Of a stretch of 64,000 bases of DNA, positions 1 through 64,000 are shown piece after piece. The stretch is taken from contig OX597825.1 in assembly GCA_951406725.2 (NCBI GenBank), forward strand, positions 44,516,001 to 44,580,000, in the 5' to 3' direction. The notes under the pieces are model-generated. The model searched no databases and was not told the DNA's origin. It saw only the letters and a program-made list of their open reading frames with translations. Position numbers and translations under genes: made by a program. The DNA comes from Octopus vulgaris. Lineage: Eukaryota. Within the stretch, counting starts at the first letter, position 1; the number at the start of each line of letters is the position of its first letter.

Positions 1-429
1 ATTTTTCTTTCCCCCTCCTTCTCTCTTTCACTCTTTCACCTCTCCTCCTCTCTTATTTGTATGAAAACGAAGAAGCTTTCTATAACATTCTAAAAACAGA
101 GAAATGACAGAAAATCTAAGATGCTGATAATTTAGATATTCCATTCCCTACACAATACAGCGATAAGAAATATGATCATTTATTGTTATACTTGGGAATG
201 GTCATCTTTTGTCAATTAAATACATGCTTTGTTAATATGTAGATATCTATATATCTATACATGAATATTCATCCTCTGGAAATGTTCTGGCTTTGTTATT
301 GTACATCTAACCTAAGCAGTATTATTCGTTTATTTGCATCATTTTCTCCATGTATGCTTACCTGGGTTCCTCTGATAGTCATTTTTTATCCCATAGACCT
401 GGTCCTCGGTAAAGGTATGTATTCATGTA

Positions 430-1971
430 TCTTCTATTTCTTAACTATTATAAATATTCCACTGAGGAGGGAGCCAGTTTCCTACAACGACATAAGGCTC
501 AATCTTTGGGATGTAGTCAACACAGACAAATCCGCATTTGCATATTTTTACTGTTCCGCTCACAGATTGGATTAGTAATGTAAGAATCGGTCGGTCAATT
601 TCTCTTTCTGAAAATCCCAATTCATCCAGATTCTCTTTTAATCATTTACTAACAGAACCTTGTGCTCGAATTATTATTGGTATGAACATGAATTCATAGT
701 CCGGATATAGAAGCTGGAGTTTTCGAAGCAATTTTCCATATATAACCTCCTTTTCTTTGATTTTCAAAGAGATAAATATATTTGCAGGGCAGCTAACCTC
801 TATTATATATTTGCCCCTCTATCCCAAACAACAATATCCGGCCTGTTATGCTTATATTTGACAGAAGTTTTGATGGAAATATTCCACAAGTATTCCTTGA
901 GTTGGTGTTTATGAATGTATTCCATAACAGATGGATTCTCTGAGTTTATTTCAGGACAGTCTTTTTGCGGATGGCAAGGTAAATTGTTTTAGCAGCAACA
1001 TCGTGCCGCATAGGGAGGTAGTACCGTGACGATATTTTATGATAGCTGCTAATCATTTGCGTAATGTCTTCCACAGAAACATGATACAGTCTACACATGC
1101 GGTTGCACATTGGGATTACAAAAGCGTCACTGTCTTTCTTGTTCACCAGGTACTTCGTGGGTAATCTCCTGTTCTTGGATTGCAAACGTATAGTCTTCAA
1201 AGTGTGATATGATGTAGTAGCCTTGTGTCCAAGAAAGGTTGCGCTTCGTATCAATTCTACTGTCTTCTTCAGGCTTCCGGGCAACATACCCGTGCATGGT
1301 CTTGTTTGTATGCTGAGTGCATTCCATCTAGGTCTTCTCTGAGGTAAGAAAACCCAGCTGTTTTGGGGCCGTATAGGAGATCATCGGAAAGAGAGTGTTT
1401 CTTGAGGCGTTCACTACCAGTTCGTACAATGTTGCTCATTTCCCTTTTCAGTACTGCATTAATATATTTATTTTTGCTGCTGTTGTTTAGCAGGTACTGC
1501 CTGAGTGATACCATACGGTATTTGAAGGCCGTCTGCACAGATCTCAGGCCTCTGCCACCTTAATTTCTTCTTAGGTAGAGCATGTCAATATTACTGTTTT
1601 GCGGGTTTTGATATCTATGGAGTGGATTTACTCTACAGACCAATCAAGTATCCCAAATGTTGGGATCAGCACTGGTACTGCGAATGCATTGTGGGATATT
1701 GTTTTGTTGTAAGAGGAGAGTTCTGATTGCCATATTTTCCTAACTTCTGTGTAATATTCTCGGGTCACACTATCTTTATTCACAGTGCCTTCATATGATA
1801 CATTTTGGGTTTGGGGGACTAGTGAACATTTCCTTTGGCCAAATTCTATGCCTATATCGGCTGAAAATGTTATTAATTCCTGTTTTTGGCATTGCTAGCA
1901 CTTTTAGAATAAAACTTCAGGTTGTCGATAAAGAAATTATGAGTTACATTGATATTTCTGACAGCAGAAGA
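430..1971 (-). mobile_element. 5'-truncated, degenerate RLE-type non-LTR retrotransposon (R4/Dong-like)
   Basis: Minus-strand frames give RT 'THNFFIDNLKFY' (~1940), 'FAIQEQEI', a zinc-knuckle remnant 'CRLYHVSVEDITQMISS..RHD', RLE 'HNRPDIVVWD' (~840) and C-terminal 'IQSVSGTVKICK'. Many stops and frameshifts. Confidence 0.85.
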
Positions 1972-1972
1972 A

Positions 1973-2233
<261 letters not shown>

Positions 2234-2252
2234 TTACTTTGATCGGCTCAGT

Positions 2253-3747
2253 CACTTGCTTACAAATAATGGTTTTGCTCTTAGGCAAGGATGTGAATAT
2301 GTGGTTTTTACTAATTTTGATGTAAATTCAATTTTTTGAATGGTTCTGCTCTAGCATCTCTAGTTTTTTCACTTTCACATATCCCATTTTAATTATACTG
2401 CATATAAATTTAAAATATGTGTTTATTTCATCACCTACAAAGACGTATTATAGAAAAAGGAAAACAGCATAGATACAGAACATTGATAGAACTGAATTAC
2501 TCGAATAATACAATACACATGAATCATAGTACAGCAGACAGTTAGAAGTGCGTTTTTTGGGGGGTTTATTTGAGCGATCTTGTGTACTTTGCCTCCGGGA
2601 TGTCACGCAAAAGAATCTAGCAAAAGTATTCCATCATGCTGGGGTTCCACTTGCCTTGGTAGTTGCTCTCCTTCTTAGTAATATCTTGGTGGAACCTTTC
2701 TCCATGCTCATTACTCACAGCTCCGAGCTTCGGAATGATGAAGTTGAGACGGGAGTGGAAAAAGTGAATTTTGAGGGAAGAAACTATGAAAAGACGCCAA
2801 TCTGAGGGATTGTGTGGGAAACCAAGGAAAGTGAATACGCCAGAGACATTTGTGCAGTAACACAACCTGTTTTCCATGTTGAAGAATGAAGCAAAGTCCT
2901 GATTTCGTGTCCTGAAACTGGCGATCCTTACATCTGCCTTGACCAGGTTCCACTACTTAAGCCAGGATGTCAGAAGCTCTGACTACTGCTTGCTTAGATA
3001 GATACAAATCACGGGCAAATTCATTCAGATCTTCTTGCCTTCAAACGAGATCGACTTGGCAGAATCTTCACCTGAAGGCATTTCTTCACCTGATGAAGGA
3101 AGATCCTTATTTTCTGGGGGTGTAGGGACAGGGAGATTATCTGACTGGGGAACAGGTCTCATAGCTGAGGGAACGTTGGGATATTTGATCTTTTTTCTAA
3201 AAGCATTGAAACCTCTTCTATTTGTTAGACAAAAATAATAATCATCTGCATGGCTTTGTGGCTCATTCCAGACTATGGTGCCAGAAAAGTTGAAGGCTGC
3301 TTTCTTGCCGTTAATCCATGCAGTTAATCCATTGTAGTAGGGTTTACAACACGTGTGGGGCCCAGGATTTGTCCTGATCTCCAGTTTTACAGTCAAAATA
3401 ATTAAAGTAAGTAGTTCTGTGGAGGGAAGTAATTGTTCGGAGCTGTGCAACTTTCGTGAAATCCTCCACACATAGCAGAATGAATTTGCCCTGTTGATGT
3501 ATCCTCGGTATTTTGAAGTGACTGAAGCCATTGTAGAGATATGCATCATATGTATTAGATAAATACGGAAAACAATAAAAATTGATGATATATATGGTTA
3601 CAAGAATTGTCGCAAAATTTTAATAAAATATATCTCAAAAGTTAGAGGTGATGAGTGAAATTTGATTTTGAATCTGAAATCAGCACACCGAAATCAGGTT
3701 AGGACAACTATTTTTATCTTTGCCTCAATTTCTCTCTAAACCAGTTG
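2253..3747 (-). mobile_element. Internally deleted DNA transposon relic, Chapaev3/CMC-like
   Basis: Peptides 'NSFCYV', 'PHTCCKPYYNGLTAW..WNEPQSHADDYYFC', 'WRLFIVSS' and 'LKIHFFHS..LGAVSNEHGERFHQDI..YQGKW'. Decayed CAC-type termini (cacttg.. at 2253, ..ccagttg at 3747). Superfamily call is from memory of motifs. Confidence 0.65.
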
Positions 3748-5211
3748 TATGACTCGATTCATTATTTGCTTGAAGATCCTATGCACCAACCAGTGAAATT
3801 CAGAGTATCAAGACACTGACTTGAACAGAATATAATTTATATTATTAAGTACACCTGCTGATTTATCAGAAACGATAAATGACATGACTCAACACAAATG
3901 TCTTCTTTAATACGTTATAACTGAAAGGCTACAATTTCATTTCTAGTCTTTATGGTAATATTATATTTGTGTGTGTGTATGTGTATATATGCTTATGTGC
4001 ATATGTATGCATGCATATATAATTCTATGTATATGTATGTGTATGCATATGTTCATACGTATGCGTCTACGCAGGTAGAATAAAAATGAACATGCTCATA
4101 TACACTCGTTGTTTTAAAAATATTAAAAGTATTACTTAAAAGGACTACTTTTAAAACATTACTAAAAAGCAATTTCACGACATTGCTTGTTGGAGTTTAA
4201 GACGTTTCTAATATTACCGCAAGAACCAGAAATCAAATTAAACCGTGAGAATGAAGCAGATTCTTTTCTGTTTTTGATGTTTTGGGGAGATGGGGGCTTC
4301 TGTCGTTCACATCTGTTTCTAAACAAAAGAACAAGTTTTAAGCATTTCCTTCAAACTTTCATTTCATATTTCAAAAAATTCAAACTGGGAATATTTCAAA
4401 AGAAAACATGCTGCGCTTACCAGCTGATGATCAGTAACGAGTATCTCTGACTACTAGAAATTGGAGCCTTCCACGAATTTTTTTCAGTTAACAGGTTGCA
4501 GTCTCAAAGCGACGAAAATATTTTGACAAATTAAATTTAAATGTTGAAGTGAATCTAACAGTTTTTGTGTGTTTTTAAATGGCTTATAAACACCTTCCAT
4601 GCTGCAATTATTTTTGTTTCAGCACACGAACTCAGATCAGGTCATTTGCTATACAATACATTTCCAGGCACAACTGATGAAGGGGAATATTCTTTATGTT
4701 GCATGTCTCGTTTCTCTGTTTGATTTTTCGTTGTTCGAAAGAACTTCATTTTCTATGTTTTTATTTTTGTTTTCGTTTCTCATTGTGTTCAACGTTTTTT
4801 TTATGTCCTGTACCCATACATGCATGTATATGTACATATATATGTAGGTATGTACATATATGTCTGTATATATGCATATATTTATATATTATTTATATTA
4901 TTATATATATAAACACTCGCAAAGACACACAATATATATTTTACTATATTGTATTCGTAAATCGCAATGTATACACACACACACACACATATCAAAGTTA
5001 AAAAACAACAAACGGAAATCGTCAAAACCTAACAGACAGGAAAAGGACGATAGCACATCAACTGCAAACAGGACAAAACAAGACACACGGATCATTCGCA
5101 GCCAATTGCTTCTTCAATCAGAATGGAACTATTAGTTCCATATGGAACTATTAGTATATGGAACTATTAGTAGCACTTAAATACATGTATTGTGTCCTTT
5201 ACAAGAATAAC

Positions 5212-5274
<63 letters not shown>

Positions 5275-5276
<2 letters not shown>

Positions 5277-5455
5277 CGCAGGAGTGGCTGTGTGGTAAGT
5301 AGCTTGCTAACCAACCACATGGTTCCGGGTTCAGTCCCACTGCGTGGCATCTTGGGCAAGTGTCTTCTGCTATAGCCCTGGGCCGACCAATGCCTTGTGA
5401 GTGGATTTGGTAGACGGAAACTGAAAGAAGCCTGTCGTATATATGTATATATGTG

Positions 5456-5541
<86 letters not shown>

Positions 5542-5747
5542 TTTGTCTGTGTTTGTCCCCCTAGTATTGCTTGACAAGCGATACTGGTGTGTTTACGTCC
5601 CCGTCACTTAGCGGTTCGGCAAAAGAGAACGATAGAATAAGTACTAAGCTTACAAAGAATAAGTCCTGGGGTCGATTTGCTCGACTAAAGGCGGTGCTCC
5701 AGCATGGTCACAGTCAAAGGACTGAAACAAGTTAAAGAGTAAAAAAG

Positions 5748-5750
<3 letters not shown>
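5275..5750 (+). mobile_element. tRNA-derived SINE with an internal (TA)n(TG)n tract
   Basis: Pol III A box TGGCTGTGTGG and B box GGTTCAGTCCC. Further copies at 32475-33444. Flanked by (TA)n on both sides. Confidence 0.9.
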
Positions 5751-5797
<47 letters not shown>

Positions 5798-5800
<3 letters not shown>

Positions 5801-6468
5801 ATAAAACGGTAAGATAACAAAAGAAAGAAAGAGACCTCAATATCATGTAAATAGAGGAAATTTATCTATACAATATGTTACATTACTCGGTAGTCAAGAT
5901 AAAACTCTGAGTTTCAGATGCCGAAGTGGAAATCCACAACACCATCTCTTCGGTTATCTGGCTATTTGAAAACGTTATGAAAAAATACCGTTAAAAATGA
6001 AGGTAAATTACTCTGTTATAACTCTGCTTTGCCTGCGTACTTATACATCGCTCGCATTTTTCGTCATAAAAATTATATAAAAATACATAAAAATATATAA
6101 AAATATATAAAAATATATAAAATCTTCTTGGGACATAACACAGAAAGCATGTTCTGTTACGTTTTTGGTCCCCTAAAGAAAACGGATAGAACATGCTTTC
6201 TGTGTTATGTCCCAAGAAGATTTTATATATTTTTATATATTTTTATATATTTTTATGTATTTTTATATAATTTTTATGACGAAAAATGCGAGCGATGTAT
6301 AAGTACGCAGGCAAAGCAGAGTTATAACAGAGTAATTTCCCTTCATTTTTAACGGTATTTTTTCATAACGTTTTCAAATAGCCAGATAACCGAAGAGATG
6401 GTGTTGTGGATTTCCACTTCGGCATCTGAAACTCAGAGTTTTATCTTGACTACCGAGTAATGTAACAT

Positions 6469-6476
<8 letters not shown>
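5798..6476. mobile_element. Non-autonomous Penelope-like pseudo-LTR element with inverted arms
   Basis: 289-bp inverted arms (5867-6155 and 6188-6476; one substitution seen), each carrying a hammerhead-like motif. Embedded in (TA)n. Confidence 0.75.
6384..6446 (+). ncRNA. Variant type-I hammerhead ribozyme motif (mirror copy at 5897-5959, minus strand)
   Basis: AGATAA-CCGAAGA-GATG..CATC-T-GAAA-CTCAGAG-TT-TTATCT. Stem I is 6 bp, core has U4C, stem III is short, cleavage site GUU. Confidence 0.55.
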
Positions 6477-6499
<23 letters not shown>

Positions 6500-6999
6500 T
6501 TACTTTTATATATATATGATCAGATCTCTGTTGCTATCATAGATTTTGAAATTTTATAATTAAGTGAAAATGTTCAAGTTTGATTTATTGATGCAAATTT
6601 TAAGGTTGATTCTAAATATCGAATGCACATGTGAATATGATAAATATGAGGTAACAAAGATCCAGAAAATGCACAGGAATTCGTCGTCAAGGACAATGCA
6701 CATACAAAAAGAAAATATATTTGGTGGTGGTGGTGATGGTTGTGGCGCTGCTGCTGCTGCTGTTTCGTGAAGCAGACTACAGCATCGATTGTGACTATGG
6801 AAACAGACACCAATGTGTCTATGGCTTTCGATTGACTTAAAATTACCCAAATTCAAAATCTAATTTTTTATCTATAAATTTTCGGCAAAAATGAGTTCCA
6901 TTTTCATAATTGGCATACAAAACTAAAACGATACACCAAAATTTCAAAATAATTGGAACAAATTGACAGCGAGAGAAATTAAATATAATAATCAATAAA

Positions 7000-9900
7000 A
7001 ACAAAAGCAACAACAGCAATGTTATTCCCCGTGTCCTGCAAATAAAAGCAAAAAAGCATAACTGGACACTCGAGGAATTTCAATCCTACACGCATATTTT
7101 ACAGCAGTGTGCTCTACCCACAGAACGAAAACGCAAAAATGTGGAGGAAAAATAACCTAGATAAAGATTTGGGTACAGCAATGAACCTTAATAAACTAGC
7201 CAACATGCGAAGATTATTTTCAAAGCAAAAAATATCGGAAATAGTAATAGAACACTTAAAAAGAAAAGATACATCAAGAAAACGTAGATAGCAACCACAC
7301 ACCAACACTAAATAATATTGTAAGCACTGAGACTATAAAACACGAAGACAGACGTAACATGTCCAACAAAAACGAAGTAAACAACGAAAGACAACAAATC
7401 CAGACCGTAAGAATATATAATGATAAGCAAAATGCACCAAACCAGAACAGCAAAGACACAAATATAAATGGGAGGGAATACGAAACAAATCTAAAACTTT
7501 GAATCAGGGAAAGTGAACCTAATGATTATGATACTCTAAAAATGAGCATAATCAAAGAACTGAAAACCATAGATCTCCGATTGTTATCCTAAAAATTGAA
7601 TTTAATAACAAAACAACATCAATAATAAATATTATGAACCTGGCCAACACATGTCAATATGACCAGGCTAAATGACATAATAAATACAGCAGTCTCTGTG
7701 GTCACAAAAGAAGTTGGATACTGCCTCAAACCCATGCAAACAAGAGTATCATCACCAACCCAAACCTTGTGAATAAATAACATCCAGAGAAAAATAGAAA
7801 AGAAGAGAAAGGATCTGGCAATCCTTAATGAAACTAGTAGACAATCAACACTGCTAAGCAACACGAAAAGAAGACATATACTACGTAAATACAAAATTAC
7901 AGAACAAGGTATACCTGAGGTAAAAGAACAGCTAAAGCAAGATATCCTCGCCAAAGCATAAAGAATCTGCCGGTAAGAGAAACGCCAACGTTTCTTTGAA
8001 CAAAACAAACAGTTCAACTCAAACCCCAAAAGATTCTACCAAGAACTTGCCAAAAATAAAATAGAGATCGTTACAGCACCAACAACAGAAGTGGAGGAAT
8101 TTTGGAAAGGAATATGGTCGACGAAGGAACAAGCTCAGAAAATGTCTATCAAAACAACGATCAACTCTGGACCCCTATAACAAATGACGAGGTCACCCGG
8201 GCACTACAAAAACTAAGCAATTGGAAAGCACCCGGGCGCGACAAGATACCCAACTTCTTACTAAAATACCTAACAGGAGCACATCTAGAACTAGCTGAGT
8301 AATTTAATGAAATACTAGCAGAGCCAGCGACAATGCCTGCATGGTTCATGGAAGGAAAAACTATCCTAATTCCCAAATCCACTGAAACGGTAAACGCATT
8401 GACCAATAATTTGTCTCCCTACAATTTACAAGGCCTTAACTGCAATCTCGCAGAGAATGAGCAAGCATCGGGAAGAGAACAACCTGTTTCCAGAAGAGCA
8501 AAAGAGATGCTGCAAGGACTCATACGGCTGTAAAGATGAGCTACTGATGCTGCAGAAAGAAGAAGAGTTTAAGTATTGCCTGGATCAATTACCGAAAGGG
8601 TTTTGGCAGTATTCCCCACATATGGATTCTAGAAACACTAGCCATAAACAAGGTAGCACCAATAATCAAAAAAATATTTAAAACATTCCACGAATAAATG
8701 GCAGACGGTGCTACAGCTCCTGACAAAAGAGGGACTCGTAAAAACCAAAGCCATCTCCATTAGAAGAAGACTATTCCAGGGAGATACACTCTGGAAACAT
8801 TACTACAGGCAGTTCATGGATTTACCGAAGAAAAAAACATTAAATTTGGCTTAGAAAAATGTGTCAAAGCAAACTTGAAAAGAGGAAAACTAGTTTAGAG
8901 TAGTAACATCACACTAGATAAAACCAATGAAATAAAAGTATTAGACCAAAGCCAAACTTACAAATACTTAGGAATCCATGAACTAGATACGACACAATAC
9001 ACACAAAGGAAAGAGAAGATAAGAAAAGAACATTATAGACGAGTAAGATTAGTATTGAAACAGGGCTCAATGCAAAAAACAAAATAATAGGCTTCAATAC
9101 TCTAGCCACACCAGTTATGTTACAGCTACAATATTCTTAACTAGACTCTAAATGAATTAATCAAAATAAACAGGAAAACAAGAAAAATAATGACAGGATT
9201 TAGGATGCACCACCCAAAATCTGACATAGAAAGGTTATATATTTCCAACGTATGGAAGACGGTAGAGGCCTTATACAGCTAGCAAACTATTACAAAATAA
9301 CCACCATAGGACTAAAGTAATACCTACGTCAGAAGCAATGAAAACTAATACAACTAGCCACAAAACATGAAAAAAACAAAAATCTGTTTTCAGTTTTTAA
9401 GGAAGCTGCAAAAAAAGTCATACTACCTAACGTCTATGAAGAAAAAGAAGAAACAACAAAAGCTGTAAAACAACTGAACTCCAAACTAAAATTAGAACAG
9501 CAACGGATCATGATAAAACGATGGCAAGAAAAGCCTCTTCATAGCAAATACTAGATTAAACTAAACAAAGAAACATAGAAAAGGTAAAATCCCAGCAATG
9601 GTTCAGAAGCTCAGGACACAAAGCAGAAACTGAAGGATTTTTAATTGCAGCACAAGATCAAAGCCTTCCCATTACAAATTACCAAAATTATATAGTGTGA
9701 AGAAACATAAAAAGTAACTGCAGAATATGTGGAGATGAACAAGAAACAATAAATCATATTGTCTCTGGCTGCCCAGTCCTAGCTAAGAAGGAATATATTT
9801 ACAGACATGACAGAGTTGGGATCTATATATGCTGGAAACCAATACTATGGAATAACAGCAGCGAGAAACTGGTATAGGCACATGCCAGAAAAGGTTACAG

Positions 9901-11455
9901 AAAATGAGAAAGCAGCCATACTATGGGATACGACGATACACACAGATAAAGAAGTTAAGGCCAATTGGCCGGATATACGAGGGGCGTTCAATAAGTAATG
10001 CCCCTGACCCACTTCCCATAGCAGTAGATCAACGAAACTTGGCACAGTTATTAGTCTTTTTCTACATAGGAACCACCCAGAGTTACGCATTTCTCCCATC
10101 GTTTGATGCAACTCTGAAGACCGTTTTTGTAGAAGACCCCAGCTTGGTCCTCCAACCATGACGTGACTTCAGAAATCAAGGCTGCATCATCTGGGAAACG
10201 CTTTCCTTTCAAAAACAACTTCATGGCTGGGAAGAGGTGAAAATCAGAGGGTGCAGGTCAGGAGAGTAGGGGGAATGGGGGATGAGTTCATAGCCGCACG
10301 CTTCTGTGCTTCTGATCTGGTGACACGCGAGTTGTGGACCGGAGCGTTGTCCTGCAGGAGGAGGATGCCTTTGCTGATCTTGCCCCGCCTCTTGATTTTG
10401 ATAGCTTCTCTTAATTTCCTCAAAAGTGAAGCATAATAGACTCCTGTAATTGTGGCACCCTTTGCCAAGAAATCTGTCATCACTACTCCGTCCTGGTCCC
10501 AGAAGACTGTGAGCATGACCTTGCCAGCGGAGGGCTGCACCCTTGCCTTCTTTGGAGGAGGTGAGTCACGGTGCTTCCACTGCATTGACTGGGCTTTGGT
10601 CTCTGGATCATAGTGATGGACCCAGGTTTCATCCTGTGTAATCAGTCTTTTGAAAAATTTTGACTCGTCTTCTTGGCACATCTTCAAATTCATCCTCGCG
10701 CAATCGACGCGTTCTTGCTTCTGGAAAGGTGTGAGCAGCCTGGGAATCCATCTGGCAGACACCTTTTGCATATGCAAATGGTCATGAATGATAGTTTCCA
10801 CAGACCCGGTACTAATCTTGACCTCATGGGCTATTTGGCGAATAGTTATGCGTCGATCTTCCAAAATGGCAGCCTCAACTTGACGGACAGATGTCTCATC
10901 AATGGCAGAAGGGGGCGACCAGATCTGGGAGCTGTTTCCACAAAGTTCCGACCATGTTTGAATTCACGATGCCAGCGTTTTACAAGGTCATATGATGGGG
11001 CATCATCACCATAAGTTACTTTTATTTCATCAAAAGTCTCCCGTGGTGTGCGTCCTTTCAAATACAAGAACCGCATCACTGCTCGACACTCAACAGGCTC
11101 CGTTTCACACTTGACTCAGTTCAAACACCTGTAAATCAGAAACCACAATTAGTTCAGAGCTGTAATTTGCCACTTAATCTATAGAGATATAAATAATTGC
11201 ACATGCAAAATTTTAGCTAGATCAAACAACTGCAAGAGGGTCAGAGGCATTACTTATTGAACGCCCCTCGTAGTTGTCAGGGATCATCAAGGAAAAACGT
11301 CCTTTCTAATCGACGTATCAATACCAACATATGACGGAGAAACTTTCAAAATACAAAAAAAAACTGAAAATTTTGGTAACATAAATGGGGAATCTAAAAG
11401 CTGAACCAATTCTTATCATAGGAGGTGCATTAGGTATGATAAAAAAATAGTCAAA
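7000..11455 (+). mobile_element. Degenerate R4/Dong-like RLE retrotransposon, interrupted by a mariner
   Basis: 'NWKAPGRDKIPNF', 'PAWFMEGKTILIPK', 'PEEQKRCCKDSYGCKDEL', 'ETEGFLIAAQDQ', 'CRIC..ETINHIVSGC..RHD', 'ILWD..NWPDI|VVRDH'. Confidence 0.88.
9978..11270 (-). mobile_element. Full-length mariner (irritans-like); transposase frameshifted
   Basis: TIR CGAGGGGCGTTCAATAAGTAATGCC at both ends, TA duplications at 9976-9977 and 11271-11272, length 1293 bp. Motifs WIPRLL, TQDETWVHHYDPE, LLQDNAPVH and PYSPDL. Confidence 0.96.
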
Positions 11456-11457
11456 TA

Positions 11458-12355
11458 TCAAGTCATCCCATAAGTTCTGTCCGATTTTACCTTTTTTTAA
11501 ATTGAATGAAATTTAATAGTATTTTAGAATGTCTAATGGAATTTAAATTTTTTTGATTAAAACCCTTTCTCACATGGAAGTATCCAAAGAGCATTTAAGG
11601 CACATAACGCTTTATGAGCACAAAAAAGGTAAATCGGGACAGAATGCTTGAATGAAAGAAATTGCAGAAGATGGTTTGCAAAATTCAGAAGTGGAGATTT
11701 CAGCCTTGAAGCTGAATATCGAACAGGACATACAGTTGAGTTTGATTATAAGCTCCTTGAGGCATTACTTGAAGAAAATCCTGCATTATCAGTTGAAGAA
11801 TTGGCAATAAAGCTTAGTTCAAACCATACAACTGTTCATCATCATCTTCAACAACTTGGAAAGCTTCCTAAACTTGGAAAATGGATGCCTCATGAATTGT
11901 CCGAAAGCAACCGCAAATCTCATTTCACCCTTTTTGGATATACATGTGACTGGTGACGAAAAATTGATCTTCTATCGAAATGTTAAACGTCGTAAACAGT
12001 GGCTTGGTAAAAGGGAAAAATTTCAACCACAACCGAGAAGGGAACTTAATGGGAAAAAGGTTCTTCTCTCTATCTGGTGGGATTGCAAAGGAGTAATTCA
12101 CTTTGAATTGCTACCATCTAATGCAACAATCAATGCTCAAGTTTACTGTCAACAATTAGAGAGTTTGAACCAAGCTTTGAAGAAAAAAAGACCTGCTGTA
12201 GTGAATCAAAAAGGAGTGATGTTTCATCAGGACAAAGCCCGACCCCACACTGCAAAGAACGCAGAGCTTGGCTAGGAAAAAAATCCTCATCCACCTTATT
12301 CTCCCGACCTTGCTCATTCAGACTACCATTTCTTTCGTAGTTTACAGAATCATTA
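11458..12355 (+). mobile_element. 3'-truncated mariner (second family)
   Basis: 'RRWFAKFRSGDFSLE', 'WMPHEL', 'VTGDEKLI', 'FHQDKARPH', 'HPPYSPDLAHSDYHFFRSLQNH'. Only the left TIR is found, after a TA. Confidence 0.9.
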
Positions 12356-12371
12356 TTGTTGTAATATTGAT

Positions 12372-12470
12372 GAAGAAGAAGAAGAAGAAGAAGAAGAAGA
12401 AGAAGAAGAAGAAGAAGAAGAAGAAGAAGAAGAAGAAGAAGAAGAAGAAGAAGAAGAAGAAGAAGAAGAA
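12372..12470. repeat. (GAA)n microsatellite
   Basis: Directly visible. Confidence 0.99.
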
Positions 12471-15390
12471 TGCTATTAGGAGAGGAAAATGGATGATAGA
12501 ATTGGAGGTAGAAGAGATCACAAGAGAACTGGAAGAGAAAGATCAGGCAGTAGGAAAGACAAATAACAATATAAGAGATACAGCTCAAACGAAAGAAGAA
12601 CTTAAAAGAAAAAATAGCAATAGCGCCACCAATAAGGAAAGGACTGGAATTAATGAGTGAAGCAGTAAGAAAAAGATTGCCAGCATTAAAAGGTACCGAC
12701 AGAAGGAAGCTGCTAGTAATAACAAGGAATGTAGATTCTGTTATCAGTAGATACTAAAAATATAGGAGACACTAACATATTGATCTATGCATGAGGGGCA
12801 ATAGTCACTTGGAGATTAGATATCTCACAAGGAAAGATTTAAAAATAGTAAATATGGAAAAGGACACTACAAAATAAAGTGATGAGTTTAAGACAAGATC
12901 TGAGTAGAATAAAAGCCTGCAAATTGAACAAGTTAGGAAACACAAGATGTAAATCTTCCCTTGAGAAAGATAATTAGTCAAAGAGAAAGGATCTGGGACT
13001 GTAACAGAAGAGTTGAAGCAGCATACCATACCAGTAGCAGGTAGTAGCAAGTAATCTCTCCAGATATCAGAAAAGAATTGATCAGTACCAACGGAACAGA
13101 GGAAATTTTATAGCCAAATAAATAGTGGAGAACGAAGTACTGAAGGTGAGAAACCTAATGCAGAAGAAGCTAGAACATTCTGGAGAAATATTTGGAATAA
13201 ACCTTTCCATTATAATGAAGATGCAGTATGGTTGCAAAGCAGCCATATCTAAAACTAACTTGTGCATTAATTAATAAAGTGTCAGGAAAAATGCCGAATT
13301 GGAAGGACCCAGGACCAAATTTAGTTCAAGGATACTGGTTAAAGAAATTTAGTAGTTTACATTGGAGGCTGAGGGAACAACTTCAGGATTGCCTTAATGT
13401 AGGAATAATATTAGATGGGATGACTAGGCAAAGGCAGGGTATCATTATGAAAGATAAGAACAAATGTAATACAGGTAGCAGTTATAGACCAATCACTTGC
13501 TTACCATTAGTGTGGAAGCTGTTAACAGGAATGCTTTCAGAAAGCATTTACGAGCACCTTGACAACCAGAATTTACTGCCAGAACAAAAAGGTTGCAGGA
13601 AGAAGGATAAAGGAACGCATGATCTATTATACATAAACAAAGCAGTTCTAAATGAAGTAAAAGCTAGAAAGAAATATCTACCAATAGCATGTATAGATTA
13701 TAGGAAAGCCTATGATATGATCTCACACTTATGGATAAGTGAATGTCTGAGTATATTCATTTTTAGCAGACACCATAAGAGAATTAATTACCTTTAACAT
13801 GAAAAAATGGAAGCTATATCCCTACTCATAGGGAAGGTTAATACCAAAAGAGGAATTTTCCAGGGGGACTCGTTGTCCCTTTAATATTTTTCTTATGTTT
13901 TATCACCCTCAGTTTACTATTAAGGAAGACAAAGGCAGGGTATCAGAAACAGTAAGGAAAAATTAACCACTTGCTCTACATGGATTATCTGAAGCTTTTT
14001 AGGAAGAATGAAAATGAGATAGATACCTTAGCTTAGTACAGACTGTAACACTCGTCACCAAAGATACAGGCATGGAATTTGGAATAGATAAGTGTGCAAT
14101 ATTAGTCATGAGAAAGAGACAGGTAGTCAACAGCGAAGGCATCCGATTACCAGATCGCCAGTCATTAAAATCATTGAAAGAAGAAGACAGTTATAAGCAC
14201 CTAGGAGTATTAGAATCTGACAGAGTAATAACAATAGAAATGAAAACGGAAATTGAGGAGTCAAAGCTAAATAGTTCAAATCTAAGGAAGGTTGTAAATA
14301 CTTGGGCAGTATCATTAGTTAGATTAATCATCAGCTTTTGTAGATTGGCCAAAAACTGAATTAGCGAAGCTAGACAGAAGAACTATGAAGGAATTCAATA
14401 TGAATAAAGGACTCCACCCACGAGCAGGAGTAGCAAGATTACACTTACTTAGAGAGGAAGACGGAAGAGGGTTAATACCAGTAGAAGATTGCGTGGAGTT
14501 ACCTAGAGTAGATATAGACTCCTATGTAGGTAATAGTGAAGAAAGTTTACTAAAAGGCGCTATAGTCACGGCAAGACATAAGGAAACCAAAAACCCAAAC
14601 GAAGTTAAAAACGAGAAAAATAGAAGGGAAATGATCCCAAAGATAGTTGTAGCAAATCGTAGTAATGAGACATGGCTATGGTTACAGAAAAGGGTGAGAG
14701 AGTTTGTTAGTAGCTGCGTAAGCATTAAGGATTAATTAGATAGACAATGATAGACAAAAACCATGTAGATTCCCATGCAGACTATGCAAGTCAAGTGAGG
14801 AAATCGTTACTCATATAATAAGTGGATGTAGCATGCTGGCACAGAAAGAATACAAGAAAAGACATAACAGCCCAGGGAGAGTTATGTACAAAGCTAAAAT
14901 GTGACCATACTAGTAAATGGTATGAACATGAACCAAATAAAGTACTATAAAGTAAGAAATTCAAGACGTTGTGGAACTTTAACTAGAAGGCCTGATTTAT
15001 TAGTAGTAGATAAAGAGAATAGAAAGTGCAAGGTAATTGTCTTTATAGTCCCCCAAAAATGAGAAAATCAATATGAGATGTACAGAAAATATAGCAAAGT
15101 ATCAGGATGTAGCCATTGAATTACAGAGACTGTGGAAAGTGCGGGTTAAATGTACCCCAATAATTATAGGTGGATTGGGAACTATCCCTAGATATCTGAA
15201 CAGATGAGTAGAGGAAAGAGACATAACACCCAGTTTAGTACAGTTCCAGAAAACAGTGTTATTAGGTACAGCTAGGATACTTAGCAGTGTTCTTGACATC
15301 TAAGGTTAGTTATTGTAGCCCGATGTCAGGATTTTTTCCTTTCCAACAGTCTAATCAGTTGTGTGTATATGAAAATAATAACAAAAAAAT
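12471..15390 (+). mobile_element. Degenerate R4/Dong-like RLE retrotransposon
   Basis: 'NWKDPGPNLVQGYWLK', 'YRPITCLPLVWKLLTG', 'IDYRKAYD', 'RGIFQGDSL', 'MEFGIDKCA', CRLC..RH knuckle. Ends in an (AAT)n tail. Confidence 0.88.
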
Positions 15391-15600
<210 letters not shown>

Positions 15601-15715
15601 GGTGCTCCGGGCTGAATAACAACATGGATGTTCCCTGGGAGCCTCTCTCCAAAAAACGAATTTAATCCAACAACATCGTTGCAATGGAAGAAAGGTTCCA
15701 CAAAATATCTTTTCC

Positions 15716-17553
15716 AAATTTGGGTTAATATAGGGCGTTACGATTATCAGAAAATCAAAAAAAAAATGTGTGTAATAGGTGTAAAACAACTTCCTATGAA
15801 CGAATATGGAAAAAAAAATTCGCGCACGCGAAAGGGGGGTGGGGGAGAGGCCTCGGAAAATTCACATCGGGAAGTTCCGAAAGCGTCTGAGGAGCTGACC
15901 CGGGCACCAAAACAAAAAAAAATAGTGTAATATGTGTAAAACAACTTGCTCTAAACGAATATGACAAAAAAATGCGCTCTTGCGAAAGAGGGGTGGGGGA
16001 GAGGCCTCGGAAAATTTATATCGGGAATTTCCGAAAGCGTCTGAACCGGGCACAAAAACAAAAACAAAAACAGCGTAATAGGTGTAAAACAACTTGCTCT
16101 AAACGACTATCATGAAAAAAATGCGCGCTCGCGAAAGGGGGTGGGGGAGAGGCTTCGGAAATTTCACATCTTCAGTCCACGGCCTTTAAACTAAGAAAAA
16201 ATAGTGTAATTGGTGTAAAACTACTTGTTCTAAACGAGTATCAAGAACACACACTCACACATGAATCATAAACTCCGTATTTTTGTACATATTTCGCAAA
16301 AAAAAAAAAATAAAGAGAAGAAATTCTGGAAAAAGTGAAGAAATGTTGGATCTCATTCCTTGGTTAAAGCTATTTTAAACATTAAATTTATGCTTTTCTT
16401 TGAAATAGTTCAGATATATGCAATTCTTCTCACTTATTAAGATGCATTTATCAGAAAAAATTATTATTTTGTGTCAATCCTTCCCTAATTATCCTTTATT
16501 AATTAGTTTTGGCGTGTATTTTTTTCCCAAATTTATTTTTTCACCTTTACAACACTGTTTAGTAAAGCAATTAATTATCTTTATAATTTGCATATTTGAC
16601 TTATTAATCAAAATTCTCTAGATGTAATATATACTAAGTAATGCATCCTTCATTTATGTGTTCCGTTCTGTATTATGCATGCGTGACTGTTTGTATGTAA
16701 GTGTGTTTAACTGTGCACATGAATGTGAATATTAAAGAACATATTTATTTACTATGATTGTTATTTTCAGAACAAATAAATATTTTGGCTGTTATGTTAT
16801 TGATGTTATTATTATTGCTAGTTAAAGGGTGGTGACTTGGCTGAATATTTTGAGTCTTGTAGTATGTAGTTGTGTTAGTCAATATTCTGAGTTCAAATCC
16901 AACTCATTTCTTTATCATCATTATCGATGGACCACTCAAAGAGGTATGTATACATTATCATTTTCGTAACATAATTTTTTTTTTGCGAAATATGATTTTA
17001 TGATTCATGTGTGAGTGTGTGTTCTTGATACTCGTTTAGAACAAGTAGTTTTACACCAATTACACTATTTTTTCTTAGTTTAAAGGCCGTGGACTGAAGA
17101 TGTGAAATTTCCGAAGCCTCTCCCCCACCCCCCTTTCGCGAGCGCGCATTTTTTTCATGATAGTCGTTTAGAGCAAGTTGTTTTACACCTATTACGCTGT
17201 TTTTGTTTTTGTTTTTGTGCCCGGTTCAGACGCTTTCGGAAATTCCCGATATAAATTTTCCGAGGCCTCTCCCCCACCCCTCTTTCGCGAGAGCGCATTT
17301 TTTTGTCATATTCGTTTAGAGCAAGTTGTTTTACACATATTACACTATTTTTTTTTGTTTTGGTGCCCGGGTCAGCTCCTCAGACGCTTTCGGAACTTCC
17401 CGATGTGAATTTTCCGAGGCCTCTCCCCCACCCCCCTTTCGCGTGCGCGAATTTTTTTTCCATATTCGTTCATAGGAAGTTGTTTTACACCTATTACACA
17501 CATTTTTTTTTTGATTTTCTGATAATCGTAACGCCCTATATTAACCCAAATTT
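15716..17553. mobile_element. Foldback/MITE-like element with ~580-bp inverted arms built from ~140-bp subrepeats
   Basis: Arms 15716-16310 and 16975-17553 are reverse complements, each with three GGGGGTGGGGGAGAGG-containing units. Spacer is AT-rich and non-coding. Confidence 0.85.
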
Positions 17554-17950
17554 TCTTTTAAGGCAAAGTAACTAAAAAGTCCGAAATCTTATTGCCATTT
17601 ATAGTATAGATTTCTTTCTTTTATGCATAATATTTCCACGTGACATGGATAAGAAATAGAAGCGAACATCAGAGCTCTTGAAAGACAGTAAGTACATAAA
17701 TTGATTAACTGTTTATGCATACACGTACACATTTTAATTATAAAGCATAAATAATGCTTACACGCGCTTACACATACACACAGAAAGACAAACCACGTGG
17801 CGCGGACGAAACAAAACAAAAACAAAGCGATTTTTCACGAACAAACGCAAAAAAGAGCAAATTGGTCACTGAATTTAGGACGTCACTGAATAGTTATGCC
17901 CGGAAACATGTCTACCAAAAGAAACAGGCGAATTTCGATCTGTAAGTCTC

Positions 17951-20900
17951 ATGCGAGTTCGATATGACCAATATATCAATTCGGAGAATTCAGAAGCGGT
18001 GTCTTGTCAAAAAGTTGACCCTGTACAAACAGTCCCTTCTTCTAACGTCACCGTCACAGAAGCGGCGTCTTGTCAAAACGTTGACTCTGAAAAAATGGAC
18101 CCCTCTGATGTTGCCGTCAATCATTTAATGAAAACAAGCCAAAAATCATGCCGGATCGGTCATCGCCCGGGACAACAAGGACCGCGTTACCCAGTAGGGA
18201 ACCAGACTGGGGTCGAAAAGTTTGCTGCTGGAACAAACTCTCAAAAAGACGATCTACCAGGTGACCAGAACCAGAATACTTCTAACTCTGGACTTGTAGT
18301 GACACCACCAAAAACACCACCTAAAGCAAAACGTATAAAATGGACCAGAGAGGACTATAGAAATGTGTTGAAAGCTTTTTATACAGCCCAACTAAACCCA
18401 AACAAAAACCTCAGTGCACAAACATACATATTATGGAGAAATTCAGTAGGCAACGAAGTACGTAGATATATAGACGCAAATAAATTAAGTAATGTACGCA
18501 GAGATATAATTAAAAATAAAAGACTAACTGACGCTGAAATTGACCAAATTAGGACACTAATAGCTCATGGTAGACCAAAAGAAAACAACAACAATGTAGA
18601 CGAAATAGGTAACAGTAGCACAGAAGCCAGTGTACAAGCGGTAAATCAACTTCCCAATGGGGAAGTTAAACAAAGAATAGCGAAGAAGAGAGATTTGAGA
18701 AAAGAGGAGAACGTAGACCTTCCTCAAGAAAACCAAAATAGATATGGCATAGAATTTGAGGTGAATAATAGAGAAAAGATTATGGAAGCAAAAGTGGACA
18801 TTATGAGAGAACTCGGCAAGATTGAGCTCACTGACATGGTTAATAGAGAACCGCTACCAAAGTTTTCAAACGGCACAAGGAATAACAACACAATCATGAC
18901 ATATAACGTTGCACTAGGACAGATCTTAAGAAATAAGGGGAATGATCTGACAACTTTAAATAATCTCATCTATTCCACTGCTAAAGTAGTAACTACCCAA
19001 CTAGGTATTAAGATGACAAAGAAAAAGGCTAAGTGGAAAGTAGCGATACAGAAAGAGATTGAATCTCTGCGGGCGGATGTTTCAGTTCTCGATGAGCTTG
19101 CTAGAGGAGTGAATATTAAGTCGAGAAAAGCTAGAAAAAATCAAGCAAAAATATAAAATCAAAGACCTCATAAACCTCCCTGCAACTAAGGAATTGTTGA
19201 AACAACAGATGCAGTTGAAAGCCCAACGGCTTAGAAGGTATGACAAAAGAAACAAATTTTATCGACAAAATAATTCTTTTAAGACAGATGCAAAGAAATT
19301 TTATAGGGAAATTGGAAAAAATAAAATACACATAGAAGATCCACCTAAGATTGAGGAAGTGGAGGAGTTCTGGAAGAAGGTATGGAGCAACGAAAAAGAG
19401 TTTAATGCTGAGGCTGACTGGATAGAAAGTGAGAAAGAAAGACTGGATGAACTTGAAGAGCAGAAATGGGAAGCAAAAGGAATAGAGGAGCTATGGTGTG
19501 TCCTTAGGAAGGCTCATAAATGGAAAACCCCAGGACTGGATCGGATCCCTAACTTCTGGCTGAATTGTCTGACAGAGGTACACGAAAATCTCGCTGCATC
19601 TCTGTCTGATGTCATTCAGAACCCAGAGCAAATACCTGCTTGGCTGACAGAAGGAACCACTTACCTATTACCTAAAACCGGAGACACAAAAACCCCAAAG
19701 AATTACCGGCCAATAACATGTCTCAACACCACCTACAAAATCCTCACATCCATAATAACGGAGAGAATGTACGCTTTCCTTGAACAAAACTCTATCCTTC
19801 CACAAGTTCAAAAAGGTTGTAAAAGAAACTCTTATGGGTACAAAGACCAATTGCTCATAAACAGAATGATTGTAGAGAATTGCCGGAGCAAAAACAAAAA
19901 CCTGAGTATGGCATGGATAGACTACAGGAAAGCGTTTGACAGTGTCCCACATAAATGGATACTCAAGGCCCTTGAGATATACAAGATCTCTCCTGTCGTC
20001 TCAAAATTATTATAGAATAGCATGACCATGTGGAATACACGTCTCATTCTAAGCCATAGTAATGGGATGAGCCAGTCCAACAGCATCAACATCAAACGAG
20101 GCATCTTTCAAGATGACTCCCTCTCTCCATTACTTTTTTGCATGGCACTTATCCCACTCTCAAACGAATTGGATAATACCAGATATGGGTACAAAGTTTT
20201 TAGTAAGTAAACCACCTTTTCTATATGGACGACCTAAAGCTGTTTGCCAGGAATGACCATGAGCTAGAAGGGCTGCTAACAACTGTTAAAGAGTTTAGCA
20301 ATGATATCGGAATGGATTTTGGCCTTGATAAGTGTGCTAAAGCAACTTTTGTAAGAGGCAAGCTCAGGCAAACAGATACTGTTAAATTAGATATTGACAC
20401 TACCATCAAGGAACTTGACCCACAAGAAAGTTACAAATACCTAGGAATCAACGGAGGAGATGGTATACATCATGCTACTATGAAGGTAAAAATAAGAAAG
20501 GAATACTATAGGAGAATAAGGCTTGTACTGAAGACTGAACTCAACTCCAAAAATTGCATTGAGGCCATTACCACCCTGGCACTTCCAGTAGTCCAATACA
20601 GTTTTAACATCATTAACTGGAACCTTACGGAACTCCAACACTTGGACAGGAAGACAAGAAAATTACTGACATCAAAGAACATGCACCACCCTAAGGCAGA
20701 TGTAGACCGCCTGTACCTACCTAGAAGCAACGGGGGGGGGGGGGAATGATGCAATTAGAGCTGTGCTATAAGACCTTCACTATAGGAATGAACAGGTACC
20801 TATCTAGAACAAAAGACTGGATGCTGCGACTTGTGTGCGAACACAAAAGCAGCAAAAAGCTGCATTCTATTGTCAAGGAAGCTTATAAGTTCGAAAGGGA

Positions 20901-21926
20901 ACTAGACATTAACCTTGAATCAAATGAAGAACCGGAAACCACTACTACCAAGCAAGCAAAGCGAATCAAGGAGACTGCAAAAAAGAACGGGCAGAATCAA
21001 ATTGAGAGGCGGTGGAGCTAGAAGCCCCTTCATGGACGATATATTCTCCGAAGCCAAAATGCTGATGTAGACCAAGCAACAACCCATCAGTGGTTGAAGA
21101 GTTCAGGATTGAAAGCAGAAACTGAAGGCTTCATACTGGCAGCACAAGATCAAAGCTTTTTTACCAGAAATTACCAGGCTAACGTTCTCCGAAACGGTAC
21201 TGACCCTAAATGCAGATTCTGCGACACATTTGACGAAACGATAGACCATCTCGTTTCGGGATGTCCTGTGCTGACACCAAACGAATACAAAAATCGCCAC
21301 GATAGGGTAGGACAGTATATACATTGGAAGATATGTAAACACTACAAATTCGGCACTCCTGCTAACTGGTATGAACATCATCCTCAGCCAGTTGTTGAAG
21401 GTAAAAATGTCACCATCCTCTGGGATTTTCCAGTCAACACTGACAGAATGATCAAGGCTAATCGACCAGACACAATTGTTAAAGACAGGGAAGAAAATAC
21501 CTGCAGACTAATAGAGGTAAGCGTCCCCACTGATAACAATATATCTGTAAAGGAATTCGACAAACTTAGTAAATATAAGGACCTGGAAATCGAAATACAA
21601 AAGATATGGAATCTTAAAACAAAAACTGTTCCTGTTATTGTAGGTGCCCTAGGTATGATAAAAAAGGGATGTCAGAAACACCTATACAATATCCCTAGAG
21701 AACCATGTCTCAAGGAAATCCAAAAGATTGTGCTAACAAGTACTGCCCACATCCTTAGAAAAACCCTATCAATGTAAATGTTTGTGTTGTATAACATGGA
21801 GATATTTCTCTACTTCCCCTCCCCAAGCTTTCAGCTATATTTCAACAACTCTTAACCTTCATTTGCCCTTGGACGCTGGGTGTGTCCCGGCAAGTGATTG
21901 CATCAAACATGCAGATTAAAAGTAAA
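17951..21926 (+). mobile_element. Near-full-length R4/Dong-like RLE retrotransposon; single ORF broken by about 5 lesions
   Basis: ORF pieces 17951-19156, 19194-20015, 20022-20210, 20225-20749, 20746-21021 and 21094-21777. Motifs 'RIKWTREDY', 'YRPITCL', 'WIDYRKAFDSVPH', 'YMDDLKLF', 'CRFC..ETIDHLVSGC..RHD', 'NRPD..IEVSVP..K..KY'. Ends in an AAT tail. Confidence 0.95.
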
Positions 21927-28332
<6,406 letters not shown>

Positions 28333-28334
28333 GA

Positions 28335-28480
28335 TTCAAATGTTCGCTCTAGGCCAGCAATTTCGGGGTAGGGCAAGTCGATTACATCGATCCCAGTGCT
28401 TGACTGGTACTTATTTTATGGAACCCAAAATGATGAAAGGCAAAGTTGACCTCGGCGGAACTTGAATTCAGAAGGTAGTC
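28335..28480 (-). mobile_element. SINE fragment with a Meta/MESC-like core (copies at 26645-26790 and in the duplicated block)
   Basis: Minus strand reads a B-box-like 'aattcaagttcc', then 'gccgaggtcaactttgcctttcatc..aaaataagtaccag', resembling the Meta-domain core. Confidence 0.65.
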
Positions 28481-29744
28481 GGACATCTTTTTTTATTATT
28501 ATAATGTCTGCGAATATGACCAAAAAAATTGCCTGTACTCGGTTTTTAAAGAGATGACCAGGAAACCGATAGCCACCTAAGCACCGCAAGAACCACTAAC
28601 ACTACATTGTATAATAATGAAGAAGACGTTATGAGCAACGAACAGTGATAGTAAACAGCCAGGTAAGCTGCAAGAAGAAAAGGGTGAGGCGTCCGAATAG
28701 AAAATCAGAGGAATTAAGCAGAACGTTGGAATTTCAGACCTTCATCACCATGATTTTCACATTTTATCCTTTGACCAACCCACTAGAACATATAATGAAA
28801 AGGAATATTCAGATTTCCTAGATAGCTCTGACCATATTCACATAAGAAGCTACACGTGAAAGCCACTTCAGAGCGTAATGTGGAAGTCTACATGACTCAC
28901 AAAAATGGCGTTGGCCCTTTTCGACACTGAACTATCATTATCATCAATGACGATTATTAAAAAGGCAGGGTAAATAAATCCGAAATTGCAGTCGATTAAA
29001 ATTTGGACGGAAATGCGCAGTGAGGATTGAGCATAATCATTGATAATTATGTCCGGGCAAGCTTTGACCTTATTAGACCTTGCAACATATTCGTATCTGT
29101 AGTAAGCAGATATCGGAATGGCTGCAACCATAAGTATATTAACGGGAATACTTGCGCTGATTGGGCAATTTAAACTAACACAAAGAGATGGCTTCTCTCA
29201 TAGATTAAGTACTGTATTTCATAAATATATAATCGTAACACGTGCATATGTTCACACACATACATATACATACAACCATACACATATATACATATATTTA
29301 TATGTATTTATGTTTACAAGTAAATCTATACACTTAATGACACACTCTATACTGCATTCTCAGACAGACACAGAAATGCACACACACAAACACGCAATGA
29401 TGTGTGTTTGTGTGTGTGTGTATGCGTGTGCGCGCGTGTATACGTTTAGAAACAAACGATGTGAATTAAGAACATAAGGAAATGTAATATAAGGGGAGTA
29501 GACGGAAAGCGGAGGGTGGTGGGATATTTTGAAGAGAAGGAGGGAATTATAATTATATTAGATTAGAGACACTTCTGATTTATATCTAAAATGCAGAAAT
29601 ATTTTTGTCTAAAATAATTCCAATTAATAGCAAACTCTATTCTCTTGAAAATACTTCAGAATCAAGCTTAAATTTAAAAACTACTTTTGCATTGCATACA
29701 TACGTGAGTGCTTACTTATGTTCATACATCAATTTAGATTTATA

Positions 29745-29745
29745 T

Positions 29746-29801
<56 letters not shown>

Positions 29802-29914
29802 AGAGAGAGAGAGGGGGTAGATAGATAGATAGATAGATAGATTGAATTGATAGATAGATAGATAGATAGATAGATTGAATTGATAAATAGATAGATAGAT
29901 AGATAGATAGATAG

Positions 29915-29978
<64 letters not shown>

Positions 29979-29980
29979 GG
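29745..29980. repeat. (TA)n, (GA)n and (GATA)n microsatellites
   Basis: Directly visible. Confidence 0.97.
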
Positions 29981-30693
29981 TTGTAGAGATGGTAGAAATA
30001 TGAATATATATATATACGTTGTAGCAAGTGAATGTGTACGTGTCCATATCTAGTTAAAGTTCGCGAGAGGTATTTGATGACATATTTGGTAATTTGATTA
30101 AACAACTCTAATCCAGCAAAAGCCAAATATATTTCAGTAAAAATTTGTTCACATGTTCTCGGTAATCTGTCAAAGATTACAGGAAATTCTCGCTTTCCGG
30201 AAGTAATGCATTCCTTAAAATGAGGTCGTAACGTGAAATCCCGTAATGCGAATTAATTTTCTTATCGATTTTCATGTTATCAAGTAAGACTGCATTCTAA
30301 AGGACTTTTTCGAAAACAAAAAGTACAAGAAAACTAACAATACAATTACCTTTATATATGAAAATAACAATTTCTAAACATACACATTACAATATAGATA
30401 CATAAAAAGAAACATTTCAAGAGAAATACGTTAAGGAATTAATAAGAATCGTAATATAAGAGTACGTCTGATTTCTAAATCTGCCGGATCGATGTAATCG
30501 ATTTACCTCTCTCTCTAAATTGTTGGCTTTGTGCCAAAGTTTGAAACCAATATCATATGAGTACGTAAGGCGGAGAACTAACAGACCTACCGTGCCGGGG
30601 AAAATGAATTTGAACTGCGTGCTGCATTGGAAATGCCCTACCCATTCGCCCTTATACATGCACACATTCACACAAACATACACACACACACAA

Positions 30694-30732
<39 letters not shown>

Positions 30733-31094
30733 AACACACGTACATGGGCATAGGAATGTCTATGTGGCATGAAGTTTACTTCCCAACCGCGTTCTGTCCC
30801 ACAATGTGACACCCTGGGCAAGTATCTTTTGCTGTAGCTTCAGGTCAACGAAAGCCAAAAAGTATAATAAGGATCACTTCAGACAGGACTCTATAGATGA
30901 GGTACCGAGGGACCTTTCTCCCAAGACCATCCCGGGAATTGTGAGTGGAAAAAAAGAATTGGAATGGATGGATACATTTGTATCTGTGTATGTATGTGTG
31001 TATGTATGTATATATGTATGTGTGTGTGTATGTATGTGTGTGTATGTATGTATGTATGTATGTATGTATGTATGTATGTATGTATGTATGAATG

Positions 31095-31255
31095 TTCTCT
31101 TCTGTTTTTAAATATTTAAATTCTTACTCTGGGGAAGGAGCTCGTTTCTAAAAAAGATACAAAGCTCCATCGTTACAATGTGGATAAAAACGTCATAGTT
31201 TAAATTGGACAAGTCTTGCATGCTTTTATTGTCCCACATACAGATTGGATTTGTT
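31095..31255 (-). mobile_element. 3'-end fragment of the RLE family seen at 430-1971
   Basis: Minus strand encodes 'QIQSVCGTIKACK', with a 3' UTR similar to 455-510. Abuts (TATG)n at 30980-31090. Confidence 0.6.
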
Positions 31256-32376
31256 ATATAGTGTTACTTGGTTGTATTTGTGTATATATATGTATATGCA
31301 TATAATATATATTTACTTATGACACATGATAATTCCACACTCTACTTCTATCTTCCACTTCGTCTGATAATATTCATCGTATCGCGAGACGGGCGCGCGA
31401 CTCACATTATAAGAGTAAAAAGCAACGTAGTGAACGTAATTTGTATTTTCAGGTCTTATATAACACAGGTTCTTTTCTGATAGCTAATAGACACCTTTGC
31501 GCAAATCGATTAGCTTGCTTCCTCGGTGTTTTCATTTCAAATTACAATATGATACCTTTATAAACCTCAGGCAAGAATATTATGTAAGCAAGGTGATGTT
31601 TTAGAATAGAAAGTGACAGAAAGCGAGATAATAGATTAAAGATAAAAGAGGTAAAATTAAATCGAAAATGTGAGAAGGACAGCGAGGAATAGACACATAC
31701 GCGTATCCATGCGTAGTCATATATCCATGCACACATTCTTATATACAGTTGAGAAATGAGGTCGAACAGACGTGGGTAAAAATTACATTAATAATAATTA
31801 CAGTCATTGTCATATATTAAGGCATAAAAGTAAGATGATAGGATTGTAGTCATGTCTGTCTTGATATGTTTATAGTATTTGTATGCAACGAGTTCGTTTT
31901 GGAAGGCTTGGTGTTCGACTATTACCTTAATAAACAGGTCTGTAAATCAAAATCATTCATATGGTGCCCGGCCACACTTATACATTACACATACATTACC
32001 ACGCACATACACACACACACACACCGATGATTATAGATATTCACACTTTACACACGTACACACGCACACATCGCATACATATACGAAAAATATACATGAA
32101 TACACATAAACTCTGACGAAGGCTAGCAGGTCGAACCTTCAATGTTGCTGTCATTCTTATGCTTGTAAATATTTAGCAAATATGCAATCTATAAAAAAAT
32201 TAAGTAATTCTGCAATTAAATGTGAAACTATTTTTATTATAACTTGGCGTACAAGTAATATATTTAGTTAATATATTTATTGATGTGTATTTTTTGCTTT
32301 TATTTTTTAAGCTTGATACTGATTCTATTTAACTCTTAAGCCGAAACGCTAACATTGGTTGTCGAGTGGTGGTGGC

Positions 32377-32422
<46 letters not shown>

Positions 32423-32474
32423 TCACACACGCACACACACACACAGACACATATATATATATATAGGATATATG

Positions 32475-33444
32475 TGTCCGCTCACAAGGTTTTGGTCAGC
32501 TCGAGGCTATACTGAAAGACACCTACCCAAAGTGCCACGCAGTGGAGCAAAACCCAGAACGATATGATTGTTAAGCAAGCCCCTTACCACACAGCCTCTC
32601 CTGCAGTTATATATTCTTTAACTTGTTTCAGTCATTTGACTGCGGCCATGCTGGAGCACCGCCTTTTGTCGAACAAATCGACCTCAAGACTTATTCTTTG
32701 TAAGTCTAGTACTTATTCTATTGGTCTGTTTTGCCGAACCGCTACGTTACGGGAACGTAAACATACCAGCGTCGGTCATCAAGCGAAGTTCGAGGGACAA
32801 ACACAGACACACAAAGATATACATACATACATACATACACACACAAACACACATATATTTATACGACAGGCTTCTTTTAGTTTCCGTCTACCAAATACAC
32901 TCACAATGCTTTGGTCGGCCCGAGGCTATAGTAGAAGACAATTGCCCAAGGTGCCACTTAGTGGGACTGAACCCGGAACCATGTTGTTTGTAAGCAAGCT
33001 ACTTACCACACAGCCATTCCTGACCCTATATATATATCTTTATCTTTTATCTTTTACTTGTTTCAGTCATTTGACTGCGGCCATGCTGGAGCACCGCCTT
33101 TAATCGAGCAACTCGACCCCGGGACTTATTCTTTGTAAGCCCAGTACTTATTCTATCGGTCTCTTTTTTGCCGAACCGCTAAGTGACGGGGACGTAAACA
33201 CACCAGCATCGGTTGTCAAGCAATGCTAGGGGAACAAACACAGACACACAAACAAACACATATATATATATATACATATATACGACAGGCTTCTTTCAGT
33301 TTCCGTCTACCAAATCCACTCACAAGGCATTGGTCGGCCCGGGGCTATAGCAGAAGACACTTGCCCAAGATGCCACGCAGTGGACTGAACCCGGAACCAT
33401 GTGGTTGGTTAGCAAGCTACTTACCACACAGCCACTCCTGCGCC
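32475..33444 (-). mobile_element. Three head-to-tail tRNA-SINE copies (32475-32605 head only; 32615-33026; 33037-33444)
   Basis: Reverse complements of the SINE at 5275. Repeated at about 42332-43306. Confidence 0.9.
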
Positions 33445-34921
33445 TAAATTTAAAATTATACGGGTGAAAAATTGAGTATTAATTTCATTAATATCAATTT
33501 AAAACCAGTGGTCTAGCATATTAAAATCTGAAACCTCAGAAAATTATATTACATACATATAAGAGTGATGACCACTACGTGGACATCCATTATGCTAGAA
33601 GTAATTCTGCTATGGTCTTACCACTAAGAAAGGAATGTTCTCAAAAAAATTTAGTAAACGCCAGAACGTAAGCGAGCAAGACAAATAAAAAGAAACAAAA
33701 TATAGATTAATCACAAACAAATTTCCCTATTACCACTTACGTAAATACTTACGTAATTGTCCGTAGCTCATCAGTATGAGCGTCTTTGCAAATATAATTT
33801 GCAGAACTATATACGAGATATCCGCATGAGATTGAATATGTATATAGTTCTATCACTTAGTTCACTTTGTTCGTTTTTTAATGCGGCTGGGGCCCTCAAA
33901 CAAGCATTTGTTGCAAATGAATTTACAGTATTGTTACGAGTAGATCTGGCGGAAGAGAATCGAGTGTTTAGGACACTAAATTCGATATAATTGATACCAA
34001 GTTAACTTCTTGCAATTTTGCAGAGGAAAGACACAATCATTATTCACTTAGTTTTTATCAATCATGCCTGTAAAAATTTAGTGTTAATTTTTGTGGTTTC
34101 GGAGTATTTTTGACTCCTATTTTTAGCTACGCTGGTGCTTCTTAGTGCCCTGATTTTATTTATATTTTTATATGTATCTATTAAAAAAAAAGGATTCCGA
34201 TGGAATTAGGTATGCACCAGGTAGGTTTGAGTAATATCTACGGTTCCTGTAAATGGTTGGTTGAAGTCGAGTTATCAGGTAGGCTATTTCGGTTTTGTAC
34301 ACAGATAATAGTGACCCTATGAGTATTCAGCGCCTAAGGGACTTGTCCACGTTGTCTGTTACTTTGAGTAGTACGTTGTTGGTATATTCTAGGGTGTCCA
34401 ACAAGTCGTAAATTCCCTTCATGTATTATAATCAAATGAATAAAAACGCGTGACTCACTCACTCCAAATTTTGATATCACCGCCACCCCTTGAATATTCT
34501 ATAGTTTATCATTAGACTACTCCATTTGGCCGACGTTCCCTGGTATCCGATCTAATATATTTCTTCCTCGAACCCCATAATAGGCGTAGTTCATTATATA
34601 ACCTCGCCGGATTTTAAATTTATACTTTAAAATTTCTAAATTATTTATTGTAAATTTTTAAACTCCTTACGTTACATTCTACCTTACTATAACTTCAATT
34701 CCATATAACTTGACGGCCGTACTCGTCCCCACCACCTTTTCCCAACCATTAAGTACTGTATACCCCTAAGTTTTCTAGGTTTCTTTTAACCATTAAATAG
34801 GAATTCCTATACCCCGACCCTACTCTGGATCGACTAGTATGTTGTTATTAAATCATTGTATTTCCTTGTGTTTTCTTTTGCATTTTTATTCTTTGACCCT
34901 ACGGCTGATTCATTTATCTTT

Positions 34922-35021
34922 NNNNNNNNNNNNNNNNNNNNNNNNNNNNNNNNNNNNNNNNNNNNNNNNNNNNNNNNNNNNNNNNNNNNNNNNNNNNNNN
35001 NNNNNNNNNNNNNNNNNNNNN
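34922..35021. other. Scaffold gap (100 N)
   Basis: Run of N. Confidence 1.
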
Positions 35022-38000
35022 CCTTGGGCTATTCCAAACGAGAAATATAATTGAAACTAACAAGATTATTTGGGCTGTAGTTATGGTTGTTGCAGATAGA
35101 GTTGTATACAAAAGAAAAGAAGAAACAGAACGTAAAGCGCCATATTGGCGTAGACGAATTTGTGACAAAGTTTAAAAGACATTTAAGACAAGTTGATAGA
35201 TTGAGTAGAGGAGAATTGCAGAAGGAAAGTATCAGAATAATGTTGGAAAGAACATATGGAATAAGAGATAAAAGGTATGTTGTGATATTGGAAGAATTGA
35301 AACAAAGAGTAGTAGCGATCAAAGCAAAACTGGAAAGATATGACGTTAGAACAAAACAATTCAGGCAAAACAGATTGTTTGAAGCAAATCAGAAGAAACT
35401 GTTTCAGGTACTCGATGGACAGTTACACGTAACAATTAAATCAGATGCAGAAGAAAGTAGGGTATTCTGGAGAGGGATCTGGGACCAACCTGCGGAGCAT
35501 AATGATGCAGCGGAGTGGCTGCATGAAATCCAAGATAGGTTAAGAATATAGAAAGACAAGAAGACATAAAGATAACTACAGAAATGATTAAGAAAATTCC
35601 CAAATTCGAAGAGGCCAGGATCGGATGGTGTCCAAAGGTATTGGATGAAGAAGCTGAGAGGGTTTCATGAAAGCATTTCACAACAGTTAGATGAGTGCAT
35701 GCAGGAAGGTACAGTACCTAGCTAGATGACAAAGGAAAAGACATTGTTATGTGCCAAGGATCCTGAAAAGGAAAATGTTGCATCCAACTTTCGACCAATA
35801 ACGTGTCTTCCGCTGTGGAAACTAATGTCAGGTGCGTTGGCCGATGAACTGAACAGATACTTGGGAATAAGTGGGCTACTACCCATTAAACAGAAAGAGT
35901 GCTGAAAGAGGTACCAGGGAACGAAGTATCAGCTCTTAATTGATAATCTGATTATCAGGAACTGCAAGAGAAGACAAACAGACCTAAGCATGGCATGGGC
36001 TGACTATCGTAATGCATACTGTATGATACCACAATCCTAAATAATAAGAACAATGGAAATTTATGGAGTAGCAGAAAAAATGAGAAGCCTTGCATGGAGA
36101 AGTATGAAATGCTGGAAAACGGAATTGACAAAAGGAAATCAAGTATTAGGAGAGGTGAAAATCAAGAGAGGAATCTTCCAGGGAGACAGAATGTCCCCAC
36201 TGATCTTTGTGCTGAGAATGATCCCCTTGAGTGAAATACTGCAGAAAACAAAGTTGGGGTGTGATTTAGGAAGAGGTAAGGGATAACTGAACCAATTGCT
36301 ATTGTTGGGTACTTAGGAGCAATATCAGAAAGCCTCAAAAGGAATATCAAGGAAATTGGAATATAGTGCCCAGTAGGACTGTTATATAGTTTTGCCCCCT
36401 TGGTACGGCCAGAATAATCAAGGAAGTATCAGATGAGTGCAAAGAACGAATGGTGCTTTAGGCTACAAGTAGCAAGCCCGCTACTAGGAGTTCCAACAAA
36501 ACCTATGATAAAAAGAAATAATAATAATAAAGATTCAAATGTTCGCTCTAGGCCAGCAATTTCAGGGTGAGATAAGTCGATCACATCGATCCCAGTGCTC
36601 GACTGGTACTTATTTTATGAAACCCAAAATGATGAAAGGCAAAGTTGACCTCGGCGGAACTTGAACTCAGAAAGTAGTCGGACATCTTTTTTTATTATTA
36701 TAATATCTGTGAATATGGCCAAAAACGACTTGAAGTTATTCACAAAATGTGAAACAGAACTGGACAGCCTAGTCCAGTCTGTGCGGATTTTCTCCAGTGG
36801 TATTAAGATGGTGTTTTGGCTCTCAAATGTGCTACGATGGTAATGAGATGAGGAAAGCTTGTCAGGACAGAAAGCATAGGGTTGCCAAGTGGTAAAATGG
36901 TGAAGGCAATTAAACCTCAGTCCAGCTATAAATACCTGGGAATACTTGTAGCATATGGAATTAAACACAATGACATGAAGGAAAAGACAAAGAGAGAGTA
37001 CCTGCGGCAAGTGAGGAAAATATTGACATCAAAGCTAAATGCAAGAAACATAATTTTGGCAATAAACTCGCGCGCGGTCGCACTAGTCCGGTATTGCGCT
37101 GGCATCCTGAAATTGACAGAGGAGAAGCTAAAGGAGATGGACAGGAAGTCAAGAAAGCTCCTAATGATGCACGGAGCCCATCATCTACGTGCAGGCACTG
37201 ATCGCCTATACATAAAGAGAGCAAAAAGAGAACTGATAAATATGGAAGACTGCGTACGTATCCAACTCAAGGGCTTAATGAGAAACTTAGTGCAAAGTAA
37301 GGAAACCTTTCTAGTGTAAGTTAGGAGCGAGGGCGTATTGAAAGCGAAAAAAAAGGAAAACAAAGGAAGAAGTACAGCAAGGACATGAAGAAGAATTATG
37401 CAACAAAGGACTACATAATCAATTCCATGTAGCCTCAACCGAAATTGCTGGAAAAATAGGCGGGATTGACTAAAAAAGGAGTACTATAAAAAGAGACTGA
37501 GAGCACTATAATGGCAGCGCAAGACCTTGCATTGGCCACGAACTGGAGGGTCAACCATAAGAATGAGTAAGTGTCTCCGCTGTGTGGTGCCTGTAATAGA
37601 GCGGATGAAACCATTACCCATATCACAAACGATTTCTCTAGAGTTACCCAAAATCACTACAATGCTAAATTGGAGAATGTGGAAAGTGGGGACTCGAGAG
37701 AGTCAAGGCGTGGTATGAGCACAAAATGTAGAGAATGGCGGAGTCGGAGACTAGCAAAATCCTCTGGGATTTCCCAATCCAAACAGATCAGGTGCGAGAA
37801 CATAATAGACCGGATCTAGTAGTAGTCGAGAAGATGCACCACATGTGCTATATAGTTGATGTTGCATGCCCCTTTGACCCACGTATAATCAAGGAGGGAG
37901 GCGAAAAAATAGATAAATACAACCCTCTTAAGTACTATGAAAAATGACGAAGGTAAAGATAGTGCCAATTATTGTTGGGTACTTAGGAGCAAATCAGAAG

Positions 38001-39631
38001 GCCTCAAAAGGAATATCAAGGAAATTGGAATATAGTGCCCAGTTGGACTGTTATAAAGTTTTGCCCCCTTGGTACGGCCAGAATAATCAAGGAAGTATTA
38101 GATAAGTGCAAAGAACGAATAGCATGGTGCTTTAGGCTACAAATAGCAAGCCCGCTACGCATGCAACACTCTAGGCGTTCCAACAAAACCTATGATAAAA
38201 AGAAATAATAATAATAAAGATTCAAATGTTCGCTCTAGGCCAGCAATTTCGGGGTAGGGCAAGTCGATTACATCGATCCCAGTGCTTGACTGGTACTTAT
38301 TTTATGGAACCCAAAATGATGAAAGGCAAAGTTGACCTCGGCGGAACTTGAATTCAGAAGGTAGTCGGACATCTTTTTTTATTATTATAATGTCTGCGAA
38401 TATGACCAAAAAAATTGCCTGTACTCGGTTTTTAAAGAGATGACCAGGAAACCGATAGCCACCTAAGCACCGCAAGAACCACTAACACTACATTGTATAA
38501 TAATGAAGAAGACGTTATGAGCAACGAACAGTGATAGTAAACAGCCAGGTAAGCTGCAAGAAGAAAAGGGTGAGGCGTCCGAATAGAAAATCAGAGGAAT
38601 TAAGCAGAACGTTGGAATTTCAGACCTTCATCACCATGATTTTCACATTTTATCCTTTGACCAACCCACTAGAACATATAATGAAAAGGAATATTCAGAT
38701 TTCCTAGATAGCTCTGACCATATTCACATAAGAAGCTACACGTGAAAGCCACTTCAGAGCGTAATGTGGAAGTCTACATGACTCACAAAAATGGCGTTGG
38801 CCCTTTTCGACACTGAACTATCATTATCATCAATGACGATTATTAAAAAGGCAGGGTAAATAAATCCGAAATTGCAGTCGATTAAAATTTGGACGGAAAT
38901 GCGCAGTGAGGATTGAGCATAATCATTGATAATTATGTCCGGGCAAGCTTTGACCTTATTAGACCTTGCAACATATTCGTATCTGTAGTAAGCAGATATC
39001 GGAATGGCTGCAACCATAAGTATATTAACGGGAATACTTGCGCTGATTGGGCAATTTAAACTAACACAAAGAGATGGCTTCTCTCATAGATTAAGTACTG
39101 TATTTCATAAATATATAATCGTAACACGTGCATATGTTCACACACATACATATACATACAACCATACACATATATACATATATTTATATGTATTTATGTT
39201 TACAAGTAAATCTATACACTTAATGACACACTCTATACTGCATTCTCAGACAGACACAGAAATGCACACACACAAACACGCAATGATGTGTGTTTGTGTG
39301 TGTGTGTATGCGTGTGCGCGCGTGTATACGTTTAGAAACAAACGATGTGAATTAAGAACATAAGGAAATGTAATATAAGGGGAGTAGACGGAAAGCGGAG
39401 GGTGGTGGGATATTTTGAAGAGAAGGAGGGAATTATAATTATATTAGATTAGAGACACTTCTGATTTATATCTAAAATGCAGAAATATTTTTGTCTAAAA
39501 TAATTCCAATTAATAGCAAACTCTATTCTCTTGAAAATACTTCAGAATCAAGCTTAAATTTAAAAACTACTTTTGCATTGCATACATACGTGAGTGCTTA
39601 CTTATGTTCATACATCAATTTAGATTTATAT

Positions 39632-39687
<56 letters not shown>

Positions 39688-39734
39688 AGAGAGAGAGAGG
39701 GGGTAGATAGATAGATAGATAGATAGATTGAATT

Positions 39735-39765
<31 letters not shown>

Positions 39766-39778
39766 GATGAATTGATAA

Positions 39779-39864
<86 letters not shown>

Positions 39865-40578
39865 GGTTGTAGAGATGGTAGAAATATGAATATATATATA
39901 TACGTTGTAGCAAGTGAATGTGTACGTGTCCATATCTAGTTAAAGTTCGCGAGAGGTATTTGATGACATATTTGGTAATTTGATTAAACAACTCTAATCC
40001 AGCAAAAGCCAAATATATTTCAGTAAAAATTTGTTCACATGTTCTCGGTAATCTGTCAAAGATTACAGGAAATTCTCGCTTTCCGGAAGTAATGCATTCC
40101 TTAAAATGTGGTCGTAACGTGAAATCCCGTAATGCGAATTAATTTTCTTATCGATTTTCATGTTATCAAGTAAGACTGCATTCTAAAGGACTTTTTCGAA
40201 AACAAAAAGTACAAGAAAACTAACAATACAATTACCTTTATATATGAAAATAACAATTTCTAAACATACACATTACAATATAGATACATAAAAAGAAACA
40301 TTTCAAGAGAAATACGTTAAGGAATTAATAAGAATCGTAATATAAGAGTACGTCTGATTTCTAAATCTGCCGGATCGATGTAATCGATTTACCCTCTCTC
40401 TAAATTGTTGGCTTTGTGCCAAAGTTTGAAACCAATATCATATGAGTACGTAAGGCGGAGAACTAACAGACCTACCGTGCCGGGGAAAATGAATTTGAAC
40501 TGCGTGCTGCATTGGAAATGCCCTACCCATTCGCCCTTATACATGCACACATTCACACAAACATACACACACACACAA

Positions 40579-40611
<33 letters not shown>

Positions 40612-42243
40612 AACACACGTACATGGGCATAGGAATGTCTATGTGGCATGAAGTTTACTTCCCAACCGCGTTCTGTCCCACAATGTGACACCCTGGGCAA
40701 GTATCTTTTGCTGTAGCTTCAGGTCAACGAAAGCCAAAAAGTATAATAAGGATCACTTCAGACAGGACTCTATAGATGAGGTACCGAGGGACCTTTCTCC
40801 CAAGACCATCCCGGGAATTGTGAGTGGAAAAAAAGAATTGGAATGGATGGATACATTTGTATCTGTGTATGTATGTGTGTATGTATGTATATATGTATGT
40901 ATGTGTGTGTATGTATGTATGTGTATGTATGTATGTATGTATGTATGTATGTATGAATGTTCTCTTCTGTTTTTAAATATTTAAATTCTTACTCTGGGGA
41001 AGGAGCTCGTTTCTAAAAAAGATACAAAGCTCCATCGTTACAATGTGGATAAAAACGTCATAGTTTAAATTGGACAAGTCTTGCATGCTTTTATTGTCCC
41101 ACATACAGATTGGATTTGTTATATAGTGTTACTTGGTTGTATTTGTGTATATATATATGTATATGCATATAATATATATTTACTTATGACACATGATAAT
41201 TCCACACTCTACTTCTATCTTCCACTTCGTCTGATAATATTCATCGTATCGCGAGACGGGCGCGCGACTCACATTATAAGAGTAAAAAGCAACGTAGTGA
41301 ACGTAATTTGTATTTTCAGGTCTTATATAACACAGGTTCTTTTCTGATAGCTAATAGACACCTTTGCGCAAATCGATTAGCTTGCTTCCTCGGTGTTTTC
41401 ATTTCAAATTACAATATGATACCTTTATAAACCTCAGGCAAGAATATTATGTAAGCAAGGTGATGTTTTAGAATAGAAAGTGACAGAAAGCGAGATAATA
41501 GATTAAAGATAAAAGAGGTAAAATTAAATCGAAAATGTGAGAAGGACAGCGAGGAATAGACACATACGCGTATCCATGCGTAGTCATATATCCATGCACA
41601 CATTCTTATATACAGTTGAGAAATGAGGTCGAACAGACGTGGGTAAAAATTACATTAATAATAATTACAGTCATTGTCATATATTAAGGCATAAAAGTAA
41701 GATGATAGGATTGTAGTCATGTCTGTCTTGATATGTTTATAGTATTTGTATGCAACGAGTTCGTTTTGGAAGGCTTGGTGTTCGACTATTACCTTAATAA
41801 ACAGGTCTGTAAATCAAAATCATTCATATGGTGCCCGGCCACACTTATACATTACACATACATTACCACGCACATACACACACACACACACCGATGATTA
41901 TAGATATTCACACTTTACACACGTACACACGCACACATCGCATACATATACGAAAAATATACATGAATACACATAAACTCTGACGAAGGCTAGCAGGTCG
42001 AACCTTCAATGTTGCTGTCATTCTTATGCTTGTAAATATTTAGCAAATATGCAATCTATAAAAAAATTAAGTAATTCTGCAATTAAATGTGAAACTATTT
42101 TTATTATAACTTGGCGTACAAGTAATATATTTAGTTAATATATTTATTGATGTGTATTTTTTGCTTTTATTTTTTAAGCTTGATACTGATTCTATTTAAC
42201 TCTTAAGCCGAAACGCTAACATTGGTTGTCGAGTGGTGATGGC

Positions 42244-42279
<36 letters not shown>

Positions 42280-42288
42280 TCACACACG

Positions 42289-42322
<34 letters not shown>

Positions 42323-44784
42323 GGATATATGTGTCCGCTCACAAGGTTTTGGTCAGCTCGAGGCTATACTGAAAGACACCTACCCAAAGTGCCACGCAGT
42401 GGAGCAAAACCCAGAACGATATGATTGTTAAGCAAGCCCCTTACCACACAGCCTCTCCTGCAGTTATATATTCTTTAACTTGTTTCAGTCATTTGACTGC
42501 GGCCATGCTGGAGCACCGCCTTTTGTCGAACAAATCGACCTCAAGACTTATTCTTTGTAAGTCTAGTACTTATTCTATTGGTCTGTTTTGCCGAACCGCT
42601 ACGTTACGGGAACGTAAACATACCAGCGTCGGTCATCAAGCGAAGTTCGAGGGACAAACACAGACACACAAAGATATACATACATACATACATACATACA
42701 CACACAAACACACATATATTTATACGACAGGCTTCTTTTAGTTTCCGTCTACCAAATACACTCACAATGCTTTGGTCGGCCCGAGGCTATAGTAGAAGAC
42801 AATTGCCCAAGGTGCCACTTAGTGGGACTGAACCCGGAACCATGTTGTTTGTAAGCAAGCTACTTACCACACAGCCATTCCTGACCCTATATATATATCT
42901 TTATCTTTTATCTTTTACTTGTTTCAGTCATTTGACTGCGGCCATGCTGGAGCACCGCCTTTAATCGAGCAACTCGACCCCGGGACTTATTCTTTGTAAG
43001 CCCAGTACTTATTCTATCGGTCTCTTTTTTGCCGAACCGCTAAGTGACGGGGACGTAAACACACCAGCATCGGTTGTCAAGCAATGCTAGGGGAACAAAC
43101 ACAGACACACAAACAAACACATATATATATATATACATATATACGACAGGCTTCTTTCAGTTTCCGTCTACCAAATCCACTCACAAGGCATTGGTCGGCC
43201 CGGGGCTATAGCAGAAGACACTTGCCCAAGATGCCACGCAGTGGGACTGAACCCGGAACCATGTGGTTGGTTAGCAAGCTACTTACCACACAGCCACTCC
43301 TGCGCCTAAATTTAAAATTATACGGGTGAAAAATTGAGTATTAATTTCATTAATATCAATTTAAAACCAGTGGTCTAGCATATTAAAATCTGAAACCTCA
43401 GAAAATTATATTACATACATATAAGAGTGATGACCACTACGTGGACATCCATTATGCTAGAAGTAATTCTGCTATGGTCTTACCACTAAGAAAGGAATGT
43501 TCTCAAAAAAATTTAGTAAACGCCAGAACGTAAGCGAGCAAGACAAATAAAAAGAAACAAAATATAGATTAATCACAAACAAATTTCCCTATTACCACTT
43601 ACGTAAATACTTACGTAATTGTCCGTAGCTCATCAGTATGAGCGTCTTTGCAAATATAATTTGCAGAACTATATACGAGATATCCGCATGAGATTGAATA
43701 TGTATATAGTTCTATCACTTAGTTCACTTTGTTCGTTTTTTAATGCGGCTGGGGCCCTCAAACAAGCATTTGTTGCAAATGAATTTACAGTATTGTTACG
43801 AGTAGATCTGGCGGAAGAGAATCGAGTGTTTAGGACACTAAATTCGATATAATTGATACCAAGTTAACTTCTTGCAATTTTGCAGAGGAAAGACACAATC
43901 ATTATTCACTTAGTTTTTATCAATCATGCCTGTAAAAATTTAGTGTTAATTTTTGTGGTTTCGGAGTATTTTTGACTCCTATTTTTAGCTACGCTGGTGC
44001 TTCTTAGTGCCCTGATTTTATTTATATTTTTATATGTATCTATTAAAAAAAAAGGATTCCGATGGAATTAGGTATGCACCAGGTAGGTTTGAGTAATATC
44101 TACGGTTCCTGTAAATGGTTGGTTGAAGTCGAGTTATCAGGTAGGCTATTTCGGTTTTGTACACAGATAATAGTGACCCTATGAGTATTCAGCGCCTAAG
44201 GGACTTGTCCACGTTGTCTGTTACTTTGAGTAGTACGTTGTTGGTATATTCTAGGGTGTCCAACAAGTCGTAAATTCCCTTCATGTATTATAATCAAATG
44301 AATAAAAACGCGTGACTCACTCACTCCAAATTTTGATATCACCGCCACCCCTTGAATATTCTATAGTTTATCATTAGACTACTCCATTTGGCCGACGTTC
44401 CCTGGTATCCGATCTAATATATTTCTTCCTCGAACCCCATAATAGGCGTAGTTCATTATATAACCTCGCCGGATTTTAAATTTATACTTTAAAATTTCTA
44501 AATTATTTATTGTAAATTTTTAAACTCCTTACGTTACATTCTACCTTACTATAACTTCAATTCCATATAACTTGACGGCCGTACTCGTCCCCACCACCTT
44601 TTCCCAACCATTAAGTACTGTATACCCCTAAGTTTTCTAGGTTTCTTTTAACCATTAAATAGGAATTCCTATACCCCGACCCTACTCTGGATCGACTAGT
44701 ATGTTGTTATTAAATCATTGTATTTCCTTGTGTTTTCTTTTGCATTTTTTATTCTTTGACCCTACGGCTGATTCATTTATCTTT
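35022..44784 (+). repeat. Near-identical second copy of 25135-34921
   Basis: The ORF track repeats at an offset of about 9887. Differences are a few SNPs and microsatellite or homopolymer lengths. Confidence 0.98.
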
Positions 44785-45137
44785 TATCTCCTTTTCCCCT
44801 TAATAGTTTTTATGACCTCTCCTAATTACTACCATTCTTGCTCTACCACAAATTATCTTAAAAAACCCACTCAAATCTATTCTTGTTCTAGTCCAACAAA
44901 CTCCCTGTCTCCCGAAGGCACTGACCATTGATATCCTAATACATTCTTTCATGAACTATATTTTAACGGTCATAACCATTTCTGCTACAGTTCCTGGGAT
45001 ACCCCTTCGTTCTGTAAAAATTACGTTCTCATGTGATGATTATAGCCTTTTAAAATGAAGTTATGTTTCTCATTCTTTTATGTAAGGAACAGGTGTAATG
45101 AGCAGACACTTACAGATTATGCCTTTTTATTCATTTG

Positions 45138-45213
<76 letters not shown>

Positions 45214-45252
45214 TGTATATATATATATATATATCCATATATATATATATCC

Positions 45253-45394
<142 letters not shown>

Positions 45395-45399
45395 GTGTG

Positions 45400-45710
45400 T
45401 GTGACGTCCTGTTTTTGTTATTATTATTATCATTATTGTTTTTACGTATTTTCGTATTCTTATTCGTGTTATCATTATTACTTTTACGTATTTTTGTATA
45501 CATTCGAAGCTTTCTTCCAAGGAATCTAATGCGCTTGGCTTAGATTTTCCTTTGGGGCTGGCCAGGTCGGAGCAATCTCAAGATTAATCAGCCGAAATTG
45601 CGAGGATGATCCGGTTCTTGACTGAAGATTGAAGGCTTCGAATGTCCCGTCCGTGTTTTTTGTATCGTCTTCTAAATGTTTTGCGTTCTTGTCCAAGTTT
45701 GTGTTTTTTT
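45400..45710 (+). mobile_element. Short structured element between microsatellites, containing hammerhead-like core strands
   Basis: Inverted repeat ACATTCGAAGC/GCTTCGAATGT, CTGAAGA and GAAA motifs, T-rich tail. A similar end lies at 5000-5125 on the minus strand. Confidence 0.45.
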
Positions 45711-45712
45711 AC

Positions 45713-45814
<102 letters not shown>

Positions 45815-45821
45815 TTGTTGA

Positions 45822-46258
45822 AATAGAAAGATGAATTTTCTTGTTACAGATTATTCAAAAGTTTAACCGATACCTGGGTAGCAAAAATCACAGCAGAAAA
45901 AAGCACGGTTGGAGATAAGACCATTTGGTGTTGCAACCGTGCGTTGGTGCGGATAATTGAAGTTTAATATCATTAGTGAATGGAAGAAATGGAGTTGAAC
46001 GAAGATTGTACAGAATTCCTTTTATTACATTCTACACATGTTTCAAAGGGCTCTTAAGGAGCGTCCTCGTTCGAATTGCGTTGCTGCGCCTCTGTTTTGT
46101 TTTGTTCTGTCAACGGAATTCCTGTTTTTTCCTGAAGAGAAAGCCACAATATGGTACCCTTATCAGAATTTGTAAATTTGTGGCCTTTGAAACATGTGTA
46201 GAATGTAATAAAAGGAATTCTGTACAATCTTCGTTCAACTCCATTTCTTCCATTCACT

Positions 46259-46262
<4 letters not shown>
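45822..46262. mobile_element. Non-autonomous Penelope-like pseudo-LTR element with a partial inverted copy
   Basis: 77-bp inverted arms at 45973-46049 and 46184-46260. Shares motifs (GATTTTTGCT.CCC.GGTA, AACTCCATTT) with the pLTR at 51440-51722. Flanked by (TA)n. Confidence 0.75.
46128..46203 (+). ncRNA. Type-I hammerhead ribozyme motif
   Basis: TTC-CTGAAGA-GAAAGCCACAA..TTGTGGCCTTT-GAAA-CATGT-GTA-GAA. Stem I is weak (3 bp). Confidence 0.7.
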
Positions 46263-46302
<40 letters not shown>

Positions 46303-46634
46303 CCAGATAGAGCGGAAGAAAAATGAGTTTATCCAGTCTTACATGCTTATAAGACCACACATCAAAACACTGGACAACATAATTGAAGATATTGTGGCAA
46401 AGCTGATGAGGATGAAGAGGGCGAAAAAGAGAAGGAAGCCGGAAGTCTCTGTGATCCAGGGGTTCCTCAGGAAAATGGGTCACCTACCCCGGTGAACGAC
46501 CAAGTAGTGAAGGATAGGGGAGCCAAGGGAGCAGAAACCGGAAGCCCCCTGTACCAGTGGTCCTACGAAGAAATAAAAAAATTAGAAAAATTAGAAAAAC
46601 AGAAGAAAAAAGGAAGGACCGAAAACAAAAATAA

Positions 46635-47129
46635 GGAGGGAAAAGGCAAAACAACCAAACTGAAACCCCAACCCACCACACAAACAGCAAAGAACCCCAT
46701 GGAGGATCCAATGCCACCCAGTACACTTCAGGAAAGAAGAAATCTGGAAGGTACCGAAGAACCTGTAAGTTCTACCTGCGGGGCAAATGTTGGCATGGTG
46801 AGGACGGCAAAAACTGCCGGTTCGCCCACCCGACACCCCGTCAGAACTTCAGGGGACTCAAAGAGAAAAACTTTACCGAGGGAACACAAGAAATGTCTCC
46901 CAGGAAAACTTTCAAAAACGAAGTGCGCTCCTCAGATGTTCTGCGCAACGCAGCAGCTGAGCAAGAGTCTTTTTTATGCATGGCGGAAAGAATTGTCCGG
47001 CAGCTAACCTGGCTACACCAAGCACAGAGAAGGAACCCTGCCCACCACTATGCAAGACCACCACAGTCAACAGACACGGGATGGCCTCCCCTAACGCCTG
47101 CACAGCCGTCACCCCAATACTTTTACTAA
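46635..47129 (+). pseudogene. LINE ORF1 C-terminal part with a CCCH zinc finger
   Basis: Stop-free frame contains CKFYLRGKCWHGEDGKNCRFAH (from 46764) and overlaps the ORF2 start. The upstream part is frameshifted or truncated. Confidence 0.7.
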
Positions 47130-50080
47130 ATATTGGGGGCCTGTTGCATCAAAATAGAAACAAAATTTCTTTCCTGAGAGATCTTACTGCATGCAATCAA
47201 GCCCTATGCATAGCACTTGTGGAAACTCACCTCAACCTTGATATAGAGGACGCAGAAGTACACATACCAAACTATGCCATACTGCGAACAGACAGAAGGG
47301 AAAGGAGCCATGGTGGAGTTGCTGTATACATCCGAGATGACCTCACACCCCAGGTCTTGATGACATACTCAAATTCGGTATGTGACACCTTAATTGTATA
47401 CATAAGACAACATAATATAGTCATATGCAATACATATTGCCCACCGGATGCCCCAAATCACATAGGCAAGTTTGAAGATTGCCTCACAAGAATTAAAGAA
47501 ATCCTCATGAATCTGGAACACCACGTGACCATATTTCTTATGGGTGATTTCAACTTCCCCAACGTCAAATGGCCCGAAGGTCACATACTCTCAGGAATGA
47601 ATCATTGCAAGCAAGTACAGGTGGAGTCCCTGCTCAACCTCACCAATGCCTTATTCATGGAGCAAGTTGTACTCAAGCCAACTAGGGCGAATAACATTCT
47701 GGATCTCTGCTTCACGAACAATATGGACATCATTCATGATGTGAAAGTGACACCGACATCAGTTTCGGATCACAACATAATAGAGCTGTCTATGTTTGGG
47801 CCGAAAGTAACCAGAGACATACAGCCTAAAGGAAGCACCCGAAATCTCTCCAATCTGAACTTCCACAAAGCAGATTGGAAATCGATCCAAAAAGAGATCC
47901 TCAGAGAGGACTGGCCGGAATGTCTCTCCACACCAGACATTGACATGAAACTAGAATGTTTCATGTCTTCTGTGCAAGCCGTATGCCAGAAATATGTCCC
48001 AGAGCACAAGGCCAAAACAAATAGGAGCAAGATTCCAAGAGACAGGAAGATCCTCATGAGACGACGGACGAAGGTTGCAAATCGTCTCAACCAACATCCC
48101 AAAAGTAGCGAAACGTCCCGCCTAAAAACAACACTGATGGAGATCGAAAAAAGGCTGCAACAATCCTATGTGAAGGAGAAAGCAGACAAAGAAGCCTGGG
48201 TTATAAAAAACATTAAATCAAACCCAAAGGCCTTCTTTCATTACGCGAAAGAAACAGTCTCAGTGCACTACAAGATAGGACCCCTCCTCCAAAAGGATGG
48301 CTCCCTCACAGACAGTCCAACTATGATCAGTGAGATGCTGAATGACCAGTTCAAAAGTGTCTTTACCACCCCGTTGGAACACAGACAAGTGAACGAACCA
48401 GTGGACTTCTTTGCCGCCTCACCTATAACCAGCGAGGCGGTTACAATAGAATGTATTGACATTAGCGAAAAAGATGTCCTACTAGCCATAGATGAAGTGG
48501 ACACAAACTCAGCTGCTGGTCCAGACGGTTTCCCAGCCATCCTCCTCAAAGCGTGTAAGCATGCCCTGGCAAAACCCCTCAAGATTCTCTTCCAGAGCTT
48601 TCTTGCGAATGGCAAACTGCCAAGCAAGCTGAAGGAGGGAATAATATGCCCAATACATAAAGGGGGAAGTAGAGCAGATGCCAAAAACTATAGGCCTATC
48701 TCTCTGACTTCACACATCAGCAAAGTCATGGAAAGGATAGTCAGAAAGAAACTAATCGCATTCCTTGAGGAAAATAACTTGCTGAGTAATACCCAGCATG
48801 GTTTTCGACCAGGTAGGAGCTGCCTGACCCAGCTCTTACAGCATTATGACTGGGTGTTGAGGCAGTTACTCAACAAATCAAATGTGGACGTAATCTACCT
48901 TGATTTTGCAAAAGCTTTTGACAAGGTGGATCATGGTATGATATGCCACAAACTACGTGACCTCGGCATAGCTGGAAAACTTGGAGTGTGGTTGCATGAC
49001 TTCCTGAAAGATAGGAGTCAGGCAGTAGTGGTTAATGGAGCCACCTCTATGAACACACAAATAGTGAGCGGTGTTCCACAGGGCACTGTCTTGGGACCAC
49101 TGCTTTTTATAGTGGCCCTCTCAGATATGCCCTCAAATGCCCGGATAGCCACTCTGGCCAGCTATGCAGACGATACGAAAGTCTCGCAGAAAATACAGAA
49201 CCCCAGCGATGTTGCACACCTGCAGCAGGAGTTGGACTCAATCTACAGATGGGCTGAGGATAATAATATGCAGTTTAATGCTGAAAAATTCCAGGCCCTG
49301 CGCTACCAGCATCCAAAACTGAATATTAAACTTACAGGATACACCGGTCCACAGGGAATTTCAATCCCAGAGCCTAAGTCTGTGAGGGACCTGGGTATCG
49401 ACATGAGTGATGATACCTCTTTCCAAGTGCACATTACCAGGATGGCGACAAAGTGCAGACGACTGGCTGGGTGGATCCTAAGAACATTCAGAACCAGAGA
49501 TAAGGAAACCATGATGGTCCTCTGGCGGACATTCGTCCTCAGTCGCCTGGATTACTGCTCACAGCTATGGTCACCCACCAGTGTAAAATTAACAGCGGAC
49601 CTTGAAGCAATCCAGAGAAGATTCACAAAGAAGATCGTCTCTTTGCAACAGCTCAGCTACTGGGAAAGGTTGAAACAGCTAAGACTCTACTCCCTGGAGA
49701 GAAGACGGGAGAGGTATGCAGTAATATATGTCTGGAAGATCCTGGAAGGAATTGTGCCAAATTTTGGCATTGTAAGCTACACCAATGCTAGAACGGGACG
49801 ACACTGCATAGTGCCAAAGATCCCAGCAATGCCATCACGCTTCAGGACCAGCTTCTGCAACAGCCTGGGTTTCAAGGGCCCACAGCTTTTTAATATTCTC
49901 CCAAAGAGTCTGAGGAACTTGCACAAAGTAGATGTAGCGGTTTTTAAATCAAAGCTGGACATCTTCCTGTCAAGAGTCCCAGATGAACCTACCTCACGGC
50001 AAGAGGTGCAAATGAGAGTAGCTGTATCAAACTCCATTCTTCACCAAGTGCCACATATTAGACGAGGTTCGTCGCAATAA
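46976..50080 (+). CDS. LINE ORF2: APE endonuclease plus reverse transcriptase (1034 aa, uninterrupted)
   Basis: APE motifs LVETHL, GDFNFP, SDHN. RT motifs YRPISLTS, QHGFR, YLDFAKAFDKV, GVPQGTVLGPLLF, YADDTK. C-terminal SLERRRERY. Confidence 0.96.
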   Translation: MHGGKNCPAANLATPSTEKEPCPPLCKTTTVNRHGMASPNACTAVTPILLLNIGGLLHQNRNKISFLRDLTACNQALCIALVETHLNLDIEDAEVHIPNYAILRTDRRERSHGGVAVYIRDDLTPQVLMTYSNSVCDTLIVYIRQHNIVICNTYCPPDAPNHIGKFEDCLTRIKEILMNLEHHVTIFLMGDFNFPNVKWPEGHILSGMNHCKQVQVESLLNLTNALFMEQVVLKPTRANNILDLCFTNNMDIIHDVKVTPTSVSDHNIIELSMFGPKVTRDIQPKGSTRNLSNLNFHKADWKSIQKEILREDWPECLSTPDIDMKLECFMSSVQAVCQKYVPEHKAKTNRSKIPRDRKILMRRRTKVANRLNQHPKSSETSRLKTTLMEIEKRLQQSYVKEKADKEAWVIKNIKSNPKAFFHYAKETVSVHYKIGPLLQKDGSLTDSPTMISEMLNDQFKSVFTTPLEHRQVNEPVDFFAASPITSEAVTIECIDISEKDVLLAIDEVDTNSAAGPDGFPAILLKACKHALAKPLKILFQSFLANGKLPSKLKEGIICPIHKGGSRADAKNYRPISLTSHISKVMERIVRKKLIAFLEENNLLSNTQHGFRPGRSCLTQLLQHYDWVLRQLLNKSNVDVIYLDFAKAFDKVDHGMICHKLRDLGIAGKLGVWLHDFLKDRSQAVVVNGATSMNTQIVSGVPQGTVLGPLLFIVALSDMPSNARIATLASYADDTKVSQKIQNPSDVAHLQQELDSIYRWAEDNNMQFNAEKFQALRYQHPKLNIKLTGYTGPQGISIPEPKSVRDLGIDMSDDTSFQVHITRMATKCRRLAGWILRTFRTRDKETMMVLWRTFVLSRLDYCSQLWSPTSVKLTADLEAIQRRFTKKIVSLQQLSYWERLKQLRLYSLERRRERYAVIYVWKILEGIVPNFGIVSYTNARTGRHCIVPKIPAMPSRFRTSFCNSLGFKGPQLFNILPKSLRNLHKVDVAVFKSKLDIFLSRVPDEPTSRQEVQMRVAVSNSILHQVPHIRRGSSQ

Positions 50081-50698
50081 CAGTGTAGCACAAAACGGCG
50101 GTGCATCAGCATGGCCGCAGCTCTGAGCTGAAACTAGAAAAAAAAAATATATATATATATATATATTGTTGTGAGTTCAACTTAGGGACAGTTGATGGTG
50201 ACCTACTTTGCTGGCTTGGAGACTCCCCGACCCCTTCAGGTGAATTAGGGTTAATTTTGGAGGGCTGCCCCCTTAAGTAAGCAGTTCAGGGTGTGAGAGA
50301 CAGTGAAGAAGAGGAGGAAGAATGTAGTGAGGAAGACAGATTAAGGAATCTGAGCGGGGATAGAGAGAGTATTAGAGCTAAGAGAGGGATTGAGGGTAGT
50401 GACAGAGCAAGAAGTTTTGGACAGTCGGTATTTGGAGTTCAAGGCAAGCAGTCGGCGGTTTTGGAGTATTGGGACAGAGAGATATATATACAGAGGAATA
50501 GGCGGCTGATAGAGAGGAACTACAATATGAGACATTGGCTAATGTACGGTACGTGTTGTGAATTGTAACGTGAATTGTTGTATTGATATGTGAAGAAAAA
50601 CAAGGAAAAGTGCTAGGAATTTTCCAAACAATTCTAGATATTACTCTATAATCAATTCACATAAGGTTAGGATAGGTTTTTCAAACACAAAAAATCTC

Positions 50699-51238
50699 TT
50701 GCAAATCATATCTTCTCATAATAACAAACTGTTAAATATTAATACATTTACTAATACTAACATTAATTTAGCTAATACCATCCAACCTTCTAGAAATATT
50801 AATAACAAGGTTATTGTATCTGAAGTCAATTCCAATAGAATTAAGTTTATGTCAAGTAACTCTAAGATTAAAAATTCTATATACCAGTGTATAATCAGTA
50901 CTCGTAATAAAGTACGATTTTACATTGGAAGCACATCGTTAGAGTTATCTAAAAGAATTTCTGTCCATTACTCAACATTTAGGGATAGAAATAAACGGAA
51001 TAGTACCGGTCTCAGCAAACTGATTTGGGATTTAAAAGACCACAATGAACAATTTCATTTAGAATGGTTGATCCTCTCAATTTCGATACCATATGACAAA
51101 GGCAAGAAATTCTGTCTTCTCTGTAATTCTGAGTTATTTTTCATTATTTTTTCTAAAAATACTCTTGTAAACACGGTTATAGAGCGAGCATACAGATGTA
51201 AGCATTGGCAAAAACATACATTTAGTGCATATAAGTAG
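50699..51238 (+). pseudogene. GIY-YIG endonuclease domain of a Penelope-like element
   Basis: 'SIYQCII..FYIGST..KRISVHYSTF..STGLSKLIWDLK..CLLCNSE..CKH'. Confidence 0.85.
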
Positions 51239-51440
51239 TCTCTATCATTATATATAATTTAAACTTTAATTTCCTTTATATTTAACATTCACTATTAATA
51301 TCCTTACTCTTTCTGTTAGCTACTTATGACGTTATATCATATAACGTTTTTTTAAACAATATTAATAGCGTTCTGTCTATCGCTATACAAATCCATCATT
51401 TTTTGCTAAAAATGTCTTATTGACGAGTTTCGTTTTTTTC

Positions 51441-51526
51441 ACTTTCCTGAGGAGAAGATTGCATTGTTTATACCATTTATTCTTTTGAATAGTATCAGTG
51501 GAATTTTCGAAACATGTGTCGAAAGT
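51441..51526 (+). ncRNA. Canonical-core type-I hammerhead ribozyme
   Basis: ACTTTC-CTGAGGA-GAAGATT..AATTTTC-GAAA-CATGT-GTC^GAAAGT. Predicted cleavage after 51520. Confidence 0.88.
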
Positions 51527-51716
51527 AAAAATATTTGATTACGCCTGCGTTAACTCCATTTTTTATTCATATTATTCAAAATATTGAACGTAAACACGAA
51601 GTTTCTACCTTTATAAAGAAGGAGTTACAACACCTTTACTTGTGAGATTTTTGCTGCCCTGGTAACTATTTATTTATTTTTTCCGTGTTAATTGTTAACA
51701 AGGTAAAAATACACTC

Positions 51717-51781
<65 letters not shown>

Positions 51782-51908
51782 GGGCAAAGGTATTATATAT
51801 ATTATATGGGCAAAGGTAAAAGAATTCAGTCACTACTACCATTCACAACAAGTCACTTTCAGGGCACTTGACCATTTAACATCCTACTACTATCATAGCA
51901 CTCCCGCG

Positions 51909-52135
51909 TTCTTCTTCTTCTTCTTCTTCTTCTTCTTCTTCTTCTTCTTCTTCTTCTTCTTCTTCTTCTTCTTCTTCTTCTTCTTCTTCTTCTTCTTCTT
52001 CTTCTTCTTCTTCTTCTCTTCTTCTTCTTCTTCTTCTTCTTCTTCTTCTTCTTCTTCTTCTTCTTCTCCTTCTTCTTCTTCTTCTTCTTCTTCTTCTTCT
52101 TCTTCTTCATCATCATCATCATCTTCTTCTTCTTC
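51909..52135. repeat. (TTC)n microsatellite
   Basis: Directly visible. Confidence 0.99.
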
Positions 52136-52524
52136 TCTGCTATGAATTCACAATGACCTCAAACCCACAAGAGTAAACAAGAGAGACAGAGAAGGCAGAA
52201 ACAAGGAAAATGCCCCGTGTATTTGAATACTATGCAGATATTCTTTTAAAAAACTTTTCATTTAATTTTACCAAAATTTAATTGTTTTCCAATGACTGAA
52301 ACCGGTACTGAAATGTTTTTTAGAAAATTACCTTAGCATTTTCTACCTTGACTTTTTTTCCATATATATATATATATATATGCGTATATGTGTGTATGAA
52401 TATTTATATATATTACACACGCACACGCACACGCACACACATATAAGTATGATTTACCTATAACTATATATATATATATATATATATGCGCGTGTGTATC
52501 TGTGTGTGTTTATGAGAGATTATA

Positions 52525-53607
52525 CAGGGTGCGTAATGTATTTAGTGACATACCTGTTTTTGGTCATTGCTGCATTTTTTACTAACTCTGTAGAATTTTT
52601 GTTTCAGAAAATCAGCTTAGTCAAGAAAGGAAGGGGCATGCTGTTATTGTGGTTATACATGTTGAGCATAGCGAATCAGAAAGATGCCGATTTTTAAAAG
52701 TTGCCAGATCTTTCGTTTACATAGTTTGTAAGGAGCTAGAGACTAAAGATGGAAACGTACCGCCAGTATCAAAGCATAAAAAGCATTCTAAACGCTCGGT
52801 AATCATCAGAAACCGGAATTTATCCAGCAAGTTCAACAGACTATTGATTACAATCCCAGAAAGTCTATGAGATCAATTGCAAAAGATCGCCATCTGGCAG
52901 AAGGAACAGTCAGAAATGTTGTTGACGAAGACATCAGATATAAGTCTTATGTGATGAGGAAAGGTCAATTTGTCAGAAAAACCCAAAGAAAATCACTACA
53001 TCAAATCTAAAAGGCTCTTAAACAAACTGAAAATCCAGCAGAAGAATTGATTTGATTTTCTCAAACGTGAAAAACTTCGACCAATATCAAAAAGTTAAAA
53101 GAAGGAATGACAGATGTTATATGTGCAGATCCTTCTGATGTTCCAGGTATTATGTATACTAAATTTCCTGCAACTGTCATGGTTTTAGGGGTTGTCAACA
53201 ATGAAGGACATGTGATGCCTCCTTAATTCTTTCCACAAGGCCTTAGAGTTAAGTCTGCCGCTTACATTGAGGTCATGGAAATAATTGTTAAGCCCTGGAT
53301 AGACAGTGTATGCAATGGAAGAAGGCCATATGTGTTTCAGTAAGACTCTGCACTATCTCACATGGCTCTAGTAACATAGGAATAGATGACTGAAATTTTT
53401 TATGATCACATAACCCCTAACATTTGGCCTCCTAATTCCCCAGATATCAATCCATTGGACTATTACATGTGGAGCGTTGTTGAGAGAGAGATCAATGAAC
53501 ACGCCCATAACACCAAAGATTCTATGAAAGCTGCCATAGTCAGTATAATGTCCAAAATGAACCAGGACTAGTTGATTCGAGCATGTAGATGATTTAGATC
53601 TCGGTCT
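52525..53607 (+). mobile_element. Degenerate Tc1/mariner of DD37D (maT) type, 3' end lost
   Basis: TA|CAGGGTG start. The D of 'YVFQ*DSA' (53344) and the last D of 'WPPNSPDINPLDY' (53458) are separated by 37 residues. Confidence 0.85.
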
Positions 53608-55825
53608 GCTTAGGAGGCCGTTGTGTCCTAGCATATGTGCTGCTTCTTTTAGTTTTTGTATTTTCCAGTAGTGTTCTCTGTCTAATATTTTAAATACATC
53701 CTACAGGGGGAGGTGGTTTCCATTTTTCCACACATGTTCAGCTCTACTCGATTTATCAATATCTCCTCGTGTCACAGCTTTGCGATGTTCGTCTATCCTT
53801 ATTTTGAGGGGGCAGCATTTTTCGCCTTTGTATAACCTACCACAGCTATGGGATGGAGTAAACGCAGTCTTTAGTCATATTCTCTTCTATTGGTTGTTTT
53901 ACTCGAAGGAGATATTTGCGAATTATTGTATAACTCTTGAATTCTGGCCTGATGTCATATGAGCCACATATCTTTTGTATCTTTTCGGAGAGGGCTTTCA
54001 CATAGGGTAGACAGACTGTGGACAGTTTATTGACCACATCCTCTCTCTTCTCCATAAATGGAGTGGATAGTATACTTTTGGGGTAGTTGTTACTTAACAG
54101 ATCGTTATTGAGCTTGATTTTTTCTTTGTGTTATGTATCACGGTCGCTACTTATATTCTTTGCACGAAGTTTTAGGCACTGAGCAATCCCTCTCTTTACA
54201 CTGTATGGATGGTGGGAATTGAAGTTGAGGTATTGTCCAGTAATGGTCGGCTTGCGGTATACGGATGTCCAGAATTCATACTTGGTGTGTGTTATTAATA
54301 CGTCCAGGAATGCCAGCTGATTGTCTTTTTCCTTTGCCATTGCGAACTGTATGGATGGCTTTATTGAGTTCACGTGATCTAATGGCACTTGGACATCTTC
54401 CTAGTGGAGCCAGAGTATAAAGGTGTCATCAACATATCGTAGCCATAGTGTTGCTTTAAGTGGTGTTGATCCTAAAGTCAAATTCTCAAAATATTCCATG
54501 GCTATTACCGGTGATAATGGCGAACCCATGGCTAAACCCTCCTCTTGTTGGTATATATATCAGTGTCCATACAGAAGTAGGTACTTTCTACACAGAAGGT
54601 CAACATTTCCATCAAGTTTCTTATTGGTATAAAGTGCGTTCTTTTAGATGGGTGACTGTCACTAGTTTTTCTTGTATCACTGATAGTACTTCATCACTTG
54701 AGACGTTGGTGAACAGGCTTATTACATTTAGACCCACCATCTGGCTGGATTCAATAGGAGTATCCTTGATCAATTCTGTGAAGTGGGTGGAATTCTTCAC
54801 GTACGATGTTGACCTTCCTGCTCATGGACTGATTAAGAAGCGGTTCAGTGGATGACATGCTGAACCTCTACAGCACACTATAGATCTTAATGGAATACCA
54901 TCCTTGTGAATCTTAGGGAGACCGTACATGTGTAGTAGTTTACTGTGGTGTTAAGTCAGTTGTCTGTACTTCATTGGTGTAAAGTGATCCTTGTTCTTGA
55001 TCTACCTCTCTGTTTTCAGAGTTGGGTCTTTCTTTTCTTTGCTGTAGTTACCATCACGTATAAGACTTGGCAACTTTTCAGAGTAGTCAGACTTGTTCAT
55101 CACCACCTTAGCATTTCCCTTGTCTGCTGGAAGTATTATGATGGAATTGTCACTCTGTAGCGAACTTTTCTTCCTAAGTGATGTTTCGTTTAGGAGGCTT
55201 TGCTTTTTCTAGTACCTGTCTCACCTTCCACCTTAGTTCATCTCCCTAAGCTTTTGGTATCTTTACGGCTATCTCTTCAATAGGGGCTATTATGTCCAAG
55301 TATGGAATACACTTGATGGTTGTCGCAAAGTTGAGACTTTTGTTCAGTACTGCTTCTTTAGAGCTTTCTAGGTGTCGGCTACTTATATTAATTACCGCTT
55401 TCACAAGTGAGTAACGGATTTCTGTCTTCATTCTGTAACCTTTGAGTTTCAGAAACTTCTTAATCTGGCGTGTCTTCACCATTTCAAATTCTTTCATGCA
55501 CGACTTTTCCAGATCTTGATGGATTCTCTTTCTATCACCATCTCTGGTTAATTTCCTAAGTAATGAAGATAACCTTTCTTTGATTTCGTTATTTAGTTGA
55601 TGTTTTTTCCAACGACTGAAATGGATCCTCTCACGCACGAGGGCACGTCCTGCCCTTTCCGCTACTCTTCTAGCTTTATGTGAATCGACTGGTGTCACTA
55701 TATTCAAGCCAGGTGGTATTAGCTTTGAGTCTCTACATCTACACAGGAAAGTTAGATGGTTTGAAAGACGAGCTAGTTTTTGATGGAGTTTCTCAATGTC
55801 TCCATTGAAGTCTAATGTCGGCTAC
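53608..55825 (-). mobile_element. Degenerate Penelope/Poseidon-like retroelement (RT plus GIY-YIG)
   Basis: 'GLAMGSPLSP', 'WLRYVDDTF', 'LAFLDVLI..SVYRKPT..YLNFNSHHP', 'LPYVKALSEKI', 'CVYSIP..RIDEH'. Confidence 0.9.
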
Positions 55826-56838
55826 GTACCGATTATATATACACTTCTATATAAATATAGATAATATAGATAATATATTTATATTATATAATACAGTTCT
55901 ATATAAATATAGAACTGTATTATGGAAAAGGTTTATTTTTATCGTCATAGCATTTTTTGGTACATAAAGTTATTATTTGTTATTATATATCTTTTTTTTA
56001 TAAACATAAATCTGTCCTCAGATATGTTACGCACCCTGTATTTGTTTATGTGTGCATGTGCATGTACCTACGTAAGAGTGAGTTTATTTACCTGTTTATA
56101 TGTGTCACCTAGCTTCTTTGTTCTGTCCTTCTGTTCATATATTTCTTAGCATGCATTTTTAAAATATACTTTGGCTCTTCTATATCTCTTCTCTTTTGCT
56201 ATTTGCTATATCATCCATTGTTCAAATTTCGCAGTACTCATTTACTTTATTGCATCTTTATCCGTCCCTCTTTCCGTGTCTCTCGCACTTTCTACCCACC
56301 TCTCTCTATGTCTCTCTGTCTCTGTTTCTGTCTCTGTTTGTCTGTCTGTCTGTCTGTCTCTCTCTTTCTCTCTCTCTCTCCCTCTCTCTCTCGAAAGAAG
56401 AGTAAACACCTTATAACACCTTGTTTGCTACGAATTCTCATACAGTAAATTTCCTTAGTGTGTATAGGTGTCAGTTTCCTTGGATTCCGTTCTTCAGTAT
56501 AAATTCTTAATTAACTGTCTAAGGTGTAGAGCGATAAATCATTGCAATTGTGAATCTATTTGTAGTGTGTCGAAGGAATATTTGCCAAACAACTTAATTG
56601 CTGTTTTCGCAACAGACCGTCAGTATAAATCTGTATAAAATTGTGACAAAATCTAGTTTATCAGAACTGAACCTATTTAGCAGGTATAAAAGAATGTGTA
56701 TGAAAGAATATTTGTGGGTTCTTTGAGAAGAATCCATAACAATGCAAGCGAAAAGTTTGTAGGATCTAACGAATTTTGCCTTATAACAACTTTCGGTCAA
56801 GAAACACGTCGTGTGCGCGTGTGCGCGTGCGCGCACAC

Positions 56839-56869
<31 letters not shown>

Positions 56870-57447
56870 AGGAACTGAGTCATGTATTTTAACCATCGCT
56901 TGAAATATCTTGTTTGATCTTCCCAAGTATCAAACTTAATCCTTAAGGTTGGTGAACATAATACTTATAAAATTAACAGAAAATCTACATACTAGTATTG
57001 TAGCTCAAAATTTATGTTTGTTTTTCTAAAACCTTAGTACCAACAAGGCGATATCTCAAGAGGTTTACACCAACTGTAAAACTGACTTCCACGACAATAG
57101 AAATGATTCTGAGGATGCCATAACTTGAAAACATCAATTAACACTTATGTTAGACAAGTGAGATAAAACAGAAACAATATTTATAGTGGATGAAGACATG
57201 AATCAATGATTGATAATTAGCGTCATTCACTGTAGGATGGGGAATACGCAAACTCATATTTCAAATCAGGATTTCAAATCAGCTTTCAAATTTAATGAAA
57301 TACTATACTGCGATCCAGTAAATTAATATTTAGTTGAATCTTCATACAAAAGTTATGAACATATATATTTATATGCATGAATGTTAATAACTGTTTGGAC
57401 AATGGTGGGCCATTAATCTTTGCCCGTTAAAGCAAATAAATTTGCAA

Positions 57448-57497
<50 letters not shown>

Positions 57498-57568
57498 GAG
57501 AGAGAAAGGGGAGAGAGAGGGAGAACTAGAGAAAGAGGGAGAGAGAGGAAAGAAAGAGAGAGAGAGTG

Positions 57569-57606
<38 letters not shown>

Positions 57607-57758
57607 GCCACCTACGTGCAAACATTCACTCATACATTGAAATGGAGAGATACACACATACATACTCTTACATTTTGAAATACACTGTTAGGAAACCGAT
57701 AACTTTTTGTGTGTGAGCCTCTCTCCCTCACTCTCTTCCTCTCTCCCTCATTCTGTTC

Positions 57759-57791
<33 letters not shown>

Positions 57792-57812
57792 CATATAAAT
57801 ACATATACATAC

Positions 57813-57854
<42 letters not shown>

Positions 57855-58229
57855 ATGTATACTGTTCGAGCTTTATTTAAGTTTTTAAGAGAGTCCTAAC
57901 CGGTCACCAACAAACCGATAAAACATTTTGCGTTAAGAGAGTTCTCGGTGTTTGTAAATGTGTGTTTGAATTGGTGCGTTAGTTGAGCAGTCGATGCACG
58001 CATCCAAGTGTGTGCGTCAATTCACCGAATGAATCTCCCAAGGAGAAAAATCTACGTCAGTTTCTTTTGCTCTTTCTTTGAAAAATTTAATATTTCTAAA
58101 ATTTGCTGGCCCATAAGGTATGATGGTACACGAATGACAATTTATACATAAGGTACAAGCGCTGTAAGTTCCACATTCTATTGTCATAAATGTTCTCTTT
58201 TTCTTGGACTTTTGATTGTACACTCACAT

Positions 58230-59721
58230 CCGCTACAACTGCAACTATATTATGCCCCAAGGGTAGGTAGTATCTTGTAGGCATTTTGGGGTAGCTACTG
58301 ATGATTCAAGTGATATCTTCCACACTGGTATAGCAAAGTTGACATTTTTTATCACAACGTTGAGGTTGGTGGTATCTTTTTCCCCCTTGTATATCATGTA
58401 TTTAGTAGCTATCTCCTGTTCCTGGATAGCGAAGGCACAACCTTCTGGGTGGCATGTAATGTATCTCTCACAGGTCCAGGAGATGCTACTCTTCCAGTCA
58501 ATGTTGTTACCCGCCAGCTTACGTGATGTGTACCCATGCATTGACTTTTGCAGGTATGATGCCTGCTTCTCCTCCAAGCTTCTGTCTAGATAGGTCAGTC
58601 CAGCCTCATTTGGGTCTTATGAGAGAGTTGTATTCTCAGAGTACCTCCGACTCTAGAATTTGCTCTCACTTTTGAGTATGCATGAAATGTACCCATTTAT
58701 TTCCTTATTGTGTTGTCTGAGTCATACAATGCGATATTTAAAGCCTGTCTGAACTGGCCTTATGCCCCTGTCACCATCACTTCGTCTCACATAAATCCTA
58801 TCGATGTTACTTTTAATGTGGAAGTTGCCAGTGGTGGTCAGTACCTTTCTGATTTTGATGTCCCAACTACGTATCTCGTTGAGTGTCCACTTCAATATCC
58901 CAACTGTTGGTACTGGCACTGCATTGTGAAATATGGTCCTGTTAAATGCAGGCAGTTCTGAGTTCCATATTTCCGGAGCCTACAAAAGTACTCTTTTGTT
59001 ATTCTGGCGTTAGTCACAGCACCAACATATGCAGCAATCTCATACATTCTGAGATATTAATAATTTTCATCATTACAGATAGGCGAGATAGAAAAGGCCA
59101 CTGATGCAAAAGTTCTTTATCTAGTTGACAGCTTTTCCTGGTTAACCATTATGTCTGAGCATTTATCTTGCCCAAATCCCATTTTTAAGACACGTGAGAA
59201 TGTTATGACTAGTTCTAATTGTCTCTTGATGTTGAGCATATTACCAGAATATAACTTAAGTTCATCAGCAAAGAATGTGCGAGTAACAGTAATTTTATTC
59301 TTTTCTGCATATTCCAGCATGTAGCTATGGCATTACGTTAACAGAGCTGACAAGGGGTTCACCGCCAGTATAAAAAACATTGCAGATAAACTATCACTTA
59401 TGAATGAGGCACAGAGTCGAACGCCTTCTTGTAGTCTAGCTATATTGTTTAGAGATTACGCTGATGTTACTCGGCTTCATTTAGGATAGCATTATTGAGG
59501 AGGAGCTGTTCAACACAGACTTACCTTCTGTCTGTTCATCAGTTATCACACCATTTGTTTGGCAGTGGTCTTCGAGAAACATATTCAGACAACCTGGGTT
59601 CAGTTTGTACATAACATTAAAGCATGCTATGGGCCTGTAGTTTTGGCCACATGGGTCGCTTTTTCTTAGGGATAAGAAACCGTCAGTCAATCTAGTATAT
59701 CTAGCTCAGCGTCCATGGATG
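58230..59721 (-). mobile_element. Degenerate RLE retrotransposon related to 430-1971
   Basis: 'NYRPIACFN', 'FFADELKLY', 'FGQDKC', 'EGCAFAIQEQEIATKY', 'RYYLPLGHNIVA'. Confidence 0.85.
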
Positions 59722-59830
59722 TTATGTATGTATGCATGTATGTATGTATGTATGTATGCATGTATGTATGTATGTATGTATGTATGTATGTATGTATGTA
59801 TGTATGTATGTATGTATGTGTATGTATGTA
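59722..59830. repeat. (TATG)n microsatellite
   Basis: Directly visible. Confidence 0.98.
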
Positions 59831-59944
59831 CGTGTGTGTATTTATTTATGTATATATTTATTGAGTTTTATTTCAAGATTTCTTGCCAATAGAGAAATAG
59901 CCGGTTTCTAACCTGGATCCTTCATTGGAATCCTTCTACTATAC

Positions 59945-62560
59945 TATGAGTTCTTATTTCTTTCTCCTTGGGCTTATCCTTCCGACGCATACTAGTAGGT
60001 GCCCACACAAGTCCGGCATACTATAATATAGCATGTAGGGTAGACCATCTAGTCACAGCGAGTTGTCCTCGCCGTAGTCCAACAAAGCTTTCTCCACTTT
60101 CACAGCTTTGATCGGTTCTTCACAACATTCCGCTTCCCGTCGCAAGAGACACGGCAACCCAGTGAGGAAGTCTGTGATGTCCTCCCTATGCTCCGATCCA
60201 CCGCCCCTTCCGAACAGCTGAGCGAAATGCTCTTGAAAAACCTTACACATCTCCTCGGGTTCGTTTACTGAACGTTCAAAGACCTTATTGTGACATCAAT
60301 GCCACGCTGGGTCTCTATCACACGGGCCCACCCAACAGCGTTGATTCCCTCTCATCCCATTGCACAGAACTTAGCTCTGACAATGCATCCCTCGAGTTTA
60401 ACCTCGAGGTGTTGGTTGAGCGCCAATCTCGCGGCTAAAACTTGGGACACACAGCCAGTTCTCAGTGTCTCTTCTAGAGCCTTAACTAGTTCCCTTTCTA
60501 TTTTATTCTTCTTAAATCCTATCTCTTTACTAAACCTAACAGACTAACCCTTGATGACACTTTTGAGGGTACACCACCATTTGTCATTTATAATGGTTCC
60601 TGTAATTGCGCTCATTACTAATTGCCTAATCCGACTCCTGCACTCCTCACAAGTCAGGAGTTACGTATTGAGTTTCCAGTAGCCGGGTCTTTGACTACAT
60701 ACTCTATCTAAGTCAAGCCTAAAAACCAAACAATAATCCTAAGTAAGATCTAGAAGATCCTTCGCTATTAGACCATGTTCACACTGGAGTATCTCGGAAT
60801 TCTAGTCTGTATCGATCTGCCAGCTGTAAAATGACTGAGCAGAACGTTGAGGTATGAGTTACCCCACCTCTCTGGATTTGAGCCAACACAATCTACGCGT
60901 GCATTACAAATTGTGTTAAAGTCTCCTAACAGCACTAAAGTGTGTGGCGTTCCTAGAAAGTTATCTAGGATTCGAAAAAAATCTGACAACCCAGCTCTAT
61001 AAAGGACATAGATAGTAACCAACCTGAGGGTCTTACCACTGCCGTTCATCACATCCAAGATGACCAGCTTGCTCTCCGGGTCAATAAAGATTTTCTACTT
61101 CAAGTATCCTATTAAGCCTCTCGAAGGTACAACGACGCCCTCACCTCCAAGCTGACATGGAGAAAGGCATATCTTGTAGTCGTTTAGGAAGGGTGAGAAT
61201 GAGATCGTCACGGAGGCGACATTGCTTCCTGACCGGTCCCAGACCGCGTGCATTTATACAGCCTACATTAAGGGAAAACATAAACACTAAATTTAGTGTT
61301 CTTTGGAATGTCATAGATTGGAGGAGGCTCGAGTGGTGGGAATAAAGTTGACTCCATCTAGTTCTGAGTTTTTGGCATTGAATGTTTTGCGGGGAGGGGT
61401 TGGGGATTTTTGATATCTTGTGTGCTTGGGTGCGTTCTTTTCTGTAGAAGCAGGGATGGGATTAGTGTCAGATGGGCAATGGAAGGGGTTGATATCTGTA
61501 GAGACAGGGTGGGGATTAGTGTATGTATGGGTTGGGTGGGAACTAGTGACTATGGCGGTAGGACGGGCATTTTCCTCTTTTCTTGTTTTTGGATACTACA
61601 GTCCAATCAATGTCCGACGATTTCTCAGTAATGGCTTCCTTTCTCTTTATTTTACTGGGTTTCTCTGTATTTTTCCTTTTCTCTGCAGCTGGCGTCGCAG
61701 GACGTAAAGGTGCGGCAGCTTTCACGACTGCTGGTAGCTCTGGTGCTTTTGGTGGAGGGTACTATGCTCTTATGTGGCCCACTTGGCCAAACTTGAAGCA
61801 TCGGGGATTTCTGCCTTCCACTATAACTCTTAATTTCTTATCCTCTCCCACCAATAAGGTATCCACAATTTCCTCGCGGTCCAGAGGGGCAGCCTGGATT
61901 AGCATCTCTAATCCCTTCCTCGGCCAGTTTTGTTGTTTAATGTTGGTGGTTTGGAGGATTATTTTCTCCTCCAAGCCAAAACTAATTTCAGCCATGAGCC
62001 AGGCAATGTCGACCTCTGGTGGAATTTCTCCTACCTTCACCTTGTAAGTACGTCTTCCAAGGTGTGTTGATATGAAGACCACCTCGATTTCATAGTGGTT
62101 GTGGAATGCTGCCTGGCTAATTCCTTCGATTTGAACCGCATCTCCACTGCCGTAAATCATTTGTCCTTGGCAAGGTATAAAATATCTTGCCAGATGGGCC
62201 TCAGGGACTTTCCATCTGCTCCTTCTGCGCCATGTCTGGTCTTTTATTTTTAATGGACACCGTTTTAAATATCACCGTTCTCCTGGATGTTATATTAGTC
62301 AATTCACTAGAAGTCAGTTTGATTTCATGTCCCTTCTTTTGTAATTAGCCTTTAAATTTATCGAGTTCTTTTCTTTCGATTACCATATCTTTCTTGGTGA
62401 CACTGGTTACCGCCGCAAAATTGTTAACTTTGTTTGGTTCGTTATTGTTATTGTCTTTTTCGGTAGTAATTATATTATCAAGTTTCATTGCGTATGGTGA
62501 TAATCCCTCCTCAGAGGAGTCAATATCCGTCGAACTTGTATAAAAAAATTGCATTTGTTC
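59945..62560 (-). mobile_element. Degenerate L1/Tx1-like LINE (ORF1 plus APE, broken before the RT core)
   Basis: ORF1 'VIVEGRNPRCFKFGQVGHIRA' (decayed CCHC). APE 'LVLLGDFN', then 'PGYWKLNT' and 'LDGLPY'. Confidence 0.8.
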
Positions 62561-63639
62561 CTCATTTTTTTTGTAAAATTTAAATATTCCCCCCCCCCTC
62601 GAGCAAGGGAGAAAACGTTAACAGTTCGGTGACAACGCAGAAAAACAAAGCTTTTAGCAACAAGATAACAAAAAAGAGTTCAACAGTAAAATGAACAATA
62701 ATAACAAACGATGCTTTACCAAAAATGAACTAATACAGCACAAAAAGATCTGCAGGCGAATGAGACAAATTTCGAATGAATTCTTTATTGTCCACAAGGG
62801 ACCAGATATAGAAGGGTCAGCACAAGGACAGACAAACACATATATAAGGAACAAAGACAAAACGAATGAAAAATGAAAAGAAATTACATGAAAGGATGGA
62901 ATAGCAGCCATCCGAAACCCATATCCCGAACGACCCCGCTGAGTCTTTTTTCTGTTTTACACATTTATTTTACACATTAACAACAGTTTTTATATTCTTT
63001 TTTTATACAAGCCTTTTATACATAAAATTTCACTTAAATTCATTCCAGTTGTACACACTTGTTTAACAATTGCCACAGTTTTTCTTTTAAAATCGGTCTC
63101 ATACTTCTCTTGTAGTCTATTAAATAGTTCCTCACCAATAATCGAACCTCTCGCTCCGGGGTATTGGTAATACAACTCCACCTCAGCAACGTCCTTTGCA
63201 TTGGCTAACTCCATCATCATCTGAGAAATTACAACCGTGTTTCGTGGTCTGCTACCACAACAGCTCCTTTATAGGATCCAGTTAGCTCAAGGCATCATCA
63301 GGAGTAACCACGTCCGGTTTCGGCCCCTACTCCTCTACCGTTTTGACGTGGTGCCCCCCCCCCCTTTCGGAGGGGTCTTCAGCTCTGGTGTTGGGTGCAT
63401 GTCTTCTTTCTTCTTCTTTCTTCTGTTCCCTGGCCTCTTCGATGTATCGTCAGCGAGCGTCAGCCGGTGACTGACTGTCTTGTCAATTTTTTCCCTTTAA
63501 ATACCTGCTCCAGCAGGCAGCCCCAGCAAGTTGTCACGTGACACTGTCTCACCTTAACTGACTAGTGAAGGCACGTAGTTTTAGCCCGCGCTTTTTCTAA
63601 ACGACCGTCATCTGTCAGTCAGCGAAGCTGATTCAGTCA

Positions 63640-64000
63640 GCTTGTCTCACCTAATGATGTTATTTCCCGTCGGCCTGTTTATGACTTTCAAGTCATTTTC
63701 GGTCTTACCGCTTCAGCCATATATAGAAGCTGGCTTTTTCGACCGCCTCCTGTACTCTCCCTATTAGTTTACGCAGCTCGGGGCTAGAAAAAAACAAATC
63801 TTCTTTTGAAAAGCGTTGTCATTTTCTTTTCAATGAAGCCTCTAACCCCAACTTCCAAGTGATAATATTCGACATTCCATCCCTGTTCTCTGCATTCTTC
63901 GATTAGTTTTTCATACCTCTTCTCCTTTCGTTCCTCTGCATTGCCGATGTTCTCTTCCCAAGGTACTGTTAGTTCTAGTAAAATTCCCATTCTCCGGTCT
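63640..64000 (-). mobile_element. 3' end of a Hero-like RLE retrotransposon (runs off the window edge)
   Basis: 'LLELTVPWEENIGNAEERKEKRY..CREQGW..LEVGVRGF'. Confidence 0.8.

What the first reader, a model, noticed from the sequence alone, without database searches (positions are those of the whole stretch)
46301..50147. Intact LINE shares a covarying double-hairpin 3' tail with the window's dominant SINE: candidate autonomous partner
Seen: the LINE 3' UTR (50097-50137) is GGCGGTGCATCAGCATGGCCGCAGCTCTGAGCTGAAACTAG. The SINE tail (33057-33098 minus; diverged at 5690-5731) is GGCGGTGCTCCAGCATGGCCGCAGTCAAATGACTGAAACAAG. The first 24 nt match at 22 positions, and both differences fall at or next to the loop of hairpin 1 (GCGG-TGC..GCA-TGG-CCGC). 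Hairpin 2 differs in sequence but keeps its pairing (CAGCT..AGCTG versus CAGTC..GACTG). The LINE and the 5275 SINE both sit in (TA)n, and ORF2 is uninterrupted. Established: stringent-type LINEs recognise 3' stem-loops that partner SINEs carry. Inference: this LINE family or a relative mobilises this SINE, and this copy may encode functional ORF2. I cannot tell whether the pair is already catalogued.
Basis: partly seen in the sequence, partly recalled or inferred. Interest (0 to 1): 0.85.

Follow-up and report, generated by a model that had tools for sequence, protein, structure and literature searches.

The report
SINE tail points to sister LINE
In this probably octopus genome a very common short jumping element ends in the same small tail, predicted to fold into two hairpins, as a whole group of long jumping elements, so it likely borrows their copying enzyme, and its tail matches a sister family better than the truncated long element seen here, a familiar kind of partnership in a new animal group.

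Summary
The shared tail is real: 22 of 24 nt match. It is part of the LINE family (1,018 exact genome copies), not a fused SINE remnant. "Intact" is wrong. The window copy lacks about 1.2-1.8 kb of 5' sequence, including the ORF1 start; only ORF2 is open. At least five related CR1-like families carry the same double hairpin, each with its own terminal repeat. The window family (A) ends in poly(A). A sister family (F, 62% ORF2 identity) ends in the same 7-mer and octamer repeat as the SINE, and 76 of 79 sampled SINE tails score best against F, none against A alone. Age points the other way: A (about 2.6% diverged) matches the young SINE subfamilies (2.5%), while all F copies seen are far younger (0.2-0.3%). 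Best reading: a stringent-type LINE-SINE partnership with this lineage, the tail likely taken from the F line, and A possibly helping in trans. A-type tails also sit fused to 5S rRNA and to another SINE just before hairpin 1, a likely capture route. CR1-SINE pairs are known in bivalves; my searches found no octopus pair in print. Earlier scan notes touch TA targeting and passengers with this or a similar tail, not this pair.

The parts
46301..50147 (+). 5'-truncated copy of CR1-like LINE family A
   Evidence: Other copies extend 1.2-1.8 kb further upstream; 40 of 40 best hits are 99-100% identical over the 3' 441 nt
46301..47129 (+). ORF1 remnant: start missing, frame broken, CCCH zinc finger at about 46755-46832
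   Evidence: Pfam zf-CCCH E 4.5e-4; 1-nt deletions after 46389, 46544, 46659 and a 10-nt duplication at 46575-46584 against 18 copies
46961..50080 (+). ORF2, open for 1,039 codons; in-frame Met at 46976 and 47081; EN about 47198-47782, RT about 48653-49345
   Evidence: 3 of 3,120 nt differ from the majority of 20 copies
50097..50116 (+). Predicted hairpin 1 (7 pairs, 1x1 G-G loop, 4-nt terminal loop)
50118..50130 (+). Predicted hairpin 2 (5 pairs; the two inner pairs change on both sides between families)
50131..50147 (+). Family-A terminus: 7-mer plus A10; differs from the SINE's octamer repeat
46263..46300 (.). (TA)n on the 5' side of the insertion
50148..50166 (.). (TA)n on the 3' side of the insertion
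33039..33444 (-). SINE copy, young subfamily; tail 33057-33098
32615..33022 (-). SINE copy, older subfamily, in tandem with the previous one; tail 32622-32663
5275..5744 (+). SINE copy in (TA)n; tail 5690-5731
42472..43306 (-). Two SINE copies duplicating 32615-33444 inside the 9.8-kb duplication; not independent

Best explanation
The window holds a 5'-truncated copy, with an open ORF2, of one of at least five related CR1-like LINE families that all end in the same predicted double hairpin followed by a family-specific repeat, and the abundant SINE likely borrows the reverse transcriptase of this lineage through that tail, which it likely took from the line leading to sister family F rather than from the window's family A. 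Shown by sequence: the shared tail, the family-specific termini, the SINE-F identity over the last 15 nt, and insertion at TA. Inferred from eel and zebrafish L2 experiments: ORF2 binds the stem-loop, and reverse transcription starts on the terminal repeat annealed at a nicked TA site. Inferred from chimeras: the enzyme tends to leave its template at the foot of hairpin 1 and can jump to a Pol III RNA, which is likely how the SINE gained the tail. The window copy has lost its own promoter and ORF1 start, so it is likely not autonomous.
For: Tail is intrinsic to A: (1,018 exact copies). Same hairpins in families B, C, D/E and F, all with ORF2 upstream. These families form one clade against the 11 more distant library proteins (100/100; one unnamed library protein, P0004, falls inside), and F lies outside the A+B+D+E clade (97/99). 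Majority-tail match to the SINE: F 44/50 (terminus 15/15), A 40/50 (11/15), C 38, B 37, E 34; 76 of 79 sampled SINE tails score best to F alone, 1 ties A/F, 1 ties F/C, 1 goes to B. Octamer present in 60/64 F, 55/67 SINE and 0/42 A ends. F has an open ORF2 in 5 of 20 fetched copies and both ORFs open in L257. 80 of 96 SINE heads follow TA. Tail-only A inserts 6 of 20; whole 5S plus A tail at L344; 9 genome matches of a 5S-type end 5-20 nt before the A tail, control 0. Loop and terminal repeat are both needed in L2 assays (PMC4176376, abstract and section 13; PMC1636434, passages).
Against: Age. F copies are 0.2-0.3% from their majority, A 2.6%, young SINE subfamilies 2.5%, the older bulk 6%, and no intermediate-age F copies turned up. 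F's visible burst therefore cannot have made most of the 76,331 exact-tail SINE copies. Over the two hairpins alone, A and F match the SINE equally (29/35 each). The SINE's hairpin-1 loop (UCCA) equals neither F's (CCCA) nor A's (AUCA), and the linker base after hairpin 1 is G in A and the young SINE but U in F. Long TA runs follow 27/28 F and 12/20 A ends but only 8/30 SINE ends (control 13%). Only 1 Mb was sampled without bias, so a better-matching family may be unseen. No functional test was run.
Confidence: 0.55

Rival explanations
1. Family A, alone or in relay with B, is the working driver of the SINE waves. The enzymes of this lineage read the shared fold and tolerate any A-rich end, so the SINE's terminal repeat records only ancestry.
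For: A (2.6%) and the young SINE subfamilies (2.5%) are the same age. A matches the hairpins as well as F does and shares the G linker base. A has about twice as many exact-tail copies as F (1,018 against 583). A tails are fused to Pol III RNAs, so A particles met such RNAs.
Against: 0 of 42 A ends carry the octamer found in 55 of 67 SINE ends. In zebrafish L2, loop swaps between families abolish activity (PMC4176376, section 13), and A's loops differ from the SINE's. The search for LINE tails directly behind SINE ends gave 23 loci, 5 of A type, often with TA between, which fits later nested insertion.
Confidence: 0.25
2. The direction is reversed or the donor is lost. F recently took its last 15 nt from the very abundant SINE RNA, and the SINE's original donor is an extinct or unsampled family, for example of the C type that ends in the related 7-mer repeat.
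For: F is very young and has no older layer in my material. C and C2 end in the 7-mer repeat seen in some older SINE copies.
Against: F's hairpin 2 stem is C-like, not SINE-like, so any transfer would be confined to the last 15 nt. C's 7-mer before the repeat differs from the SINE's at 3 positions.
Confidence: 0.15
3. A LINE of another clade (Dong/R4-like), as one earlier scan note suggested from a single locus, is the partner.
For: Only the unchecked note e1-9584639, whose SINE may or may not be this one. Dong-like elements are abundant here.
Against: 0 of 25 Dong-like 3' ends show the double hairpin within 230 nt (read by eye), and Dong protein queries hit none of the upstream regions of 372 tail matches.
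Confidence: 0.03
4. The LINE tail in the window is a SINE remnant fused by chance, or the similarity is chance.
For: None.
Against: 1,018 exact copies of the A-specific tail; 30 of 30 inspected family copies end in it; five further families carry variants that keep the pairing.
Confidence: 0.01

Closest known systems
CR1-14_CGi with BivaV-SINE2 and BivaCORE-SINE1 (PMC4824008, passages; PMC4758252, passages), and the bivalve CR1, CR1-Zenon, L2 and Nimb pairs (PMC11481361, passages and supplementary file 4)
   Same: Mollusc tRNA-type SINE sharing a 35-60 nt 3' tail with a CR1-group LINE, with conserved stem-loops and compensatory changes.
   Different: The bivalve tails printed in supplementary file 4 do not resemble this one. 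Here one tail is shared by at least five coexisting families that differ in terminal repeat, and the host is probably an octopus.
Eel UnaL2 with UnaSINE1/2, and zebrafish ZfL2-1/2 (PMC1636434, passages; PMC4176376, abstract and section 13)
   Same: Stem-loop with an internal mismatch plus a terminal short repeat, the two parts shown there to be needed for stringent recognition and priming.
   Different: Those are L2 elements with one stem-loop and were tested in cells. This has two tandem hairpins and no test.
U6-L1 and other small-RNA/LINE chimeras (bioRxiv 10.1101/2025.02.02.635956, abstract and outline only); 5S-headed SINE3 with CR1-4_DR (PMC3747384, table passage)
   Same: A whole Pol III RNA joined to a LINE 3' end in single insertions.
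   Different: Here the joins cluster just before hairpin 1, so the chimera carries only the recognition tail, at the same boundary where the SINE's similarity begins.
Octopus OK/OR1/OR2 SINEs (Ohshima and Okada 1994; seen only as a citation, sequences not seen)
   Same: Recalled resemblance to this tRNA-like SINE; OR1 is listed as a CORE-SINE in PMC4824008 (passage).
   Different: Identity with any of the three was not tested; no partner LINE for them appears in the papers I could read.

Membership tests
CR1-group LINE | ORF2 with AP-type endonuclease followed by RT | tested here: met
   Pfam PF14529, PF03372, PF00078 and catalytic motifs
CR1-group LINE | No RNase H, restriction-like endonuclease or C-terminal zinc finger | tested here: met
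   No such Pfam hit at E<=0.1; C-terminal LERRR motif is CR1-like (label recalled)
CR1-group LINE | RT tree places it with named CR1 references rather than L2, Zenon or Crack | not testable with these tools
The CR1 label rests on architecture and recalled motifs
CR1-group LINE | 3' end in a short tandem repeat; copies 5'-truncated | tested here: met
   B, C, E and F end in short repeats, A in poly(A); truncation
CR1-Zenon | Tail homologous to bivalve Zenon-linked tails; clade membership | tested here: inconclusive
   No tail resemblance to supplementary file 4 of PMC11481361; Zenon reported reduced or absent in cephalopods (PMC10294476, passages); no tree test
Stringent LINE-SINE pair (A with SINE) | Shared 3' sequence and stem-loop with compensatory changes | tested here: met
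   40/50 nt; two inner pairs of hairpin 2 changed on both sides
Stringent LINE-SINE pair (A with SINE) | Same terminal repeat | tested here: not met
   Octamer in 0/42 A ends against 55/67 SINE ends
Stringent LINE-SINE pair (A with SINE) | Overlapping activity period | tested here: met
   A 2.6% (14 copies scored of 20), young SINE subfamilies 2.5% (15 and 20 copies)
Stringent LINE-SINE pair (F with SINE) | Shared 3' sequence, stem-loop and terminal repeat | tested here: met
   44/50 nt, terminus 15/15, one both-sided change in hairpin 2
Stringent LINE-SINE pair (F with SINE) | Overlapping activity period | tested here: not met
   F 0.2-0.3% (24 scored of 28) against SINE 2.5-6%; no older F layer seen
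Stringent LINE-SINE pair (either) | ORF2 mobilises the SINE tail in trans, dependent on the stem-loop | not testable with these tools
   Needs a cell assay
tRNA-derived CORE-SINE | tRNA-like head with A and B boxes followed by the CORE motif | tested here: inconclusive
   A/B-box-like stretches by eye and the CCTTGGG motif (PMC5786205, section 21) in the older copy; ARAGORN and Rfam found no tRNA

The most novel reading that the evidence does not exclude
This LINE lineage uses a two-part address: an invariant double hairpin for binding, and a family-specific terminal repeat that decides which passenger a family can prime. Its enzyme drops off at the foot of hairpin 1 and grafts exactly the recognition tail onto Pol III RNAs, so it keeps making new SINE prototypes. 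The F line would then be a low-copy driver that has powered one of the largest SINE expansions in this genome while staying nearly invisible itself.
Probability: 0.2. Interest if true: 0.62.

Novelty: new member of a known kind. Interest (0 to 1): 0.38.

Why it matters
SINEs are a major part of octopus genomes (11.6% of O. vulgaris in PMC13282606, parts 1-2 of 3 read), and the papers I could search name no engine for them. This gives a concrete candidate lineage with open ORF2 copies. The sibling families share the fold but differ in loop and terminal repeat, which makes a ready panel for asking what sets partner choice in stringent LINEs. The principle itself is established, so the gain is a new system, not a new mechanism.

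Tried and rejected
Chance fusion: rejected. Dong/R4 partner: not supported, 0 of 25 ends. A LINE with the SINE's exact hairpin 2: none among 30 of 399 loci from a pattern favouring LINE context (8 B-type and 2 A-lineage LINE tails, 20 SINE tails), and none among the LINE-linked tails of 372 matches. Older F-line copies: none in the loci in hand, apart from copies with internal deletions or insertions; a 2-mismatch pattern gave 524 matches, the 100 listed all exact. Expression: no RNA holder listed for family F. Horizontal transfer of F: contigs from three runs with other organism labels match F's last 703 nt with 0-1 difference, but my control stretch proved to be an old repeat, so no conclusion. 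LINE tails directly behind SINE ends: 23 loci, ambiguous. Clade naming through library relatives: no names. Rfam and ARAGORN on the SINE head: nothing meaningful. Print searches for an octopus LINE-SINE pair or this tail motif; none describes it. Supplements of PMC11481361 and PMC13282606 lack the motif. SINEBase supplements, Albertin 2015, Ohshima and Okada 1994, Repbase, Dfam and the Zenodo library of PMC13282606 could not be seen and may bear on novelty. Scan look-ups by sequence found no look-alike.
Full report
Setting. The window lies in G000 (2.80 Gb, 227 contigs). It is SINE-rich and holds Dong-like elements, which among molluscs are reported almost only from cephalopods (PMC10294476, passages), and SINE abundance is an octopus trait (PMC8967140, passages). 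I take the host to be probably an octopus; this is inference and the species was not determined.

Check of the observation. The quoted strings are present; LINE and SINE tails match at 22 of the first 24 nt, differing at positions 9-10. The motif occurs 6 times in the window against 0 in shuffles, but two of the five SINE tails belong to a 9.8-kb duplication across a 100-N gap. Both tails fold into two hairpins. Both-sided changes fall mainly on the two inner pairs of hairpin 2. They reflect a few events among relatives, so the shuffle counts are not probabilities.

The window copy. ORF2 is open for 1,039 codons with EN and RT domains and lies 3 nt from the majority of 20 other copies. None of those 20 has an open ORF2 (longest 805 codons), though many 1-nt indels lie in base runs and may be assembly errors. 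The element is not intact. The five longest copies begin about 1.2-1.8 kb further upstream, with a 42-nt tandem repeat, a pyrimidine tract and the ORF1 start, and the ORF1 remnant has three private 1-nt deletions. It is a young, 5'-truncated insertion in (TA)n.

The tail belongs to a lineage. Family A has 1,018 exact tail copies, and 30 of 30 inspected best hits end in the tail plus poly(A). In 100 evenly spaced 10-kb stretches, 132 tail matches sorted into 96 SINE-classed, 7 LINE-linked and 29 other (mostly older SINE variants and tail-only pieces). The LINE-linked ones and follow-up searches gave families B, C/C2, D/E and F, all with ORF2 upstream and the same hairpins but different terminal repeats. 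In a 27-row protein tree these families form one clade (100/100, with one unnamed library protein inside), and F lies outside the A+B+D+E clade (97/99). One fragment under 150 residues and two short library proteins were left out.

Family F. One tail-only piece in the sample led to F. Its ORF2 is 61.6% identical to A's. A pattern for its tail gives 583 matches, mostly F (28 of the first 30). Five of 20 fetched copies have ORF2 open from the endonuclease start, and L257 has both ORFs open. The majority tail matches the SINE at 44 of 50 positions and at 15 of 15 in the terminus, against 40 and 11 for A. Of 79 sampled SINE tails, 76 score best to F alone and none to A alone. The octamer repeat is in 60 of 64 F, 55 of 67 SINE and 0 of 42 A ends. 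In eel L2 both the stem-loop and the terminal repeat are required (PMC1636434, passages), so this match is the most informative sequence signal.

Evidence against F. In sets taken by genome position, F copies are 0.2-0.3% from their majority (24 scored of 28), A 2.6% (14 of 20), the two young SINE subfamilies 2.5% (15 and 20 copies) and the older bulk 6% (70 copies). I found no older F layer. The SINE has 76,331 exact-tail copies, so F's visible burst is too late for most of them; an earlier, low-copy F line has to be assumed. Over the hairpins alone A and F tie, and the SINE's first loop matches neither. A terminal repeat is copied from the SINE's own RNA, so it shows who donated the tail more directly than who drives it now.

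Target site. Three or more TA units follow 12 of 20 A, 27 of 28 F and 8 of 30 SINE ends, against 654 of 5,000 random sites. 80 of 96 SINE heads follow TA; the A may belong to the element, but T precedes it far more often than the 31% background. All fit nicking at TA. The LINEs' stronger link to long arrays is unexplained: age, survival bias, or a different driver are possible.

How the tail is captured. Six of 20 A-tail loci carry only the tail, starting within a few bases of hairpin 1; a simple geometric truncation model gives P of about 1e-5 to 4e-4. F shows 3 of 28, not clearly above chance. One of the six is a complete 5S rRNA (Rfam 105 bits) plus trailer joined to the tail; another is a different tRNA-like SINE joined to it. 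A genome pattern found 9 loci with a 5S-type end 5-20 nt before the A tail, control 0; eight have differing, mostly T-rich trailers and one looks like A's own UTR. Only L344 was confirmed as 5S. I infer template switching at the hairpin foot, of the kind known for U6-L1 chimeras (abstract only), at the same boundary where SINE-LINE similarity starts.

Comparison and novelty. It works like a stringent LINE-SINE pair. CR1-group partners with stem-loops are described for bivalve SINEs (PMC4824008, PMC4758252, PMC11481361; passages), with unrelated tails. Eight paper searches found no octopus pair. PMC9115989 (passages) reports RTE and Dong elements and has no CR1 mention; PMC13282606 counts 13 recently active CR1 families and names no partner in the two of three parts and the supplement I read. 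Repbase, Dfam and SINEBase could not be checked. The CR1 label itself rests on architecture and recalled motifs, not on a referenced tree.

Verdict. A real, lineage-wide 3' signal and a likely SINE partnership, of a known kind. The window copy is not autonomous, and its family is not the best tail match. Dependence on this lineage is about 0.9 likely; tail from the F line about 0.55. Interest 0.38.

Noticed in passing
L344:858-1046 (G000:C1 near 23,288,700); 9 loci: Complete 5S rRNA plus trailer joined to the family-A tail and poly(A), in TA; eight further matches, seven with other trailers, suggest repeated independent 5S-tail chimeras.
   Followed up: partly
L343 (G000:C1:17536578-17537808): A different tRNA-like SINE joined directly to the family-A tail.
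   Followed up: partly
L257 (G000:C20:8829200-8836200): Family F copy with both ORFs open; ORF1 has weak Myb/SANT-like and CCCH hits. F copies cluster locally on C1 (71-74 Mb) and C2 (57-60 Mb) in the list.
   Followed up: partly
L257:5700-6402: F's 3' end is matched with 0-1 difference over 703 nt by contigs of three runs with other organism labels; recent spread between species could not be tested.
   Followed up: partly
window 25135-34921 and 35022-44784: 9.8-kb direct duplication, 99.4% identical, on either side of a 100-N gap; probably an assembly overlap.
   Followed up: no
window 17894-21920 and 22652-23160; fragments 9851-9977 and 11271-11453: Dong/R4-like LINE (RT, zf-RVT; clade label recalled) and a second 3' fragment in (TAA)n; a further fragment is split by a mariner-type element.
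   Followed up: partly
window 9976-11272: Mariner-type transposon (Pfam Transposase_1 at 10244-10963, minus strand) with 39-nt inverted ends.
   Followed up: no
window 45967-46266: 300-nt element with 83-nt inverted ends (MITE-like) directly upstream of the LINE's TA array.
   Followed up: no
window 5860-6483 and 15716-17553: A 625-nt palindrome just after the 5275 SINE, and a foldback element with 593-nt arms holding 148-154-nt tandem units.
   Followed up: no
window 50594-51238: 214-codon frame with a GIY-YIG-like look, possibly a Penelope remnant (recalled motif; no Pfam hit).
   Followed up: partly
window 23211-24803: Very long (ATG)n array, about 530 units.
   Followed up: no
L255 and L261: A family-B 3' part followed by TA and a family-F copy, shared over 5.5 kb at two places; many LINEs of this lineage sit next to each other in TA arrays.
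   Followed up: no
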